Below are positions 1 through 64,000 of a stretch of DNA of 64,000 nt, piece after piece. The stretch is from a virus. Location: positions 11,211 through 75,210 of the IMG/VR virus record IMGVR_UViG_3300017917_001008; one strand, 5' to 3'. The translations under genes and the position numbers were made by a program. How positions within the stretch are numbered: the stretch's first letter is position 1; every line of letters begins with the position of its first letter. Under the pieces are notes generated by a model. It did no database searches. It worked only from the letters and a program-made list of their open reading frames with translations, and was not told where the DNA came from.

Positions 1-1
1 C

Positions 2-679
2 AAGACCAGACTTCCGGATGACTTCTATGTACTTAACTATGCGTTTTTGTGTGGTAAGTATACTGTCAACCAGCCTATTTTATCAGGACGTCAAACAGAA
101 AACATTATTCTTTCTTCTGATCTGTGTAAGAAATGTGGTGCTCCGGATCCTGAGTGCACTTGTGAAAAGACTTACACTGTAGAATGTAAAACAGGAGAAA
201 ATATTTATGTACAGGTGGTAGAGAAACGTGGTCTTGAAACCAAGACTTATGAAACATTTGACCGTGTGCATATCAGTTCATCCACTGGTAAAAAAGATGC
301 CCTGGATAACAGCGGTCGTAACGGATACATCAAGAATGGTTTTATCTACACAGACTTTGCTCAAGGTAAGCTGTACATTTCTTACCAGGGTGCTTTAGAA
401 GATGAAGACGGTAATCTACTTGTACTGGATCATCCAATGATCAATGAGTATTATGAGTATGCCATTAAACAACGCATACTTGAAAACCTATATATGAATG
501 GGGAAGATGTAGCCCAGAAGATGCAGCTGGTTGAACAGCGTCTGCGTGCTGCTCGTAATAATGCTCTCACTATTGTTAACACTCCAGACTTTGCTGAAAT
601 GAAGCAGCTCTGGGAAACCAACCGTAAAGCAATGTATGGAAAATACTATTCAATGTTCAAGTCAGAGTACGGCTGGTAA
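2..679 (+). CDS. Tail tubular/ring-like protein, 5' truncated by window edge
   Basis: Frame is open from base 2 (KTRLPDDFYVLNY...). LPxDF and YISYxG..DEDG..DHP motifs and position just before the muzzle gene match crAss-like tail tubular proteins. Confidence 0.6.
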   Translation, partial: KTRLPDDFYVLNYAFLCGKYTVNQPILSGRQTENIILSSDLCKKCGAPDPECTCEKTYTVECKTGENIYVQVVEKRGLETKTYETFDRVHISSSTGKKDALDNSGRNGYIKNGFIYTDFAQGKLYISYQGALEDEDGNLLVLDHPMINEYYEYAIKQRILENLYMNGEDVAQKMQLVEQRLRAARNNALTIVNTPDFAEMKQLWETNRKAMYGKYYSMFKSEYGW

Positions 680-1046
680 ACCGGTGAAGGTTCAGACTAC
701 CGTCCAGCTGCCCATGTACAATTGCAAGATTGTAATGAGCGTGGTGGACAATGTACGTCAGGAAACAGTTAAGCTGTATAAGAAATATAAGATTAAAGAA
801 GAGATGGATGATGATGAGCTGGAAGGTGTACTGGTAATGCCTAGCATAGAAGTGTATTATCTGATGGTGAGTCACCAGTTTTTGACCCATAACACAATAG
901 CTCATGAGATCTTCCATGCTGCTGTAAGAATTACGGAACACAGGGGGATTACAGATGAAGAAGCTCAAGCCTGGCTTGCTGGACATCTCACCGGACAACT
1001 GTACAAATTTTTAGACAAGAAGAAGCTTACTATAAAACATGGCTGA
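636..1046 (+). CDS. Small zincin-like metallopeptidase-motif protein
   Basis: HEIFH motif followed by DEEAQAW acidic helix. Confidence 0.55.
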   Translation: MENTIQCSSQSTAGKPVKVQTTVQLPMYNCKIVMSVVDNVRQETVKLYKKYKIKEEMDDDELEGVLVMPSIEVYYLMVSHQFLTHNTIAHEIFHAAVRITEHRGITDEEAQAWLAGHLTGQLYKFLDKKKLTIKHG

Positions 1047-4000
1047 ACAACAACAAAATCCGGGTGCTGTAAGTAATTCCTTTACTAAAGGAATGGCAAA
1101 GGACTACAATGACACCTTTATTGGAGAGGGGTTGTGGAGTCATGCCCGTAATGCTGTTAACAATTCTCATGATGGCCAGGTGGGGGTGATTGGTAATGAA
1201 CCAGCTAACCTACACTGTGTTACACTTCCTTATACACTTATTGGTGCTGTACTTCTTACAGATGATCGTTGGGCTATATTTACTACCAATGACGTAGACT
1301 CAGAGATAGGCATCTTTGATGAATCTCAGTGTACGTATACAAAGGTGGTTAATGATAAGTGTCTTAATTTCAAAAGAACCCATCTTATTTCTGGTATCAG
1401 CCGCAGACGTTATGACTGTGAACGTCCTGTATATTGGGTGGATGGTTTAAACCCAGACAGGTTTATTGACCTGGATAATCCTCCTTTTAAATACACCGAG
1501 AAGATAGTTGATGGTTGTATACAGAGAACCTTTACAAACGAGCTGGATTGTGAGCGTCTGCGTTTAGCATCTTATATCAAGCATCCTTGCCTGCAACTTG
1601 TAAAAGGAAAGGTGGCCGGAAGTTTACTGAATGGTTCCTACCAGGTAGCTATTGCTTACACGATCAACGGATCAAGGGTAAGTGACTACATTGGTTTATC
1701 TGAAGTGCAGTCTGTATTTACGCACGAGAATAATAACTCATCTCTGGAGCTTAAGATTACAGAGATAGACAAGACATTTGACACCTTTGACCTGGTTCTT
1801 CTTGCCAGGGTGAATGAGCAGACCTTTGCTCGTAAGATTGGAGAATATTCCACAGCTCAGGGAACTATCTATATAGACAGGATAGACTTTGAATCTCCCA
1901 CTATTCCTATACAGAATATTGTTTTCCGTAGTGAACCTATTGAGAAAAGTGATGCCATCTACTCTGTAAATGATTATGCATTACGTGTAGGTACTCATAG
2001 CAAGTTTAAGTTCAACTACCAGAAACAGGCCAATGAGATTGTAGCCAAGTGGGCTGCAGTTCAGTATCCTTCTAACTATTATGTAAAGGGTGGAAATAAC
2101 ACCGGATACTTAAGAGATGAGCAGTATCCTTTCTTTATACGTTTTGTATACAACACTGGTGAACGTTCTGAGTCCTATCATATTCCAGGTAGACCTGCAG
2201 TGGCATCTGAACTAATAGATGTTGCAGGCGGGGATGCTTTTGAAACAGCTGATGGTATCCAGGTAAAACGCTGGCAGGTGGAAAATACAGCTTCTGTAAC
2301 ATCCACTACGGTATCAACACTACCTGATGGAGGTAGAGTGATAGCCAGTGGTCAGATGGGGTACTGGGAATCTACAGAACTATATCCTCCGGATAAACCT
2401 AACATCTGGGGTAATCTCTGCGGTAAGCCTATACGTCATCATAAATTCCCGGATGTAACTATCCAGGGAGGTAGTGTAGTGAATCACTTTAACAGTGATG
2501 GAACTAACATTGTCATTCTAGGTGTACAGTTTGAGAACATTACAGCTCCGTTAGATAACAATGGAAACCCTATTGCTTCTATAGTGGGGTATGAGATCCT
2601 TAGGGGATCACGTCAGGGACAAAAGTCCATTCTGGCTAAGGGTATGTTTAACAACATGCGTGAGTATGATATTCCTGGTAACACCACCCTTAAAGGACTT
2701 TACCAGAACTATCCTTACAATGACCTGAGTCCTGATCATTATCTTTCTACAAGAAGAAGACTAAGCGGATCCGGTGTAGTAAATGTAGATCAAAGTAACT
2801 CTCCTAAACTAACAGGATTTAAACGTAATATATTTTCTTTCCATAGTCCAGAGGTAACCTTTACCAATCCATTCTTAAACATGGATGAGGTGAAGATCTA
2901 TGAAGAAGTTCATGGTACTTCCAGGGGACAGTTTGAAATTCCTTTCAGACACCCGAGATTTAAAGTGGCTAGTAACATAGTGGACATTATCACTAAGGTT
3001 TCTAGTGCAATGAGTGCTGTAGCAAAGGTGGGTAAGGGCGTGAAGATAGCAGCTACAGAAGATGTACCTATTGAACTGTCCTATGGTCCTATTGGTAAGC
3101 CTCCTGCGTTCCCTTCTGCAGCCGGTGGTAACGTATCTGGTACCATCATGACCATTGCAGCCTGGGCTAAGTATGCTGTTGATCTTGCCCTGTGGGTAAA
3201 TGAAGTGGCCACTGTTGTAGCACTGGCTAAAGCTATTGCAGATGTAGAAAGAGAAAAGCTTTATGAGATTTTCAGAATACTGATTCCTAAACGTCAGTAC
3301 GCTGCACAGTTTAACTCACATGGTTTTTATAACCAGTTTAGAGTTTCTACAGCTGGTAACCGTAGAAGAAAGGTTGTGGATGCAGGATATGTTTCCGGAT
3401 CCAACATTCAATATTTTAACAATAAGTACCAGGTAAATAATATACATAGAAGTAGTGGTTTAGTAATAGAGGTGGGTGCTGATATTGCAGATCCCACTAT
3501 AGTAGATAACAGCCGTACAACTATTGGAGAAAGTGGAAAAGGATTATATGATCCATTTGATAGAACCATATCATCTCACTATGGTGGATTGAAAATAACT
3601 TTTCCATCCCAGTATGGACAGTTGGATACTATCAAACAGATTCCTATTTCCTACTGTACATTACCACTCACTCCGGATAAAACCAAGAAGTTTTCTACCG
3701 GTGTATTGTTTGGTGGAGACATCTACATCAACCGTTTTACAGAAAAGAACTCTATGTTCTTCTTTACAAACTGGTTAATGGGTGAGCCGGATGAGTATGA
3801 GTTTGATTACACTGAATACATCAATGTTCCCTACCCAAGATTCTGGATACACAACACACAATATCATAGTGAGTTCTTATCTGTACCTAGTCAGTTTAGG
3901 GCACTGGATGCAAATGACGGACTAAATCTTTTCAGTGTTAAGAAAGGATACTTCTATTTATTTAACTCAGGTGTGCGTGACTTCTTTGTAGAGAGTGAGA

Positions 4001-5613
4001 TTAATTTGGCATTCCGTGATTGGGAAGATGATTTTTCAAGACGTCACTACGATCCGGAGCGTTACACAGATCTGAATATGATGTTCCGTTCTGATATCAT
4101 CAAGAGCGGAAACTACTATAAGTATGACTACTCTTTAAGTGTAGCTAAATTATTTAACTCCCAGATCACCTGGGGTGAATTACTGCCCAGGGATTACGAT
4201 CCACTGGTTGCAGCCAGCTGTTACACCTATCGTCCTAATAGGGTGATCTATTCTTTACAGCAGCAGGATAACTCTAAGGATGATAACTGGAGAGTATACC
4301 TGTCTAATAACTACCGTGACTTCCCTAATAAGGTGACAGTCATAAAGTCTATTAACGCCACCGGTGCATTGTTCATGATGAAAGACCGTAGCCCAAGATT
4401 ATTCATGGGTGAGGAGCAGCTAAAGATGGACGGAACAGGGGCAGTGATCACTATAGGTGACGGTAACCTGTTTAACCAAAATGGTCAGCTTAGGGAGATT
4501 GTCAATGCAGACAGATCTTATGAATATGGATCTTGCCAGAGCAGATTTGGTCATTTAGGAAACGTCTATGGTGTTTTCTGGGTTAGCCAGGATCAGGGTA
4601 AGATTTTCCAATATGCCGGACAGATCAATGAGATCAGCCGGGATGGTATGAAATACTGGTTTGCTAAATACCTGCCAAGTGAACTCTTGAAGGTGTACCC
4701 GGATTATCCTCTATATGATAATCCTGTAGCCGGTGTTGGTGTACAGATGACCTATGATAATACCAATGAGATCATCTATGTAACCAAGAGAGACTTTAAG
4801 CCAAAGATGAAAGACCTGGCCTATGATAGTGGCGGGTTCTATAAGCTTATCAATGGTGTAAAGACTTATTATCCATTTACAGATAGCAATGCTTGGGAGA
4901 ATGCCAGCTGGACAATGAGCTATGATCCAAAGAGTAAAACCTGGATCAGTTTTCATGACTGGAAACCTACGTTCCTGATTCCTGGTAAGAATCACTTCAT
5001 GAGTGTAAACAACACTTCTATATGGAAGCATAACTCACGTTGTGATCTGTTCTGTAACTTCTATGGTGTAGATTATCCATTTGAGGTGGAGTTTATTTCC
5101 GCTACCGGTCAGCAGGTAACCTCTCTTAGAAACGTAGAGTATTTATTAGAGGCATATAGATATTATAATTCCTGTGCGGATAAGTTCCATATCCTGGATC
5201 AGAACTTTGACCAGGCTATGGTTTATAACTCAGAGCAGGTGTCTGGACTCCTGGAGCTAAACTTAAAGGATAAGTCCAATCCGCTCACCATGTTAAACTT
5301 CCCGCAGGTAGGCCCGCAATCTATTAAGATACAGTTCTCTAAAGAAGAACAGAAGTATAGATTCAACCAGTTCTGGGATATTACTAAAGACCGTGGTGAA
5401 TTTAACGGTACATCTATACCAATGATGGTAACCAGTCCAAACGGATATGAATGGCAGATTAACCCTCAATACGTAAACTATCAGAAACCTCCATTGGAAC
5501 GTAAGAAGTTCCGTCATAACGTAAACCGTGTGTTATTACGTAGACTGAAAAGTGGAGATGTCAAACTGTTATTTAAACTATCTAATCAGAAACTTCTTCA
5601 ATCTCCTAGATAA
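1039..5613 (+). CDS. Muzzle / tail stabilisation protein (crAss-like)
   Basis: 1524 aa, beta-rich. N-terminal F.KGM..D and NAVN motifs, C-terminal WISFHDW motif; lies between tail tube and cargo genes. Confidence 0.75.
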   Translation: MAEQQQNPGAVSNSFTKGMAKDYNDTFIGEGLWSHARNAVNNSHDGQVGVIGNEPANLHCVTLPYTLIGAVLLTDDRWAIFTTNDVDSEIGIFDESQCTYTKVVNDKCLNFKRTHLISGISRRRYDCERPVYWVDGLNPDRFIDLDNPPFKYTEKIVDGCIQRTFTNELDCERLRLASYIKHPCLQLVKGKVAGSLLNGSYQVAIAYTINGSRVSDYIGLSEVQSVFTHENNNSSLELKITEIDKTFDTFDLVLLARVNEQTFARKIGEYSTAQGTIYIDRIDFESPTIPIQNIVFRSEPIEKSDAIYSVNDYALRVGTHSKFKFNYQKQANEIVAKWAAVQYPSNYYVKGGNNTGYLRDEQYPFFIRFVYNTGERSESYHIPGRPAVASELIDVAGGDAFETADGIQVKRWQVENTASVTSTTVSTLPDGGRVIASGQMGYWESTELYPPDKPNIWGNLCGKPIRHHKFPDVTIQGGSVVNHFNSDGTNIVILGVQFENITAPLDNNGNPIASIVGYEILRGSRQGQKSILAKGMFNNMREYDIPGNTTLKGLYQNYPYNDLSPDHYLSTRRRLSGSGVVNVDQSNSPKLTGFKRNIFSFHSPEVTFTNPFLNMDEVKIYEEVHGTSRGQFEIPFRHPRFKVASNIVDIITKVSSAMSAVAKVGKGVKIAATEDVPIELSYGPIGKPPAFPSAAGGNVSGTIMTIAAWAKYAVDLALWVNEVATVVALAKAIADVEREKLYEIFRILIPKRQYAAQFNSHGFYNQFRVSTAGNRRRKVVDAGYVSGSNIQYFNNKYQVNNIHRSSGLVIEVGADIADPTIVDNSRTTIGESGKGLYDPFDRTISSHYGGLKITFPSQYGQLDTIKQIPISYCTLPLTPDKTKKFSTGVLFGGDIYINRFTEKNSMFFFTNWLMGEPDEYEFDYTEYINVPYPRFWIHNTQYHSEFLSVPSQFRALDANDGLNLFSVKKGYFYLFNSGVRDFFVESEINLAFRDWEDDFSRRHYDPERYTDLNMMFRSDIIKSGNYYKYDYSLSVAKLFNSQITWGELLPRDYDPLVAASCYTYRPNRVIYSLQQQDNSKDDNWRVYLSNNYRDFPNKVTVIKSINATGALFMMKDRSPRLFMGEEQLKMDGTGAVITIGDGNLFNQNGQLREIVNADRSYEYGSCQSRFGHLGNVYGVFWVSQDQGKIFQYAGQINEISRDGMKYWFAKYLPSELLKVYPDYPLYDNPVAGVGVQMTYDNTNEIIYVTKRDFKPKMKDLAYDSGGFYKLINGVKTYYPFTDSNAWENASWTMSYDPKSKTWISFHDWKPTFLIPGKNHFMSVNNTSIWKHNSRCDLFCNFYGVDYPFEVEFISATGQQVTSLRNVEYLLEAYRYYNSCADKFHILDQNFDQAMVYNSEQVSGLLELNLKDKSNPLTMLNFPQVGPQSIKIQFSKEEQKYRFNQFWDITKDRGEFNGTSIPMMVTSPNGYEWQINPQYVNYQKPPLERKKFRHNVNRVLLRRLKSGDVKLLFKLSNQKLLQSPR

Positions 5614-8105
5614 TGACGCACAACGGAAAACTACTTACGCAGATTATGAACAACCTTGATAAACCAAGGAAGGTTCGTACACCTAAAAATCAGTGGCAGA
5701 CCCCTGGTCAGGTTACAGATATCAACTCACGCTTCATCACAATGCAGGGGGTAGGGTTTGATGCTATTGGTATTTCTCCGGATGGTACACAGCAGTATAT
5801 GAAACGTGGTGGAAACTATGTATTTCCTACAGGCCCTGTAACAGAAATTCCTTTACTGGGTAAGGCAAGAATGGGAGGGCAGCTTCCAAAGTTTCAACCA
5901 GGTGGTGAAGAAGCAGATGGAGGTGGTACCAAGTCTAAGTGTGGTATTACAAGAGCTTATGCTAAAGAAGATATTGCTATAGCAAAAGAGAATGCTAAAG
6001 AATACAGACTGGCAGATAAAGAGATTGCTAGAGAAAAGAAAGAACTTGCTAAATATCATAGTGACCAATATAAGAACTACATCAACCCTTATGTTGACCA
6101 GTATGAAGAGAAGATGGATCGTAAAGCACGTCAGCAGTTTGATAGTGATTTTACTGCTTTTCAGCAAGCTAATCCAAACTTGTTTGTACAAGATGACACA
6201 GGGCTCACTCCTCAGCAGAAGTATGCAGTGGCAATGAAGATGTACAGTAGATCTAAGTATGCAGCTAAAGTTCCTGAGGCTGTTTATGGTGCTCCGTTTA
6301 ACAAACGTTTTAATATAGATCCTAATAAAGTAACTCCTCAACAAGTTATGGAAAGTATAAACAGTTATGGCTGGCAGCCTTATTTAGACTGGTGGCAGAG
6401 TGGTAAGCAAGTAATGCAAGAATATGGTGGAGAGATGATCCGTAGAGCTGATGGCTCATATTCTCGTAGAGGACTATGGGATAATATACGTGCCAACCGT
6501 GGATCCGGAAAAAAGCCTACTAAAGAAATGCTAGAACAAGAACGCAAAATAAAAGCTAAAGAAATGAAAAACGGTGGAACCAACAACCCTGGCTTCCAGG
6601 CTTTGCCTGATTATGTTCAGGCTAAGATTTTATCTAACATGGGATTTGGTGGCCCAGCTATTCCTTTTTCTCCGGAGTTTTATAACCAGTTAGAAAAAGA
6701 GTATAACCAGTTTTACAATCCAAAGGTTCCAAATCGTCCACATAGTGATGATGGGTATGATGATTTTTACAGTCATAAAACTGCTGGTTTACCTAAGGTT
6801 CAAACTTCTATGGGACCAGGCTGGGTAATAAGAAATGAAGATGTAGAGCAGTTTGTAGAAGGAGAGAAGGGGTTACCTATGCCTAAACGTGTAGAGAAGA
6901 AAAAGGGAACTAAAACTTTTGTAGATGATTACAAGACTATGAATGATAGCCCGCTGAAACAACAGTATGGTGATATGATCAGAAATATTGTAATGGATAG
7001 ATTTCGTTCTAAAGCTCCTGTAGAACAGGCAATGGGAATGTTTCAAGATGGTGGTGAACCAGATGGATCTATGGCTTTGGGTCAGATTGATGCTGCTATT
7101 GATAAGCTGCAGAAGTTAAGAAAGTTTATCCAGCCAGAGTCAGATCTTGAACCATGGGTGAGCTCAAAGCTTACCATGATGGATCACTTCAGTGATGCTG
7201 TATCTGATTACATGACTTATAATCCTGAAGCTAAAGGTGAGATGGCCCAGATGAAAAACGGTGGTGGTATTCCTCAGCGTTACAAGAACATGGGCTTTAC
7301 CAAAGTGGGTGTTAAGAAGAATAGTACACGTCCTGGTAAAAAGTGGATGGTGTTAGCTAAGAAAGGATCTCAATATAAAGTGGTGCATGGTGGTTATGAT
7401 GGGATGAAAGATTTTTCTCAGCACGGATCTGAGAAACGTAAAGACAAGTTCTGGAGCCGCATGGGTGGTAAGAACTCTGCAAAAGCTAAAGATCCATTTA
7501 GCCCACTATACTGGCACAAGAAGTTTGGTACATGGCAAGATGGTGGAGACACTAGCCAACAACCTACAGCAGAAGAAATAGTACAAGCATATTCTGAGTT
7601 TTCAGGAATGTCTGTAGAAGAAATAATGGGAGAGTTCCAGGGTAAGAATGAGCAAGAGCAGCAAGAGCTGTTAATGCAGATGTACCAGGAATTAATGGAG
7701 CAACAAGAGCAGGATGAAATGCCAGAGTTTGAAGCTCCGGAAGAAGAGGAAGAAGAATACATTCAAGAGGAAACACCTGAAGAGGAAGAAGTTGCAGAAG
7801 AAGTAGAGGATGATCTAGAAGAGGAAGAAGCTGCTTATGATGTTATGTATAGAAAAGGTGGGTATATAGGATATGACGGAAAGCGTCATGTTTCTAAAAC
7901 ACCTACTTGGTCTGGTGTAGCTGGTTATGCCATGGGTGGATATATTCCTGAAATGGCGTATGGTGGCTACTGTTATGAGTGTGGCGGTGCTGTATATAAA
8001 AACGGGGGATCCACTGCATCTTATAACGTAGGAGCAGAGATGGAAGTCACTCCGGAGCAAGCCAGAGAACTGCAACGTTTAGGTTACAAATTTGACATAG
8101 TATAA
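5613..8105 (+). CDS. Modular virion cargo protein with repeated hydrophobic-x-x-GG motifs
   Basis: 830 aa ORF overlapping the muzzle stop codon; ~13 motifs such as MKNGG, FQDGG, YAMGG; acidic tract near C terminus. Confidence 0.6.
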   Translation: MTHNGKLLTQIMNNLDKPRKVRTPKNQWQTPGQVTDINSRFITMQGVGFDAIGISPDGTQQYMKRGGNYVFPTGPVTEIPLLGKARMGGQLPKFQPGGEEADGGGTKSKCGITRAYAKEDIAIAKENAKEYRLADKEIAREKKELAKYHSDQYKNYINPYVDQYEEKMDRKARQQFDSDFTAFQQANPNLFVQDDTGLTPQQKYAVAMKMYSRSKYAAKVPEAVYGAPFNKRFNIDPNKVTPQQVMESINSYGWQPYLDWWQSGKQVMQEYGGEMIRRADGSYSRRGLWDNIRANRGSGKKPTKEMLEQERKIKAKEMKNGGTNNPGFQALPDYVQAKILSNMGFGGPAIPFSPEFYNQLEKEYNQFYNPKVPNRPHSDDGYDDFYSHKTAGLPKVQTSMGPGWVIRNEDVEQFVEGEKGLPMPKRVEKKKGTKTFVDDYKTMNDSPLKQQYGDMIRNIVMDRFRSKAPVEQAMGMFQDGGEPDGSMALGQIDAAIDKLQKLRKFIQPESDLEPWVSSKLTMMDHFSDAVSDYMTYNPEAKGEMAQMKNGGGIPQRYKNMGFTKVGVKKNSTRPGKKWMVLAKKGSQYKVVHGGYDGMKDFSQHGSEKRKDKFWSRMGGKNSAKAKDPFSPLYWHKKFGTWQDGGDTSQQPTAEEIVQAYSEFSGMSVEEIMGEFQGKNEQEQQELLMQMYQELMEQQEQDEMPEFEAPEEEEEEYIQEETPEEEEVAEEVEDDLEEEEAAYDVMYRKGGYIGYDGKRHVSKTPTWSGVAGYAMGGYIPEMAYGGYCYECGGAVYKNGGSTASYNVGAEMEVTPEQARELQRLGYKFDIV

Positions 8106-8109
8106 TCTT

Positions 8110-10839
8110 ATGAAAATACGTATTAAAAAAACTCCACTTCCTAAAGCCCAGTATGGTATAGAATGTCCTGAAGGATTTGTTCGGGATGAAAATGGCATCT
8201 GTGTACCAGAAGGACCTCAGAAGTTTAATGTAAATCCTCTGTTAAGTAGTCAACCTTTTAAAGAAGACCAACCTGTTAATAGTCCTCTTAACATGCGTGC
8301 CTACTATGATCCTAATACAGGATTGATAGAAAGTCCGTTTGGTGTAGTGACACAAGAAGACACTCAGATGATTGGCTTTACTGATGACAGGGCTAAGAAC
8401 TTCTTACAGCAACCTGCAAAGAAGGTGGGATTCTTTGATAAGCCTGCTGTAAAGGCAGCGTTTAATCTAAATGACGCCTTTTCTACATTGACCACTGTAG
8501 CATTACCTATTGCTAAATACTTTGATAATAAACAGAAGATCAGGGATGCTAAGCAGAAACAGATTGAAGCTCGTTTTAATACACTCAATCCAGCTCCTAA
8601 GTTCCGTGGAAACTTTAATGACCAGGGATTGTTCAGACCTCAATTAAGAGGTGTGAATGAGGGAATGTTTGGCAATAACTTTAATGCTCCTATCATGGGT
8701 GAATATGGTGGTGAGCTTTCAACCAATAATGCTATGAAAATACGTATCACTCAGGCTCCCAAAATGGAATATGGCGGGCAGTCTAATTATGGTTTGGATA
8801 TAGGTAGAAGAAAGGTGTATACAGATATGCCTGATACCACGTCTGAAGGATCTAAAAGCTCTATGAGCCAATTATCCAATCCAGATGAACCATATATTCT
8901 AGAAGCAGAAGGTGGTGAAACTATCTGGCGTCCAGATGGTACCCATTTTAATATTACTGGTGATAGACATCATAGTGGTGGTGAAAAGCTTACAGCTGAA
9001 CAGGCTCCGGAAGGATCATTCATCTTTTCTGATACAAAGAAGATGGCTATTAAGGATCCTCAGATCCTGGCTCACTTTGGTGTGTCCTATAAGAAAGGTG
9101 GTGTTACTCCTGCAGCTATTGCTAAGAGATTTCCTCTTAATGATTTTATGGCTCGTTTACAAGACAAGACCAGGGAGAGTGATAGTATAGGAATGAAGTC
9201 TGATGAACTGAGTGTAAAAAAGAATATGAGGTATTTGGCAGAGCTTGCTGCTGTACAGGAAGGTATGAAAGGTGAACCTATGCCAATGATGAGTAAAGCT
9301 GTTTTAGAACAAGCTCAGATGCAGCAGGCAGCTTTTGGTGGATATGTAATGCCACAATTCCAGGGTAGCAAAGGATCTAGTCAGGTGGATAGAACCAAGA
9401 TAATGAAACGTACTTACCAACCTGAATTTAGAAAAACCGTGCTGGATCCTAAAAATCCTAAGGATTATGATATCATCTATCCTGCAGGATTTGATGATGA
9501 CATGCCTGATCTGCAAACAGAACATGATGACAAACGTGTGTTTGGTAAGAAAGACTGGACTAATCCAGAGTTAATGGCAGACTTTAGAAAAAGGTTTCCT
9601 GATTTCTTTCAAAAGAATCCTAACTGGGATCCTACTAAGCCAGGAGATACTAAAAAGTTCCAACAGTATTATAACCAGAATCATGATCCATCCTATTTCA
9701 GTGGTGCTGGTGGATATGGTATTGATGATAAGTTTGGTCAACACACATGGAGTGCTCCGGCATGGAATAAAAAGCCAAAAGCTGTTGACCCACAATATAT
9801 ATGTAATGATAAAGGAGAGATTGTTCCTGTAGCTTCTGGTGGTTATAAGACTGTTGAAGAAGCTCGTCAGAACTGTCCTCAGAAGAAGAAAACCGGACCT
9901 AAGTATGTATGCGTTGACGGTAAGGTGATAGAGTCTCCAAGTGGTGTAGGTTATGATTCTGCAGAAGAAGCAGGTATCAACTGTACTTCTAACAAACAGA
10001 AAGAACCTCCATTTGAGTGGTTAGCTCCGGATAAGATGAACCTGGGATGGAAAGCCCAAAATCTTATTCCAAATATATACATGCCCACTATGTATCAATT
10101 ACCAAGAAGACAAGCTCCGTTGGCTCTTGATGATTGGTTTGCAGCAGCACAGAACAGACAAGCTGGATACAACACCGCTATGGATACAGCAGCCCGTACA
10201 AACCAGAGCCAGGCGGTAGGTTCATTCCTTGCTGGTTTGGTTGGTGCTCAGGATGCTACAGATATAGCTAGAGTGAACTCAGCTAACCTGGATCGTGCAG
10301 AACGCAGACAGATGGCTGATATGGAAGCTGATTTCAGAACTGATGTATTTAACCTGGGTCAGAGACAAGAGTATGACAAAGGAATTGCAGTGGCTCAGCA
10401 GCAGTATGATAATGCTCGTCTGCAAAGAGGTGATGCATTTGTACAGGCGTTTGCTGATGGCTGGCAGAATGCAGGAGACTTGTATGACATTAACATGCGT
10501 GATCCATACTTCTATCGTGATCCTAGAAGCAATAAAACCATCTTTAAAGGAGCTGCAGGTAATGTATTTTCCGGAGGAGCATCTCCTGGTTACGGTACTA
10601 ACGGAGCCGGTGGTCTTGAGTCATTAGGTGCTACTGCTAATTCTCTGTATAAGAAATACTATGATAGTCTTTCAGATATAAAGGATGAGAAAGAAAGATC
10701 TAGCATGGCAAAGAGTTTAGTAACAAATGCTATCAATAGTTCTCGTCAGACTAGCACTCAATCATATGATGCTAACGGTATGCCGAGATCATCTAACAAA
10801 AGAAGTTTACGTTTTAACTACTCAGGAAACAGTGAGTAA
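8110..10839 (+). CDS. Virion cargo protein
   Basis: 909 aa; EYGG motifs, EAEGGE..H..GG..IFSD block, tandem Cys repeats. Confidence 0.6.
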   Translation: MKIRIKKTPLPKAQYGIECPEGFVRDENGICVPEGPQKFNVNPLLSSQPFKEDQPVNSPLNMRAYYDPNTGLIESPFGVVTQEDTQMIGFTDDRAKNFLQQPAKKVGFFDKPAVKAAFNLNDAFSTLTTVALPIAKYFDNKQKIRDAKQKQIEARFNTLNPAPKFRGNFNDQGLFRPQLRGVNEGMFGNNFNAPIMGEYGGELSTNNAMKIRITQAPKMEYGGQSNYGLDIGRRKVYTDMPDTTSEGSKSSMSQLSNPDEPYILEAEGGETIWRPDGTHFNITGDRHHSGGEKLTAEQAPEGSFIFSDTKKMAIKDPQILAHFGVSYKKGGVTPAAIAKRFPLNDFMARLQDKTRESDSIGMKSDELSVKKNMRYLAELAAVQEGMKGEPMPMMSKAVLEQAQMQQAAFGGYVMPQFQGSKGSSQVDRTKIMKRTYQPEFRKTVLDPKNPKDYDIIYPAGFDDDMPDLQTEHDDKRVFGKKDWTNPELMADFRKRFPDFFQKNPNWDPTKPGDTKKFQQYYNQNHDPSYFSGAGGYGIDDKFGQHTWSAPAWNKKPKAVDPQYICNDKGEIVPVASGGYKTVEEARQNCPQKKKTGPKYVCVDGKVIESPSGVGYDSAEEAGINCTSNKQKEPPFEWLAPDKMNLGWKAQNLIPNIYMPTMYQLPRRQAPLALDDWFAAAQNRQAGYNTAMDTAARTNQSQAVGSFLAGLVGAQDATDIARVNSANLDRAERRQMADMEADFRTDVFNLGQRQEYDKGIAVAQQQYDNARLQRGDAFVQAFADGWQNAGDLYDINMRDPYFYRDPRSNKTIFKGAAGNVFSGGASPGYGTNGAGGLESLGATANSLYKKYYDSLSDIKDEKERSSMAKSLVTNAINSSRQTSTQSYDANGMPRSSNKRSLRFNYSGNSE

Positions 10840-10894
10840 ACCTGTTAAGTTTAGTTTTAAACTTAGGAGATTTTAGTTTATATTATATATGTAG
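10837..10894 (+). promoter_or_regulatory. Candidate late promoter with inverted repeats
   Basis: Inverted repeat taagttta/taaactta at 10846-10865; TATATTATAT(A)TGTAG motif also present at 54297-54311. Confidence 0.4.
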
Positions 10895-10900
10895 TATCCT

Positions 10901-12388
10901 ATGGCAACATTTATACCTGGCATTACAGATGCAATACCATCAAGGCTGAATTTCAAACCGGATTGGAACCGGGTTGAGAGAGGTCTTATGCTCAGAAGTG
11001 CAGCATATCAGGAAGGAGCACGTCAAGTGAAATCTCTCTATGATTCTGTATTCCAGTCCCCCATGCTCAGAGATGGAAACATTCAGAGACGTGATGCCTA
11101 TTTAAAACAGATATCAGAAGGGTTGAAAAATGTAAGTGCCCTGGATCTATCTATTCTTTCCAATCAGCAGAGTGCTATGCAGCTGTTTGATCCTTTGCAG
11201 AATGATAAGGCCATCATGAAAGACATTGTATGGACTAAAGGTTATCTGCAGGCGTCTAATGAAGCTGAGCGTTTACGTACATCTTCTGATCCAACACAAA
11301 GACGTCAATACTGGGACACCGGTATGAAGTATTTACAATACCAGGCTGAAGATTTTGCCAAGGCTGATGACGACACTGCGTTGTCTATGAGTAAGGCTAA
11401 ATATGTACCTAACGTGGATCTTGTATCTCTTGCAGATAAGATGTACAAAGACATGGGTATTAGTGTACAGGAAGATGTCATCAATGGTGGTTACATCTGG
11501 ACTAAAAAGAATGGTGATATAGCGGTTCCTCTTACACAAAGTATGGTGAATAACCTGTTTAGTCAGGATCCTGCTGTACAGGACATGTTAAGAGTGAAGG
11601 CTGTTGTTATGCGTAAAGACTTTATCAAGCAGAATGCTGCCAAATACGGAAGTGAGGAAGCTGCTGAAAAAGTGTACATCAATGATATTCTAAAGACCGT
11701 TGGTGTAAAACAACAGGAACAAGTTGCAAAGGATTCAGATGAGGTGAAAGACTTAAGGGCTCGTAAAGAGTCATGGAATAAAGTGATTACGGAAAGAGGT
11801 ATTATACCAGGTAGTGATGAGCACAAGAGATATTTAGAGGACATTGGTAAGCTGGAAGCTGCTGAGTCTGCTGCAAAGAATAGCAGAGACCAGGCAGCTA
11901 TTTTCACTACCATGAACCCGGATGATAATAATGATTTAAGGGCTGCCGCTGATCAGGCTGTTGTAATGGCCAACTATATAGCAGAAACCAACCGTGTAGC
12001 TACGTTACTTGCTTATAAGAATACAAGCGTATCTGCTAAAACGGATCCTGTGTATATGGCTAAACTGAACAGTCAGCTAAGTCTGAACCGTTCTTTAGTG
12101 TTAGAGAACGTACGTCAGATGAATAAGATAGCATTTATGGATGAGCAACTTAAACGTGGTATCACTCCTGGTGCCAAAGGTGGAAAGACTGATCCTAAGA
12201 AAGCAGAAAATAATGCTACCAATAATCTATGGGGTCCATATGTAAACCCCGGTGCTACTAACAGTACAACCAATCCTTGGAATTTTAATATAACACCAGG
12301 ATCTAATACGGGTGCGTCTAACAGTGGTGGACAAACTGCATCTGACCCTGTGCGTTCAGAAACCTTGGATCTTCTTAACGGTCAGTAA
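10901..12388 (+). CDS. Virion cargo/ejection protein
   Basis: 495 aa, helical, Cys-free, within the cargo cluster. Confidence 0.55.
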   Translation: MATFIPGITDAIPSRLNFKPDWNRVERGLMLRSAAYQEGARQVKSLYDSVFQSPMLRDGNIQRRDAYLKQISEGLKNVSALDLSILSNQQSAMQLFDPLQNDKAIMKDIVWTKGYLQASNEAERLRTSSDPTQRRQYWDTGMKYLQYQAEDFAKADDDTALSMSKAKYVPNVDLVSLADKMYKDMGISVQEDVINGGYIWTKKNGDIAVPLTQSMVNNLFSQDPAVQDMLRVKAVVMRKDFIKQNAAKYGSEEAAEKVYINDILKTVGVKQQEQVAKDSDEVKDLRARKESWNKVITERGIIPGSDEHKRYLEDIGKLEAAESAAKNSRDQAAIFTTMNPDDNNDLRAAADQAVVMANYIAETNRVATLLAYKNTSVSAKTDPVYMAKLNSQLSLNRSLVLENVRQMNKIAFMDEQLKRGITPGAKGGKTDPKKAENNATNNLWGPYVNPGATNSTTNPWNFNITPGSNTGASNSGGQTASDPVRSETLDLLNGQ

Positions 12389-12405
12389 TAATCAAAGATA
12401 TTTTG

Positions 12406-14175
12406 ATGGAAACTATGCAAAATTTTGAACAGACAGAACAACAAGGACCACCAGCTGGGTTAACCAATCCAGGCGGGACCGTTGTTGATAAGAAGAAACC
12501 TGTCTATGATGTTAATAGAGGATTTGTGCAGGAGAGAGCTGGTTTATATACTAAGAATCTAACAGATTTTGTACAAACAGCTTTTCAAGTTTCTAACACT
12601 CTTCCTAAGGTAAATGGTAAAACTATACAGAGTATAGACCAGTTGCCAGCTTTGATTGAGAAGCATGGTGATGATTTATATAAACAAGCTAAATCTGTCC
12701 TTAGTAATCCGGATCTTACTGATGAAGACGCTGAACGTCTTGTAGTAAGACAAAAACTGGTTGATGATTCTTTTGGTCAGCTTGCTCAGGCTAACAAAGT
12801 CATTAATGAGGACATGCTTAATTCTGCTAAAACTTTAGAAACCAAAACTAAAAACAGAGAAAAAGGTAAATCAGACGGTTATTATACTATACTCTTTACG
12901 TCAGATGGAAGACTTAAGGGTAAGACACAAGCCGAAAAAGATTTACAAGCTGCAAAGCAGAAATATATTGCAGAAGGTATGAAAGCCTGGAGAGAAGCTA
13001 ATCCTCCGCCACAGAACGCTCCGTTATTTTGGCAGCGTACAGATATGCCTAACCCAATGGCCGGTAAGGTGGTGAAAGATCCTGTTACTGGGAAAATGGT
13101 ACAGCTGGATCCTAGACCTAAAATGATTAATAGTCAAGAGGGTTATGCTGCAGCAGAAGCCATGCAGTTGGAAATTCTAAACAATAAGTTTAGAGATTGG
13201 AATTATGATAAGGCTTATAAAGAAGTTACAACTGAGTATAACGATAACACTAAGACTAGAAAGATCCAAGCTGCACAGGAAAACATATTTAAAGATAATG
13301 CGGGTGGTGCTAAGACAGTGATGCAAAAAGCTGAGTTTAGATTTGATATAGATAGAGCACTTACAGATGACATGAAAGACAGAAACCCTGATCTGGTAAA
13401 TGCTATAGAGTTTTTAGAAACGGTGTCAGCAGGAGATGCTAGTATACGTTTTGCTCAAGGGACACTTAGCAGTAATACTGCAGCGGTGCCAAAAGAGTCA
13501 GATGAAGCTTCTATGAAAATGTTACAGGTAGCTTTAGAACAATTTAAAGTGGGGATGCTTGATCAGAACCGTAAAAAGGGTGCTGACAACCGTTTTGCCG
13601 GTAGCATATCTTTTGTTCCTTTAGCAGGTGGTGATGAGAAATACCATGCCTATCATATTAAGTTTAACCAGGGATTTTTTAAAGATCATTTAGGTACTGA
13701 AAAGAATCCGGGGGTAGCTAGAAACTCAGAAGGTATAAACCACAAGTTTATTACAGATGGTATTACGGTGTTCGTACCTAAAGAAGCAAGTCAGAAACTT
13801 ACTATAGGAAGAGAATCTACAAAAGGAACTAGGATTAGTCCTGTGGAAAGCATGATTGCTCTAAGTCCTGATAATTCTTTTAGCAGGAAAATAGATGATG
13901 GAATGGAATATAAGATTACACTGGATAAAAAGACAGGTAAGTATATACTGAGTGGAAATGCTGTTTTGTATAACCCGTCTACTGCTAAGATGGATACTTT
14001 AAACATAAACGATTTAGGATTTCAAAGTAGCTATGACCTAACTGTGGACATAGATGAAATAGAGAAAAAACTATTTCTTTTAGGTCTTGATAGGTTAAAA
14101 ATAAATCGTGCAAGAAGAAGAGAACATACTGCTATACAGGGTGTAAAGAATCCTCAACAACTATCTGGACAATAA
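12406..14175 (+). CDS. Virion cargo/ejection protein
   Basis: ~589 aa, Cys-free; first ATG at 12406. Confidence 0.55.
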   Translation: METMQNFEQTEQQGPPAGLTNPGGTVVDKKKPVYDVNRGFVQERAGLYTKNLTDFVQTAFQVSNTLPKVNGKTIQSIDQLPALIEKHGDDLYKQAKSVLSNPDLTDEDAERLVVRQKLVDDSFGQLAQANKVINEDMLNSAKTLETKTKNREKGKSDGYYTILFTSDGRLKGKTQAEKDLQAAKQKYIAEGMKAWREANPPPQNAPLFWQRTDMPNPMAGKVVKDPVTGKMVQLDPRPKMINSQEGYAAAEAMQLEILNNKFRDWNYDKAYKEVTTEYNDNTKTRKIQAAQENIFKDNAGGAKTVMQKAEFRFDIDRALTDDMKDRNPDLVNAIEFLETVSAGDASIRFAQGTLSSNTAAVPKESDEASMKMLQVALEQFKVGMLDQNRKKGADNRFAGSISFVPLAGGDEKYHAYHIKFNQGFFKDHLGTEKNPGVARNSEGINHKFITDGITVFVPKEASQKLTIGRESTKGTRISPVESMIALSPDNSFSRKIDDGMEYKITLDKKTGKYILSGNAVLYNPSTAKMDTLNINDLGFQSSYDLTVDIDEIEKKLFLLGLDRLKINRARRREHTAIQGVKNPQQLSGQ

Positions 14176-14176
14176 T

Positions 14177-17100
14177 ATGGCAGAAGAAATGGTAAATATG
14201 ATTAGTGCTGAAGCATTAGATACTCAGGCTGCTCAAGCAGAAAGTCTTGATAATGGTTTAGATCTAGAGTTTGCTTCTACTGATGCATTAGATGCAATGG
14301 GTGCATTTAATCTGGAGCAGTTAGATAAAGAACCTGCATCTGCTGGTGACCCTCCAGGTAAACCCAAGCCTCGTACAATGCAAGACCTAAAAAGAGATTA
14401 TGATAAGGATTTGCAGAACTGGAAACAGATTACCAGATATGGTATTCCCATGGCTGCTGATCAGACTCGTAATAAGTTCCAAGCAGCCAGGGTGGTAGAA
14501 TTTGATGCTAGGAAGTTTAACGTAGATAGATATTTAGGTTATGGTAAAAGCACATTTGACAAGGTGGGCTTTTCTCCGTTTGTAGATAACGAGAAGAACT
14601 TTAATCAGAACACTACTATATGGCAGGACTATGGTAGGATGATGAGCGTGTTTGGACCGCTGGTTTACCAGGGTGCTGTGTCAAGTTACCGTTCTCTTGC
14701 TGATACTTTTGGTTCTGATAGACCTGTCTTTTCTTCAGATGATGAAACTGCAAGTGAATACGCCAGGTTGAACAATATCGGTATGTCTACAAAAGGGGGG
14801 CCTTTAGGTTTTGCAAACAACCTTACCCTTAGTATGGCCTACACAGTAGGTACAGCATTAAGTGTTGTAGCAGAAGAAGCTTTACTTTTTGGACTCACTG
14901 TAGCAACTGAGGGTGCATTTGGTGGAGCTGCTGCCGCACGTACTGCTTTTAATATTGGCAGGCTGGGTAATGCTATTAAAAGAGGATTCCAAACAGAGCA
15001 TGTTGCTAACATTCTTAAAGGAAGCACCCAACTGGTTAAGTCCCTGTCTAAGGTGGGGGATGCTAAAGATTTCTACACTGCAGTGAGAACTGGCGGTACC
15101 ACTTTTGCTAAAGGTACATTCCAGTATTTAAACCCTTTTTCCCGTACAGCTGATGATATATACGATCTCTACAGAGGTAGTGCCAGCGTACGTAACATGA
15201 GTAATTTAGCCAAGGCTAAACAAACATTTGGATCTTTCTATAGAGATGTAAGAGATAACAACTTTGCTTTATCAGAATCCAAGCTTGAGGGGGGTAGTGC
15301 TAAGATTGATGCTATTCAAAGGCTCACTGATGAGTATGAGAAAAAGAACGGTAAGGCTCCGGAAGGAGATGACTTGGCTCGTATCTATGATCAGGCTGAA
15401 GATATAGGAAGAGGCGTCACTGCCGTAAACTTCCCGGTTATATTTTTAACCAACCGTGTAGTGCTTGACGGACTGTTTAAGTTCCGTGGTTTTAAAACTC
15501 TTGAGCAAGCTGGAGAGTTGTCAACCAAAGGTATAGGATTTAAGAAAGGCGTAGGTTTTTATGATAACCTGGCAGATGGCTGGCTGAAGAGTTCAGTAAA
15601 TACACTTAAGAACCCTAAAGCATATATCGGTAAAGGTGTTAACTACTTTAGAAGGAATCTCATGGAAGGTGTGCAGGAAAACCTGCAGAACGTCACTTCT
15701 GAAGCTGTGGCTAACTACTATGACGGAGTTTATAAAGATGCTACGCTTGGTGGATTTGACTACGCTGCTGGTCATGCTTGGGATGCCATCAAGAAAGAAA
15801 TGAGTTCCGGTCAAGGACTTGAAACCTTTGCATCAGGTTTTCTAATGGGAGGGCTGATGGGAAAGGCTCAGAACCTATTCTTAAAAGACGTTCCACAGGT
15901 TTACTACTGGACTAAGGATAAGATTGCAGGTACTAACAAACTGCAGGAGTATAAGCTGAATAAACAAAGGACCCGCCAGGATGCTATTAACGGTTTGAAT
16001 GAACTGTATAAGAACCCTCTAAAGTATTTCAGCAGCCGTAATGAAAGTGCTGTGGTTCAGAAACACACATCTGATGTAATGAACCTGGCAGAGGAAAACG
16101 GAGACGCTAAGACTTTCCAGGATGCAAAAGACCTGAAGACCTTTGATAATATCTTTACAGCATTAGATAACGGTACTTATGATACACTGCTTGAACAGTT
16201 CAAGGAGCTTAAGAAATTAAGTAATGATGAGCTGGCTAACTTCTTAGGTGTTGATAAAGCAGATCCTAAGATGATGAATAAGCTGGATGAGGTGGTTACC
16301 CGTGCTGCACAGATCAAAGAGCGTTATGATGTTGTAAACGACCGGTTCAAGAATCCGTTCTCTCCTAAGAACTTTAAGTTCGGTACAGAAGAGTTTACTA
16401 AGGAAGCTATTGCTTTCAGAGCATTTGAAGCTGCTAAGAAATCAGCTGTTATTTCCCAGTACGGTTTTGACCGTGCCCTGGAAAGAATGAACGGTTTATA
16501 CCAGGATCTAAGTAGCAACCGTCCTATTAGGAAAGCTTCCGGTAGTGACATCACTGTACTTACAGATCTAAACACACTGGACAATGAGATCAATCTCCTG
16601 GATAAGGAAGTGAAATCTTATGCCGGTGTAACAGATAAAGACCAGAAGAAGCTAGCTGAGCAGAAGAAAGAGAAGCTGGATCTTTTAATGGACTACAGGG
16701 ATAAGCTACGTACCTATAGAGAAAGAATGGGTGAGAATGAGAGAGATGAGAATGGTCAGATTATTATCAGTTTTAATGACGCAGCTGAACCTTTAAAAAA
16801 TAGTTATAAAGCATATCTCCGTTACCTTGGTAAAGTTGCTGATGACTACATGTTTGATGACAAGATAGACGAGTCATTTAACAAGGTGCTTGACTACTAT
16901 AGTTTGGATAGTGATGCTAAAAATTATAGTAAGGTGGTAAACAACCTGATGGATCCATTGAATCTGTACAGGCATTCACAGATGATTGCGGCTAATTTTA
17001 CCAAGCTGTTCCAAAACAGGGAGATAGATGCTGAGGAAAGAATTGCCAGAAGCCAACGCTTAGTTGAGCTTAATCAGCTTCTGTTGGCTTTCACTGCCAA

Positions 17101-19384
17101 CGGCATCATGCTGGATCCCCAGGAACTACAGGAGTTCGTTAGAACCGGTAAAAAGCCCACCACATTTATAGATCCTAACACCCTTCAGAATATACCGGAG
17201 TCTTCTCCAAAGTATGCTATTGCTCAAGGACTGCTGGAAAGAGATGATGAGATTAAGGATCCTCCTAAACCAGAAGCAGCCCCTACTGCTGAAGAACCAG
17301 TTGCTCCTACTACTACCACTACTGCCCCTACAAGTGCAGAATCTGCTCCGGCTGCTACAACAACAGCTGCCCCTACAGAATTAAATCTTGAAGCTGAGCT
17401 ACAAGTAAAACTGGAAGATGCTTACAACCAGTATGTAGAAGAGACTGGATCAGAGATTTCTTTTGAGGAGTTTGTAAAGACTACAAGAAGGGCCCGTAAC
17501 ATTATAAAGGATTTTAGAAGAGGCAAGCCAGCTGAGGCTGCACCAGCCCCTGCTACTACAGCAGCTACAGTAACACCTACCACTCCTTATGGTACACCAA
17601 CTGGTGAGCCTATTACAACAGCTACAGAAGCTGCTAAAGCTGATATAGAAAGAAGAAGACAAGAAGAATTAAATAACATACTTGGAGATGTAATAAAATT
17701 AGAAGAAGCAGATACTAAACAAAAAGCAACTCAAGCAATTGCGGATGCTACAAGAGAAGTGGGAAACAAGGCTTTAGATAAAGCTGGAATTATTATTGGA
17801 GAAGTTCAATGGGGTAAAAACATTATTGATGTAGCTAAAAGATTAGCTTTTAAAATAAGAGAAATACAAAAACCTGCTGTAGATAGAATCAATGCTAAAT
17901 ATGATGCAGAACTAGCTGCTTTAGAAGGAGCTAAACCTGCAGAAGCTGCAGCTCCTGTAGCTGAGGAAGCACCTTTAGACTTGACACCGGGGTTAATTAA
18001 AGTGTTTACAGAAGAAAAGGATAAGAAGATAGGAGAGTTACTTCCTGTCTATGGGCAAGCCCTGGCTTCTAAAGATCGTACAGAAGATGAGTCTGCTGTA
18101 TTGGCTGATCCTGTTAAATGGTTGGAAGAGCAGATAGAGAACGCTGAGGAGAATCTACAGAGAGATGAAGAGCGTTTAAAAACTTTAACTGAAGACGCCA
18201 AACCTGAGGTTGGAGAAGTATTTGTTACCGGAACTACATTAGGTCTAACTAATATTTACGGGACTGCTCCTAAAAACTTTATTGATAAAAGATCAACTCC
18301 TCAACGAGCTGCTTTAGAAAGGAACAAGAGTAAAGTGTTTGATGAAGAAGAAGCAGGAGGTAAGAAAGTATTCAGTATAGTGGATTGGTCAGTGGTGGAC
18401 AACGTGGGTAGACCAGGATACGTTGCCACTTCTATAGCGTTTGATAAAGACTCTACTATAACATTGGATGATGTAAAGGCTGATTTAGAAGCTGCACATG
18501 CACAAACTATGTCCGGTGTAGATCAGTTTGGTAAGATAAGTGAAGTTAAGATTCAACAAGCTTTAAAAGGAGCGTCTGTTAAGATCTCTAAAAACGAGAA
18601 AGCTGATCAAGTTAAGACTCGTATGGAGTCTGCAAAAGTTAGAATACAGAAGAGTAAGGCCAACCTTAAAAAGGTTAAGGCTGTAATGGATGAGTTTAAT
18701 GATAACATATCCAGGATCACTGGTAAACCTGTTGAACAAACTCAACCCGTTGAAAGAACAGAGCCGGTTACAGAAGCCGCTCCGGTGGTAGTGTCTACAG
18801 AAAAGACAGGTACACAAAAAGCCCAGGAGCTGGTTGATTCTATCACTTCTCTTAAGGATGTTCCTGATCTGTCTAAAGCAGACAGTAAGCCAGTCACTAT
18901 TGATCTGATTGAACTCATCTCTACCGGCCAGGCTAAGGCCAAAGATGTGGTGGCTATGATTGCTGCTAAGCGTAAAGAACTTCTACAGAATATATCAACA
19001 AAAGATCTACAAAAAGGTGATATGGTTACATTTGTAGATGGTAGAAAAGGTTTTGTAAAGTCTATCAACAAGAAGACAGTTACGTTTAAGATGGTTGGTT
19101 CCGAGAAAGGAGCTACAGAGCTTATAGACCAAAGCAAACTACCAGGTCTTATCACCAGTTTAGAATCAGGAAAAGCCCTCTCTATGGAACCCACTCCGGA
19201 AATAGAAATTACCCCTCAGGAAGAAACAGAAGTTAAGGCGTCACAAGATGCTTTAGCGTCCTTCACAGAAAACTCTGCTGCTGTAAAAGAAGCAGGAGAA
19301 AAAGCTGCCAAAGCTGCTGGTACAGATAACCAGGAAAACCTCAACAATCTCTTTAAGAACATTGGATGTAAAACAGGAAAGTAA
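14177..19384 (+). CDS. Giant ejection protein A with hydrophobic segments
   Basis: 1735 aa; hydrophobic Gly/Ala-rich segment near aa 215-255, coiled coils, Pro/Ala/Thr linkers; immediately upstream of the RNAP gene. Confidence 0.65.
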   Translation: MAEEMVNMISAEALDTQAAQAESLDNGLDLEFASTDALDAMGAFNLEQLDKEPASAGDPPGKPKPRTMQDLKRDYDKDLQNWKQITRYGIPMAADQTRNKFQAARVVEFDARKFNVDRYLGYGKSTFDKVGFSPFVDNEKNFNQNTTIWQDYGRMMSVFGPLVYQGAVSSYRSLADTFGSDRPVFSSDDETASEYARLNNIGMSTKGGPLGFANNLTLSMAYTVGTALSVVAEEALLFGLTVATEGAFGGAAAARTAFNIGRLGNAIKRGFQTEHVANILKGSTQLVKSLSKVGDAKDFYTAVRTGGTTFAKGTFQYLNPFSRTADDIYDLYRGSASVRNMSNLAKAKQTFGSFYRDVRDNNFALSESKLEGGSAKIDAIQRLTDEYEKKNGKAPEGDDLARIYDQAEDIGRGVTAVNFPVIFLTNRVVLDGLFKFRGFKTLEQAGELSTKGIGFKKGVGFYDNLADGWLKSSVNTLKNPKAYIGKGVNYFRRNLMEGVQENLQNVTSEAVANYYDGVYKDATLGGFDYAAGHAWDAIKKEMSSGQGLETFASGFLMGGLMGKAQNLFLKDVPQVYYWTKDKIAGTNKLQEYKLNKQRTRQDAINGLNELYKNPLKYFSSRNESAVVQKHTSDVMNLAEENGDAKTFQDAKDLKTFDNIFTALDNGTYDTLLEQFKELKKLSNDELANFLGVDKADPKMMNKLDEVVTRAAQIKERYDVVNDRFKNPFSPKNFKFGTEEFTKEAIAFRAFEAAKKSAVISQYGFDRALERMNGLYQDLSSNRPIRKASGSDITVLTDLNTLDNEINLLDKEVKSYAGVTDKDQKKLAEQKKEKLDLLMDYRDKLRTYRERMGENERDENGQIIISFNDAAEPLKNSYKAYLRYLGKVADDYMFDDKIDESFNKVLDYYSLDSDAKNYSKVVNNLMDPLNLYRHSQMIAANFTKLFQNREIDAEERIARSQRLVELNQLLLAFTANGIMLDPQELQEFVRTGKKPTTFIDPNTLQNIPESSPKYAIAQGLLERDDEIKDPPKPEAAPTAEEPVAPTTTTTAPTSAESAPAATTTAAPTELNLEAELQVKLEDAYNQYVEETGSEISFEEFVKTTRRARNIIKDFRRGKPAEAAPAPATTAATVTPTTPYGTPTGEPITTATEAAKADIERRRQEELNNILGDVIKLEEADTKQKATQAIADATREVGNKALDKAGIIIGEVQWGKNIIDVAKRLAFKIREIQKPAVDRINAKYDAELAALEGAKPAEAAAPVAEEAPLDLTPGLIKVFTEEKDKKIGELLPVYGQALASKDRTEDESAVLADPVKWLEEQIENAEENLQRDEERLKTLTEDAKPEVGEVFVTGTTLGLTNIYGTAPKNFIDKRSTPQRAALERNKSKVFDEEEAGGKKVFSIVDWSVVDNVGRPGYVATSIAFDKDSTITLDDVKADLEAAHAQTMSGVDQFGKISEVKIQQALKGASVKISKNEKADQVKTRMESAKVRIQKSKANLKKVKAVMDEFNDNISRITGKPVEQTQPVERTEPVTEAAPVVVSTEKTGTQKAQELVDSITSLKDVPDLSKADSKPVTIDLIELISTGQAKAKDVVAMIAAKRKELLQNISTKDLQKGDMVTFVDGRKGFVKSINKKTVTFKMVGSEKGATELIDQSKLPGLITSLESGKALSMEPTPEIEITPQEETEVKASQDALASFTENSAAVKEAGEKAAKAAGTDNQENLNNLFKNIGCKTGK

Positions 19385-22300
19385 TGGCTTGTAGATTAAC
19401 AGAAGATCAAATATCAGCTTTATTTGGAGCTATTCACGGAGAAGTGATTGCTTCTAAGAACCGTGATGATAAGTTTAATGCGGCACAGGCTATTCGTGCT
19501 TTATATCAAAGGCTGCTGGATGCTGGAGCTGAGCAGGTAAATGCTATGGACTATGTACAACATATACCAAGCATGTTGCAGCTTAGCTATGCTATGTTTG
19601 CAGACTCTAAGGCTCACATGAGAGCCAGTGGTGTGAACCTGTCTGAACTGGATCAGCTAGATGCAGACTTCACTGCAGATATTAAAAACGTGGCTAAGTT
19701 CCTGGGTGTAGACCAAGGCACAGCTGATGTTGTACAAGAGATCATTGAAGAGTCTAATCCCTCTACAGGGGTTATTCCCACAGATAACTATACACAGATA
19801 GAAGAGGGTGATATTGCTAAGAAGAAACCCTACTTTGATTCAGAGATAAGCTTTGTAGCAGCTCCTGAAACAGCTCTTGCTGTATTCAACCAGGAAGCCC
19901 AGGACTATAATGGTGTACAGGCTAAGCAGAACATACAAGACCCGGATCCTGTTAAGAAGGTGTATTACACCGTAGTGAGAAAGCTGAATGACCTGATGAC
20001 CGGCAGCAACCGCCAGACAGCAGATAAAGTGAAGCTTGGTGATGTAGAGGGTGTGTTCTTAAGACTAGTACCCGCTTCTATGATTGCCATGGAAGATCTG
20101 CAGGAAGCTGACAGACTTTACTATTCTACAGATGATGATCCCCGTATTCCTTTTTCCAAGACCTCTAAAACAAAGATGGAACTTAGAGAGAAAGGAGATG
20201 ATGTATACTTAGTCTATACAGACAAAGATGGTAACATACTTTATTTCAATGAAGAGGGTACACCTGTAGGAAAGGAAAATGGTGGTATGGTGGCTTACGG
20301 TAAGCTCCGTAGACCATACACTCCTAAGACTACCAATGAGGCTAAGGGTCAGGTGGCCGGTCGTAAAATGGTAGGAAGAGTACAGACTCCTCAAGACCTG
20401 GTGAGAAAAGGACTGGGTACACTGGAAGAAGTTACTAAAGAGCGTGATGAGGAAATAGAGATCCTTGAGAAGTCTCGTGAGTTTGTTTCCAAGAATCGTG
20501 ACGAGGTGGTGTTATTCTCTGTAACCCCTGGTAGAAATGGTTATGTAACAGAAGACTTTTCCAAGCCTAACCCAATCAGTTCTATAGATCTCACAGATGG
20601 ATTTAAACCTTATTTAAACAGCCAGGAAACTGGTGTATTGATTAAGGGCGGGGTGTATTTTAATGTCCCTGGCTACGAGTTCCCATTACTGATTCGTAGA
20701 CCAAAGTTTGGCAATGTACCAAACCTGTCAGGCAACCTGGCAGATATTGTGTTTGACTCAGATCTTTCTAACAAAGAAAAGATAGATGTATTAAGACAGT
20801 TTACCTACTCTGGAGACACTAAGATATTCCAGGGTAATGACGGCAAGCTTTATGTAAAGCAGATGGATCAAACTATGGAAGTCACTGCAGATAATAAGCA
20901 GGCTTTCATTGATAATCTAAACGGCCAAACTGTTAACATCAATAAGGACCTGATGCATAGAACCTTTAACATGCCAGTGAACCTGGATGGTAAAGTGACC
21001 CTGCAGCAGGAGCGTTATAATAACTTCCTGGCTAATAACTTCTATACCTTCCTGGCTAAGAATGACCAGAATAAGATTGTCAGCCTGAATGCGTATAACG
21101 TAATATTTCCTACAGAGGCAGCACAGGACAAGATCTTTGGTAAAGCAAAAGCAGCATCTAACGAGCAAACCTCTTCTTTAGAGCAAGCTACACCCACTGA
21201 TGTTACCAAGGATGAGTTTAAAGAATTACTAGACCGTACAGACTTCAGTTTAAAGAAGTCTACATTACTAAGCAGTAAGGCCACTGACGAACAGATTGCC
21301 GCTGCAGAGAAATGGTATAACAGCTCTCCGCTTTCTAAAGTGGTACCATTCCAGGTGATGTTTAACATTGTAAACTCAAATGCATTAGCAGAGTTTACCA
21401 CTGCAGGTATCACCCTGTGGAGCGGATCTAACTTTACAGATCTCTATCACGAGGGATGGCATGCTTTCACCCAGATGTTCCTGACCAAGGATCAGAAGAA
21501 AGAGTTGTACAATGAAGCCCGTAAACTCACCGGTACCTTCACTACAGTGAGCGGTGCTAAGGTGAAGTTCAGTGCAGCTACAGATATGCAGCTGGAAGAA
21601 TTCATGGCTGAAGACTTTAGAAAGTATGTACTGTCTGACCGTAAGAATATAATCAATGGCCGTCCGGTACGTAATACTATTTTCAGGAAGATCTTTAATT
21701 TCCTGAAGGTTGTATTCAGTAGCTATTCGTTAAAAGATATTGCTGCTGATCGTACAGCAGTGGCTAATATCCAGAGCCTGTATGACCAGCTGTTCATTGG
21801 AGAGATCCATGACTACAAGCCTTCCTTAAGAAACGTACAGTTTGGAATATTAAACAAGGGCGTAGAGGCTTTGGATGTCAAATCTAAAGACACGCTCACT
21901 TACCAGGATTCTATGACCCTGGTAGAAACTATTGACTCTTTAATAGCCTCCACTATGGTAGGTTATGGTAGGAGTGTAGCTGGTATATTTACTAACCCAG
22001 AACTCCTGGGCCCATTATACAAGAGAGTTAACACCAAGCTTGCTGAGCTTAGAGAAACCCTGGTTGCAGATCCAGAAAAAGCTAACAGCGTAAAGCTGAT
22101 AGACTTTGCCCTGACTAACTGGGGTGATTTTAGTAAGGTGGCTAAGGGTGAAGAATCCACTGGTGTACTGGCATTCCATAAAAAGCGTAGTGCATATTTT
22201 ACGTTTGATGATAAGATGGCCGAGATGGACGCTTATGATCAGAGTGTAAATGAAGATGCTGAAGAAGTTAAAGATGCAGATAATAATCTGGCTAAGTCTG

Positions 22301-25300
22301 AACAGCAGCTTCGTGAAGAGTTTGGATCCAACCCATTTGAACGTAAAGGAAACGAGCACTCTGTAAGAGAGCTTGCTTCTAACGAGGTGGTGTATTTGAT
22401 TAAGAGCTTACCGCAAGTAGATAAAAACGGAAAGGTGGTAACCAATGCATTGGGTGTTCCTAAGCTGGTTGACTTCAACCGCACCTGGGGTATTGTGATT
22501 AACACCGTAGCCGGTTCTAATACTACTTCCCAGATGTATGCCAAGCTTCTGGATGCAGCTACACGTTTTCCAGAGCTTAGAGCTTTGGTAGAACGCCTGG
22601 GTAATCCATTAGACCATACAGAAACTAAGGACTGGCCGTTCATGAAGATGTGGATTTCATTCTTTAGAGACTTCTCTGTGTATAGAATTCCTATCAAAGA
22701 AGGTCGTTTAGTAGACGGGCCTGGTGGGTTTAAGTTTGAGTTTACAGAAGTGGATCCTCAGTTTAAACAAGTGCACCGTGCTTTCCAGGCTCAGTTTGAA
22801 TCACTGGGTAGCAGTCCTTATATTACAAAGACTCCAACCGGTAATAAGCTAAACATAGAGAAGATTTTAAAGGACTTCCCTTACAGTTCCATCTTTGCTA
22901 AAGACAAGGTGATCATTGATGAAGATAAAGCCATGGAGTTTCTAAAAGCCATTGGTTTCTATCTGACAGATAACAGAGAGATCCGTAAAGCCATCCGGGA
23001 TAATTATGAAGCTGTGGCTTATATACACGGTCTTCCATACATGAAGAATCCAGGCGGATTGTTAAGACTGGCTGATAAGAAGGTGGATGTGTTCAATCCT
23101 ATTGACGCCCTGTGGAAGATTGGTAGTGAAAACACCAACGTACAGAAGATCCTCACTATAGAAGCTAAGCATAGCGGTAAGTTCAGTAATAACGCTGTTA
23201 CTAACGTTAACGGTGATATTGTTTATGACCTGTCATTAAACAACACAATCACCAGGCTGTTGAATGATCTTAATGATCCTTCTAAGGATTACACTATGAC
23301 CCAGGAGCAGCACCTGCAGCATCTGAACTTCCAGAGAAATCCTTTTGCTAAGTATTCCATCTGGATGAAGTCAATGTTCAGTATTCCTACAGGAAAGCTG
23401 GTTGACTTGTCTAATGAGAATAAAAGAATATCTCAGGATGTAAAATTTGGTGGTGGTTTTGTCTCTATGAACCTGGTAAACCTTGATGGTGTTAAGAGTG
23501 TACTGGCAAGAGATAATGCCGGTCAGTTGGTACAAAGCGGTATTAAAACAACCAGCCTGGATCCTGCATCTAAGTTCATCTTTGATTTGCACACTATGCT
23601 ACTCACCGGTACTATGGAGCTGCCAAGGCATGCTTCTAAGTCCAGTGCATATGGTGTAAGTGTATCCAAGGTGGACACTTCATATAACGAGAATGCTAAG
23701 CATCTATACATCAGCCCCGGTCATTTTGGTAAAAACGGTAAGGGTACAGAATACTCTGTAGAACTTCTATTGCCAAAGATTGCAGCTGAGATGGAGCGTA
23801 TAGCAATGGTTAACCAGGGATTGGTTCCAAGTATTCCGGGATTCAACGAGCGTGGTAAAGATTTCACCATGTTTGATGACATCTTAAGTGATACTACTAA
23901 AGAAGAGCTTAAGAGATTAGCAGATACAGAGGATTCCCTGTCTGTGATTCAGGATCCTGCCATTAAGCAGAAGATCACTGCAGATGTCAGGAACTATCTC
24001 AATCAGCTCTTTAAAGAAAACATGGAGCTGTATAAGTCTTTAGACTTTATGTCTGATGACTTGTTATTAAACTCCAGGAGCGGTAAGACTGATATCAAAG
24101 CCTTGATTGCTAAGGATACACTAGAGGTGGTAGGTGAAGATAGAACAGACTACCTGAAAGAGGTGGCTGTTAAAGCTTTCACCGTTAACTCTCTGATTCA
24201 TAACATGGAAGCTATTTCCGTTTTGTACGGAGACCTTGCTATGTATAACCACTTAAAAGAAGAATACCATAAGCGTAATGCTTCTATAGGTTCTACAGGT
24301 AGGATCTTTGCCAGTGACGGAGCTACCAATAAGTTCATTGAGAACCTGGGTAGAGGATATGCTAGATCCATTGGAGCCAGGGATAAAGGGTTTGATGGTA
24401 CACTAGACACTGCTATCTTTAAAGATAACGAGGTGCCTTCTGTTTATTATGATGAGTACCTGGAGGCTCTTACTAAGAAGTACGGAGCTGATAAGGCAAA
24501 GAAGATCCTGAAGCCTTATAAGAAGATGAATGAGGGTGACGCCCAGGGTTGGATTACATTTGATAGCTATCGTATCTTATCTATCCTGGAAGGTGCCTGG
24601 TCAGAAAAGCAGAATGAGCTTTACAATAAGATTATTAGAAATGAGCAGGTAGATCCTGCAGAGATCACCGAGTTCTTCCCAACTAAGAAGTTCCAGTATG
24701 CCGGTCCTCTAAAGACAGAGAAGCTTCACATACAGGCTTTCCATAAGTTCTCTTTGGTACCACTTATTCCAAGCTTGGTGAAGGGCACTAACATGCAGAC
24801 CCTTCATGACAACCTGGTAAAGCAGGGTAAAGACTACGCTCTGTTTGAGTCAGGATCTAAGCTGGCTACCATTACGGCTAACGGTAAACCAGATTCTCTG
24901 TATGAGAATGATGATTACAACACCCGTGTAGTTAAACCATGGAACGAGGGTGACCCTGCCTATACATCTAACGTTGTCTTTATACAATACTTAAAAGACC
25001 AGGTGGACATCCAATCTACTTGGAAAAACAAAACTGTCTTCTCTACACAGCTTCGTAAGCTGATCATCAATGACGTATTCAAACAAGGTTTGGGTATTGG
25101 AGAGTTTGACGGACTGGTTAAAGAGTTTGAAGGTTTATTAGATGACCTGCAGGAATATAAAAAGAAAGAGCTTTTACAACAAGCCGGCTGGACAGAGAAT
25201 GAGTCTGGAGAATTATCCGGAAGCACTCGTGAACTGCTGGAGTTTGTCATGAGAGAGATGGAGCGTCTTGAGCTTCCTGAACATGACGTAGACTTTGTAA

Positions 25301-28300
25301 GAGATAGTCTTAATGATGGTACGTTCACAGACTTAAGCTTCTCACTCAATGCTGAGAAGATTGAAAAGATGCTGAACAACATTGTTGTAAAGCGTCTGGT
25401 AAAACAAAAGATGAACGGTGAGCAGCTGGTGCAGTTGTCTGGTGCCGGTTTTGAATCTGCCGGTTCACGTTTTACCAATGCAACAGAAGAGGAAATTAAG
25501 AAGTACCGTGGTACTAATAACTTACCTACCTATCGTCCTGGTGCAGGAAAAGATGGTAAGACCACTGCCATGAAGGTGAAGATAGCTATAAAAGGAGACT
25601 ATTACAAGCTTCTTAATCTTAAGCACAATGACGGTAAGAAGATCGGTACCCGTGAGCGTCTGAACGAGATGATCAAAGATGACAAGTGGTTAGACAAAGG
25701 GGACAACCGTAAGATGATCACTATGGTGGGTGTGCGTATTCCTGTACAAGGTTTAAACTCTATGGAGTTTATGGAGATCTATGAGTTCCTGCCTGAAGAA
25801 GCCGGATCTGTGATCATCCCGCCTGCAGAGATCGTAGCCAAGTCTGGTTCTGACTTTGATATTGATAAGCTCACTATATTCCAACCTCATATTGGTATTA
25901 GGATTAACCGTAATACTACCAAGTCTAAGCTGAAAGAACTGGCTAAGAAGTATCCTGACCTGGACTTCAGCTTGGATAATGTAAACACCATCCTGGATGC
26001 ATCTGAAAATGACTTCAGTGTGTACATGCCTACCGAGCAGGAGATGAAGGTGTATAAAGTGCTGGTACAGGAAGCATCTGATGAATTACCCACTTACATA
26101 AAAGGTAAGGGTATGAAGTCTACAGAGAACCAGATCATTGAGAAGATCCGTACCATCCTGGAGCACCCAGATAACTTTGATGCCCTTATACGTCCTAACG
26201 ACACTGACCTGGTAAAAGGTGTGGCTGATGAACTGGCTGAACTAAACATCCAGGGGTATGATCCGTTTGCTGTAAAGACCGGTAATACCCGTACTAGTAT
26301 CAAGGGTGGTAAAGAAAGCAAGGTGATTTCTCCAACCCGTGCTTTAGAACCTAGGTATAATCTTTACAAGCATGAGTCTAACAACATTGGTAAGAAGACT
26401 CTTGGTATCGGTGCTGTAGACAACGCCTACTCTTCTATATTCAAGAGAGTAGGGGCTCGTCTTGAAAAGAACTACACCCACTACAAGAAAGAAGACGGAA
26501 GGTTTGTATATGATAAGAGTGGAAACATAGTTAAGCAGATCCGTCCTATAAACATTAGGATGAAGCATAATACCATTAAAGAGAACGGCACTGAATACAT
26601 TTCTCTTTCTGATATTGAAACCGTAACCATGGATAAGGTGAGTGACCTTATAGGCCAGCTCATGAATGGTTGGGTGGATATTGAGAAAGACGCCTGGATC
26701 TTTAACATCAACGGAAACTCCATTGCTGGCCCGGTGTTATTGTTCTTACTGGAAACCGGTGTAGACTTCAAAACAGCAGCTTATTTCGTATCCCAGCCTT
26801 TAGTGGTGCAGTATGTGAAAGAGATGTACATGAGTGACTCTCCGTTCTATCCTGCAGTTAATCCTGGAGCTGAAACTGAAAAAGGCCTGAAGCGTCATAA
26901 GATACGCCAGAAGTTTTTTGAAGATCTGAAAATAGCTCCGTTAAAACCTACTAAGTTTTTTGGTCCGGTGTTATCTAATGATATTCTATACAAGGCTATC
27001 AATGATTATAACGCTAATAAGGAATACACAGTAGAGAGTCTGCGTGAGGTGATTAAGAACAAGGACGTAAAGAGTAAAGATGCCATTGCGGGTCTGTTAC
27101 ACTTTATGGAACTGGAAGACCTGGGTAAACAGCTCACTAACATCAAGCTCACTGTAAACGTAGACACGGCTCCATCTAAGAGTCTGTTTGCTGCCAACCA
27201 GCGTATAGATAAGATTGAGGATCTGGAGTATGTTGACTCTGTACCTAAATCTGTTATTAATAAGATCTTATATGATTCTCCTATCCGCTCCTTCCTGGTG
27301 CAGAAGTTCCAGCTGGGTATATTAAAACCGCTGATGAAACTAAGAGGAGATAGCCAGATCAATAACTTCTTATTGGACGTCATGAAGGGTGCAAACTACC
27401 CTTCTGCGTTTAACACACCAGAGAAGTTTGTAGCTGCTTTCCATAATGACCTACCGCTGTACTTGTTACAGAACCATCTTAAGGGATTGGATATCAACTC
27501 CTTAACTGAGTATAAAGGAATGGCCGTTAAAGAAGCTATGCCTGTAAAGAATGTACAGTTACGCCAGGGTGCTTTTGTAAAAGACGGTGTGATGTACATT
27601 GACCGTGACCAGATTGCAGAAGACTTTAACACTAAGGCTTTTGCAGGAGAGGGTTATGAAAAGCAGGGACTGGCTAAGTTGGATCCTCAGACATTCAACA
27701 TGGGAGATAACTCTCAGAACTTACAGGAGTATGTTCACTTCGTATTAGAACGTGAATACTTAAGATCTGTAATCCCTGTAGGTGATGTAACCCGTGAAGT
27801 GTATGAGCGTAAGATAGCAACACGTGCTTTAGAGCGTACGTTTAACTTCTTCCATATGCTGAAAGCTCCTGGAGAAAGTATTGCAGATAAATTCCTGGAG
27901 ATCAAAACAAAATATCCTAAGCTTTCTGAGGACTTCCTTATCATGACGGAGCTGGGGTATAACAATGATGCAGCCAAGACTGATGATGATGGTAACGTAA
28001 AAGAGGTGAAGAACAAAAAGATGCGTACCCTAAAGCTGAAGAGTCAGCGTTTGGATACGGACTTTGCTAACGTGCTTCATGAAAACCTGTTACGTCTGGC
28101 AGATCCTATGACTATAAAGGTGGAAGATCCTAATGCAAACAGGGAGATCAGCCAGTTCTTTACACGCATGATCGTAGCAGAGTATCTCCGTGCTGGTATT
28201 ACCAGGAGCGGTGAGAACCTGGCTAAGATATTACCGGTGAATACACTGCGTCAACTGATGGCAGAACCATTACAGGAGTTTTCTAAGAAGAGTAATAAGA

Positions 28301-28965
28301 ACCAGGTGTTGAATCAGTATTACACCCAGTTTAAGAAAAAGTGGGATAATGAAAACTCAAGCTCTCGTTTGAAGTTCCGTAACTATCTCACTACGTTTGA
28401 TATCAAGGGAACCAAGTCTGTTTCTCTGAATAATCCTTCAGAGATTATAGACGGAGCTGAGCTGAATAAAAATGCCCAGGGTCTATATGTCTATCCAAAA
28501 ATAGCTGGGTCTGCCAGTGCAAAAAATATTGTTAAGAATCATAATAACATTATATTTGCCTACCCCAATATAAGTGATAGTAAGGCTATTAAGACCACGT
28601 TTGATGCTGCTAGTAATTCGGTGAGTTTCCCAATCACTACAGACGGTAAGACTCCACTTTCAGACGAGAACTTTGAAGAGAATGTTAGATTGATAGATGA
28701 TGCCATCACTTCTATAGAAACACAGTTTGAGCTTGGTAACGAGGTGGCTTTCCCTGAAGAAGGTTTCAACATGCTAGATGGGAAAGATCTATTGCTTAAT
28801 GCTCCCCGCACTAAGAGTTACATGGCCCAGGAGCTGTACAAACGCCTTGCTTACATCATGCCAGGTATGCACAATGAGAAAGCTATACGCTCTCAGGTTC
28901 AGGCAAACCAGGAAATTACAGATGAGATGGTAGAGGAGTTCATGAAAAAATGCTTTGGAAACTAA
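19384..28965 (+). CDS. Virion-packaged RNA polymerase (crAss-like) with N-terminal zincin domain
   Basis: 3193 aa; RIPVQG and GSDFDIDK catalytic loop (25846-25869); HEGWH at 21448-21462. Confidence 0.9.
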   Translation: MACRLTEDQISALFGAIHGEVIASKNRDDKFNAAQAIRALYQRLLDAGAEQVNAMDYVQHIPSMLQLSYAMFADSKAHMRASGVNLSELDQLDADFTADIKNVAKFLGVDQGTADVVQEIIEESNPSTGVIPTDNYTQIEEGDIAKKKPYFDSEISFVAAPETALAVFNQEAQDYNGVQAKQNIQDPDPVKKVYYTVVRKLNDLMTGSNRQTADKVKLGDVEGVFLRLVPASMIAMEDLQEADRLYYSTDDDPRIPFSKTSKTKMELREKGDDVYLVYTDKDGNILYFNEEGTPVGKENGGMVAYGKLRRPYTPKTTNEAKGQVAGRKMVGRVQTPQDLVRKGLGTLEEVTKERDEEIEILEKSREFVSKNRDEVVLFSVTPGRNGYVTEDFSKPNPISSIDLTDGFKPYLNSQETGVLIKGGVYFNVPGYEFPLLIRRPKFGNVPNLSGNLADIVFDSDLSNKEKIDVLRQFTYSGDTKIFQGNDGKLYVKQMDQTMEVTADNKQAFIDNLNGQTVNINKDLMHRTFNMPVNLDGKVTLQQERYNNFLANNFYTFLAKNDQNKIVSLNAYNVIFPTEAAQDKIFGKAKAASNEQTSSLEQATPTDVTKDEFKELLDRTDFSLKKSTLLSSKATDEQIAAAEKWYNSSPLSKVVPFQVMFNIVNSNALAEFTTAGITLWSGSNFTDLYHEGWHAFTQMFLTKDQKKELYNEARKLTGTFTTVSGAKVKFSAATDMQLEEFMAEDFRKYVLSDRKNIINGRPVRNTIFRKIFNFLKVVFSSYSLKDIAADRTAVANIQSLYDQLFIGEIHDYKPSLRNVQFGILNKGVEALDVKSKDTLTYQDSMTLVETIDSLIASTMVGYGRSVAGIFTNPELLGPLYKRVNTKLAELRETLVADPEKANSVKLIDFALTNWGDFSKVAKGEESTGVLAFHKKRSAYFTFDDKMAEMDAYDQSVNEDAEEVKDADNNLAKSEQQLREEFGSNPFERKGNEHSVRELASNEVVYLIKSLPQVDKNGKVVTNALGVPKLVDFNRTWGIVINTVAGSNTTSQMYAKLLDAATRFPELRALVERLGNPLDHTETKDWPFMKMWISFFRDFSVYRIPIKEGRLVDGPGGFKFEFTEVDPQFKQVHRAFQAQFESLGSSPYITKTPTGNKLNIEKILKDFPYSSIFAKDKVIIDEDKAMEFLKAIGFYLTDNREIRKAIRDNYEAVAYIHGLPYMKNPGGLLRLADKKVDVFNPIDALWKIGSENTNVQKILTIEAKHSGKFSNNAVTNVNGDIVYDLSLNNTITRLLNDLNDPSKDYTMTQEQHLQHLNFQRNPFAKYSIWMKSMFSIPTGKLVDLSNENKRISQDVKFGGGFVSMNLVNLDGVKSVLARDNAGQLVQSGIKTTSLDPASKFIFDLHTMLLTGTMELPRHASKSSAYGVSVSKVDTSYNENAKHLYISPGHFGKNGKGTEYSVELLLPKIAAEMERIAMVNQGLVPSIPGFNERGKDFTMFDDILSDTTKEELKRLADTEDSLSVIQDPAIKQKITADVRNYLNQLFKENMELYKSLDFMSDDLLLNSRSGKTDIKALIAKDTLEVVGEDRTDYLKEVAVKAFTVNSLIHNMEAISVLYGDLAMYNHLKEEYHKRNASIGSTGRIFASDGATNKFIENLGRGYARSIGARDKGFDGTLDTAIFKDNEVPSVYYDEYLEALTKKYGADKAKKILKPYKKMNEGDAQGWITFDSYRILSILEGAWSEKQNELYNKIIRNEQVDPAEITEFFPTKKFQYAGPLKTEKLHIQAFHKFSLVPLIPSLVKGTNMQTLHDNLVKQGKDYALFESGSKLATITANGKPDSLYENDDYNTRVVKPWNEGDPAYTSNVVFIQYLKDQVDIQSTWKNKTVFSTQLRKLIINDVFKQGLGIGEFDGLVKEFEGLLDDLQEYKKKELLQQAGWTENESGELSGSTRELLEFVMREMERLELPEHDVDFVRDSLNDGTFTDLSFSLNAEKIEKMLNNIVVKRLVKQKMNGEQLVQLSGAGFESAGSRFTNATEEEIKKYRGTNNLPTYRPGAGKDGKTTAMKVKIAIKGDYYKLLNLKHNDGKKIGTRERLNEMIKDDKWLDKGDNRKMITMVGVRIPVQGLNSMEFMEIYEFLPEEAGSVIIPPAEIVAKSGSDFDIDKLTIFQPHIGIRINRNTTKSKLKELAKKYPDLDFSLDNVNTILDASENDFSVYMPTEQEMKVYKVLVQEASDELPTYIKGKGMKSTENQIIEKIRTILEHPDNFDALIRPNDTDLVKGVADELAELNIQGYDPFAVKTGNTRTSIKGGKESKVISPTRALEPRYNLYKHESNNIGKKTLGIGAVDNAYSSIFKRVGARLEKNYTHYKKEDGRFVYDKSGNIVKQIRPINIRMKHNTIKENGTEYISLSDIETVTMDKVSDLIGQLMNGWVDIEKDAWIFNINGNSIAGPVLLFLLETGVDFKTAAYFVSQPLVVQYVKEMYMSDSPFYPAVNPGAETEKGLKRHKIRQKFFEDLKIAPLKPTKFFGPVLSNDILYKAINDYNANKEYTVESLREVIKNKDVKSKDAIAGLLHFMELEDLGKQLTNIKLTVNVDTAPSKSLFAANQRIDKIEDLEYVDSVPKSVINKILYDSPIRSFLVQKFQLGILKPLMKLRGDSQINNFLLDVMKGANYPSAFNTPEKFVAAFHNDLPLYLLQNHLKGLDINSLTEYKGMAVKEAMPVKNVQLRQGAFVKDGVMYIDRDQIAEDFNTKAFAGEGYEKQGLAKLDPQTFNMGDNSQNLQEYVHFVLEREYLRSVIPVGDVTREVYERKIATRALERTFNFFHMLKAPGESIADKFLEIKTKYPKLSEDFLIMTELGYNNDAAKTDDDGNVKEVKNKKMRTLKLKSQRLDTDFANVLHENLLRLADPMTIKVEDPNANREISQFFTRMIVAEYLRAGITRSGENLAKILPVNTLRQLMAEPLQEFSKKSNKNQVLNQYYTQFKKKWDNENSSSRLKFRNYLTTFDIKGTKSVSLNNPSEIIDGAELNKNAQGLYVYPKIAGSASAKNIVKNHNNIIFAYPNISDSKAIKTTFDAASNSVSFPITTDGKTPLSDENFEENVRLIDDAITSIETQFELGNEVAFPEEGFNMLDGKDLLLNAPRTKSYMAQELYKRLAYIMPGMHNEKAIRSQVQANQEITDEMVEEFMKKCFGN

Positions 28966-28980
28966 TTATAATCATACCCT

Positions 28981-31900
28981 ATGTTAGCGTGCCCTAATAA
29001 AAACACTAAAGATTGGCAAGACCTTGTTGACCAGTTAGGAGAGAAGGAAGCTTTCAGAGCCTACCTCACTATTGGTGACGGAACTATTCCTACAGCCCAG
29101 CAATACGTACAGTATAGCAGGCAGGCTAGTGAGGAAAAAGGAGAGATTGGTGTTAACAAGCAACAGCTGTTGATGCTTCTTGGCCCCACCATGTATAACA
29201 AGCCGCTTGCACAGGTGGCTGTAAAAGAGTTGTTACAGAATTCATTTGATGCTATTAAAGCCATGCACAACATGCGTGGTAAAACTGTAACTACTACACC
29301 TGCTGTAGACAAGTCTGCTCTGATCCGTGAGTTTAACCAGGTGCAGAGTCAGATTAAAGCTGAATCAGCTAAGGTTACTTTTGACAGTGAAGGAGATGTG
29401 CTTACAGGTGATCCTTTTGTAGTGAGCAAGCTGGTAGACAGACGTGCTGCTTTACAGGAGCAGATTGCCAACTTTGATCAGAACCAGAAAGCTAACGCTA
29501 CTACTAAGACTGGTTACGAAGGGCCGCTGGGTAATATTAAGTTTACCATTAACTATGACGACCGTACCATCTCTATACAGGATGATGGTATTGGTATGAC
29601 GCCTGATATTGTCAAGAAGGCGTTTCTCTCTATTGGTGGTACCAATAAAGAAGGACTATCTACAGGTGAGCGTTCCGGTGGATTTGGTCTGGCCAAAGTG
29701 CAGTTCTTATTGGGTAGTGAGTACGTAGAAGTGTCTACAGTGAGAGATGGTACAAGAACCTCTATTAAGGCTACCAACCTAGAGCTTTATAATGATGACT
29801 TTACTATCCGTACAGAGCCTACCAACGAACCTAACGGTACGTTTGTAAAGGTGAAGATACCAGAAACCTACACTACACCAGAAGGAACTGTTCGTACCAT
29901 TGACTTCCCTGGATCTTGGTCATCTGATCCAATAGAGCGTTTTGATATTTTAAACCAGCCCCTGATTGGTAATCTAAATGTCTCTGCAGATGTAGTGAAG
30001 AACGGTAGGACAACTAATAAGGTGTTGCCAATAGGTAAGAACATCTCTAAGGAATTATTACCTCCATTACTTTCTAATGTAAAGTTTGCCTGGGGTGAAG
30101 CTGAAGTGTACGTAGGAGAGAACAAAACAGAGTCTCCTAGACATAGAATACTTTCATCTGGATTATACCAGTTTAGTAAACGTATAGAGATTGCAAACTG
30201 GGAACCCATTCCTTATGATATTGTAATCAATATTAAACCGTCTGTAAGTTCTACAGCGGAGCAGTATCCATTTAACAACCAGCGTGAGGATTTCAAGAAT
30301 ACGGTTTCTAAAGATGTAGATAGCCTATACGCCTATTTAAGAAAGTACGCCAGGGGAGAAGCTGAGAAAGATTTAGTGGATGTATTCCAGAATATCAAGT
30401 CTTTACCTAAAACTGACCCTAACAAGATACTCACTCCTGAAGAGAGAGCTAAACTCTATGAAGAAGTAGAAAACACCATAGCTGAATCTAAACGCTTACG
30501 TGAGCAGTATGGCAGTCAGCTTAACCAGCCACGTCAGACTACAAGACTGGTGATCAGCCAGGGATCTGTAACGGATGAAGAGACTGGTGCACAAGTGGAA
30601 GTGGAGAAAGAGAAAAGCTATGAGTCTACATTTAAGGCTGATAAAGAGATTGAGTTAGGTAAGTCTGTAGACACATCTGCATTTAAAGAGAACGAACCCC
30701 AGTTTCATAATAACACTAACGTAGACTATTTGTCTATGCCCGGAGCTATAGAGTTCTTTAGTGACTTTGGTACTGTAGTGTATGAGATGGTAAGGTTTGC
30801 CGGTAGGGAGTTAGGCCACCGTTACAGCAAGCTTACAGGACAAGAAGGTAAGTTTTTTGCAGGTGTATCCATTGATAAAACCTACGGTGGCGTGCATGTC
30901 CGTAAAGTGATAGATGCCATCTTCATTAACCCGCTTTCTTTTGACATCTCCAGTGTAGAAGAAGCTGCAGGTTTGATGACCCACATCATTATACATGAGA
31001 TTAACCACACTACAGAGTCAGGTGAAGGAGCCAACTTTACCACTGCTCTGGCTAAGCTATATGGTAAGATATATGAGACCGGTAAGTATGGCTACTTTGA
31101 GGGGTTGGTTAGATCTGTATATCGTAAACATTTTGATACCTTTGTAAAACTAAAATCAGAATATGACAAGTCCACTACAAGAAATCTTGCAGCTTCGTTT
31201 GAAGGAAACGAACTCAATAGAGGCAGTGAAGGGAACCTTCAAGGGAATGCTTCAGCTGTACGAGCAGGAGAACAGACCTCTGGCAGAGATCAACGAGATC
31301 AGGAAGATCTTAGCGGATCTAGACAAGAAGACCGCACAGGAGACGTTATAATCAGTCAGCTTAACAATCCACAGACAAGTGTACCTACACTTCCTCCTGT
31401 GGAAGCCCAAAGAGCTGAGATAGGTCAAAACATAGTGCGTGCCATTGCAGACACGCTTGCTGCTAACTTAGGTGTTTCCTACACCTTAGTCACTCCTGAA
31501 GAAGCAGCTCAGCTAACAGCTAATTCCCGTAATCCATGGAAAGGTGAGAAAGCTTTCTTCTACAATGGCCAGGTGTATTTCCTGGACGGAGGCTTTACAA
31601 CAGACTCTGTACTACACGAGTTTTCACATCCACTGGTAGCAGCTATTGCTGTACAGAATCCTACGTTATTTAAGAATCTTTATGAGCAGCTGGAATCCAC
31701 ACCAGAAGGTAAGGCTGTAATAGCTGAAGTGGAAGCTTTGTATCCGGAGTTTAAACCTACAGATACCAAGTTCCGTGAAGAGGCTTTAGTAAGAGCTATG
31801 ACCGCTAAAGCTATCAACCAGATCAAGGGACAGAAACCTTCTACAGGGTTTAATGATGTGATCAACAAGATGTTGTTTGCCATTAAGCAAATGTTCCGTA

Positions 31901-34900
31901 AGCTGTTTGGTTCTTCTATAAAGATTGAAAAACTTTCTGAGAATACTTCTTTAGAGCAGCTTGCTGAGATGCTCCGTGGTGAGAAGTTTGATATTTCTAC
32001 AGAGGTGGTTACCCAGGAAGACTACGCCCAGTATGTTCGTGACATTTCTAACTTTATGTCTGAGCTGGATGCTGTAGAATATTCTGGTATTTCTACATCT
32101 GTAAAGCGTTTTTATGATGTAGTGACCAACCACATCAGACGTATTAAAGATAACAAGAACTACAGTGAGGCCCGTAAGTTCCTAGTAGATGAGACCGGTC
32201 GTGGTCAGTTACAGGAACTGAAGTCAACCCTTTCTAACTCTGAGATAGACGAGAAGCTTAGTGAGATCTTTGACGAGGTGACCCTGCAGGCTAAAACCAT
32301 GCAGAGTTTTGTACACTCAACGCTCCGTTTACAGAAACTGAGTGATAGCATTTTAAAGCATGTACGTGAGCTGGCTAAGCAGGGAGACTCTAAAGAGGTG
32401 ATCGGTAACATCTTCTACTATGACCTTCTTGTACGTAACTGGAATAAGTATATTAACGAAACCATTGATCGTCTCTCAGATGCCGGCCTAAGTCCAAACA
32501 CAGAGTTTGGCAGAGTGATTGCCGGTATACAGAATACAGTGGCTCAGACTGAAAGGATGATAGATAAGATCTATGCAGACAAGGTGGATGACGTCATCTT
32601 TGATACACTGCAACCTCTTGCAGAAAGCATTGATAACTACTTTGGTGACTGGATAGCTGGTCTTGAAAAGAAGAACGCTTCTGCACAGAAGATAGCTGAT
32701 GTTCAGAAGAAGTGGGATGAAATGAAACTTACTAAGCAGAAGATCAAAGATCTGATCAGTGGTAAGCTGGGTGATACAAATATGTACTCTGCCTTCCTGG
32801 AAGCATACACCAACTCTCCAGATCCTGTAGTGGGTGGTTTTGCCATGTTCTTGAAGAACGCCTACAATGATGTAGACGCCCAGGCTCAGCGTAACATGAA
32901 TGATTTTGTACGTGACCTGGAGCCATTGTTAATAGCTGCCGGTTACAGCCGTATGGATTATGCCGGATTAATGGAAAAGCTTGTCACTGTAGAGAAAGTT
33001 CCATTTATAGATGAGAAAGGAAACTTTGCCACTAAAGAGGTGTTTTCTTTTAAGGACAAGTTTAATGATTATAATACAGAGGCTTCCCAGTTAAGGTTTG
33101 AATATGACCAGGCTGTATCTGAAGGAGACCAGGCCCTGGCAGACCAGAAGCTCCGTGACCTGCGTAAACTACGTAGGGATTATTTCCACCAGGAATATGT
33201 ACCTGAATACTACGAGCGTGAGAAGATCTATGATTCAGAAATGGGTCGTGAAGCTTACAGACGTAAGCAGATGCTTCTTAATGAGATTAAAGAACTTGAC
33301 GCCCAGAGTTATGATGATGACGCCCTGGATTACATTGCTGATCAGAAGAAGATCCTGTGGAGAGAATACTCTCAGCTGGCTTCTTTAACAGATCTGAATG
33401 GTGATCCTAAGACAGGTCGTGAACTGGAACTGGCTAAGATTGAAAAGGAATACCGCAAGGCTTCCCGTGAGTTCTTTGAATGGGTTCCTATACAGGGTTT
33501 ATTTGAGTCTAACTTAAGACGTTTTGAACAGAGTCTGGTGGATGAGGGTATTGATATCACCTCAGATGAGTTTAAAGAAAAACGTAATAAGTGGATTAAG
33601 AACAATACCGTTATTGCTTACACCCCAGAATTCTACGAGGAGCGTAACCAGGTGCTGGAAGATCTTAGAGATCTGATGAGCGGCCTGAGTGAAGACGTAC
33701 GTAAATCTATTGACTCTACAGAGGAAATGGAAGCTATGCTTGATATAGCCACCGGCTTCCGTGACCAGGATGGTCAGGTGATCGGTACAGATATTTCCGA
33801 GAAGAGTAAGAACAAGGTGAGAGAATACCAGAAAGCCATACTTGCCAAGCGTGATTCTATGGCTGGCTTTAGTGGTCTTACCAGGGATGAAATGGATGAG
33901 CTCACTGAGATCTTCCAGAAGATGACGGCTAAGATAAAGATCACACAGGCAGAGCGTGACCGTGTAGACGAACTGATGGAGAAGAAAAACTCCATGGGTG
34001 TAGATAAGTTTACCAAGGCCGAGATGCAATCTCTATATGCTCAGCTGGCAGAACTTCAGAGTAAGGAAGCCACTGATTACTATGTAGACATTGTAAATAA
34101 CTATCTGTCTAAGATAGGTGAGCCGTTGATTGATAACGACACAGCTATTAATCTTTTAGATCCTGTAATGTATGTGGAGCTGTTTAAGAAGTCTCCAGAG
34201 TTTGAGAAATGGTTTAAAGAAAACCATATACAGAAAGAGGTGTTTGACAGAGCATCCGGGGATACTAAAATAGTTTACGAGCGTCTGTTCATCTGGAACC
34301 GCACCCGTCCTAACAACCCTGATCACTACGAGAAGATTAAACTCTCTGATGGTGAAGAGATTTTAGGTAAGCCTAATCTGTCTTATTTCTACCGTTCTGT
34401 AAAGAAAGAGTATCGTACCAAGCGTGAGGTGGGTAAGACCATAGACAACCGTGGTAACTGGTTACCTAAGTCTTTAGAAGACGGAGCTGTGGATGATAAA
34501 TACTACAACCAGGATTATGAAAAACTCCGTAGAGAAGACCCTGCAGCGTTTGCTGTACTGGAGAAGATGAAGGAATATCACCTGAAGTTCCAGGAAGGTT
34601 TTGCCCGTGAGAGTAAGTTATACCTGCAGATCCCACGCTACCGTAAACCTTCTTTAGAATCTCTTAAAGATGGTAAGTTCAAGAACAAGTGGCATGAGTG
34701 GACCACTCGTGTAAAACAGTTCTTTGCTAAAGCTCCGGATGATGTACAGGATGGATTAAACTTCAAGCCTGAACAGCTCATCTATACAGACATGTTTGAC
34801 GAGGAGATCAATAAGGTTCCTATCACCGGTCTCTATGCATTAGATACCGATCAGGTGAGTATGAACATTGCAGATAACATGTTGCGTTATATGCATTCAG

Positions 34901-36546
34901 GTTTAAAACAAAAGAAGCTGATTGAGCTTAACCCTATGGCCCAGGCTCTGAAGAAAGCGGTGGGCAGTCCGGATAGTGCCATCAAGGACATGACTAAGAT
35001 TAACAAGTGGCAGTATGTAAACACCGGTGTTAAATCCTACCTGTCTAAGAAAGGAGAGAACGTACGAGCTAAGGCTATTGCCAATCTATACGAGCGGGAG
35101 TTTGAAGGAAAGACCCAAGCAGGTTGGTTAGCCAATGCTGCTGGTGTACAGAAATTTGTACATGGATTATTAAAGCTTTCCAGCTTTGGATTATTCTCCT
35201 TTAACGTACTTCCTTCTGCCATTAAGAACAGGCAGTCAGCTATTATCCAGTTGCAGATTGAAGCCAGTGGTGGTAGATTCCTAAACTGGAACAGCTACCT
35301 GCGTGGTAAACCACGTGCTGTGTCTATGCTTGGTGCATACTCAGCTCAGCTGTATAAAACTGGTAACCGCTCTTTAGATGTGCAGCTCCTGCAGATCTTT
35401 GATCCTACCCAGGAGATATTAAACACTACGTTTGGAGACGGATCCGCCACCGATATGGGTGGTCAGTTTGGTAGATCTGTAGCCAGTGATGCTGCAAGTC
35501 TTGGATTCTTTATGGCACCACGTAAGTGGCTGGAAATTGAGTCTGCAATAGAACTCTTTAGTGGTATGATGCACCACGTTAAAGTGGAGCAGATCATCAA
35601 TGGAGAGAAGAATGAGATCCCTTATATAAACGCCTTTGAAATAGTTAACGGCCAGATAGAACTTAAAGCCGGTATTGATAAAGAGTGGGCACCTGGCGGT
35701 AAGAAGTTCAATGAGTTTAAGAACAGGGTACATGAACTGGGTAACCGTCTGAACGGTACCTATGCTAAGATGGACCAGCCTGAGGCTCAGCGTTATTTTG
35801 TATTCAGAATAGCTGCATTCTTAAAACGCTTCTTTACATCCATGTTGATGAACCGTGTAGGAGCAACCCGTCCTAGTGCAGCTCTGGGTACAGTGAGCAC
35901 CGGATACTACCGTTCTGTTTTACAGGTGGCCAGGGACTTCCTCAGATATGGTATCAAAAACTACCAGTGGTTAAGTGAAGAACAGAAGATCAACCTTCTA
36001 AAGTTTGCATCAGATATGGCTCACCAGATGGCGTTGTTATTCATCCTGAACGTAATGTTTGGATATGACGAGTCTGATGAAGACCGTTTTGAAAAGATGA
36101 GAAAACGCAGTGGAGCCTTGGGTGATGATGACTTCAACCTTTCCGGTTGGTTAACAAACCACGGACTGGTAGCTACACTGGGTACACTAACCGAGGTGGA
36201 AACTTTTGGATCCTGGAGTCCTGTAGTGGTGGGAGCGGATGGTGATCTGGATATGGCAATCCTGGGTCGTAACTGGAAGCAGTTGAAGAACACTTCTAAG
36301 ATGATCATGGATCCTAGAACACTGTACGGAACTACTATAGAGAAGCAACTTAACTTCTTAAACCACTTAAGCCAGTATTTGGATGAGGATCCAGCAGGAT
36401 TTTACAAGAGAGATGTTGGACCGTATTGGTTCCAGAAGGAGGAGTCTCCTAAGTTTATCAATGATGCGGCATCCATCTTAGGCTTTACCGGATCACAGAT
36501 AGATCCAGTAAAAGCCTTAAAAGGGATGGAGTTTGGTCGTAAGTAA
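28981..36546 (+). CDS. Giant ejection protein C with GHKL ATPase and two zincin motifs
   Basis: 2521 aa; ELLQNSFDA, DDGIGM and GGFGLA GHKL boxes; HEINH (30994) and HEFSH (31615). Confidence 0.75.
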   Translation: MLACPNKNTKDWQDLVDQLGEKEAFRAYLTIGDGTIPTAQQYVQYSRQASEEKGEIGVNKQQLLMLLGPTMYNKPLAQVAVKELLQNSFDAIKAMHNMRGKTVTTTPAVDKSALIREFNQVQSQIKAESAKVTFDSEGDVLTGDPFVVSKLVDRRAALQEQIANFDQNQKANATTKTGYEGPLGNIKFTINYDDRTISIQDDGIGMTPDIVKKAFLSIGGTNKEGLSTGERSGGFGLAKVQFLLGSEYVEVSTVRDGTRTSIKATNLELYNDDFTIRTEPTNEPNGTFVKVKIPETYTTPEGTVRTIDFPGSWSSDPIERFDILNQPLIGNLNVSADVVKNGRTTNKVLPIGKNISKELLPPLLSNVKFAWGEAEVYVGENKTESPRHRILSSGLYQFSKRIEIANWEPIPYDIVINIKPSVSSTAEQYPFNNQREDFKNTVSKDVDSLYAYLRKYARGEAEKDLVDVFQNIKSLPKTDPNKILTPEERAKLYEEVENTIAESKRLREQYGSQLNQPRQTTRLVISQGSVTDEETGAQVEVEKEKSYESTFKADKEIELGKSVDTSAFKENEPQFHNNTNVDYLSMPGAIEFFSDFGTVVYEMVRFAGRELGHRYSKLTGQEGKFFAGVSIDKTYGGVHVRKVIDAIFINPLSFDISSVEEAAGLMTHIIIHEINHTTESGEGANFTTALAKLYGKIYETGKYGYFEGLVRSVYRKHFDTFVKLKSEYDKSTTRNLAASFEGNELNRGSEGNLQGNASAVRAGEQTSGRDQRDQEDLSGSRQEDRTGDVIISQLNNPQTSVPTLPPVEAQRAEIGQNIVRAIADTLAANLGVSYTLVTPEEAAQLTANSRNPWKGEKAFFYNGQVYFLDGGFTTDSVLHEFSHPLVAAIAVQNPTLFKNLYEQLESTPEGKAVIAEVEALYPEFKPTDTKFREEALVRAMTAKAINQIKGQKPSTGFNDVINKMLFAIKQMFRKLFGSSIKIEKLSENTSLEQLAEMLRGEKFDISTEVVTQEDYAQYVRDISNFMSELDAVEYSGISTSVKRFYDVVTNHIRRIKDNKNYSEARKFLVDETGRGQLQELKSTLSNSEIDEKLSEIFDEVTLQAKTMQSFVHSTLRLQKLSDSILKHVRELAKQGDSKEVIGNIFYYDLLVRNWNKYINETIDRLSDAGLSPNTEFGRVIAGIQNTVAQTERMIDKIYADKVDDVIFDTLQPLAESIDNYFGDWIAGLEKKNASAQKIADVQKKWDEMKLTKQKIKDLISGKLGDTNMYSAFLEAYTNSPDPVVGGFAMFLKNAYNDVDAQAQRNMNDFVRDLEPLLIAAGYSRMDYAGLMEKLVTVEKVPFIDEKGNFATKEVFSFKDKFNDYNTEASQLRFEYDQAVSEGDQALADQKLRDLRKLRRDYFHQEYVPEYYEREKIYDSEMGREAYRRKQMLLNEIKELDAQSYDDDALDYIADQKKILWREYSQLASLTDLNGDPKTGRELELAKIEKEYRKASREFFEWVPIQGLFESNLRRFEQSLVDEGIDITSDEFKEKRNKWIKNNTVIAYTPEFYEERNQVLEDLRDLMSGLSEDVRKSIDSTEEMEAMLDIATGFRDQDGQVIGTDISEKSKNKVREYQKAILAKRDSMAGFSGLTRDEMDELTEIFQKMTAKIKITQAERDRVDELMEKKNSMGVDKFTKAEMQSLYAQLAELQSKEATDYYVDIVNNYLSKIGEPLIDNDTAINLLDPVMYVELFKKSPEFEKWFKENHIQKEVFDRASGDTKIVYERLFIWNRTRPNNPDHYEKIKLSDGEEILGKPNLSYFYRSVKKEYRTKREVGKTIDNRGNWLPKSLEDGAVDDKYYNQDYEKLRREDPAAFAVLEKMKEYHLKFQEGFARESKLYLQIPRYRKPSLESLKDGKFKNKWHEWTTRVKQFFAKAPDDVQDGLNFKPEQLIYTDMFDEEINKVPITGLYALDTDQVSMNIADNMLRYMHSGLKQKKLIELNPMAQALKKAVGSPDSAIKDMTKINKWQYVNTGVKSYLSKKGENVRAKAIANLYEREFEGKTQAGWLANAAGVQKFVHGLLKLSSFGLFSFNVLPSAIKNRQSAIIQLQIEASGGRFLNWNSYLRGKPRAVSMLGAYSAQLYKTGNRSLDVQLLQIFDPTQEILNTTFGDGSATDMGGQFGRSVASDAASLGFFMAPRKWLEIESAIELFSGMMHHVKVEQIINGEKNEIPYINAFEIVNGQIELKAGIDKEWAPGGKKFNEFKNRVHELGNRLNGTYAKMDQPEAQRYFVFRIAAFLKRFFTSMLMNRVGATRPSAALGTVSTGYYRSVLQVARDFLRYGIKNYQWLSEEQKINLLKFASDMAHQMALLFILNVMFGYDESDEDRFEKMRKRSGALGDDDFNLSGWLTNHGLVATLGTLTEVETFGSWSPVVVGADGDLDMAILGRNWKQLKNTSKMIMDPRTLYGTTIEKQLNFLNHLSQYLDEDPAGFYKRDVGPYWFQKEESPKFINDAASILGFTGSQIDPVKALKGMEFGRK
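31137..31146 (+). promoter_or_regulatory. Bacteroidota sigma70-type -7 element inside a giant gene
   Basis: TACCTTTGTA matches TAnnTTTG; 18 nt A-rich leader to ATG 31163. Confidence 0.6.
31163..31351 (+). CDS. Overprinted 62-aa helical protein nested in the giant C gene
   Basis: Own promoter-like element, genome-typical codons in this frame, amphipathic helix pattern; host frame here is a low-complexity linker. Confidence 0.6.
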   Translation: MTSPLQEILQLRLKETNSIEAVKGTFKGMLQLYEQENRPLAEINEIRKILADLDKKTAQETL

Positions 36547-36548
36547 TA

Positions 36549-36722
36549 TTACTTTTTAGGTAGAGTGAACCAGGTGAAATCTAGTGTGATGAATATCAAA
36601 CCTAGACGTAGCCTGGTAAAATCTATCCAGGTCTCTGGTTTAATTTCCATTTCTCCTTGGTCTAATATTACCCCAGCTACTACTTCTGAGCCACTTATCA
36701 ATACTATCTTAAATTGGAACAT
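36549..36722 (-). CDS. Hypothetical protein
   Basis: ATG at 36722 just after upstream stop; 57 aa. Confidence 0.5.
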   Translation of the reverse strand: MFQFKIVLISGSEVVAGVILDQGEMEIKPETWIDFTRLRLGLIFITLDFTWFTLPKK

Positions 36723-36724
36723 GG

Positions 36725-37159
36725 TTATTTCTTTTCTACGGTGAAGGGATGTTTCATCATAAAGCAGTCTTCTGGCCAACCCATGTGCCGCTTAAATCCA
36801 TTGATAAAACTTTGTATATTACTAGCCCCAACAGGGTTGTGACTATGTACACTGCAAGCATTGAGCTTGAGGTTATTCTGCTCTATGTACTTGGCTAACC
36901 ACTGGGCACAATGCAGGCCCGTTTTCTCTACATAGTTTTCGTACTCCGGAATCTGGTGACCCTTCTCTAACATCTGGTCAAAGTAGTCATCCATGTGTTC
37001 CTTGGCCAGGTCATGGTCAAAGGAGATGAGATCAGGTATACCCTCGTTTAGAATATACTGTACAAACTCATCAAAGTTTCTCACTACGTCCCATTCCTGA
37101 TACCCAGGAATCGTAGCAGTGGGTGTACGAACATCATCCAAATAGAGTGCTTTTTTCAT
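36725..37159 (-). CDS. Cyclic-phosphate-processing receiver-like domain protein
   Basis: LYLDDVRTP, ISFDHDL, TG..CA.W and VHSHNPVG motifs. Confidence 0.7.
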   Translation of the reverse strand: MKKALYLDDVRTPTATIPGYQEWDVVRNFDEFVQYILNEGIPDLISFDHDLAKEHMDDYFDQMLEKGHQIPEYENYVEKTGLHCAQWLAKYIEQNNLKLNACSVHSHNPVGASNIQSFINGFKRHMGWPEDCFMMKHPFTVEKK

Positions 37160-37542
37160 ATGGGTAATGGAGTTTCTAATAATTCTATACGTCTTTTAAG
37201 TTCCTCGTTTTGTATCTGCAGGTTCCGAATTTGTATCATACACTGTTCAGATACATTAGACAGGCATTTTAATGCGGTGACTATTTCTGGAAAATAAGTG
37301 TTTGATCCCTGGCTTACTAATACCTCATTATCTATAAGAACATCAACTTTGATGTTAATACCTGCTGGTAAATATCCGCTGTGGATACCAAGCTTTTGAG
37401 TCAGGTTATAATCATATTCATGGTTTATTCCAGCGTCTATACCAATTTTTAGATTATCAGCTAACCAAGCTTTCATTTCATCATGAAGGAAGAACCTGGG
37501 TTTCTCCCCCGGCTTGTGGTCCTTCAGTATTTGGTCTATCAT
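37156..37542 (-). CDS. Hypothetical protein with C-terminal coiled coil
   Basis: 128 aa, operon packing. Confidence 0.5.
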   Translation of the reverse strand: MIDQILKDHKPGEKPRFFLHDEMKAWLADNLKIGIDAGINHEYDYNLTQKLGIHSGYLPAGINIKVDVLIDNEVLVSQGSNTYFPEIVTALKCLSNVSEQCMIQIRNLQIQNEELKRRIELLETPLPI

Positions 37543-37696
37543 TTTCTAGGATTGTGGTTCCTTTAACAGGAGGTTTCAGATAGGGACAATGGAGACAACC
37601 GTTTCCACAGCAGTAACCACGTTTAATGTGATAGGCTGCCGTGAAAACTATGCGTCCATTATCTGTATAGTAGTCCTCTTCACTAAGCTTTTTCAT
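37481..37696 (-). CDS. DUF5522-like Cys-rich protein
   Basis: DYY...G..VFT..YH..RGYCCGNGCLHCPY; ATG at 37696. Confidence 0.7.
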   Translation of the reverse strand: MKKLSEEDYYTDNGRIVFTAAYHIKRGYCCGNGCLHCPYLKPPVKGTTILENDRPNTEGPQAGGETQVLPS

Positions 37697-38345
37697 ATCC
37701 AAATGCCAATAGAGAATGTTCAAACGGATTACCCGGAATATTCTGTACCTGCTCCAGCATCTGCTGAGCAATGTGACGGATCTCTACTTGTGCATGTTCA
37801 TCATTACGGAGCTTCTGAAAATGCATAAAGCTTCTGAAGTTGAACTGTACATCAGCTGTAATCTGAGAGTTATATGTCTTAAAGAACCTGGCGGATTCTT
37901 TAGCTCGTTTACGTCCCAGGATTGGGGTAAGCTCTTCTAGACATTTATGGTAAGCTGCATCAGCTGCTTGAGTATGATACTCCAGCTGATTAACCCACTT
38001 TTCCAAAACTTTATCGGGTCCTTGTGTTTCATGACCCATACTCCAGTCTACTGGGATATAGAACTTATCTTCTTTAAGCTCTTTATACCTGGCTGATTCT
38101 GCGTTTACTGATACACCTACACGGTGTTTGATCAGATGTATATGAGATGCTATATCTGTTGTGACTAAGAAATGCAGGGTGCTTTTCTCAAACGGAGTGT
38201 GGTGACCTTCAAACGCCAGCATCTTTAACAGAGCTGGTACACGGTCTTTTTTCTGATCATAGTCTCTACTGGTACTGGTCCACGCAGACATGGCGTGCTC
38301 CTTATCTCCTCCGTACCAGCCTAATAATTCTACAGTATTATTCAT
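37683..38345 (-). CDS. thyX: FAD-dependent thymidylate synthase
   Basis: GHHTPFE, HLIKHR...NAESARY and HAQVEIR motifs. Confidence 0.9.
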   Translation of the reverse strand: MNNTVELLGWYGGDKEHAMSAWTSTSRDYDQKKDRVPALLKMLAFEGHHTPFEKSTLHFLVTTDIASHIHLIKHRVGVSVNAESARYKELKEDKFYIPVDWSMGHETQGPDKVLEKWVNQLEYHTQAADAAYHKCLEELTPILGRKRAKESARFFKTYNSQITADVQFNFRSFMHFQKLRNDEHAQVEIRHIAQQMLEQVQNIPGNPFEHSLLAFGYEKA

Positions 38346-38730
38346 TGTTGGTTTCTTTTAGTAAGCGTTCACACTCAGCTTTCCACATATTGTGGTCTAC
38401 CATGATGATAGGTACGTTACATTCATTCACGCTAGCAAATGTTTTCTCTTCATAGTTATCATCCAGGTGCCAAACAAACTCAGTTCCTTTCAGATAGGTA
38501 TGCTTCCACTGCATGCAGGTAAATCTTACTTTCCAGCGTGGAATACCTAAGTCGTCTATCACTTCCCATAGATCATCTATAGTGGGATTAAGACCATATT
38601 TGTGTTTATGGTTTTCATCCCAACGGGTTGTAGTAACCCAGATATCATGTCCTTGAGCCATTAGCTCACGTGCAAAGTCTTGCACCGGTTTTTCTGACAG
38701 CGTACCGTCAAAGTCAAAGGATACTTTCAT
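38338..38730 (-). CDS. HAD-superfamily hydrolase
   Basis: SFDFDGTL motif I, VTTTR motif II, HLDD motif IV. Confidence 0.75.
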   Translation of the reverse strand: MKVSFDFDGTLSEKPVQDFARELMAQGHDIWVTTTRWDENHKHKYGLNPTIDDLWEVIDDLGIPRWKVRFTCMQWKHTYLKGTEFVWHLDDNYEEKTFASVNECNVPIIMVDHNMWKAECERLLKETNNE

Positions 38731-38731
38731 A

Positions 38732-38830
38732 TTAATTAAATAGGGTTTTGAGGATCCAGGACCACAAGTAATAACTTGTTATCATTACAGCTGACCATGT
38801 AATGATGAAGGCCCAGTTAAGTTTTTTCAT
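38732..38830 (-). CDS. Small single-TM protein (32 aa, not in ORF track)
   Basis: MKKLNWAFIITWSAVMITSYYLWSWILKTLFN exactly fills the intergenic gap. Confidence 0.55.
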   Translation of the reverse strand: MKKLNWAFIITWSAVMITSYYLWSWILKTLFN

Positions 38831-39101
38831 CTAATAGGATTTTTCTGTTACAGTAGTCTATCTTCTCCTGGTCACCTTCTTTAATAGCAGATAACCGGGG
38901 TGCTATCTCTTTTTTCAGTATTTCTGAAAACACTCTGCCTCGTTTAGCACAGGCATGTTGTATAACACTTGCTGAAACACCAAGCTTAGCAGCAGCTTTC
39001 TTGTAGCTGTCAAATACAGCAATCAGCTGCTGCTTAGTCGGGTCGTAAATCTTAACACAGGTATTGTCTCCAATTTGGTTTACACTAACTATTTTCAACA
39101 T
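38817..39101 (-). CDS. Stand-alone NUMOD1-like HTH protein
   Basis: VKIYD...LIAVFDSYKKAAAKLGVS..VIQHAC pattern. Confidence 0.55.
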   Translation of the reverse strand: MLKIVSVNQIGDNTCVKIYDPTKQQLIAVFDSYKKAAAKLGVSASVIQHACAKRGRVFSEILKKEIAPRLSAIKEGDQEKIDYCNRKILLDEKT

Positions 39102-39151
39102 ACGGATAGGGTAGGAATGTAAAATTAGAGAACTTCTGTAAGTTCTACAAA

Positions 39152-39373
39152 TTAATCTATAGTCACATTACTTTCACTTGCCAGCTGGTATAGTTTATCA
39201 CGTGCTTCTTGTAGAGCATCATGAGCTTCTTGGGTAAGCTTTTCATTATACTTCAGCTGTGCACGCAGGTGCTGGTCTATATTCCAGAGTACATGTTTGT
39301 AGTCAGATCCATGTACTGCCATTTCAAAATCCACCTGGTCTTCAGGCAGGTTAAACTCAAGAATTGCTTTCAT
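39152..39373 (-). CDS. Conserved phage hypothetical protein
   Basis: MKAILEFNLPED start, 73 aa. Confidence 0.6.
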   Translation of the reverse strand: MKAILEFNLPEDQVDFEMAVHGSDYKHVLWNIDQHLRAQLKYNEKLTQEAHDALQEARDKLYQLASESNVTID

Positions 39374-39602
39374 AGTAGTACTGTCTTATTTTGGCACCCA
39401 GTTCCATGTCATTGGGTGTGTCCTCAATCATGTACACCGGAACCATAATACACTCTACAGGAGAGTTCTTAAACTTTTTTTCCAGGCCGTAACAGTTTTT
39501 ACAGAGCTGTCCGGCTCCTTCCACATAACCAACACGTTGGTCAACATGGGTGGTTTCATCGTACGGAGTTTCAGATCCGCACATAATACAACGGTCTTTC
39601 AT
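39357..39602 (-). CDS. Zinc-ribbon protein
   Basis: CIMC...YVEGAGQLCKNC. Confidence 0.6.
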   Translation of the reverse strand: MKDRCIMCGSETPYDETTHVDQRVGYVEGAGQLCKNCYGLEKKFKNSPVECIMVPVYMIEDTPNDMELGAKIRQYYYESNS

Positions 39603-39603
39603 G

Positions 39604-39828
39604 TCATTCGGATTCTGTAGTTAAATTAAACTGGTCACCAATAACTCGGATGGTTTTACCAAGCATTTTAGCCAGGTTCTTTACAGCTTCTGGATCAAGT
39701 GAGTTAAGCCACTCATCCTGCTTTTCTTCAGGACAGTCTTCAAAACAGGTGGGTTGTCTGCTTTCTTCATCTTCAAACTTGTGGAAGATGTAAATACCAC
39801 TAAGGCTTCTTCTGTTTACTTTTTCCAT
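39604..39828 (-). CDS. Hypothetical protein
   Basis: 74 aa, operon packing. Confidence 0.5.
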   Translation of the reverse strand: MEKVNRRSLSGIYIFHKFEDEESRQPTCFEDCPEEKQDEWLNSLDPEAVKNLAKMLGKTIRVIGDQFNLTTESE

Positions 39829-40000
39829 TTTGCTTATCTAAGATTTTTGGTTTAGGTAAGTTCCAGTGATACTCACATTTACCGTCTTCTACAGGAGGAG
39901 TTGAGAAGTATGTCTGGTATTCTGAAGGAGTGGCCCAGTACCTGTAACAGTTTTCTGCCAGTGGACAGCCAGTCCCTTTGCACATAGTAATATCTGGCAT
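39800..40000 (-). CDS. Small Cys-rich phage protein
   Basis: DITMC..TGCP...CYRY...C. Confidence 0.55.
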   Translation of the reverse strand: MPDITMCKGTGCPLAENCYRYWATPSEYQTYFSTPPVEDGKCEYHWNLPKPKILDKQNGKSKQKKP

Positions 40001-40002
40001 AG

Positions 40003-40695
40003 TTAGATAGTTAATATGTTACCATATGATGTCAGCCCTTTGTCAAACCGTCCGTCCCATACGCAGGCTGCGTTAGAGAATACAGTGGGCGTCAGGCTGT
40101 AGTGAGATACACCTTGGTTAGTATCTACACCATCCATATTGTGGATGTGACCAAAGCATACCAGCTTCAGCTGATCTCTCATTTTCCAGCAGCGTTTCAT
40201 AAGAGCACTGCAGCCACACATCTCAAGCTTACCGTCACGGTCAAAGCTTAGATCACGTACGCCTTTGGGTGGCCCGTGTACAATCAGTACATCAGTGTCC
40301 TCTGGTATAGTATCCCATACACGGTTAATCTTCTCTCTGGCTTTCATAAATGCCCAGTTACCAAATCGTGGCGTGTGAGGTGATCCCCAAAACTTAACAC
40401 CGTCTATAATGGTAGCTGTATTCTCCAGATATATAATGCCGGCTGCTGCAAAATCACCAGGGGTAACATTACGGAGCTCAATTGAAGTGTCATGGTTACC
40501 TGCTACATAGATTTTGTGCTTTACAGGTACATCCTTGTACCAGTCTATAAACGCTCTCACTTCAGGTTCATTCCACATAGTGCTGTAGTAGTTAGAACAG
40601 TCCCCACTGTGCACCACTACATCTATATCTTTGAACCTTTCCATAGGAAAGTCTTTATGGAATCCATGAGTGTCGGAAATATGCAAGAGTTTCAT
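40003..40695 (-). CDS. Calcineurin-like metallophosphoesterase
   Basis: ISDTH, HSGD, GNHD, HGPP and GHIH motifs. Confidence 0.9.
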   Translation of the reverse strand: MKLLHISDTHGFHKDFPMERFKDIDVVVHSGDCSNYYSTMWNEPEVRAFIDWYKDVPVKHKIYVAGNHDTSIELRNVTPGDFAAAGIIYLENTATIIDGVKFWGSPHTPRFGNWAFMKAREKINRVWDTIPEDTDVLIVHGPPKGVRDLSFDRDGKLEMCGCSALMKRCWKMRDQLKLVCFGHIHNMDGVDTNQGVSHYSLTPTVFSNAACVWDGRFDKGLTSYGNILTI

Positions 40696-40853
40696 TTGTC
40701 TTCTAGCTTGTTTATGTTCTGAACTACAGCATCACACAGACTTGTCATCAGATTTTCATAGTCTGTTTGGTCCATGGTTTGTTCAAGACCATACCCTTCA
40801 ACTATAGATAGCAGGTCTTCTTGGATTTGTTCACGTACTTCTTGAATTGTCAT
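40692..40853 (-). CDS. Hypothetical protein
   Basis: ATG at 40853, 53 aa. Confidence 0.45.
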   Translation of the reverse strand: MTIQEVREQIQEDLLSIVEGYGLEQTMDQTDYENLMTSLCDAVVQNINKLEDK

Positions 40854-40857
40854 AGTA

Positions 40858-41715
40858 TTAAAATATGTACCGGATACCACTCGGATTAAAGTATTCTGCA
40901 TACAGGTTGGTAAAGTCCTGTATCATTTGTTTCTTAAGCTGCCACTTGTAACGGATGTTATCTGCAGCATACTGGGAGTCTTTCTTCTCCTGGATGTCTG
41001 GACGCCATAACAGATGCCGCACCGGTTGCTCATTACGCTCATGCTGCAGTTGATTATGGGTTAAGAAGATGCATTCTGACCGGGTCTCTATACCGTGAGA
41101 TTTAATCTCATGAAACAGTTTTCGGTATTCATCCAGCCAACCTGCTGTATAAATGATAGGAGAGAAGTTAATATGAACCTCCATCTGTTCCTGCAGACGA
41201 GGGATCTGCTCAATACGTGTACGTATCAGATCTGTGTTTGGTTCCAATACATCAGAGTATTTCTGAGGCATCAGGCTGACACGGATCCGGTGCTTATCTG
41301 GTACCAGGCAGTAGCGTTCTGGATAGAACATGCTTGGATACTTAGTGGCAAACGTACTCTTGGCCATAGAATCTTTGTATGAGAAATAGTCAAAGACCTC
41401 TTGCCAGTTGTAGTGTTTAGTCATTAATGGAACGTCTGTACTACACCCAATATCTATTACGTAGTACTTCTCATCACACTGGTTAGGTGTTTTAGGCCAG
41501 GGTTGCCTGCCTACCCACTCATTGATAGAGTGGAGGATCTCCGTAGTATTTAGATTTATATACACCTTGTCATGGTTGTACCTGCCTACATAGCAGTAGG
41601 ATTTCATACAGCCACCAAGGCACCCGTAGATGAAGTTGGGACTCACTGCGTCCGAACTTCTTCCATTTTCCCGGGTAATAAGTGTTTTAGTATTCTGAGG
41701 AATCATCTTCTTCAT
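40858..41715 (-). CDS. Spore photoproduct lyase-like radical SAM protein
   Basis: Cys cluster GCLGGCMKSYCY, DIGCSTD, FATK, RVSLMP....LEP and HINFSP motifs. Confidence 0.75.
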   Translation of the reverse strand: MKKMIPQNTKTLITRENGRSSDAVSPNFIYGCLGGCMKSYCYVGRYNHDKVYINLNTTEILHSINEWVGRQPWPKTPNQCDEKYYVIDIGCSTDVPLMTKHYNWQEVFDYFSYKDSMAKSTFATKYPSMFYPERYCLVPDKHRIRVSLMPQKYSDVLEPNTDLIRTRIEQIPRLQEQMEVHINFSPIIYTAGWLDEYRKLFHEIKSHGIETRSECIFLTHNQLQHERNEQPVRHLLWRPDIQEKKDSQYAADNIRYKWQLKKQMIQDFTNLYAEYFNPSGIRYIF

Positions 41716-42550
41716 TATCTAATATGTTGGCTTGTAAAAGAACTTCTTTGACCATGCCGGCTAAGTCTTCTATACTACCATCATTGGTGATTACATAGTC
41801 AAAATCATAATGATCCAGACCCACCTCACTTGGATGATCGTTGGTTGGCTTAACACCCGGTCTGTTAACACGGATGATAATACCACCTGCTTTCTTAATA
41901 GCTTCTGCTTCATTCTCAAAGCGGGTGTCTGTAATGATCCAGTCTGGATATACAGGATGACCTGGTAACTGACGTAGATCAAGGTATGATCCGTCTGATA
42001 GTACATATGACTGGTCTGTAATAGGTACATACTCACTCATGAGGGCATTCACCCATACGTTAGTGTGTAGTCCTGTGCGGAGACCTTCCGTACCAAGCTT
42101 TTGTAAGAAGTCTCGTACACTTGTTTGTTGCATATCAACTACATATTCCATTCTGAATACACCATACGCATTAATTAAATGTGGTATATCAGCTTCAGCT
42201 TCTTCTTTGGAACTATACCTTCCTTTTTTAAACATAAGTTTACCATTACTGATAACTGATATAGTCCAGAAATCCCATTCAGGACCTAGATTAGTCTTCT
42301 TGAACTCCTGGTCTTCAAATTTTTCCATTGGAATACCGGTGAGCATAGACGCCACCTCTTTTAATTTACCTGCCCACTTCTTGATTTCCCAGTCAGTGGT
42401 ATCCACAAGCCAGTCTTTATAGCTTGGGTAGTCTTCAATGACATCCTGTAAAGTGACATGTTCTGTCTCTGGTGCGTGTAAGAACTGTATGATCTTACCT
42501 ACCAAGTCTTTCCCGGAGCCTGCATAACCTGATATTGCTATTAATGCCAT
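41687..42550 (-). CDS. Deoxynucleoside monophosphate kinase
   Basis: ISGYAGSGKD P-loop, R..LQ.LGTE, ITDTRFENE, HPSE. Confidence 0.85.
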   Translation of the reverse strand: MALIAISGYAGSGKDLVGKIIQFLHAPETEHVTLQDVIEDYPSYKDWLVDTTDWEIKKWAGKLKEVASMLTGIPMEKFEDQEFKKTNLGPEWDFWTISVISNGKLMFKKGRYSSKEEAEADIPHLINAYGVFRMEYVVDMQQTSVRDFLQKLGTEGLRTGLHTNVWVNALMSEYVPITDQSYVLSDGSYLDLRQLPGHPVYPDWIITDTRFENEAEAIKKAGGIIIRVNRPGVKPTNDHPSEVGLDHYDFDYVITNDGSIEDLAGMVKEVLLQANILDNEEDDSSEY

Positions 42551-42551
42551 A

Positions 42552-42647
42552 TTATTTGAGTTTGGTTTTTACTCGGTTATTAGTTTTACCAGTGTAGCTT
42601 ACAGACTGCATACAGGAGCCTGCATAGCCGTTAATACCGATTATCAT
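42552..42647 (-). pseudogene. Relic second 5' end of dNMP kinase
   Basis: Encodes MIIGINGYAGS then diverges; 12-nt direct repeat with the intact gene. Confidence 0.6.
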
Positions 42648-42650
42648 AGT

Positions 42651-42998
42651 TTATTGATTGTTTATTTCTGGAAAAGGAAGACCGTCTGCCTTCCACGATT
42701 CTGCTTCTTGTTTAGTTCTTACAAGTCCTTGAGTGGATTTAATACGTTGTAAGTAACTCCTCTGTATAGTTTTAGCTGCTACAGGTGCACTACTGGTTAA
42801 ATGATACCCGTTACAAAATTTACATCGGTAGTATCTACATTGTTCTGCTTTCTTTCCTCTGCGTTTATACCGTCTTTTAGTATGAGAGTCATGCATTTTA
42901 CCTTTAGCCTTCAGTCTGATCATTGCTTCTTTAGCTGCACCTGGTGAGGGAAACCGGGTTTTACCGGTTGCACTGCACTTACTCAGGTTCAGGTCCAT
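42651..42998 (-). CDS. Basic zinc-finger phage protein
   Basis: C..TGK.RF...A and RYYRCKFCNGYHLTS. Confidence 0.6.
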   Translation of the reverse strand: MDLNLSKCSATGKTRFPSPGAAKEAMIRLKAKGKMHDSHTKRRYKRRGKKAEQCRYYRCKFCNGYHLTSSAPVAAKTIQRSYLQRIKSTQGLVRTKQEAESWKADGLPFPEINNQ

Positions 42999-43329
42999 AC
43001 TTATCTATTAAGTGTTTGTCAATGATTTCTGTGACTTCTTCCATGTCCTCTTTCTTCAGAGAGAAGAGCTGCTCCGTTAGTACCATGATGTATACCAGAT
43101 CCACCTGATCCAGGTTTTTCTTTACAGCAAGTACTTGTTGGCTATCTCCTAACAGGTCACAAACCTGATTGATAGCTGCCCTTGTTTTAGCAAGAGCCTG
43201 ACCGATTGCATACTTTTGTTTTTGTGATGTAGCTGCTTTGGCATAGTCCAATCTCACTTCTATGCACTTAAGATGTTGCATGAGATTCATGAACAACTCA
43301 CCAACTGTGTCTCTGTGTAATTCTGCCAT
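42979..43329 (-). CDS. Hypothetical helical protein
   Basis: 116 aa. Confidence 0.5.
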   Translation of the reverse strand: MAELHRDTVGELFMNLMQHLKCIEVRLDYAKAATSQKQKYAIGQALAKTRAAINQVCDLLGDSQQVLAVKKNLDQVDLVYIMVLTEQLFSLKKEDMEEVTEIIDKHLIDKYGPEPE

Positions 43330-43344
43330 AGGATAAGAATTATA

Positions 43345-43367
43345 GGAGGGGAGTGTTAATCCCCTCC
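43345..43367 (-). terminator. GC hairpin, probable terminator
   Basis: ggagggga-N7-tcccctcc downstream of 43377 ORF; weak U tail. Confidence 0.5.
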
Positions 43368-43376
43368 CTGTTGGTT

Positions 43377-44192
43377 TTATAGAAACATAACCCCGTAGTT
43401 ACCTACAGGCTCTTCAACTAATTCTGGTTCAGGAACTGTTACCGGTGCCTGTACAGCAGGAGCTGGTACAGACTGAAGCTGTCCAAACTCATCTATAAAG
43501 AACCGGTGTAACACTTCATGGTCTTGTAAGAAAGACTGTGGGTGTGATTCCTTAAGAGCTACCGTTACATTGTTGTACATAGCCCATGCACTGTCAGGAT
43601 CTGCATTGTAATTGAAAGACGGTTTGTCCATCTCACGTTTTACAATGCCCACCTGGGTCAGTGTCAGGATCTCCTGTTCTGCAAAGAGGCGTCCCAGTAT
43701 GGTGCCTTTTTGTTTGGGAGATAATATGACATTCTTAAGTAGTTCTTTATCCTGTACAAGCGTACTGAAGTATTCCTTTGCACTACCAATCTGGTCTTTG
43801 ATACTGTTCACTGCTTCATATAGAGCAGATCCTGTGTGCTTACGTACGTAGCTTGCCATGTCTCCACTCACTACACCGTTCATGCATACAAATACATGAC
43901 CGCCAATAGCACACTTAAACCGCATGCTCTTGTTGTAGGAGTTGCTCCAGGCAAACATCAGTCCCATATCAGGATCGTTACCATAGTCTAAATGATAAAC
44001 GCCCTGTGCTACCTGTCCGTCAAATGTACACTTGTACAGCTCGTTCTTTACATTGAAGCCTGCTGCTGTTAATTCTTTCCTGGTCTCGTCTATAATGTCC
44101 CCATGGGGAATAACTGTATATGTCTTCCCATGCTGGGGAAGAGGTGTTTGTCTGATATGCTCTTCTGTGACAAACGTTGTCTTTACTGGCAT
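43377..44192 (-). CDS. DUF932-like protein
   Basis: NSYNKS...G..VFVCMNG...RKHTG and W..YN.VT motifs. Confidence 0.7.
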   Translation of the reverse strand: MPVKTTFVTEEHIRQTPLPQHGKTYTVIPHGDIIDETRKELTAAGFNVKNELYKCTFDGQVAQGVYHLDYGNDPDMGLMFAWSNSYNKSMRFKCAIGGHVFVCMNGVVSGDMASYVRKHTGSALYEAVNSIKDQIGSAKEYFSTLVQDKELLKNVILSPKQKGTILGRLFAEQEILTLTQVGIVKREMDKPSFNYNADPDSAWAMYNNVTVALKESHPQSFLQDHEVLHRFFIDEFGQLQSVPAPAVQAPVTVPEPELVEEPVGNYGVMFL

Positions 44193-44202
44193 ATTTTAAT
44201 GT

Positions 44203-46143
44203 TTAAAAAAGTGATAACTGTGTAAATGAGTTGGGCTTTACCTTCTCAATACCTTCTATCTGTTTGTAGATCTCTTCCAGGTAGTACGTATAATTAATGT
44301 CATAACTATCCGTACTATCCGCTGGGTTTATACGGTTGACTACTGTCTGCAGCCACTGGCCTGATTCCACCTGGATCTCACGTCCGTCTGGATGACACTT
44401 AACTATCTTGGCTCCGTTGTTAGATATGTAATACCTTACAATCTTCTGCAGCTTATTGATGGTTAACTCACCCTGGTTGATAAAACGTTCTTCATAGTAC
44501 CAGCCTCCTTTAGATTTAACACCGGCACAATAGTCCATCATGTCTGTGTTGTCTCTTAAGAAGTCTTCCGGCATAACGCCATTAACAAAGTAGGCGTAGA
44601 TGGCTTTGGGAATGATCAGGAAGCTTTTGTTCTTATGGAACGTAGCCACCTTCTTTTTGTATAGATCTTCCCACTCAAACGCACCCTTGCACTTAACCTT
44701 GTTGTCTTTGTTGATAGCTATGTAGTTGTTTACATCCCGGATGATCATCTTCTTATACTGGTCATGTTCCAGGCTTAGCTGTGTAAGCTTTTCCCATTCT
44801 GCACACACCTGCAGATAAGTCTGTTCCGCACTTGCAGGAATCATCATCTCCAGACCATCTGTGTTTTGCATCAGCGGTATACCTTCTGGTATAGCAAGAC
44901 TTAACATCTCGTATAACATGCTTAGTAACAGCTGACCGTTTACAGTGATCTGCATGGTCATCTTTGGATCGTACAGGAAACTATTTTCATCACCTGTTAA
45001 ACCGTATGTACTGTTCAGAATAATCTTGTACACGTAGTTCTTAGGATCTGACTTAGGAATCTTCTTACGCTCCTCAAAGAACCATTCATACAGGTCAAGG
45101 AACTCTTTCTTCGGCAGATGTTCTGGTGCAAACCCGTTCTTGATAGCCAGGTTGGGATAGAAACTAGTCACGTCTGAAGTCATAATGATCCAGCCGGGTT
45201 TAGCTTCATATACGCCTGCAGCCTTAGCTCCGTGGATACCACCCAGTCCGTAGTCAGTCTGTACACCTTTATAAGTGACAGAGTGTTTAAACTTGTCTTT
45301 AGTGGATGTAATTACTGTCTTACGGAAAAAGTCTAACACGCCCTGGAATTCAGGCGTCTGGAACTTGACATAATCCAGGATACAGTCACCCAGAACAATA
45401 TGCGTACGTGGTGTACGAAGTTGTTTCAGGGTGGATTTTTCTATACCCGTCTTCTTTTCCAGGAAATACAGAAACAGCTCCTTGGATATTCTAGGCTCAG
45501 AGGCACTATACAGGTCTATACCATACTCTTTGGTTAGCACCTGTCTTAGTTTGATCTGCTCCTTGGAATGCTCCAGGATCTGCTTGGTAGACAGTACGTC
45601 ATTGAAACAGTACTTAACTACCATGTTGAGTTGGTTACTATCTGTAACCGGCTGGTAGTGAGGATGGGGCATCTCTTCAACGTTCTCCCAGTCCATAGCA
45701 TACTGAACCCACTTAAGAGAGGAACTCTTGGCTTTGTTATCCCAATGGTTCATCTTAAACAGATCTATCTGGCGGATAGACATCTTGAACGGTGGGTATT
45801 CCAGGAACTCTCCTTTGTTCTTTTTGGAGATGACTTCCTGTGCATACTTGTAGAGGTTATCTGCTACATCTGCACCCTGCATTTTCAATAATGCCTGTCT
45901 GTGTTTCAGTATGTGTTCTGTGATCTGGGCGTCAAACTCCAGCCCGTTATAGGAAATGTGCCACTGCTTAAGCTGCTTGCAGTCCATTAGAAACTTTACT
46001 AACTCCGGCAGGTCATTCTGCTGGTCGTTGACTACAAAAACTTTTCTAATGCTGTCATCTTTGTAATGGATAAAACACGCAACAAACGTGTTGCAGATTG
46101 TTTCATAGTCCATTACCCAATGGGTGGCTTGTTGATTGTTCAT
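44203..46143 (-). CDS. polB: Family B DNA polymerase (crAss-like)
   Basis: Exo DYE and YNG..FD; polymerase DVTSFYP, K..LNSTYG, NTDG motifs. Confidence 0.9.
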   Translation of the reverse strand: MNNQQATHWVMDYETICNTFVACFIHYKDDSIRKVFVVNDQQNDLPELVKFLMDCKQLKQWHISYNGLEFDAQITEHILKHRQALLKMQGADVADNLYKYAQEVISKKNKGEFLEYPPFKMSIRQIDLFKMNHWDNKAKSSSLKWVQYAMDWENVEEMPHPHYQPVTDSNQLNMVVKYCFNDVLSTKQILEHSKEQIKLRQVLTKEYGIDLYSASEPRISKELFLYFLEKKTGIEKSTLKQLRTPRTHIVLGDCILDYVKFQTPEFQGVLDFFRKTVITSTKDKFKHSVTYKGVQTDYGLGGIHGAKAAGVYEAKPGWIIMTSDVTSFYPNLAIKNGFAPEHLPKKEFLDLYEWFFEERKKIPKSDPKNYVYKIILNSTYGLTGDENSFLYDPKMTMQITVNGQLLLSMLYEMLSLAIPEGIPLMQNTDGLEMMIPASAEQTYLQVCAEWEKLTQLSLEHDQYKKMIIRDVNNYIAINKDNKVKCKGAFEWEDLYKKKVATFHKNKSFLIIPKAIYAYFVNGVMPEDFLRDNTDMMDYCAGVKSKGGWYYEERFINQGELTINKLQKIVRYYISNNGAKIVKCHPDGREIQVESGQWLQTVVNRINPADSTDSYDINYTYYLEEIYKQIEGIEKVKPNSFTQLSLF

Positions 46144-46192
46144 AGTGGTAGGTTTGTTCAGTTCAGCTGTCCCCCCTTTACAGACTTAAGCC

Positions 46193-46217
46193 AAAAAAAG
46201 GCAGATGTTACTCTGCC
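46193..46217 (-). terminator. Intrinsic terminator
   Basis: ggcaga-N6-tctgcc stem followed by T7 on the minus strand. Confidence 0.7.
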
Positions 46218-46241
46218 CTCTTTGCTTTTATAGGAATTGGA

Positions 46242-46637
46242 TTATACGGGGCTGATTATGTTAGCAACAGGTTCAGCTTTCAGATAATCATCCAGGTTAA
46301 AACTGTCTGCATTAACAGCCAGCATGTTAACCACCTGCTTGATTTCATCTGCATTCTCCAGGTAATACTCATAGTATGTCTCCAGAGTTTTGCGTTCTTC
46401 TGCATAGTCTTTACCGTTGTCACGCTTACCAACCTTCAGACGCTGTACGTCACCTAGATCGTTAAGCTTGGCCACCATATGCATGCTCTGTTTCTTTTCC
46501 TTACCGATCAGGGCAAGTACTTTAGAGTCCAGATCAAATATGGCTTCATTGTATGGACTATCAGGTGTAACTGGTATCATCTTAAAGGTCTTCTTCTGAC
46601 CCCAGCTGCCAGTAATCAGCATCATTGATTTTGTCAT
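46242..46637 (-). CDS. Hypothetical protein
   Basis: 131 aa with own promoter and terminator. Confidence 0.55.
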   Translation of the reverse strand: MTKSMMLITGSWGQKKTFKMIPVTPDSPYNEAIFDLDSKVLALIGKEKKQSMHMVAKLNDLGDVQRLKVGKRDNGKDYAEERKTLETYYEYYLENADEIKQVVNMLAVNADSFNLDDYLKAEPVANIISPV

Positions 46638-46654
46638 GGGTATTGGTAATTAGG

Positions 46655-46666
46655 TCTACAAATTTA
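46655..46666 (-). promoter_or_regulatory. TAnnTTTG promoter element
   Basis: TAAATTTGTAGA, 21 nt before ATG 46637. Confidence 0.65.
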
Positions 46667-47221
46667 AAGAACTTTTTTTAAGTTCTCCAAATGTTCTACA
46701 GGAATTTTTAGAGTTTCTTTTTCCAGGTCACATGGATCACAGAGTTCACCTACCTCTTTGAGGAGCTGAACATCTACATTTAAGATTCGGGCATAGGTGT
46801 CAAAATACTTTTCCGGATAGAGGTAGGACTCCATATACTTGATTTCTGTACTACCTTCTCCGTAGTATTGCCTGATGGCTTTCTTCAGAGGGTTGGTAAA
46901 CTTTGAATACTTACCCATTATGAAATTGAACCAATCTGCCTGGTATCCAGAGTAGTCAAACAGGTAGATGTTATAATCCTGTATGGTTACTATACTGGAG
47001 AATAGTGGATTAGAAAGTAGCATCTGCTGTTCAAAGCTTTTGAAACCTTCTGAATCATCATCTTTAAATGTGCACGCCAGCTTCATATCCTCCGGACCTA
47101 CCAGCCCGTCAAGGGCTATGTAGGTACCAGAAGGTGAATGATGAGAGGTGCGTTTAATACCTAACGCTGGGTAGAGGAAAGACCGGGACTTTTGAAAATA
47201 CTTAGTGTAAATGCTATCCAT
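46664..47221 (-). CDS. Hypothetical replication-module protein
   Basis: 185 aa. Confidence 0.55.
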   Translation of the reverse strand: MDSIYTKYFQKSRSFLYPALGIKRTSHHSPSGTYIALDGLVGPEDMKLACTFKDDDSEGFKSFEQQMLLSNPLFSSIVTIQDYNIYLFDYSGYQADWFNFIMGKYSKFTNPLKKAIRQYYGEGSTEIKYMESYLYPEKYFDTYARILNVDVQLLKEVGELCDPCDLEKETLKIPVEHLENLKKVL

Positions 47222-47233
47222 TATGTATTGCTC

Positions 47234-48265
47234 TTATAGAGCTACAAGTCCCTTTGCAAACGTGTAAGGAAGCTCGTAACTCCGGTGTGTGTAATGCCAA
47301 TCTGCTATTTCCAGGCTTTCTTTAAACTTGTCAAACCAGGTGTTCAGAGTGGCCTCTGTCACCGGGAAAGCATACGTTTGGAAAGCTTTGTCTATCACCA
47401 CAAAGTGGAATTTATACGAGTATCCCTCGTTTTCTATAAGGTGTTGATAACTCTTAAGAATCATGCTGGTATACACTACGGCCTGAAGCCAGTAGTTATA
47501 GTAGTCTACGGACTCTGAGAAGTCTTTTAGATCTTTGGACGTGGTCTTAACATCGTTGATAAATATGGTCTTCTGATCATGATCTATCACTACGTTGTCA
47601 ATGAAACCCTTTAGGCCAAATGGTCTGCCGGCTATATCCATTTCCATGTACAGCTCGTGGAAAACTTCCCTGTTATCAAACTCTGTTACGTTTAAACCTA
47701 GCAGGTTAACGATCTGCTCGTTGGTCTTAATAAGCTCTACAGCATCTTTACAGAATTTGTAGGTCTCCTCATCTATAAGGGTTTTATCTCCCTTGCTTCT
47801 AAGGAAATACCAGTAGACAAATACATCCTGGGTAAGCACCTTATCCAGACGCTGCTGGTCAGTCTTCAGGTTCTGATGGTAGTTCATGTCTTTCATGACA
47901 TCCAGGATGGCATCCTTGAACTCATCAATCTCTTCCCGGGTGTCACCGCTACGCTTAAGTTCTTTATAGTGGGCAAAGACACGGTCTGCCACTGTACGCA
48001 GGTTACCGGTTGGTAAGTTATTAGGGCAGATGACAAAGTTATCATTGAACCTTTCTTCATCCAGCAACAGAGCATGGATCACCTTTCCCTGTACCAGGTG
48101 GCTGTCTACTCTTTCTTCTTTCATACCCAGAACATACATCTGGTAAAACACTGCAGGGTTCCATAGTAGTTTATTTAAGCTACTATAGCTGAAGTAGAAC
48201 TTCTTGCTGTAAAAGTCTTTCTGTAAATGCTCTATACTCTCTTGCATTAATGCTTCTAATTCCAT
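47234..48265 (-). CDS. PD-(D/E)xK exonuclease (RecB/Cas4-like)
   Basis: FSYSSL, G..IH, KGFID..V.D, DVKTT, Y.LQA..Y. Confidence 0.8.
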   Translation of the reverse strand: MELEALMQESIEHLQKDFYSKKFYFSYSSLNKLLWNPAVFYQMYVLGMKEERVDSHLVQGKVIHALLLDEERFNDNFVICPNNLPTGNLRTVADRVFAHYKELKRSGDTREEIDEFKDAILDVMKDMNYHQNLKTDQQRLDKVLTQDVFVYWYFLRSKGDKTLIDEETYKFCKDAVELIKTNEQIVNLLGLNVTEFDNREVFHELYMEMDIAGRPFGLKGFIDNVVIDHDQKTIFINDVKTTSKDLKDFSESVDYYNYWLQAVVYTSMILKSYQHLIENEGYSYKFHFVVIDKAFQTYAFPVTEATLNTWFDKFKESLEIADWHYTHRSYELPYTFAKGLVAL

Positions 48266-48271
48266 GGGATA

Positions 48272-48457
48272 TTATTTTTGAGGCCAGTAACCATTTTTCC
48301 TCATGAACTTGTCAATACGTTCACGGGTTTCTCTACATAAAGTCATTGCTTCTACATATTCCAGGAACTTAACCAGCTCATCTATTTCTATATGACGCTG
48401 TTTTAGTTCTTCATACGGGTCATTAAGCACTGGGCTTGTTGCTACTTGATTTTCCAT
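48272..48457 (-). CDS. Hypothetical protein
   Basis: ATG at 48457, 61 aa. Confidence 0.45.
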   Translation of the reverse strand: MENQVATSPVLNDPYEELKQRHIEIDELVKFLEYVEAMTLCRETRERIDKFMRKNGYWPQK

Positions 48458-48842
48458 TTTTTTCTGCTTTAGTCTTTTTATCATGACAAGTCTCACATAA
48501 GACTTGCAATCCGTCCACTTCACAGAACAGACGTTCTACAAAACCGGGGAGGTCTTGGGCACAATTAAGAGAACCAGCGGGGGTGATATGATCTACGTTA
48601 ATTAGTTTCTCTGGAAACCAACCATTACATAAGGCACACTGATATTCAAACTTCTGGCGTTTGTTAGATCCTTTATAGGTACGACGTGCTTTCTGTTTAC
48701 AGAGTGCTATGGGTTTCCACCAACGTGATTTTTGCCTGAGTGCACTACGGAGAAAACTCCAGTAGGCTGATTCAGTCATGGTTCCTGCATTACGAGTCTT
48801 GGGTACTCTTGGTTTCTTAGGGGATGTGGTTTTCCTGGGCAT
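48423..48842 (-). CDS. HNH endonuclease
   Basis: CALC..VDHI...LQVLCETCH..KT. Confidence 0.8.
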   Translation of the reverse strand: MPRKTTSPKKPRVPKTRNAGTMTESAYWSFLRSALRQKSRWWKPIALCKQKARRTYKGSNKRQKFEYQCALCNGWFPEKLINVDHITPAGSLNCAQDLPGFVERLFCEVDGLQVLCETCHDKKTKAEKNGKSSSNKPSA

Positions 48843-48884
48843 ATTGTAGATTAAAGATCTACAAATCTACATATTAAATGTAGA
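48841..48884 (-). promoter_or_regulatory. TAnnTTTG promoter within tandem inverted repeats
   Basis: TAGATTTG at 48862-48869; two 7-bp inverted repeats with 5-nt spacers. Confidence 0.6.
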
Positions 48885-48897
48885 ACTACTACAAGGT

Positions 48898-49878
48898 CTA
48901 TAACTTTTTGTTGATCAGGGGGACCAACCTGTTTCTCACTTCCTTGGCTCCGTAGTCTTTAATGGAGTCTGATGGGTCTTTACTCATGGGAAGGAGCAGC
49001 AATTCTACATAGGGGTAGAGCTCTTTATATTTCTCCATGGCTTTTATACCGGCCTCGTCATTATCAAACAACACCAGGATCTTTTCATACTTGGTTTCCC
49101 ACTCATCCATAAACTCACTCTTGATCACAGAGTTTTCACTGTCCGGAGCTACGTAGTCTATAGAAAGCTTCAGGCTTTTTAGAGACATAATATCCTTTAA
49201 AGAGGACGTGATGATCAACCATCTGTGGTCTTTGAGCTGCTCAGATCCCTGGATGTGGTCTTTCACCTTGATGAATTTCTTATCCAGAGTCTTGGGCTGG
49301 TAGATCTTGTACAGAGTACCATCTTTCTTAAAATAGCCATAGAGATAGTTACTACGGATGGTCAGCTCATGTGTGGATCCGTCTGGTTCAGTGCGTACCA
49401 GAGTGTAATATTCCAGCGGCCTGACGCAGTACTCTTCCAGCAGACGTGACCCAATGTTGAACTGAGTCCAGAAATACTGGTCTGAAGTGTTCCAGGAACG
49501 GAATATGTAACGTGATACTCTATACTTACTGGCTTGTTTAAACTGTTGAACATCATAACCTCCATTATTATGCAGGACAAAGTCATTGAACTTCTCCACT
49601 ACAAGACTGCATGCTTTGTGATAGGAGAGCTGTGTAATTTCCTTTACCAGATCTATAGCAGATCCTCCTTTGCCGGTGGAAAAATCCTTGAACTTGTACG
49701 TGTCTTTTCTTACATCGTAATATACACACATAGAAGGTGTCCGTTCCTTAGGGTTGAACAGACTCTTGATCTTTACATCCTGCCCGGTGAGCTTTTCCTT
49801 GAGCTTGCAAAAATGTTCAAATATCCAGGGGACAGGTACATCTTTGATTTCATGCACCAGGTTCTTTGTACTAAACAT
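48898..49878 (-). CDS. DNA primase (crAss-like, TOPRIM)
   Basis: Cys-poor zinc-finger-like N terminus (E.TPS..FKDFSTG.GG); ITSSLKD and FDNDEAG. Confidence 0.8.
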   Translation of the reverse strand: MFSTKNLVHEIKDVPVPWIFEHFCKLKEKLTGQDVKIKSLFNPKERTPSMCVYYDVRKDTYKFKDFSTGKGGSAIDLVKEITQLSYHKACSLVVEKFNDFVLHNNGGYDVQQFKQASKYRVSRYIFRSWNTSDQYFWTQFNIGSRLLEEYCVRPLEYYTLVRTEPDGSTHELTIRSNYLYGYFKKDGTLYKIYQPKTLDKKFIKVKDHIQGSEQLKDHRWLIITSSLKDIMSLKSLKLSIDYVAPDSENSVIKSEFMDEWETKYEKILVLFDNDEAGIKAMEKYKELYPYVELLLLPMSKDPSDSIKDYGAKEVRNRLVPLINKKL

Positions 49879-49891
49879 ATAATCCGTATTT

Positions 49892-49923
49892 AAAAAATAA
49901 AGGGGGAAGTAGACACAACCCCC
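49892..49923 (-). terminator. Intrinsic terminator
   Basis: G5/C5 stem followed by T-rich run on minus strand after the SSB gene. Confidence 0.55.
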
Positions 49924-49952
49924 GTATTTGATGAATATAAAGAATACCGAGA

Positions 49953-50564
49953 TTACATATCAAAGTCGTCGTTCACCGGCTCAAAGCTGCTAACAGCCTT
50001 GGTTTCCAATGCACGGTAGTGGTACTTGTTGTTTTTATCAAACTTATCCAGTTTGTTCTCGTTTACACTACAGAACCTGATCTTAGGCAGAGAAAGCTTT
50101 ACAATGGTCTTGCCATTATACTCCTCTTCCTTACCGTTCAGGAACCAGTACATATCATGTCCCTTCAGGATGTCAATTGCCTGGGATACCCAGTTCTCCA
50201 AACTGTTAGCGGAAATGTTATCTACAGCGTCACGCAGTCCAAGCTCCTGTGCAATCACAATGATTTTGTACATGATCTCGTTCTTAGTGGCATTGGTTTC
50301 TGCATGCTGGTCTGTCCAGATGGTTGCTGTAACTCTTGATGACAATCCTTTGAACTTAGGTCCATCTGGATCGTTCTTGTCTATACTCCATCCTTCAAAG
50401 TTCTCAAGCTCCGGGCCTTCTAATACCAGCTCCAGAGATTTCTTGTCTCCATTCTTGGATGTTCTAACTTGCCCGCCAAAGATGTGGGCATACACTACGC
50501 CTGGTTGAAATGACTTCATCGGTCCATTACCAGCTTTTACTTCTTGTCCTTTTGTACTGAACAT
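49953..50564 (-). CDS. Putative single-stranded DNA-binding protein
   Basis: Between Sak4-like ATPase and primase; acidic-aromatic tail NDDFDM. Confidence 0.55.
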   Translation of the reverse strand: MFSTKGQEVKAGNGPMKSFQPGVVYAHIFGGQVRTSKNGDKKSLELVLEGPELENFEGWSIDKNDPDGPKFKGLSSRVTATIWTDQHAETNATKNEIMYKIIVIAQELGLRDAVDNISANSLENWVSQAIDILKGHDMYWFLNGKEEEYNGKTIVKLSLPKIRFCSVNENKLDKFDKNNKYHYRALETKAVSSFEPVNDDFDM

Positions 50565-50599
50565 AGGGCTTACCTTTTAATGATTAAGTGTTTGAATGA

Positions 50600-51283
50600 T
50601 TAATTTTCATAGTCAATGATAGCTTGCCTCACAACCTGGAGATCATTGCTAATCTCAAAGTCAGGGAACATGTCTTTGGGAGACTTACAAGTGTTCTCCC
50701 CGTTGTTACGTGTTTCAAACACGTGGCGTATGTTGCCGTCTTTATCTTTCTTCACCTTACCAAATAATACAATAGAGAACAGACCTTCCAGGGTGAGCTT
50801 TTCGTCCACCATTTTACCGATGGTCTTAGCTTTAAACTTGCGTTTACCTTCCAGGTCAGTAGACTCTTCTGCATGTGTAAGGAAGAATACCATAAGATCT
50901 TCTCTCAGGTCTTTAGGCATGCGTGCAATACGTGCCAGGTGTGCACCGATCTGGGTGAACTTCTCATACCCCTTTTCGTCTACACGGTCAAAGAACTCAA
51001 AAGAGCTCATATACTGAAAGTCATCAATGACTAAGTTCTTGATCTCTTTACGTTTCTCAGACACATACTTTACACAAGCCTCAATGTTCTGAGGGGAATT
51101 ACCATAGTACATATTACCAGTGGGGTTGTCTTTACTCCAGGTAGTGTACTTCTTTTTCCAGCCTTTAAAAGGCAGGGCCTTGTTGGCTACATTAATGATG
51201 AATGTTTCTGCCGGATCCAGGTTTTCTATACTAGTAGACTTACCTGCACCGGATTCTGCAATTACGAGGATACCGTTTGCCAT
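50600..51283 (-). CDS. AAA_24 / Sak4-like ATPase
   Basis: AESGAGKSTS Walker A, VIDD Walker B, CKSP..MF. Confidence 0.8.
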   Translation of the reverse strand: MANGILVIAESGAGKSTSIENLDPAETFIINVANKALPFKGWKKKYTTWSKDNPTGNMYYGNSPQNIEACVKYVSEKRKEIKNLVIDDFQYMSSFEFFDRVDEKGYEKFTQIGAHLARIARMPKDLREDLMVFFLTHAEESTDLEGKRKFKAKTIGKMVDEKLTLEGLFSIVLFGKVKKDKDGNIRHVFETRNNGENTCKSPKDMFPDFEISNDLQVVRQAIIDYEN

Positions 51284-51288
51284 AGTTT

Positions 51289-51912
51289 TTATGGAAGTTT
51301 AGTGAGTATTAAATCATTAAGCCAAGGCTTCAGACTTACAGGTTTACCTGTATGAATGGTGATATAGTCCCGGATGGTCATCTCTGCATAGGGAGCATCC
51401 AGGTCTATAGGAGCTTGCTGGGCTTGGGGTTTAGAAGTAAAAACAGGCTGCGGTTTAAATTCTGCTGCAGGATTCTTGGCAAAGAGCTTGTCATTGCTAA
51501 GTACTGCAGAGTCTTTAGAAATGGCCACTGCTGCTGCGTTAACCATTCTCAACTCCTCAATAGGTACAAGGAATGAACCTTTCTCGTTCATCTCATACTC
51601 TTCTTCAAAGTTGTCGTTGCGGGCTATCCTGTAGACTTTCCGGTCATCTTCCAGTGGATCTAGATCTCTGGTGACCAGCTCAAAGAAAAAGCCTTTGTCT
51701 TTCTTAAACTCTGAGGAGAAGATACCTACCACTTTACGTCCGTGGCTGTCATAAAAAGGCATCTTCATATTAAAGTCCATGGGGGAGATGCCCAGATCTT
51801 GTATCAGTGGCATATGATATGCCCTGATCTGATCCAGCTTCATCTTCTTCCACTCTTTAGGATTAGCGTACCTGTCTATAGTCTGTTCTGGGAACATGTT
51901 TGCTTGGGACAT
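51289..51912 (-). CDS. Hypothetical protein
   Basis: 207 aa; C-terminal MTIRDY motif. Confidence 0.55.
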   Translation of the reverse strand: MSQANMFPEQTIDRYANPKEWKKMKLDQIRAYHMPLIQDLGISPMDFNMKMPFYDSHGRKVVGIFSSEFKKDKGFFFELVTRDLDPLEDDRKVYRIARNDNFEEEYEMNEKGSFLVPIEELRMVNAAAVAISKDSAVLSNDKLFAKNPAAEFKPQPVFTSKPQAQQAPIDLDAPYAEMTIRDYITIHTGKPVSLKPWLNDLILTKLP

Positions 51913-51924
51913 TGTACGTGATTT

Positions 51925-53001
51925 TTAAAGTTCGTCTCCTATGTCAGCAGATATAGGTCTGCGGGTGTTTCCACCACCGCCACTGTTAGCTGCTGCTGTC
52001 TGATTAAAAGGCACATAGCCGGAGCCACCCTGTGCTGTTTGTGGTGCTACAGTCTCTATCATTCTACCCCTGTTAAATTCTGCATTGAAGAACAGTACAC
52101 TGTCATCATTGCCACCATTACGGGCTTTAAGAATGTGTAGAAAGATCTGGTTCTTGTTAGTGATCCATTTCTTGGGACCGTAGATGTTGATGTTGGCGTT
52201 ATAAGGACGGTTCACTGCTGCTACCATGTCTGAAGATTGCATCAGGGCGTCACCACCAAAGATGTCAGATGATGTAGGAAAGTTTGCCACCTGCCCCGGA
52301 TGGGTACGTGAAGCTTCTTCCATAGTACGGTTCATCTGTGTGATCATCAGAATAATAATAGGCAGTTCATTCTTTAGCTGCATCAGCATCTCTGCTGTGT
52401 TGTAAAGAACATCAAACTTGTCCTTTTCACCGGCACCCTTCTTGATCAACCACGAGTGATCAATAGTGACTACCATGGGCTTGGCACCCATTGCTTCATA
52501 ATAATACCTGATGGCTTTTTCTATGTCTGAAACAACCAAGGGTTTCTTGATCAGCATACGCTGAACACCTTGTTTTTCCAGAGCAATGGTTTCCTGCAGG
52601 TATTTCTGCATTTCTTTATAAGAGAAGTCATCTAGCTGCTTGTAAGAGCTGAGCACCTGGTTGTAATCCAGTGCCACCTCTGCCGCAAACTGACGTGCTG
52701 CATACTGCTTGTCACCCATCTCAAACTGGAACTCCAGGATGGAAAAATCCTGATCCGGATTGTGTATACGTGACTCCCTCAGTATCTGGGAAACTATCAT
52801 GGTCTTACCTGACCCTGGTCTGGCTCCTATCGTTAGCATAGAACCCCATTCCAGACCACCAATACCCGCAAAGTTCAGTCCGGTCCAGGGAGTCTTAAAA
52901 GACTTTATCCTTCCTGTTCTGCGGTCTTCTATATATCGGAGGCCTTCTTGAAGCACCTCGGACATGTTTTTAGCACCAAATGGGTTCTGTTGTGGATTCA
53001 T
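51925..53001 (-). CDS. dnaB: DnaB-like replicative helicase
   Basis: GARPGSGKT, FEM, IDH, QMNR, SD......Q..D, KARNG. Confidence 0.85.
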   Translation of the reverse strand: MNPQQNPFGAKNMSEVLQEGLRYIEDRRTGRIKSFKTPWTGLNFAGIGGLEWGSMLTIGARPGSGKTMIVSQILRESRIHNPDQDFSILEFQFEMGDKQYAARQFAAEVALDYNQVLSSYKQLDDFSYKEMQKYLQETIALEKQGVQRMLIKKPLVVSDIEKAIRYYYEAMGAKPMVVTIDHSWLIKKGAGEKDKFDVLYNTAEMLMQLKNELPIIILMITQMNRTMEEASRTHPGQVANFPTSSDIFGGDALMQSSDMVAAVNRPYNANINIYGPKKWITNKNQIFLHILKARNGGNDDSVLFFNAEFNRGRMIETVAPQTAQGGSGYVPFNQTAAANSGGGGNTRRPISADIGDEL

Positions 53002-53029
53002 CTCGTCTGTAGTTATAGACCTTAGCTAG

Positions 53030-53215
53030 TCATCTAAGTTTCATTTTGCGGGTTGTAAATATATAGAACTTCATAGAGACTACCAAGAAAAGTTCTATAA
53101 TTAGATATTTCCAAAAGGGTAGTTCTACAATAAGCTTATCTATTACTATCCAGTTGAGAACGGTGAACACTGCACTGATTGCTAACCGGTGCAGCAGCTT
53201 TTCTTTTTCACTCAT
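53030..53215 (-). CDS. Small two-TM membrane protein
   Basis: Two hydrophobic stretches, 61 aa. Confidence 0.55.
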   Translation of the reverse strand: MSEKEKLLHRLAISAVFTVLNWIVIDKLIVELPFWKYLIIELFLVVSMKFYIFTTRKMKLR

Positions 53216-53216
53216 G

Positions 53217-53810
53217 TTATTGTGTTATAAATACTTCCCGGTGTATGATATCCGGATCCTCTTTTAGGAGCTGGCAGTAATCCGCCAGGACAGACTTAGT
53301 CACCTTGGTACGTGGATCCGTCTTCTGTATGAAGTAGGAGCTGGTAGCCATAAACTTAAAGTTGTCCTTGCTCTTAAGGAACTTGTAGTAGTTGGTAGCT
53401 TCGTGTATCAGCGGCCAGTCAAAGTCAGGATAGGCTTTAAAGAACCATACAAACTTATGCTTGAGTTCTTCTATGCTTTGCCTGGCTATTTCTCCATGCG
53501 GCAGAAAGCCAGCAGGGAATATTTCTCTATAGATCCTGATGTTATCAAGAAACCCATCACCTAAAACATCTGTAGTCACTTTCTTCTTAGTCTTAACCAG
53601 GTAGGTTTCAAACTCTTCCAGGACTACTATAGCCTCCGGAGTGAGAATACCATTTTCATCAATCAATCCACGGGCCTGAGCTATAGCTTTTTCCCCTTCT
53701 GCATTGATGATGTTTGTAGGTTTAATCCTGTTACGGCAACAATCAAGGAAGTACAGCTGGTTGGGGCTGATATTCCACTTGATTAAGTTGATCCAGATTT
53801 GATGACTCAT
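53217..53810 (-). CDS. Putative replication initiator / helicase-loader partner
   Basis: Between the DnaA-CTD gene and dnaB; function inferred from position only. Confidence 0.4.
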   Translation of the reverse strand: MSHQIWINLIKWNISPNQLYFLDCCRNRIKPTNIINAEGEKAIAQARGLIDENGILTPEAIVVLEEFETYLVKTKKKVTTDVLGDGFLDNIRIYREIFPAGFLPHGEIARQSIEELKHKFVWFFKAYPDFDWPLIHEATNYYKFLKSKDNFKFMATSSYFIQKTDPRTKVTKSVLADYCQLLKEDPDIIHREVFITQ

Positions 53811-54246
53811 GTTTGGTTTTTATATAGTGAAGGATTTGGCTGTACTTCTGCTTAAAGGCAGTGTCAGTTTCTACAAGGTTTTTAAACTGTTCAATGTTGT
53901 GTATAACGGTGGTATGATCTCTTCCACCCATGAATTTCCCTATGGAAACCAGGGTGTATTTCATAGACCGGGCTATATAAGAGAAGATCATTCTCAACTC
54001 TACCAGTTCTCTCTTACGGCACTTACCAAACATTTTAGGTTTAAACCCACGTTCATTAGCCGGGACAAAGTGTTCCAGGTGGTAGGCTAGCTCCGTTAAA
54101 GAAATAAGCTGCATAGAGTGGTCTTCGTCAATGTGCACCTTGGTGATCACTACGGGTTCATACCCCATTTTCTCCAGGAACTTTTCTTTAAACTCTTCTA
54201 TCAGCTTTCTTTCCAGGTTGGCTGCATAGGTTTCCAATGATGTCAT
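53743..54246 (-). CDS. DnaA C-terminal HTH domain protein
   Basis: RKRELV..R....Y......TL..IG..MGGRDHTTVIH signature; no AAA+ domain. Confidence 0.8.
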   Translation of the reverse strand: MTSLETYAANLERKLIEEFKEKFLEKMGYEPVVITKVHIDEDHSMQLISLTELAYHLEHFVPANERGFKPKMFGKCRKRELVELRMIFSYIARSMKYTLVSIGKFMGGRDHTTVIHNIEQFKNLVETDTAFKQKYSQILHYIKTKHESSNLDQLNQVEYQPQPAVLP

Positions 54247-54360
54247 ACTCTCTAAGTTTTCAGTCTACAAAATTAGTTAAAGTCTACAATATTTTGTATA
54301 TTATATTGTAGAGTGTATTAAAGATCTACACTCCAATTATTTATCTATAATTAATTTGCC
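54247..54360. promoter_or_regulatory. Divergent control region (possible origin)
   Basis: AT-rich; TAATTTTG on minus strand at 54268-54275; four TCTACA/TGTAGA boxes; late-like motif on plus strand. Confidence 0.6.
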
Positions 54361-54615
54361 ATGGCTAAGAAGTTTTACGCACAGAAAGATGCTTTGGGTT
54401 TTCCTATACCAGGTACTATGATGAGTGCCTCTAAGGTGCCTTCAGTTTCTGTAGAAATCCCTGCTACTACACATGCAGGAGCTGCTCAATCACACCCAGG
54501 GGGTCTCCGCTACTTTGTTCGTAAAGACAAGAAAGGAAACATTATTCCTAACAGTTTGATTATCAGCTTAAAACAACCACAAGGAGACGTAATAGAATTC
54601 AAATTACCTGCGTAA
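54361..54615 (+). CDS. Small protein with two internal repeats
   Basis: KFYAQKDALGFPIPGTMM vs RYFVRKDKKGNIIPNSLI. Confidence 0.6.
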   Translation: MAKKFYAQKDALGFPIPGTMMSASKVPSVSVEIPATTHAGAAQSHPGGLRYFVRKDKKGNIIPNSLIISLKQPQGDVIEFKLPA

Positions 54616-54628
54616 ATCTTTTGTGACC

Positions 54629-54967
54629 ATGACTAACTCTACTGTGGATAAGATAAAGCTGTGGGTGTTTGCCCCGTTGACAGCTGCCCTAGTATGGTTT
54701 ATAGCAGATACTCTTCAGAGCATCAGAAAAGACCTGGAGATGGTAAAAGCAGACGTAAAGGTGCTGCTGACCCAGTCCAGTTCAGACAAGATCAGGATTG
54801 ACAACCTGCAAAAGGAAGTGGACTTTCTAAGAGAAAGGATGCTTAATCAGAACGTGCCGCCTAGTAAGCCTACAGACGCTCCGTCTTTTACTAAGGTGGT
54901 GGCTATACGTCCTGAAGATCAAAAATCCGTCATTCGTAAACAATCACCCTATAAATCTGCCGTATGA
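54629..54967 (+). CDS. TM plus coiled-coil lysis protein (holin- or i-spanin-like)
   Basis: N-terminal TM then heptad repeats; in lysis cassette; alternative GTG at 54623. Confidence 0.5.
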   Translation: MTNSTVDKIKLWVFAPLTAALVWFIADTLQSIRKDLEMVKADVKVLLTQSSSDKIRIDNLQKEVDFLRERMLNQNVPPSKPTDAPSFTKVVAIRPEDQKSVIRKQSPYKSAV

Positions 54968-55353
54968 AACTTTGTAATGTTTACAAATCTGTTAAGACTA
55001 CAATTATTGGTGTCGTTATTTCCGTAGCTGCCGTAGCCAGTGTATTTCTTGCCGAGGGTATGACCTGGTGGGATGCTTCCATTGGTGTAGCTATTGGCCT
55101 AGCTCTCATTTTCTCTCCTGACACACTGATCAGCCGTTTATCCAACCTATTTAGTAAAAACAAAACTGCTCCAGATGCAATTGAAGAGCCTGCAGAAAAA
55201 CCTGCCGTACCTGATTATCCTGATTTTGTTGATCCTATTGAGTTTCCAGAGGTGTCAAAAACCCGCAGACAGTCAGCCCCAAAAGCCACAAATAAAGGTG
55301 GAAAGGGACACAGTGGTAGTGGTAAAAAAGGACACAATAAAAAGCAAGCCTAA
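54964..55353 (+). CDS. Two-TM holin candidate
   Basis: KTTIIG motif, two TM helices, charged tail. Confidence 0.6.
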   Translation: MKLCNVYKSVKTTIIGVVISVAAVASVFLAEGMTWWDASIGVAIGLALIFSPDTLISRLSNLFSKNKTAPDAIEEPAEKPAVPDYPDFVDPIEFPEVSKTRRQSAPKATNKGGKGHSGSGKKGHNKKQA

Positions 55354-55789
55354 GCTTATTCGTTCTGAACCGGATACATTGTTTTTATCCGACAGTGTTA
55401 TGTTTATTCCGCCAGAACTGTTAGCTCAGCTCCGGGATTATCACACTAAAAAGATATACACTGATTCTATAGCCCTGGATAGCCTGGGCTATGTCCGTAT
55501 TACAGACACTGTGTATAAGAATAAACTAGAAGGACATGATGTACAGTATTCCGTGTCTATTCCTAAAGTTACAGAGACCATCACTATAACAAACCCGGCC
55601 AAACCAGTTCGTCAGATATACATTGGCGGTACGCTGTTGGGTAATCAGACCATGCCGCTCAGAGGTGCCACTGCTAACATTCTGTACAAAGATCGTAAAG
55701 ACCGTGTATTTGGTGTCAGTGCTGGTATAAATGAGGGTCATATCATATACGGTGTATCATCCTACTGGAAGATCTCCTTTAGAAAATAA
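55175..55789 (+). CDS. Spanin-like envelope protein
   Basis: N-terminal hydrophobic anchor ending in FQRC, DT-rich stalk, amphipathic C-terminal beta strands; directly before the endolysin. Confidence 0.55.
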   Translation: MQLKSLQKNLPYLIILILLILLSFQRCQKPADSQPQKPQIKVERDTVVVVKKDTIKSKPKLIRSEPDTLFLSDSVMFIPPELLAQLRDYHTKKIYTDSIALDSLGYVRITDTVYKNKLEGHDVQYSVSIPKVTETITITNPAKPVRQIYIGGTLLGNQTMPLRGATANILYKDRKDRVFGVSAGINEGHIIYGVSSYWKISFRK

Positions 55790-55806
55790 ACTAACAATCC
55801 ATTCCT

Positions 55807-56334
55807 ATGAAACTATCTAGAGCCTATCAATGGCTTGCCCAGGAAGACGGGCCCCGTCACCTGTTAAAAGCAGTAGAACTTTTTGGTGTAGCGGAAACAG
55901 TTGGTTCTAAACACAACCCTGTCATTATGGGTTGGGCTAAAGAGCTGGGACTTGAGAAAGTCTATACAGCAGATGAGATACCTTGGTGTGGGTTATTCAC
56001 TGCTGTCTGCATACACCGTGCTGGACGTCCAGTGGTGGATAAGCCTTTATGGGCGTTATCCTGGTCCAATTGGGGCGTTAAAGTGGATAAGCCTATGTTA
56101 GGAGACATCCTCACATTTAAACGTAACGGAGGCGGCCACGTTGGCTTCTACGTTGGAGAGGATAGTTCAGCATACCATGTACTAGGAGGTAACCAGGGTA
56201 ACCAGGTATCTGTAGTTAGAATAGCTAAGTCTCGTTTGCATGCTGCCCGCAGACCTCAGTATAATTCTCAACCTAAAAATATCCGTGTCGTTGCCCTGGC
56301 TGGTAACGGTGCATTATCCACTAATGAAGCTTAA
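55807..56334 (+). CDS. Endolysin, TIGR02594-type NlpC/P60-CHAP peptidase
   Basis: DEIPWCG, ALSW..WG, GGGHVGF, LGGNQ. Confidence 0.85.
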   Translation: MKLSRAYQWLAQEDGPRHLLKAVELFGVAETVGSKHNPVIMGWAKELGLEKVYTADEIPWCGLFTAVCIHRAGRPVVDKPLWALSWSNWGVKVDKPMLGDILTFKRNGGGHVGFYVGEDSSAYHVLGGNQGNQVSVVRIAKSRLHAARRPQYNSQPKNIRVVALAGNGALSTNEA

Positions 56335-56339
56335 TCATC

Positions 56340-56465
56340 ATGGCTAAAGTAAAATCAGCTGATGCACGCAAAGTAACATTTGGTAAACGTAAGAAAGGCA
56401 AAGCTGCCAAGTCTCGTGGACCAAAACAGAAAGCTGTCTCTAAGTATAGAGGACAGGGTCGTTAA
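56340..56465 (+). CDS. 41-aa highly basic peptide (not in ORF track)
   Basis: MAKVKSADARKVTFGKRKKGKAAKSRGPKQKAVSKYRGQGR. Confidence 0.65.
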   Translation: MAKVKSADARKVTFGKRKKGKAAKSRGPKQKAVSKYRGQGR

Positions 56466-56487
56466 TTCAACTAAACCCCTATGGAAA

Positions 56488-56703
56488 GTGACCGTGAAAA
56501 AACTACACAACTTAAAAGATCTGTCTCTTATGCTGGCAATGTTTTTTCTGCCGCTGGGATACGACGTTCTATTAGCATGGCTTATGGAGATTACCGGAGG
56601 CTATTGGCCTGCAGTCCGGATCTTCTATTGTATATCCGGATTATTCTGGCTAGCTTATTTCTGCCTTGGTAAGGTGATCAGAAAATTAGAAAAAGGGGAG
56701 TAG
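56488..56703 (+). CDS. Two-TM membrane protein
   Basis: Likely GTG start after the basic peptide; two hydrophobic helices; start uncertain. Confidence 0.45.
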   Translation: MTVKKLHNLKDLSLMLAMFFLPLGYDVLLAWLMEITGGYWPAVRIFYCISGLFWLAYFCLGKVIRKLEKGE

Positions 56704-56718
56704 ATGCTCCCCTTTTTT
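56690..56718. terminator. Bidirectional intrinsic terminator
   Basis: aaaaaggggag-tagatg-ctcccctttttt between convergent genes. Confidence 0.85.
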
Positions 56719-56980
56719 AATGCTTGTGTAGTTCTAACTTCACTTTTCCTCCGGCTATTGTGATAACCGGGCTTTCTAACATTCTTAAGATGTCTTGTAA
56801 AGACTCTCTCACTCTCATTCCGCTTTCACGGTTGGTATATTGTATCTGAGTATAACCATCTTCAGTGTGCATAGTACTGATTTGGTCATGTCTTATATAG
56901 ACTTTTACATCATTATCATCTTTAGTGATGGCTGTCAGCAGTAAATAAGCTTGTTTCATTGGATTTAGTTTAGTACCCAT
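56717..56980 (-). CDS. Hypothetical protein
   Basis: 87 aa; start may be ATG 56959. Confidence 0.5.
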   Translation of the reverse strand: MGTKLNPMKQAYLLLTAITKDDNDVKVYIRHDQISTMHTEDGYTQIQYTNRESGMRVRESLQDILRMLESPVITIAGGKVKLELHKH

Positions 56981-57177
56981 TTAAGGAGCGTGATCTTATC
57001 TTGAACCTCTTCTCTGAGATTGAAGTAGTAATCCATCTCAGATGTATTGGCCAGAGGACCAAACGTAGCCAGGTTCCTCTGGTATTTTTCTACCTTCTCA
57101 TTATAGATGGCAGTAAAGTTGGCATATTCATGCTCCAGGATAGCCAGCTCTCTTTGAATTTCTAACTCAGTTCTCAT
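56965..57177 (-). CDS. Hypothetical coiled-coil protein
   Basis: MRTE.EI...I..LKWVL pattern. Confidence 0.55.
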   Translation of the reverse strand: MRTELEIQRELAILEHEYANFTAIYNEKVEKYQRNLATFGPLANTSEMDYYFNLREEVQDKITLLKWVLN

Positions 57178-57187
57178 AGTTTGTAAT

Positions 57188-57215
57188 AAAAAAAGGGAGC
57201 TTGTCAGGCTCCCTT
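57188..57215 (-). terminator. Intrinsic terminator
   Basis: aagggagc/gctccctt stem then T7 on minus strand. Confidence 0.75.
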
Positions 57216-57218
57216 GTG

Positions 57219-57536
57219 TTATTTAATCCGCCAGACTCGTCTATTACCATCCACCTGCATCCTGGTAGTAAGTGTAAATCCTGGTTTCATTTTAGCATAC
57301 TGTTTAGCAGCATAGTGTAATGTATTAGGATTTTTACATATAGGATCAGATTTTGGTATCAGGAAACTGTCACCAGGTTTCATTAGATCAAATGGAAATT
57401 TGTTGACCATACTGTGATTTCTTACACCGTGTATTGCAACATTGTGTTCCACTGTGTAGGCAAATGTTTTAGTCTTGTCAACAACAGGTGTGTCTTTAGT
57501 ACGTGTAGTAGGTTTTTTCTTAACGATTGTTTTCAT
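57219..57536 (-). CDS. Small basic putative DNA-binding phage protein
   Basis: FPF..MKPGDSF.IP...RVWRI motif. Confidence 0.6.
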   Translation of the reverse strand: MKTIVKKKPTTRTKDTPVVDKTKTFAYTVEHNVAIHGVRNHSMVNKFPFDLMKPGDSFLIPKSDPICKNPNTLHYAAKQYAKMKPGFTLTTRMQVDGNRRVWRIK

Positions 57537-57622
57537 ATTTATATATTTCTACAAAAGTTGTGAATTCCACTACACTCAACAAACTTGGATTTTAGCAGCG
57601 TTACCTAGTTACTAATCAGTTA

Positions 57623-59137
57623 CTAGTGTATTGCACGTCCAGTTAAGTCTACGTTTTTAACAGATTTTCCGTCAAATACTATACACTGGTTGTGTTCCAT
57701 ATATCGTTGATCAAACCCGTTGAATCTTGCTCCTTCTACACCTATAAAGAAGGCTTTGTCTGAGTAACGGTGGCAGCTGTCTTCTGCATCAGTGATAACA
57801 AGGGCATTGTTACCTACGTGTTCTATCATATTAACAGCATTGTCAATCGTAGTACCACCACCACAGTCTATCATGGCAATAGATATCAGATCATTACGGT
57901 GCTTCTTTACACGGGTGTCAAACAGGTATACATCATTAAGCATGTCCATCTGTTTGAGCTTAGCAATCATAGACTTAGCAAAGTCCATCTTGCTAATCTG
58001 ATCACCCTGGGTGTTTCTAACACCACAGCTGGAAGACATGGATCCTGATATATCTACATAGACATCTATCTTACCCACATACTTGTGTTCTTTGATCATG
58101 ATGTCTTCTATGAAAAGCTTTCTCAGCTTTGGATGCAGCAGTTCATAGTCATCTAACCCGGATACATCCTGGGAATTTAGGAAGTCATCATAGATCACCT
58201 CTTTACGGGCAGAGAAATAGGCAGCACTCTTATCAAGGAGCTTCTGTAGTTTCTCTTTCAGTGAGCCCAGGGAAATCTTGATGTTTTCCAGTCTTGCTGC
58301 TATCTGACGGAAATACTCCGGAGAGAAGTTACCAGCCTGACCATTGCTTGATCCTCTATTAGCTTCTTCAAACATCTTTTCCTGTACATCCTGGTCAAGG
58401 TTTTCATCCACCATTTTACAGGTGTCTTGTGCATCCTGCATAGCTTTTTCCAGCATGTTCTTACTCAGCTGATTGTTCATCATCTGATCCATAGCTTTAT
58501 CTACGTCATCATTATTGAACTCTGAGTCAGGACCACCTTCCAGGCCGTTCTGCATTTGCTGATGTGCATCCGGATCTACATATTCCATCATGGTCATCTG
58601 CATCATGTAATAGAGCATCATCTGCTTGGTGAAGATGGCACTCTTCAGGTTGGATCCTTCAGACATGATCTTACCAACAGGGTTGTTTGCTTTCTCCAGG
58701 AACTTATACCTTGTACGGTTAGCATCCGTACGGTCTTCAAACTCCAGCTTATCAATCTTATGGTAGTACATCTTGTGGATGTCATACTTCAGATGCTTAG
58801 GAAACTTTTCATAGTTCTCTATAAGCTTTTGGTGGAATGCCTGGATGTTTGGTTTCTTATCCTCATCCAGCTTACCATAAGCTGCACTGCGGGCAAACCT
58901 GTCATAGTATTCCTTTACAGCCTGTGTGCTTTTAATATCCTTTTCTACTATGCTGGCAATCTTGCTCTCATCTATATAGTGTACGTACGGCTTGATAAGG
59001 TCGGCCTTCTTATAGAAGTTTAGTTTACCGAACAGCCCGTCCTTGTCTTTATAGTAGTTTTCAGATGATATCTCACCCTTCTTTACTTTTTCAAGAATCG
59101 TATATACGTTCTTGTATTGTTTGCTTTTATTAGCCAT
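57623..59137 (-). CDS. VWA (MIDAS) domain protein, ViaA-like
   Basis: YVDISGSMS, GGGTT, VITDAED. Confidence 0.85.
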   Translation of the reverse strand: MANKSKQYKNVYTILEKVKKGEISSENYYKDKDGLFGKLNFYKKADLIKPYVHYIDESKIASIVEKDIKSTQAVKEYYDRFARSAAYGKLDEDKKPNIQAFHQKLIENYEKFPKHLKYDIHKMYYHKIDKLEFEDRTDANRTRYKFLEKANNPVGKIMSEGSNLKSAIFTKQMMLYYMMQMTMMEYVDPDAHQQMQNGLEGGPDSEFNNDDVDKAMDQMMNNQLSKNMLEKAMQDAQDTCKMVDENLDQDVQEKMFEEANRGSSNGQAGNFSPEYFRQIAARLENIKISLGSLKEKLQKLLDKSAAYFSARKEVIYDDFLNSQDVSGLDDYELLHPKLRKLFIEDIMIKEHKYVGKIDVYVDISGSMSSSCGVRNTQGDQISKMDFAKSMIAKLKQMDMLNDVYLFDTRVKKHRNDLISIAMIDCGGGTTIDNAVNMIEHVGNNALVITDAEDSCHRYSDKAFFIGVEGARFNGFDQRYMEHNQCIVFDGKSVKNVDLTGRAIH

Positions 59138-59154
59138 GTCAAAATTTGTTTAGC

Positions 59155-59221
59155 AGATCATATAGTTCCTGTAAGGACCCCGGCTTGTACACCGGGGTTC
59201 CCTCAGGAGTATAATGATCTG
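59155..59221 (-). other. Long imperfect RNA hairpin between moxR and VWA genes
   Basis: Nested pairings cagatcat/atgatctg, tcctg/cagga, accccgg/ccggggt. Confidence 0.7.
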
Positions 59222-59224
59222 GTC

Positions 59225-60601
59225 TTAGAAAGGGCTTGAAGAAACTGTAGCTTCTGCTTCTTCCATCATGTTATCAAACTCCTCTGCAGACTGGTAGTCT
59301 TTACGGGCAGGGTGTGTGCTCATGATGTACTGCATAGAGATCTCAATCTCTTCCACCTGTCCTTCGTCCATGATACCACGGGAAGTGTAGGTGTTGATCA
59401 GACTTTCAATCTCAGCCACAGCCAGTTCCAATTGTTCATTGGTAGTGTAGCTGTGAAGCATTTCCACCTTAGACATTACAGCCTTAACCTCTGGAGACAT
59501 CAGCTTGTTCTGAAGCTCAGAACCTGCTGTCTGGGAGATCATGATCTGGGCAGTCTTTACAAGGGCTTTATCTATTGAGATGTCCCAGATGTAACTCACT
59601 GCTTTAGTGAGCGTAGGTACGAATGTTAACGTACGGTCAGAACTGTGCTGGTAACCCACCTCAAGATATTTCTCCAGTTTGTTAGCTGGCACTTCTAAAG
59701 TCTGCATTTCTGCTTTATTAGGAACAGAAATCTTGAATGTCTCTTTGTAATCACGTGCACCCTTGTTGTAATATTTCACCAACTCACCTGCAGATACACG
59801 GTTTACAGTGTGCTTCAGCATGAAACGGTCCCAGAAAGGTGAACCCACCTCTTCTTTAGGAATCTCATTACATGTAGCTACAAACAGCTTCCACTTACAT
59901 GGGATCTTGTGCTTACCGTTGAACAAGAACTTCTCGTTCATTACACCCAACATGGCGTTACGGATAGCAGAGCTAGCCTTATCCACCTCGTTGATAATTA
60001 CAATCTCAGCTTCTGCAATAGGTGCAGCAAGCTCGTATTTATTCTCAGTGAAGAGCTTACCTAAATCTGGCATACCCTTAATTTCTGAGGCTTTAGTTCC
60101 TTCGTCAGTCTCCAGGATGTAGATCTTGTTGGCAAAGTCTTGGGCAGTCATTTTACCGTCTCTGTTTAACCACGCTTTTGCGTATTCTATAACAGTTTTA
60201 GTTTTAGCTACACCAGGTTGACCCACCAATAATAACGGTAAGCCTGTTGACTCTGCCAGAGCCATCATTTTAAATACTTCCTCCTTATTGATCAAAGAGG
60301 TTTCAATAGTACGTACTTCCTGGGCCTTCTTAGAAATGGATTTTACTCTTGTCTGTGACATGTTGTTTAAATTAATCTGTGTTTGACTTGCCGACTGTGC
60401 GGGTGCTACTATATTTGGTTGTGGTTGATTATATAACTGGGCTTTTGTTACCCATTGGGTATATTTTACCCAGCGTTGTACGCCATTACTGTTAGCTTGT
60501 ACTTCCCACCAACCACCATCATTGCCTCGTCTGATAGTACCAACAGGAAATGCTGTGGCACTATCAGAGGGAGAGGGTCTGTTTGCTCTATTGTTACTCA
60601 T
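59225..60601 (-). CDS. MoxR/RavA-like AAA+ ATPase
   Basis: GQPGVAKT, IINEVDKA, MNEK, CNE, FWDRF; likely start ATG 60601 (alternative 60361). Confidence 0.85.
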   Translation of the reverse strand: MSNNRANRPSPSDSATAFPVGTIRRGNDGGWWEVQANSNGVQRWVKYTQWVTKAQLYNQPQPNIVAPAQSASQTQINLNNMSQTRVKSISKKAQEVRTIETSLINKEEVFKMMALAESTGLPLLLVGQPGVAKTKTVIEYAKAWLNRDGKMTAQDFANKIYILETDEGTKASEIKGMPDLGKLFTENKYELAAPIAEAEIVIINEVDKASSAIRNAMLGVMNEKFLFNGKHKIPCKWKLFVATCNEIPKEEVGSPFWDRFMLKHTVNRVSAGELVKYYNKGARDYKETFKISVPNKAEMQTLEVPANKLEKYLEVGYQHSSDRTLTFVPTLTKAVSYIWDISIDKALVKTAQIMISQTAGSELQNKLMSPEVKAVMSKVEMLHSYTTNEQLELAVAEIESLINTYTSRGIMDEGQVEEIEISMQYIMSTHPARKDYQSAEEFDNMMEEAEATVSSSPF

Positions 60602-60602
60602 G

Positions 60603-60959
60603 TTAGAGGCTTGCAAAGGCTGAGAAGGAATCTGTATCCACTGCTGCAAGCTCGTCACCCACATGTAGAGTTCCCCCATCCATAGGACTTTCTGCCCCGG
60701 TAACGGTGGGTTCTTTGGTTTCGGTGGTAGGTGTTGCTGCTGCATCTTTAGTGTCATCTACGATTACAAATATTCTTGCTGTAGTTTCCAGATCTTTAAG
60801 AAGTGGATGTTTACGAATAGCTGCAATTTGTACATCAGACGCCTGATACTTTTCCTGGATGGATCCGAAACCCAGATCGTCCTTCTTAAGCCATGTGTAG
60901 CCACCATCTAATAACTCTTTGATAGCTGTTACACCCAGCTGTACTTTTTCAACTGCCAT
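60603..60959 (-). CDS. Hypothetical protein
   Basis: 118 aa with acidic low-complexity tail. Confidence 0.55.
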   Translation of the reverse strand: MAVEKVQLGVTAIKELLDGGYTWLKKDDLGFGSIQEKYQASDVQIAAIRKHPLLKDLETTARIFVIVDDTKDAAATPTTETKEPTVTGAESPMDGGTLHVGDELAAVDTDSFSAFASL

Positions 60960-60996
60960 AATTGTGATTTTAAAAGTTTGAATGATTATTAATTCT

Positions 60997-61554
60997 TTAC
61001 CAACTAGATGAGTAGATAAAGTCTACATCATAATTGTCTTCTGGGATTTCTGCCAGAACAGGTTCCAGCTGATTGATTGTATCGTCAATATCATCCAGGT
61101 ACCACTGGTCATACCCGGTGCCGCCAAAGAAGAATCCTTCTGTAGTGGGCAGCAGCTCTTTACAGAGGTTGTTGTTCAAGATGACATGGCCCCTTTCCAT
61201 ATTAGGTATCCATACACCATCTTTAAATGTTCTTCCGTTTTCTATATCTGTTTCCATAGTGACAGCTTCTGCCTTGATTCTTTTACAGATGTCAAGCAGT
61301 TCTTGTAGCTGTTCTCTGGATACTCTTGCATCCCTGCAGTCATCTTCACCATCCTGGCAGTTGTCTACAAACCATTTGTGTATCTGGTTTGCTTTACGCC
61401 AGTAGGCTACATGTTCAGAGATGTAGTCAACCCGTGTTGGGTCAATAGCTATCTTACCATTTTTTGTCTCAACGTCTATATGGCACTTTACACCACGATG
61501 TGCATAGTGGGCACCTATGTATGTGCGTTTACTTAGGTATTGATCTAGTCCCAT
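60997..61554 (-). CDS. Conserved phage hypothetical protein
   Basis: MGLDQY, YWRKANQIH.WF, LPT..GFFFG, Y.SSW; ATG at 61554. Confidence 0.7.
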   Translation of the reverse strand: MGLDQYLSKRTYIGAHYAHRGVKCHIDVETKNGKIAIDPTRVDYISEHVAYWRKANQIHKWFVDNCQDGEDDCRDARVSREQLQELLDICKRIKAEAVTMETDIENGRTFKDGVWIPNMERGHVILNNNLCKELLPTTEGFFFGGTGYDQWYLDDIDDTINQLEPVLAEIPEDNYDVDFIYSSSW

Positions 61555-62276
61555 TACCAATTGATTTTAAAATCTGGTCCGTTATTTTGTTCTATAATCT
61601 GGTTAGCTTTATTGAACATGTCATTACAGTCCCATTCTACACCACTGTATCCAGCTGATGCCGGGTGGGATGCTTTGATGATGTAATGACTGGGTGAGAT
61701 GGAACTTTCCAGTTCCTGGGCTTTAGCTCCCAGTAGGCAAAAGATTAGTCCGGAGTTAGTAAGACTTAACATGTCTATTACATACATGATGAAGTCTTGC
61801 CAAATCCCGTAGTGAGAGCCCACCTTATCTACCTGGCAGGTTAACGCCCGGTTTAGTAATAAGACGCCTTGGTTAGCCCAGCGGGTAAGATCAGGACCGT
61901 GTTCTATCTGAAAGGGGGCATCTTTATACACGGTGCTATCCAGTGCAGTGAAGATGTGTTTCAGACTAGGCTGAGGTTTACCTGTGTTACCGCAGGAGAA
62001 TGCCAGACCGTCTGCCACACCAAAGTGAGGATAGGGATCCTGGCCTACAATGACCATTTTTAAGTTGTCTACAGGACATTCTTCAAAAGCCCGGAATACC
62101 TGCTTTAAAGGAGGTGTAAACCGTTTACCGTCCTGGCGTAGGTCATACAACGTGTGCAGGATTTTATCAAAGTCAGAGCTATATATAAAGCTCTTTAGCT
62201 TTACAGCCCAGCCAGATGGCTTGAGCCTGTTTATAAGTTTTAGTTTTATTTCCTCAAGGTCTACAGTTTGCGTCAT
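61554..62276 (-). CDS. ung: Uracil-DNA glycosylase family 1
   Basis: VFRAF, GQDPY, GLAFS, QGVLLLN..LT, SHPA. Confidence 0.9.
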   Translation of the reverse strand: MTQTVDLEEIKLKLINRLKPSGWAVKLKSFIYSSDFDKILHTLYDLRQDGKRFTPPLKQVFRAFEECPVDNLKMVIVGQDPYPHFGVADGLAFSCGNTGKPQPSLKHIFTALDSTVYKDAPFQIEHGPDLTRWANQGVLLLNRALTCQVDKVGSHYGIWQDFIMYVIDMLSLTNSGLIFCLLGAKAQELESSISPSHYIIKASHPASAGYSGVEWDCNDMFNKANQIIEQNNGPDFKINW

Positions 62277-62283
62277 AAAGTTC

Positions 62284-62305
62284 TATATTTGTATAAATTA
62301 TACAA
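62284..62305 (+). promoter_or_regulatory. TAnnTTTG promoter overlapped by an 8-bp inverted repeat
   Basis: TATATTTG at 62284-62291; ttgtataa-a-ttatacaa at 62289-62305. Confidence 0.6.
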
Positions 62306-62306
62306 T

Positions 62307-62597
62307 ATGTCCACTGTTAAAATGATTAAGAATGACGCCATAGTTCCTATAGAACTAGGTGCCGGTTTCATTCAAAAGCTCCAGGGTATTATGTTTTCTC
62401 TTGTAGAAGACAAAACCCAGGAAGAGATTGAACTTTTTAAGACCCTATCTGAAAAGGGTGAAGAGATGCCGGAGCCATGGATGGAACACGTCCAAACATT
62501 ATATGCTCTACTGGCAGCCGTTCAGGAGTCTGCAGAGAAAAATGGACTGGTGTTTGATAAGTCTGTTGATGACATATCTACGCCAGCAGAAAATTAA
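62307..62597 (+). CDS. Acidic hypothetical protein, lone plus-strand gene
   Basis: ATG 62307, 15 nt after the promoter element; fills the gap between minus-strand genes. Confidence 0.65.
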   Translation: MSTVKMIKNDAIVPIELGAGFIQKLQGIMFSLVEDKTQEEIELFKTLSEKGEEMPEPWMEHVQTLYALLAAVQESAEKNGLVFDKSVDDISTPAEN

Positions 62598-62973
62598 CTT
62601 CTTCTCCAATTTCTATAGCAGCTTGTATAGCCAGGGATAGTTCTTCTTTAGAACATTCACCAAAGCTTTTGGCCAGGAAATATTCTTTACCAGCTACTTC
62701 CCGGGCTATACACAAGCCAGCTCTGTCCTTTACAAGGATCTTCATGTTTTCTACGGTCTCACCAATATGACTAGCCAGCTGTCGTATCATTACGTGCAGT
62801 TTAGCCAGTTGTGGGAGTGTACCGTCATCATGTTGTATCTCATAAAAACATTCTACTATAGCTCCTTCAGGTATGTGGGATACAAATGCCTCTTGCTGTT
62901 TAGACTGGGCATTGCTAAAAGGTTTCAATACACCATTGTTCTTGATGTACTTACCTGTAAAGTGTTGTGTCAT
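62578..62973 (-). CDS. NinB/YbcN-like recombination protein
   Basis: Q.AKLH..IRQLA..IG.T....K...K and KS....SKEE.S..I pattern. Confidence 0.5.
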   Translation of the reverse strand: MTQHFTGKYIKNNGVLKPFSNAQSKQQEAFVSHIPEGAIVECFYEIQHDDGTLPQLAKLHVMIRQLASHIGETVENMKILVKDRAGLCIAREVAGKEYFLAKSFGECSKEELSLAIQAAIEIGEEVNFLLA

Positions 62974-64000
62974 GGGATTGGATATTAACATCGTGATACT
63001 TAATCTTAGCCTGATCTAGATCCTTCAGGGCTTCTGTTACCCAACGTTCATCTGCAGTGTCTCTATAACAGAGTATATGTACAATAGCAGTTTCTGTGGG
63101 GTTAAGTCTTAACAGTCTACCGATACGCTGGTTACTCTTACGCTCGTTGCCATATGCATGCATGATGATGCCGGCCCTGAGGTTTGGAATATTAACACCC
63201 TCGTTCAGCTGAGCTACACAAGAGAGCTCGTCTATCTCACCGTCCTTAAACTTCTGCAGGTTTTCATCTGCATCCGGATTCTCTGAGTGCACACTGTGTT
63301 TACAGATACGATCTGCCTGGGCCTGCGTATTACAGAATACAATACACTTGTCTTCAATCTCAGCTAAGAGCTGTTTAGTGTATGTTTCTTTGGTACGGAA
63401 GTCCATCATCACCCGCATTCTCATTACAGCAGCAATCTGTTCCTGCTTTTTACTCTGGGCCTCCATAAGGCGTTTGCTCCAGTAGTCATAAGATTTCTTC
63501 TCGGATGTATAGAATGTCTGGCCGTTCTTACTTTTTACAGGAAGAATGTTTCTATCAGACAAAGGCATCCGGTGCACTATGATTCTATAGTCATTCAGTA
63601 TGGCATCTTCTACAGCATCATCCGTTATGTATGTATACTGTATAGGGCAATACTTAAAAACCATTTCACCTTTCTCAGATTTTGCATACCTGGGAGGAGT
63701 GCCGGTTAGTCCCAATATTCTCCCTGTGTACGGTGCCAGGAAAATATCATGAGTGTATAATAAACTATGACACTCATCCAGTACAACTAAATCATAGCTG
63801 TGTGGATTATACTTATGTAAGGACAGATAGGTGGTAAAATCTATATTGTCCAGGCTGATGCCGAACTTTTCTGCATCTGAACGCCAGCTGTCAAAGATGG
63901 AAAGCTTAGGTGCTACAACGAGCACCCTTAGCTTTCTCATGTTTTTCTCTTGAAAGTGATCTACATATTTCAGTCCTATGAGAGTCTTTCCGACCCCCAT
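62951..64000 (-). CDS. Superfamily 2 helicase, 5' truncated
   Basis: GVGKT, DECH, GLTGT, EGVNIP, QRIGR.LR. Confidence 0.85.
   Translation of the reverse strand: MGVGKTLIGLKYVDHFQEKNMRKLRVLVVAPKLSIFDSWRSDAEKFGISLDNIDFTTYLSLHKYNPHSYDLVVLDECHSLLYTHDIFLAPYTGRILGLTGTPPRYAKSEKGEMVFKYCPIQYTYITDDAVEDAILNDYRIIVHRMPLSDRNILPVKSKNGQTFYTSEKKSYDYWSKRLMEAQSKKQEQIAAVMRMRVMMDFRTKETYTKQLLAEIEDKCIVFCNTQAQADRICKHSVHSENPDADENLQKFKDGEIDELSCVAQLNEGVNIPNLRAGIIMHAYGNERKSNQRIGRLLRLNPTETAIVHILCYRDTADERWVTEALKDLDQAKIKYHDVNIQSHDTTLYR

What the first reader, a model, noticed from the sequence alone, without database searches (positions are those of the whole stretch)
19367..28992. Only four cysteines in ~7450 aa of giant cargo, all at facing termini: possible disulfide-linked ejection chain
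By manual scan, protein A (1735 aa) has one Cys, 5th from the end (IGCKTGK, 19367). The RNAP (3193 aa) has exactly two: residue 3 (MAC, 19390) and 4th from the end (KKCFGN, 28951). Protein C (2521 aa) has one, residue 4 (MLAC, 28990). The free ends (A N-term, C C-term) and the two preceding cargo proteins have none. Cys avoidance is expected in proteins ejected unfolded, but retention only at junctions matching gene order suggests A-RNAP-C are joined head-to-tail by disulfides or metal bridges. They could then be threaded in order through the tail and released in the reducing cytoplasm.
Basis: partly seen in the sequence, partly recalled or inferred. Interest (0 to 1): 0.85.

Follow-up and report, generated by a model that had tools for sequence, protein, structure and literature searches.

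The report
Terminal cysteine pairs chain crAss cargo
Three giant proteins that this crAss-like phage most likely packs into its particle and injects, its RNA polymerase among them, have no cysteine except one at each end facing the next protein. Relatives keep this rule through gene splits and fusions, which points to untested end-to-end disulfide links like one already seen in a cyanophage.

Summary
Proteins A (1735 aa), B (3193 aa, the virion RNA polymerase homologue) and C (2521 aa) hold four Cys in 7449 residues, at A-1731, B-3, B-3190 and C-4. About 72 would be expected from the window's other proteins.

The pattern is conserved:
- 113 of 120 B homologues have both terminal Cys.
- 55 of 56 A homologues have only a C-terminal Cys.
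- 75 of 76 C orthologues have an N-terminal Cys and none at the C-terminus.
- In 79 related viral loci, 142 gene junctions have Cys on both sides, 84 on neither and 1 on one side.

Split genes carry a pair at the new break. A+B fusions have none at the fusion point. The rule also holds in phi14:2 and in crAss001, where A's counterpart lies on the opposite strand.

The best reading is head-to-tail linkage of the cargo proteins, most likely by disulfides formed in the released virion. Nothing here shows the bond. In cyanopodophage A4 the same sequence signature (gp27 Cys1715, gp26 Cys5) is a disulfide seen by cryo-EM, and I found it conserved in A4's relatives.

I found no paper describing this for Crassvirales. 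This scan has already flagged the same pattern on other DNA (96 findings in at least 89 genomes).

The parts
10901..12388 (+). Cys-free cargo-block protein (495 aa) upstream of the chain
   Evidence: 0 Cys. No Pfam or PHROG hit.
12403..14175 (+). Cys-free cargo-block protein (590 aa from TTG, or 589 aa from the ATG at 12406)
   Evidence: 0 Cys.
14177..19384 (+). Protein A, the first member of the chain (1735 aa). Its only Cys is residue 1731, 4 residues from the end.
   Evidence: 55 of 56 homologues have exactly one Cys, 0-6 residues from the C-end, and there are no internal Cys in 95,306 aa.
19367..19369 (+). TGT codon of A Cys1731 (...NIGCKTGK)
19384..28965 (+). Protein B, the virion RNA polymerase homologue and middle member (3193 aa). 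Its only Cys are residues 3 and 3190. Its ATG overlaps A's stop codon by 1 nt.
   Evidence: tblastn matches crAss001 gp50 and the phi14:2 vRNAP. 113 of 120 homologues have both terminal Cys. C3 is invariant and C3190 is at least 90% conserved in alignment A1.
19390..19392 (+). TGT codon of B Cys3 (MACRLTED)
21448..21462 (+). HEGWH (HExxH, zincin-like motif) in the N-terminal third of B
   Evidence: H689, E690 and H693 are invariant in A1.
25852..25866 (+). DFDID catalytic motif of the two-barrel RNAP in B
   Evidence: D2157, D2159 and D2161 are invariant. The same motif is described for phi14:2 gp66 (preprint 10.1101/2020.03.07.982082).
28951..28953 (+). TGC codon of B Cys3190 (...FMKKCFGN)
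28981..36546 (+). Protein C, the last member of the chain (2521 aa). Its only Cys is residue 4. It is a homologue of crAss001 gp49 and phi14:2 gp076.
   Evidence: A profile built from C orthologues hits crAss001 gp49, phi14:2 gp076, IAS gp057 and cr4_1 gp27. 75 of 76 orthologues have an N-terminal Cys and none has a C-terminal one.
28990..28992 (+). TGC codon of C Cys4 (MLACPNKN). C4 and N6 are invariant in alignment A2.
29128..31380 (+). GHKL-ATPase/HEINH module (C residues about 50-800), inserted between C's N-terminal cap and its core. It contains no Cys.
   Evidence: Pfam HATPase_c_3 hit. In other genomes this module ends a separate protein that has Cys at both ends (P0234, P0235).
31615..31629 (+). 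HEFSH (HExxH) of the C core
   Evidence: H879, E880 and H883 are invariant in A2.

Best explanation
A, B (the virion RNA polymerase) and C are internal cargo proteins of a crAss-like phage. Selection has removed nearly all their cysteines, as is usual for proteins ejected through the cell envelope. One Cys is kept within 0-9 residues of every polypeptide end that faces the next member of the block. The Cys at the C-end of one protein pairs with the Cys at the N-end of the next, giving A-B and B-C links. The link is most likely a disulfide that forms once the particle leaves the reducing cytoplasm, after the conserved flanking motifs have docked non-covalently. The cargo is thereby stitched into one linear thread of about 7,450 residues with only tiny side stubs.

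Shown here: the sequence pattern, its conservation, and its strict both-or-neither behaviour at gene junctions through splits and fusions.

Shown by others: a disulfide of exactly this layout in the cyanophage A4 virion, and the presence of intermolecular disulfides in crAss001 virions.

Inferred: that the crass pairs are disulfides, that the thread leaves the capsid in a set order, and that reduction in the host cytoplasm frees the polymerase.
For: (1) The pattern in the window is exact and far beyond chance.
(2) It is conserved. 113 of 120 B homologues have both terminal Cys and 119 have the C-terminal one; the 7 without an N-terminal Cys are mostly shortened or mis-started gene calls. 55 of 56 A homologues have only a C-terminal Cys. 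75 of 76 C orthologues have only an N-terminal one. Internal Cys frequency is about 0.01% or less.
(3) In 79 IMG/VR loci, junctions between adjacent large ORFs have Cys on both sides 142 times, on neither side 84 times and on one side once.
(4) Splits create pairs. In L022, B is split at about residue 570 and the break has Cys on both sides. L030, L046, L048 and L081 carry an extra 574-754 aa member with Cys at both ends. L056, L068 and L074 carry a 242-261 aa member whose only two Cys are residue 3 and the last residue. P0234 and P0235 end with the GHKL module and have Cys at both ends, whereas the same positions in this window's unsplit B and C hold no Cys.
(5) Fusions remove pairs. The A+B fusion proteins of Suoliviridae (cr4_1, cr118_1, cr50_1, cr56_1) and of cr108_1 have no N-terminal Cys and no Cys pair at the fusion region, and cr4_1 has none in its first 2179 aa. 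They keep the pair between B's C-end and C's N-end. The long, probably B+C, proteins of crAss002 and cr271_1 keep the A-B pair.
(6) The rule holds in the characterised phages: phi14:2 gp078 (C-0), vRNAP (N3, C-1), gp076 (N3); crAss001 gp47 (C-2), gp50 (N5, C-8), gp49 (N5). In crAss001, gp47 is on the opposite strand, so the pattern is not a side-effect of adjoining genes.
(7) Precedent: A4 gp27 (1717 aa, sole Cys 1715) and gp26 (1114 aa, sole Cys 5) are consecutive gene products joined by a disulfide seen by cryo-EM (PMC12002296; sequences). The signature is conserved in Pf-WMP3, Pf-WMP4 and TR020 at 23-27% identity.
(8) crAss001 virions contain intermolecular disulfides in the portal-vertex protein gp57 and between tail hub and ring proteins (PMC10172136).
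(9) Tight gene spacing, with a 1-nt overlap at A/B and 15 nt at B/C, fits equimolar synthesis.
Against: There is no direct evidence of a bond or even of a contact between these termini. The RNAP-block proteins were not resolved in the crAss001 reconstruction. Gut crassviruses live in an anoxic habitat where spontaneous oxidation is uncertain, and the disulfides seen in crAss001 could have formed during aerobic purification. No thiol-redox enzyme was found in the 75-kb record, which is only about 60% complete. Some gut lineages carry 2-14 internal Cys (IAS virus, cr271_1), so Cys exclusion is not absolute. There are two exceptions among the 79 loci: the B protein of L074 lacks an N-terminal Cys (its start is uncertain, with a 197-nt gap), and in L083 A is split without Cys at the break (a possible frameshift). 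A4 gp27 and gp26 show no detectable sequence homology to A, B or C, so that precedent is an analogy. I could not confirm by profile that the Intestiviridae giants are B+C fusions.
Confidence: 0.65

Rival explanations
1. The facing Cys pairs bridge the proteins through a bound metal ion or another thiol chemistry (for example a Lys-Cys bridge), not through a disulfide. The chain topology is the same but the bond differs.
For: The pairing data say nothing about the chemistry. Some homologues have His next to the Cys (MAQHCALS, DFMNHC...), and Lys often flanks it (KKCFG, GCKTGK). An anoxic gut would favour metal binding over oxidation.
Against: One Cys per terminus gives only two thiol ligands. 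His is absent next to the Cys in this window and in most lineages. In the one solved case with the same signature the link is a disulfide.
Confidence: 0.1
2. The pairing is different. Each middle protein closes on itself (N-end Cys to C-end Cys), and the first and last proteins pair with each other or stay free.
For: The counts alone, [C] [N,C]xk [N], fit this as well as they fit a linear chain.
Against: The fusions argue against it. In A+B fusions the two Cys that remain (B's C-end and C's N-end) would each have lost their partner under this model. Under the chain model they are exactly one native pair. The same holds for the A-B pair kept beside the long crAss002 and cr271_1 proteins. The A4 structure shows pairing between the C-end of the upstream protein and the N-end of the downstream protein. 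A looped protein would have to pass a narrow channel doubled over.
Confidence: 0.05
3. Each terminal Cys acts independently and the two sides of a junction do not pair. Each could anchor the protein to another virion component (portal, capsid interior, another cargo protein) or form transient mixed disulfides with host envelope thiol-disulfide enzymes during passage.
For: crAss001 structural proteins do use intermolecular disulfides. Cys suppression in ejected proteins has been ascribed to periplasmic disulfide catalysts (PMC11445570).
Against: Independent anchors do not predict the both-or-neither rule (142: 84: 1). They also do not predict loss of both Cys at fusion points, or outer ends (A's N-end, C's C-end) that never carry a Cys in about 130 homologues. 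The two upstream cargo proteins here have no Cys to serve as partners.
Confidence: 0.1
4. The pattern has no protein-level function. It would be chance, a nucleotide-level signal at gene junctions, or a relic of a polyprotein cleavage site or a split intein.
For: The genes abut or overlap, so junction sequences could be constrained for translation.
Against: Chance is excluded. crAss001 and IAS virus keep the Cys on gp47/gp058 although that gene lies on the other strand, away from the RNAP gene. The codons and flanking nucleotides differ between lineages while the Cys stays. Fused proteins have no Cys at the junction, so it is not a cleavage-site motif. Only 0-9 residues lie beyond each Cys, which leaves no room for intein halves.
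Confidence: 0.02

Closest known systems
Cyanopodophage A4 (Anabaena phage A-4L) ejection proteins gp27 and gp26 (PNAS 2025, PMC12002296)
   Same: Two consecutive genes encode large internal ejection proteins. The upstream protein's only Cys is 2 residues from its C-end (1715 of 1717), and the downstream protein's only Cys is residue 5. The pair is conserved in relatives (Pf-WMP3, Pf-WMP4, TR020). Cryo-EM shows it as a disulfide in the pre-ejectosome.
   Different: A4 has one link between two proteins and no RNA polymerase. It belongs to another phage family (Saffermanviridae) and shows no detectable sequence homology to A, B or C. The A4 paper treats the bond as a local stabiliser and does not state a general rule. 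In crass-like phages the rule covers 2-4 links, follows gene splits and fusions, and spans a whole order.
Crassvirales RNAP block: phi14:2 gp65-gp66-gp67 (GenBank gp076-078; vRNAP structure, Drobysheva et al.) and crAss001 gp47/gp50/gp49 (Bayfield et al. 2023)
   Same: B shares the DFDID two-barrel RNAP core with these (21-26% identity), and C is homologous to gp49/gp076. The three-protein block shows the same terminal-Cys layout. [quoted passage not shown]
   Different: Neither paper mentions the cysteines. This window's lineage is distant: megablast finds nothing, PHROGs has no hit for A, B or C, and A has no detectable homology to gp47. Its B and C are larger and carry HExxH and GHKL modules. 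It is also stricter, with no internal Cys at all.
Cys-free ejection proteins of Schitoviridae (N4 gp50, DEV gp71-73; PMC11445570)
   Same: These are giant virion RNA polymerases and companion ejection proteins with strong suppression of cysteine, ascribed to passage through the envelope.
   Different: Those proteins have essentially no Cys at all, their termini included, so they lack the linking signature. Their RNAP is T7-like and is not related to the two-barrel enzyme here.
Disulfide-stabilised capsids reduced on entry (polyoma- and papillomaviruses; from my own knowledge, not checked here)
   Same: The logic is the same: bonds form outside the cell, hold the particle contents together, and are undone by the reducing cytoplasm.
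   Different: Those bonds link capsid shell subunits of eukaryotic viruses. They do not link the termini of internal proteins that are threaded through a tail.

Membership tests
Crassvirales virion RNAP block (vRNAP plus two partner proteins) | Two-barrel RNAP with a DFDxD catalytic motif in the central giant protein | tested here: met
   DFDID at B residues 2157-2161, invariant in 24 homologues.
Crassvirales virion RNAP block (vRNAP plus two partner proteins) | Sequence homology of B to crAss001 gp50 and phi14:2 gp66 | tested here: met
   tblastn finds 72 phage records, all crAss-like by organism name, at 21-26% identity over up to about 950 aa, with E down to 8e-31.
Crassvirales virion RNAP block (vRNAP plus two partner proteins) | The downstream partner is homologous to crAss001 gp49 / phi14:2 gp076 | tested here: met
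   The C-orthologue profile hits gp49 (E 8e-36), gp076 (1e-18), IAS gp057 and cr4_1 gp27.
Crassvirales virion RNAP block (vRNAP plus two partner proteins) | The upstream partner is homologous to crAss001 gp47 / phi14:2 gp078 | tested here: not met
   The A profile gives no hit to gp47, gp078 or IAS gp058. Only the position, the size and the C-terminal Cys correspond.
Crassvirales virion RNAP block (vRNAP plus two partner proteins) | The proteins are packaged in the virion and ejected | not testable with these tools
   Known for crAss001 and phi14:2 by mass spectrometry and inferred here by homology.
Head-to-tail disulfide-linked ejection proteins (A4 gp27-gp26 type) | The Cys lie at the facing C-end and N-end of consecutive internal proteins that are otherwise nearly Cys-free | tested here: met
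Head-to-tail disulfide-linked ejection proteins (A4 gp27-gp26 type) | The pair is conserved among relatives | tested here: met
   Crass lineage. A4 lineage.
Head-to-tail disulfide-linked ejection proteins (A4 gp27-gp26 type) | The disulfide is observed in the virion | not testable with these tools
   Seen only for A4. It needs non-reducing gels, mass spectrometry or cryo-EM on a crassvirus.
Head-to-tail disulfide-linked ejection proteins (A4 gp27-gp26 type) | Sequence homology to A4 gp27 or gp26 | tested here: not met
   phmmer and profile searches of A, B and C against A4 gp26-gp29 give nothing at E up to 10.
Split inteins / protein trans-splicing | An N-intein half after the upstream extein and a C-intein half, ending in Asn, before a +1 Cys | tested here: not met
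   Only 0-9 residues lie beyond the C-terminal Cys and 1-6 before the N-terminal Cys, which leaves no room for intein halves.
Cys-free ejection proteins of Schitoviridae | Complete absence of Cys, termini included | tested here: not met
   Internal Cys are absent but the four terminal Cys are conserved. For the contrast with N4-like phages.

The most novel reading that the evidence does not exclude
Across the whole order Crassvirales and its environmental relatives, the RNAP-block cargo leaves the capsid as one disulfide-stitched protein thread of 5,000-9,000 residues, so that the first protein pulls the next through the tail and envelope channel. Reduction of the links by host cytoplasmic thiol systems then acts as the switch that releases and activates the virion RNA polymerase, which is self-inhibited in its crystal structure. 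Gene fusion and disulfide linkage would then be interchangeable ways of building the same thread.
Probability: 0.3. Interest if true: 0.85.

Novelty: new variant of a known kind. Interest (0 to 1): 0.72.

Why it matters
Crassviruses are the most abundant phages of the human gut. How they move megadaltons of protein, including a polymerase of 2,000-4,000 residues, through a narrow tail ahead of the DNA is an open question, and the crAss001 atlas could not resolve these proteins. A conserved covalent head-to-tail link would explain several things: how order and 1:1:1 delivery are ensured, why the genes fuse and split so freely, and how release could be tied to arrival in the reducing cytoplasm. 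It can be tested at once in two cultured systems (phi14:2 and crAss001) with gels and mass spectrometry. The signature also gives a simple sequence rule for spotting chained ejection proteins in uncultured phages, and for correcting gene starts, as with crAss002 gp33.

Tried and rejected
- Megablast of 18000-30000 against the phage collection found no match.
- PHROGs gave no family for A, B or C. Pfam gave only a sub-threshold DUF7831 hit at B's C-end and the GHKL hits in C.
Nothing was folded and I did not pursue it by other routes.
- Single-chain structure predictions were not run. The tool reports no coordinates, so it could not give distances between termini.
- A profile built from A homologues against crAss001, phi14:2, IAS, crAss002, cr271_1 and cr4_1 proteins gave no hits, so I could not confirm by homology that the N-terminal halves of the Suoliviridae giants are A-like. 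The C profile did not detect a C-like part in crAss002 gp33 or cr271_1 g693. Those fusion assignments rest on length, position and the statement in the phi14:2 preprint.
- Homology between A4 gp26-29 and A, B or C: none.
- Thioredoxin, glutaredoxin and Erv-type oxidase searches in the window's own record found nothing. The record is about 60% complete, and the Erv control found nothing in any control genome, so that search says nothing.
- A first MAFFT run timed out and was redone with a faster setting.
- Readings considered and rejected: a nucleotide-level artefact at gene junctions, a polyprotein cleavage motif and split inteins (reasons are under the rival explanations).
- I did not run a tree-aware covariation test of the junction motifs. 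The two sides of a junction are at most 30 nt apart, so they are inherited together and covariation would not be independent evidence.
Full report
**1. The observation.** The window carries a run of plus-strand ORFs.
- A (14177-19384, 1735 aa) has one Cys, residue 1731 (...NIGCKTGK).
- B (19384-28965, 3193 aa) has two, residues 3 (MACRL...) and 3190 (...KKCFGN).
- C (28981-36546, 2521 aa) has one, residue 4 (MLACPN...).
- The two ORFs before A (495 and 590 aa) have none.

The remaining ORFs of the window average 0.97% Cys. That predicts about 72 Cys in A+B+C, against 4 found (P about 6e-26). Given counts of 1, 2 and 1, the chance that each Cys falls within 6 residues of a facing end is about 6e-11.

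**2. What the proteins are.** The window is bases 11211-75210 of a 75,210-base IMG/VR virus record, estimated about 60% complete. B carries the DFDID catalytic motif at 2157-2161 and an invariant HExxH at 689-693. By tblastn it matches 72 phage records, all crAss-like by organism name. These include crAss001 gp50 and the structurally solved vRNAP of Cellulophaga phage phi14:2, at 21-26% identity. A profile of C orthologues hits crAss001 gp49, phi14:2 gp076, IAS virus gp057 and cr4_1 gp27. A has no detectable homologue among the named crassviruses and corresponds to gp47/gp078 only by position, size and its C-terminal Cys. C consists of an N-terminal cap (residues 1-33), an inserted GHKL-ATPase/HEINH module (about 50-800) and a conserved core with HEFSH (818-2514). 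In crAss001 and phi14:2 the counterparts of A, B and C are virion proteins by mass spectrometry, and the phi14:2 polymerase is delivered into the cell (PMC10172136; preprint 10.1101/2020.03.07.982082). Packaging of this window's proteins is therefore inferred by homology.

**3. Conservation.** I searched about 5.8 billion proteins with each of A, B and C and mapped every Cys.
- Of 120 B homologues (down to 31% identity), 119 have a Cys 0-6 residues from the C-end and 113 also have one at residue 3-6. The 7 without an N-terminal Cys are mostly shortened or mis-started gene calls. 98 have no other Cys at all, and internal Cys make up 0.009% of 396,692 residues.
- Of 56 A homologues, 55 have exactly one Cys, 0-6 residues from the C-end, and none has a Cys anywhere else in 95,306 residues.
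- Of 76 C orthologues, 75 have a Cys at residue 2-6 and none has one at the C-end.
- Homologues that have acquired AlkB, helicase or ADP-ribosyltransferase-type inserts still hold only the terminal Cys.

**4. Genome-by-genome pairing.** A scan of IMG/VR with an alignment of B gave 79 loci with 10-kb flanks. ORFs were called by a neutral rule (first ATG, at least 300 aa). Junctions between neighbouring ORFs then have Cys on both sides 142 times, on neither side 84 times and on one side once. The outer ends of the block never carry a Cys. The single mismatch (L074) has a 197-nt gap before the called start of B, so the start is doubtful.

**5. Splits and fusions.** These are the most telling cases.
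- In L022, B is cut at about residue 570 into proteins of 602 and 2440 aa, and the new break has Cys on both sides (...NSCK | MRLCS...). Nearly all unsplit B proteins have no internal Cys, and this window's B has none there.
- L030, L046, L048 and L081 have an extra member of 574-754 aa between B and the C core, with Cys at both ends.
- L056, L068 and L074 have a member of only 242-261 aa whose sole two Cys are residue 3 and the very last residue.
- P0234 and P0235 end with the GHKL module that is internal to this window's C, and they carry Cys at both ends.
- Conversely, the 4,461-4,946 aa A+B fusion proteins of Suoliviridae (cr4_1, cr118_1, cr50_1, cr56_1) and the intron-split fusion of cr108_1 have no N-terminal Cys and no pair at the fusion region. 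cr4_1 has no Cys in its first 2179 residues. All of them keep the pair between their C-end and the N-end of the next protein.
- crAss002 and cr271_1 have a long second protein, probably B+C, and keep the A-B pair. For crAss002 this requires moving the annotated start 32 codons downstream to MSC.
- One locus (L083) has A split without Cys at the break, with a 4-nt overlap. This may be a frameshift.

**6. Not a gene-junction artefact.** phi14:2 shows gp078 with a Cys as its last residue, the vRNAP with Cys3 and a Cys one residue from the end, and gp076 with Cys3, and no others. crAss001 shows gp47 (C-2), gp50 (N5, C-8 and one internal Cys) and gp49 (N5). In crAss001 and IAS virus the gp47-type gene lies on the opposite strand, away from the polymerase gene. 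The Cys is therefore a property of the protein ends and does not depend on the genes abutting.

**7. Which Cys pairs with which.** Counting alone cannot separate a linear chain (A-B, B-C) from self-closure of the middle proteins plus a first-last pair. The fusions can. In A+B fusions the two surviving Cys are exactly one pair under the chain model, but two orphans under the alternative. The same applies to the surviving A-B pair beside the long Intestiviridae proteins. The both-or-neither rule and the bare outer ends also argue against independent anchoring of each Cys to some third protein.

**8. Chemistry and precedent.** An earlier follow-up of this scan pointed to cyanopodophage A4, and I checked the lead myself. 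[quoted passage not shown] In the A-4L genome, gp27 is 1717 aa with Cys1715 as its only Cys, gp26 is 1114 aa with Cys5 as its only Cys, and the genes are consecutive. That is the same signature as here. As a calibration I looked at relatives at 23-27% identity (Pf-WMP3, Pf-WMP4, TR020). Each keeps a sole Cys 1-2 residues from the end of the gp27-like protein and a Cys5 in the gp26-like protein. So in the one family where the bond has been seen, the sequence signature is conserved in the same way. There is no detectable homology between the A4 proteins and A, B or C, so this is an analogue and I do not count it as a relative. Separately, crAss001 virions contain intermolecular disulfides in gp57 and between tail hub and ring proteins, so such bonds can exist in crassvirus particles. 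Suppression of Cys in ejected proteins is known for N4-like phages, whose proteins have none at all, not even at the ends (PMC11445570).

**9. Mechanism proposed.**
- Shown: the pattern and its evolutionary behaviour.
- Inferred: the proteins dock end to end through the conserved flanking motifs (for example ...LGCKT with MAC-x-L-S, and ...KKCFG with M-x-x-CPN). After lysis the facing thiols oxidise to disulfides. The cargo then forms one thread with stubs of at most 9 residues, which suits passage in a partly unfolded state through constrictions that the crAss001 atlas describes. Host cytoplasmic reductants would finally separate the proteins.

The tight gene spacing, a 1-nt overlap at A/B and 15 nt at B/C, fits equimolar synthesis. 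A metal bridge, or an absence of bonds under anoxic gut conditions, cannot be excluded from sequence.

**10. Novelty.** Full-text searches found no paper that mentions these cysteines in crass-like phages, and neither the crAss001 atlas nor the phi14:2 polymerase paper does. The kind of link is known from A4. Its extension to a multi-link chain that includes the polymerase, tracks gene fission and fusion, and spans an order of very abundant phages is a new variant. The scan itself has noted the same pattern before on other DNA (96 findings in at least 89 genomes). My verdict rests on the tests run here.

Noticed in passing
L087 (uncultured phage cr108_1, MT774385) 17790-18108: A group I intron (Rfam RF00028, 80 bits, E 1e-20) interrupts the virion RNAP gene inside its catalytic motif (...AGSD | YDIDK...). 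As a result the gene is annotated as two ORFs.
   Followed up: partly
L004 (Bacteroides phage crAss002, MN917146) 15948-16050: The annotated start of gp33 lies 32 codons upstream of MSCTPSNP. The conserved M-x-C start of this protein family suggests that the real start is there.
   Followed up: partly
L003 (IAS virus, NC_049978) 14399-23381: gp055 and gp056 (the RNAP) overlap at a stretch containing ambiguous bases. They are probably one ORF whose N-end carries the expected Cys5.
   Followed up: no
L018, L020, L028, L032, L034, L058, L060: the ~1000-aa ORF upstream of A (L023 and L030 carry the same motif in 5'-truncated ORFs): An upstream cargo protein has just two Cys, in a conserved C-[ILVM]-D-x3-C-G-[GD] motif. 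crAss001 gp45 (C390/C398) and phi14:2 gp080 (C369/C378) have similar close pairs. The corresponding proteins of this window have no such pair.
   Followed up: partly
window 29128-31380: The GHKL-ATPase/HEINH module of C is a mobile cassette. Here it sits between C's N-terminal cap and core. In other genomes it forms the C-terminal part of a separate chain member (P0234, P0235), or it is absent (C orthologues of about 1,800 aa).
   Followed up: partly
P0265-P0293 (distant GHKL hits to C, with PF18857/PF18858 domains): Giant 'polyvalent' proteins of other mobile elements are also almost free of Cys, many with 0 in about 3,000 aa. They lack the terminal Cys.
   Followed up: no
L083 2791-9998: The A homologue is split into 1613 and 789 aa ORFs with a 4-nt overlap and no Cys at the break. 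This is the only split without a pair, and it may be a frameshift or a very recent event.
   Followed up: no
L086, L091, L092 (A-4L, Pf-WMP3, Pf-WMP4): the peptidase ejection protein: The gp28-like peptidase has only two Cys, a CxxC about 20 residues from its C-end (1036/1039, 975/978, 989/992). TR020 lacks it.
   Followed up: no
window 21448-21462: B carries an invariant HExxH (HEGWH) about 1,470 residues upstream of the polymerase catalytic motif, so a zincin-like module is fused to the polymerase in this lineage.
   Followed up: no

Follow-up and report, generated by a model that had tools for sequence, protein, structure and literature searches.

A putative overlapping gene in the disordered linker behind the GHKL-zincin module of a giant phage protein

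We propose that a 62-residue open reading frame lying in the +1 frame of a giant phage gene (31163-31351, with ATG at 31163 and the stop codon TAA at 31349-31351) is a real protein-coding gene that is under selection, has its own translation start and is linked to the GHKL-zincin module encoded just upstream. On comparative sequence data and structure prediction we put the probability of this reading at roughly 85%. The frame is contained wholly within the 7.5-kb host ORF (28981-36546), which encodes a polyvalent-type protein of 2521 residues; both are on the plus strand of the 64,000-nucleotide stretch of viral DNA analysed here (the window), as are the other features described below within the host gene. 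Judged by its conservation, the nested frame is an ancient, unannotated overlapping gene and represents a new family of small proteins.

The host protein consists, in order, of an N-terminal cap, a GHKL ATPase domain, a zincin domain with the motif HEINH, a disordered linker, a second zincin domain with the motif HEFSH, and a long C-terminal part. Its two HExxH domains and GHKL domain place it among the polyvalent proteins. Residues 181-295 match Pfam PF13589/PF02518. We found 79 full-length relatives, many of them with LPD and ART-PolyVal Pfam domains, and PF18857, PF18858, PF18760 and PF18763 occur among them. The GHKL-zincin module occupies approximately 29131-31170, with HEINH at 30994-31008, and is matched by 774 cluster representatives. 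Searches of cultured phages at the DNA and protein levels yielded a weak GHKL similarity to rIIA and no other match, and searches of plasmids yielded nothing.

The zincin domain is predicted by AlphaFold2 with a pLDDT of 90-98, and its last helix ends near 31170. The linker that follows (31183-31386), rich in R, G, Q, D, E and S in the host frame, has a predicted pLDDT of 27-35 and no secondary structure, in agreement with the disorder that the initial annotation had assigned to it. In the host frame, conservation is poor across the central part of the linker. A conserved host-frame motif, D-R/K-T-G-D-V-I (31327-31350), marks the 3' end of the overlap; D784 and G787 are invariant in it and I790 nearly so, and the nested stop codon falls within it. 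This motif may be a processing site.

Codon usage sets the overlap apart in both frames. A CAI-like score for the nested frame is 0.65, compared with 0.57 +/- 0.055 in other +1-frame segments, while the host frame scores 0.49 over the overlap against 0.75 +/- 0.065 elsewhere. Two of the three CGA codons in the entire 2521-codon host ORF fall within the 63 codons of the overlap, and none of the seven host-frame arginine codons there is the preferred CGT. The initial annotation's description of a 62-residue frame beginning at ATG 31163, with genome-typical codons set against rare CGA codons in the host frame, thus holds on both counts. When the window's own genome was searched for further copies of the frame, only the frame itself was returned.

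A +1-frame ORF of 56-117 residues is present in all of the approximately 40 distinct relatives that have the GHKL-zincin module and the linker, with its ATG 53-61 codons 3' of the zincin HExxH. These relatives range in GC content from 0.26 to 0.69, and their host-frame identity is as low as about 25%. None has a +1-frame stop inside the nested ORF; the +2 frame of the AT-rich loci contains 7-15 stops. From the encoded host residues and the codon usage, we calculated the probability of an open +1 frame for each locus by exact dynamic programming. The product over 32 loci is about 1e-27, a combined value that counts related loci as independent. When a profile built from 24 nested peptides was searched against the six-frame ORFs of loci L041-L073, independent loci were matched solely at the expected place and in the expected frame, with E values from 1e-22 to 1e-2.

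The nested start codon is conserved in a way that the host protein does not dictate. It is formed from varied pairs of host codons, including TAT GAC, AAT GAA, CAT GAA, AAT GTC and TAT GGA, and is preserved through synonymous choices in the host frame, always as NAT-Gnn. The probability of the ATG at a single locus lies between 0.03 and 0.87. It is retained even in genomes with a GC content of 0.6-0.7, where TAT is rare.

Stops or an absence of purifying selection in the +1 frame of relatives had been named at the outset as the observations that would speak against a gene. Both were looked for, with no stops in the roughly 40 relatives and a nested dNN/dNS in the overlap of 0.33 (0.26-0.42). 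This OLGenie-style estimate compares with 0.73 for an upstream +1 control and 1.20 for a +2 control; the method is biased, since the +1 control is also below 1, but the value for the overlap is far lower. Host dNN/dSN in the overlap is 0.62. Host-synonymous change drops from 0.68 to 0.35 on entering the overlap, and the pooled differences at the three host-frame codon positions go from 0.32/0.25/0.55 upstream to 0.41/0.31/0.34 in the overlap, a comparison that excludes pairs with L043, whose upstream frame is broken, and the poorly aligned group G. For the pair L021-L037 the third-position difference falls from 0.45 to 0.04. In the comparison with the closest relative, L001, over 2130 codons, the lowest third-position divergence of the whole gene is at 31123-31272. 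Identity is higher in the nested frame than in the host frame for most pairs. By these estimates, purifying selection in the overlap is stronger on the nested frame than on the host frame.

Signals for translation initiation accompany the start codon in part of the family. A Shine-Dalgarno-like motif occurs 5-10 nt 5' of the ATG in 17 of the 27 loci with a GC content of at least 0.40, against a background of 9.4% (binomial P about 1e-11, uncorrected for relatedness). The nearest upstream +1 stop in the window, TAA at 31151-31153, lies three codons 5' of the nested ATG and is formed by a conserved host leucine codon and the following base. In lineages with a GC content of at least 0.40, the equivalent TAA or TGA is followed by GG, giving TAAGGAG or TGAGGAG. 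The AT-rich clade to which the window belongs has the motif in only one of 11 loci, so the start signal of the window itself is deduced from the relatives and from general knowledge of Bacteroidota. Its leader is A-rich, a feature of initiation of the Bacteroidota type.

By prediction, the nested frame encodes a soluble protein of about 60-80 residues folded as a three-helix bundle. AlphaFold2 places helices at residues 4-15, 19-35 and 40-61 with a pLDDT of 90.5 and a pTM of 0.74, although high pLDDT is easily reached by short helical peptides. Sequence searches against PHROGs, Pfam, NCBIfam and the PDB gave only chance-level matches, among them CdaS_N (E 0.015) and designed helical proteins, and Foldseek searches of the PDB and BFVD with the predicted fold returned nothing at E of 0.001 or below. 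No match from these homology and fold searches pointed to a function.

The distribution of the nested ORF follows that of the cassette. It is present wherever the module and linker are present, including L041 and L006, where the linker persists behind a module that ends the protein. L002 has neither the cassette nor the nested ORF, and the stand-alone cellular homologues of the Chlamydiae type (loci L042 and L044) have neither linker nor nested gene. For the short stand-alone GHKL-zincin proteins P0188 and P0198, a search for DNA loci found none. The proposal that the small gene travels with the upstream module agrees with this pattern, which shows the cassette and small gene moving together among uncultured phages.

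The small protein would be made in the producing cell alongside the GHKL-zincin effector. Our best guess as to its role, still a tentative one, is that it binds the module and restrains it until the giant protein has been packaged, acting as an antidote or inhibitor. The physical coupling expected of an effector and its antidote is observed, as the module and small gene always occur together and both are absent from L002. Two other roles, as a chaperone for folding or packaging and as a cofactor of the ATPase, have between them about the same likelihood. The existence of stand-alone GHKL-zincin proteins without the small gene weakens the idea of an obligatory antidote.

More broadly, the gene could well be real and its product no inhibitor of the module at all, a reading that we hold to be a serious contender, if short of an even chance. 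The product could then be a chaperone for the folding or packaging of the giant protein, or could serve the GHKL ATPase as a cofactor; it could also be a small anti-defence protein that is unrelated to the module and shares no more than the cassette with it. The evidence from linkage and co-expression serves this reading as well as it serves an antidote, the stand-alone homologues need no partner, and the three-helix bundle has no informative match. Nothing stands specifically against it as a whole; the strict coupling to one module, irrespective of the module's position in the host protein, argues against the part of it in which the small gene is an unrelated passenger.

The initial annotation had also given the small gene its own host promoter, independent of the late operon, and this claim was not supported. 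The sequence TACCTTTGTA at 31137-31146, where the host protein reads D-T-F-V, does resemble the -7 promoter element of Bacteroidota. It contains the consensus TAnnTTTG as TACCTTTG (31137-31144) and lies upstream of the ATG as described, with a spacing of 16 nt rather than the 18 nt first given. Similar sites precede the genes at 46637, 48842, 54246 and 62307, and L031 bears TACATTTGTA. Despite these resemblances, we consider it improbable that the small gene is transcribed from this element independently of the late operon. The count of the motif is near chance: TANNTTTGTA occurs eight times where 4.15 are expected, a number reached in 6 of 100 shuffles, with half of the occurrences (four of eight) inside genes, and TANNTTTG is depleted overall (38 against 57 expected). 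The TTTG of a -33 element is absent from the required position about 19-21 nt upstream of TACCTTTGTA, the only copies being 1 nt and about 37 nt upstream, and the intergenic sites extend to TTTGTAGA, whereas the site before the nested gene does not. The motif is lost in L001, which has TACATATAAA at that position, and in L004, L005, L006, L008 and others, in which different host residues are encoded. Among about 12 AT-rich relatives, only the window and L031 have it, and the host protein of L031 also reads F-V there. From this comparison, TACCTTTGTA looks like a chance match.

What is conserved around the nested start is translational rather than transcriptional. The ATG and, at a GC content of at least 0.40, the Shine-Dalgarno-like site fit translation from the giant gene's own mRNA. 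Ribosomes would probably start internally on this late mRNA, which would make a separate promoter unnecessary.

A programmed +1 frameshift could in principle append the three helices to a shorter GHKL-zincin protein as a C-terminal tail. Stand-alone GHKL-zincin proteins do end near the region of the nested start, and Shine-Dalgarno-like sequences can stimulate frameshifting, as in prfB and dnaX. We nevertheless regard a frameshift as very unlikely. In nearly all loci a +1 stop lies 1-7 codons 5' of the ATG, leaving almost no space for a shift site, and the loci share no conserved slippery or stall sequence. The preservation of the ATG by host-synonymous choices, even at a GC content of 0.6-0.7, and a Shine-Dalgarno-like site at a distance from the ATG that suits initiation also speak for an independent start. 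We also searched for longer homologues, or in-frame fusions, of the nested peptide and obtained none, which is weak evidence in the same direction.

It is hardly credible that the open frame is an untranslated and unselected by-product of a hydrophilic linker poor in Leu, Ile, Val and Met codons. Stops in the +1 frame require host codons ending in TA or TG, which are rare in such linkers, and the probability of an open frame reaches 0.5-0.7 in some GC-rich loci; against this stand the product of about 1e-27 over 32 loci, the retained ATG and Shine-Dalgarno-like site, the constraint on host-synonymous sites with a nested dN/dS of 0.33, a nested peptide better conserved than the host peptide, the specific profile search and the confidently predicted fold. 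A chance ORF is already contradicted by the selection tests.

An independently initiated gene in this position would attach an ancient small-protein family to an unstudied injected effector module. Gene callers as a rule discard embedded genes, and among about 5.8 billion catalogued protein clusters just two represent the nested family, as compared with the 774 representatives of the module. A host-silent change would suffice to abolish the nested start, which makes the gene cleanly accessible to genetics. The finding suggests a screen of disordered linkers in giant phage proteins for genes in a second frame. It is possible, if doubtful, that the GHKL-zincin cassettes of injected polyvalent proteins generally carry an antidote or obligate partner overprinted on the linker. 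Recombination could not separate an effector from a partner encoded in this way. If so, such "immunity in the linker" would amount to a novel means of encoding an effector together with its partner, and other inter-domain linkers of giant phage proteins would hide similar genes.

One of the closest known arrangements is that of the phage lambda spanin genes, in which Rz1 is a small +1 gene inside the longer gene Rz, with its own start and on the same late transcript. The products of the two genes act together; Rz1 carries a signal sequence, is a lipoprotein and has a role in lysis. The gene described here is likewise nested wholly inside a longer phage gene in frame +1. Its product differs from Rz1 in being a predicted soluble three-helix bundle, its host gene encodes an injected polyvalent effector, and the overlap falls within a disordered linker between domains; neither in sequence nor in fold is there a relation to Rz1/Rz.

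Polymorphic toxin systems are built of pairs of toxin and immunity genes. The small gene resembles the immunity member of such a pair in its place at the 3' edge of the region encoding the effector domain and in its movement as part of a cassette. It differs in that it overlaps the effector's own frame rather than following it.

Small viruses also overprint their genes, phiX174 E in D being one instance and others having been reviewed (PMC8227390, PMC3494269). The present case has in common with these the use of two frames over the same DNA, the pairing of an ordered product with a disordered one, and the constraint on synonymous sites of the host frame. Ordinarily it is the younger frame whose product is disordered. 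Here it is the embedded frame that is ordered and more constrained, which makes this an unusual case of overprinting. Unlike the small viruses, the pair is kept across phages with GC contents from 0.26 to 0.69, in a genome without obvious pressure on size.

Polyvalent proteins of phages and conjugative elements contain zincin-like metallopeptidase domains (Iyer et al. 2017, PMC5512222). Their description mentions neither GHKL nor Hsp90-like domains and says nothing of overlapping genes, of frameshifts or of immunity proteins (PMC5512222). The host protein matches that description in being a giant multidomain protein with zincin-like domains, whose relatives carry LPD and ART-PolyVal domains, and the nested gene would be an addition to the picture of polyvalent proteins given there.

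An open reading frame of 62 aa (ATG at 31163, TAA at 31349-31351, plus strand) lies in the +1 frame of a giant host gene (28981-36546, plus strand, 2521 aa) and, judged from comparative sequence data, is a real, ancient and unannotated overprinted gene. The window comes from a 75.2-kb IMG/VR virus record and has a series of giant genes on its plus strand. The host protein contains, in order, a GHKL ATPase domain (residues 181-295, Pfam PF13589/PF02518), the zincin motif HEINH (30994-31008, host frame), a hydrophilic linker and a second HExxH motif (HEFSH). Full-length relatives of this protein number 79 in the large protein collections, where the GHKL-zincin module has 774 cluster representatives; related loci L001-L073 formed our DNA comparison set. 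Because the 38-aa N-terminal cap (MLTCPNK...GDGSIPT) recurs in L002 (IMGVR_UViG_3300042351_000704) and is fused there straight to the post-linker part (L002:2899-3100 versus 28981-29095 and 31380 onward in the window), the GHKL-zincin-linker unit is a cassette that can be present or absent. This cassette, of about 760 codons, appears as a clean insertion or deletion. It is N-terminal in the window and internal or C-terminal elsewhere, and the nested ORF is tied to it at every position.

The initial annotation had proposed an overprinted gene that travels with the module, and the relatives bear this out. A +1-frame ORF of 56-117 aa was found in all loci having module and linker and in none of the linker-less cellular homologues. 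Its ATG is always 53-61 codons past HExxH, with a +1-frame stop 1-7 codons upstream in nearly all loci (31151-31153, plus strand, in the window). The ORF and ATG are conserved in a set of ~40 distinct sequences with GC contents from 0.26 to 0.69 and host-frame identities down to ~25%; the +2 frame of the AT-rich loci contains 7-15 stops. The ATG arises from varied host codon pairs (TAT GAC, AAT GAA, CAT GAA, AAT GTC, TAT GGA) and always needs a T at the host third position, which is kept at GC 0.6-0.7 though its probability there is 0.03-0.26. By an exact calculation conditioned on host protein sequence and codon usage, the probability of an open +1 frame is 0.004-0.73 per locus. The product over 32 loci is ~1e-27 with kinship ignored, which overstates the significance because the loci are related, although synonymous sites have reached saturation in many locus pairs. 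When the six-frame ORFs of L041-L073 were all scanned with a profile HMM built from 24 nested peptides, matches came in the expected place and frame only. Several of these loci duplicate contigs that had gone into the profile; E values were ~1e-20 to 1e-2 for contigs outside the training set, and four unmatched loci have a recognisable ORF nonetheless. A very distant zincin (HEFTHNQ...) in L072 has an open 72-aa +1 ORF (MQQTKSKK...) ~96-312 nt past HEFTH, with an earlier start than in other loci and uncertain homology to the nested family.

Pooled over 48 within-clade pairs, differences at host codon positions 1, 2 and 3 are 0.32/0.25/0.55 in the upstream module and 0.41/0.31/0.34 in the overlap. 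Host third positions, which are nested second positions, are thus constrained in the overlap, and host first positions, which are nested third positions, are the most variable. Third-position difference falls from 0.45 in the upstream module to 0.04 in the overlap between L021 and L037, from 0.39 to 0.11 between L005 and L031, and from 0.44 to 0.16 between L064 and L065; in the alignment of the window with L001 (2130 codons), its gene-wide minimum is at 31123-31272. OLGenie-style estimates from ten disjoint pairs, whose statistics ignore phylogeny, gave a nested dNN/dNS of 0.33 (0.26-0.42) and a host dNN/dSN of 0.62 (0.50-0.78) in the overlap, compared with control values of 0.73 (0.67-0.80) and 0.13 for the +1 frame of the upstream module and 1.20 and 0.85 for the +2 frame of the overlap. 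The +1 frame is therefore both open and under purifying selection among relatives, and in most pairs its identity exceeds that of the host frame. Codon usage is as the initial annotation remarked: two of the three CGA codons of the entire host ORF fall within the 63 overlap codons, from which the preferred CGT is missing, and a CAI-like score is 0.49 for the host frame in the overlap against 0.75 +/- 0.065 elsewhere, and 0.65 for the nested frame against 0.57 +/- 0.055 in other +1 windows. At 33145-33294 in the host gene, the +1 frame is again free of stops over 50 codons and third-position divergence from L001 is low (0.30 versus 0.48 gene-wide); positions 1 and 2 are also very conserved there, and this is probably a strongly conserved protein segment.

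AlphaFold2, given a 35-sequence alignment, predicted the nested peptide to be a three-helix bundle (residues 4-15, 19-35 and 40-61; mean pLDDT 90.5, pTM 0.74). In the host frame the zincin domain is confidently predicted (pLDDT 90-98), and its last helix ends at ~31170, which puts the nested ATG at the edge of the domain. The linker encoded by 31183-31386 is predicted to be disordered (pLDDT 27-35), as had been proposed. Host-frame conservation in the overlap is confined to its two ends, Y-D-K-S-x-T-R-N-L-S-x-S-F-E-G and D-K/R-T-G-D-V-I. The latter (31327-31350), within which the nested stop falls, is near-invariant in the AT-rich and mid-GC clades and could be a self-cleavage site of the zincin.

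Only two database entries correspond to the nested protein, which resembles no known family, no solved structure and no viral model. L041 and L006 retain the linker with nothing after it, which suggests that the linker is kept for the sake of the nested gene. The stand-alone cellular homologues (Chlamydiae-type MAGs) stop at the zincin domain and are without the nested ORF. A putative effector-antidote pair, as originally proposed, is plausible, and our tentative best guess, at roughly one chance in three, is that the producing cell makes the nested protein as an antidote or inhibitor. A putative chaperone, cofactor or independent role remains as the alternative.

In loci with GC of at least 0.40, TAAGGAG, TGAGGAG, AAGGAGG and similar sequences occur 5-10 nt before the nested ATG. 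Such Shine-Dalgarno-like motifs, which rely on AGG or AGA for a conserved host Arg, precede it in 17 of 27 of these loci versus 9.4% of other out-of-frame ATGs (binomial P ~1e-11, uncorrected for relatedness). Together with the conserved ATG, they point to translation by internal initiation on the giant gene's mRNA. In the AT-rich clade that includes the window, 1 of 11 loci has the motif and the leader is merely A-rich, consistent with the habit of the Bacteroidota, which rely little on Shine-Dalgarno pairing; the start signal in this clade is inferred. Programmed frameshifting into the +1 frame is unlikely, since a shift site could hardly fit between the ATG and the stop just 5' of it.

A dedicated host promoter, which the initial annotation had placed at TACCTTTGTA (31137-31146, 5' of the nested ATG), finds no support and is improbable on the evidence of sequence alone. 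There are 8 copies of TANNTTTGTA against 4.15 expected, and at least 8 were obtained in 6 of 100 shuffles. Four are intergenic, each preceding a gene and mostly reading TTTGTAGA; the four within genes equal chance expectation. No TTTG lies at the -33 spacing before 31137. The motif at 31137-31146 derives from host codons D-T-F-V and is gone wherever the host protein differs (TACATATAAA in L001); among the AT-rich relatives, the window and L031 alone keep it. The intergenic copies that extend to TTTGTAGA are set among TCTACA/TGTAGA palindromes, and TANNTTTG is depleted in the window overall (38 versus 57 expected), as if selection acted against spurious promoter-like sites.

Cultured-phage and plasmid collections contained nothing similar apart from weak matches between the GHKL domain (29500-29870) and that of rIIA proteins from phages of Vibrio, Agrobacterium and Aeromonas (24-30% identity, E 1e-3 to 1e-5). 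Many of the relatives, being of giant size and having LPD and ART-PolyVal domains, qualify as polyvalent proteins as described by Iyer et al. 2017 (PMC5512222), a paper that makes no mention of GHKL domains, overlapping genes or immunity proteins. The stand-alone GHKL-zincin proteins encoded in MAGs from Chlamydiae and from an uncultured bacterium (L042:1722-3842 and L044:1800-3641; 613-706 aa) have a hydrophobic N-terminal extension, no linker and no nested ORF. Their genes adjoin housekeeping genes, and the phage module may have given rise to these proteins as cellular effectors.
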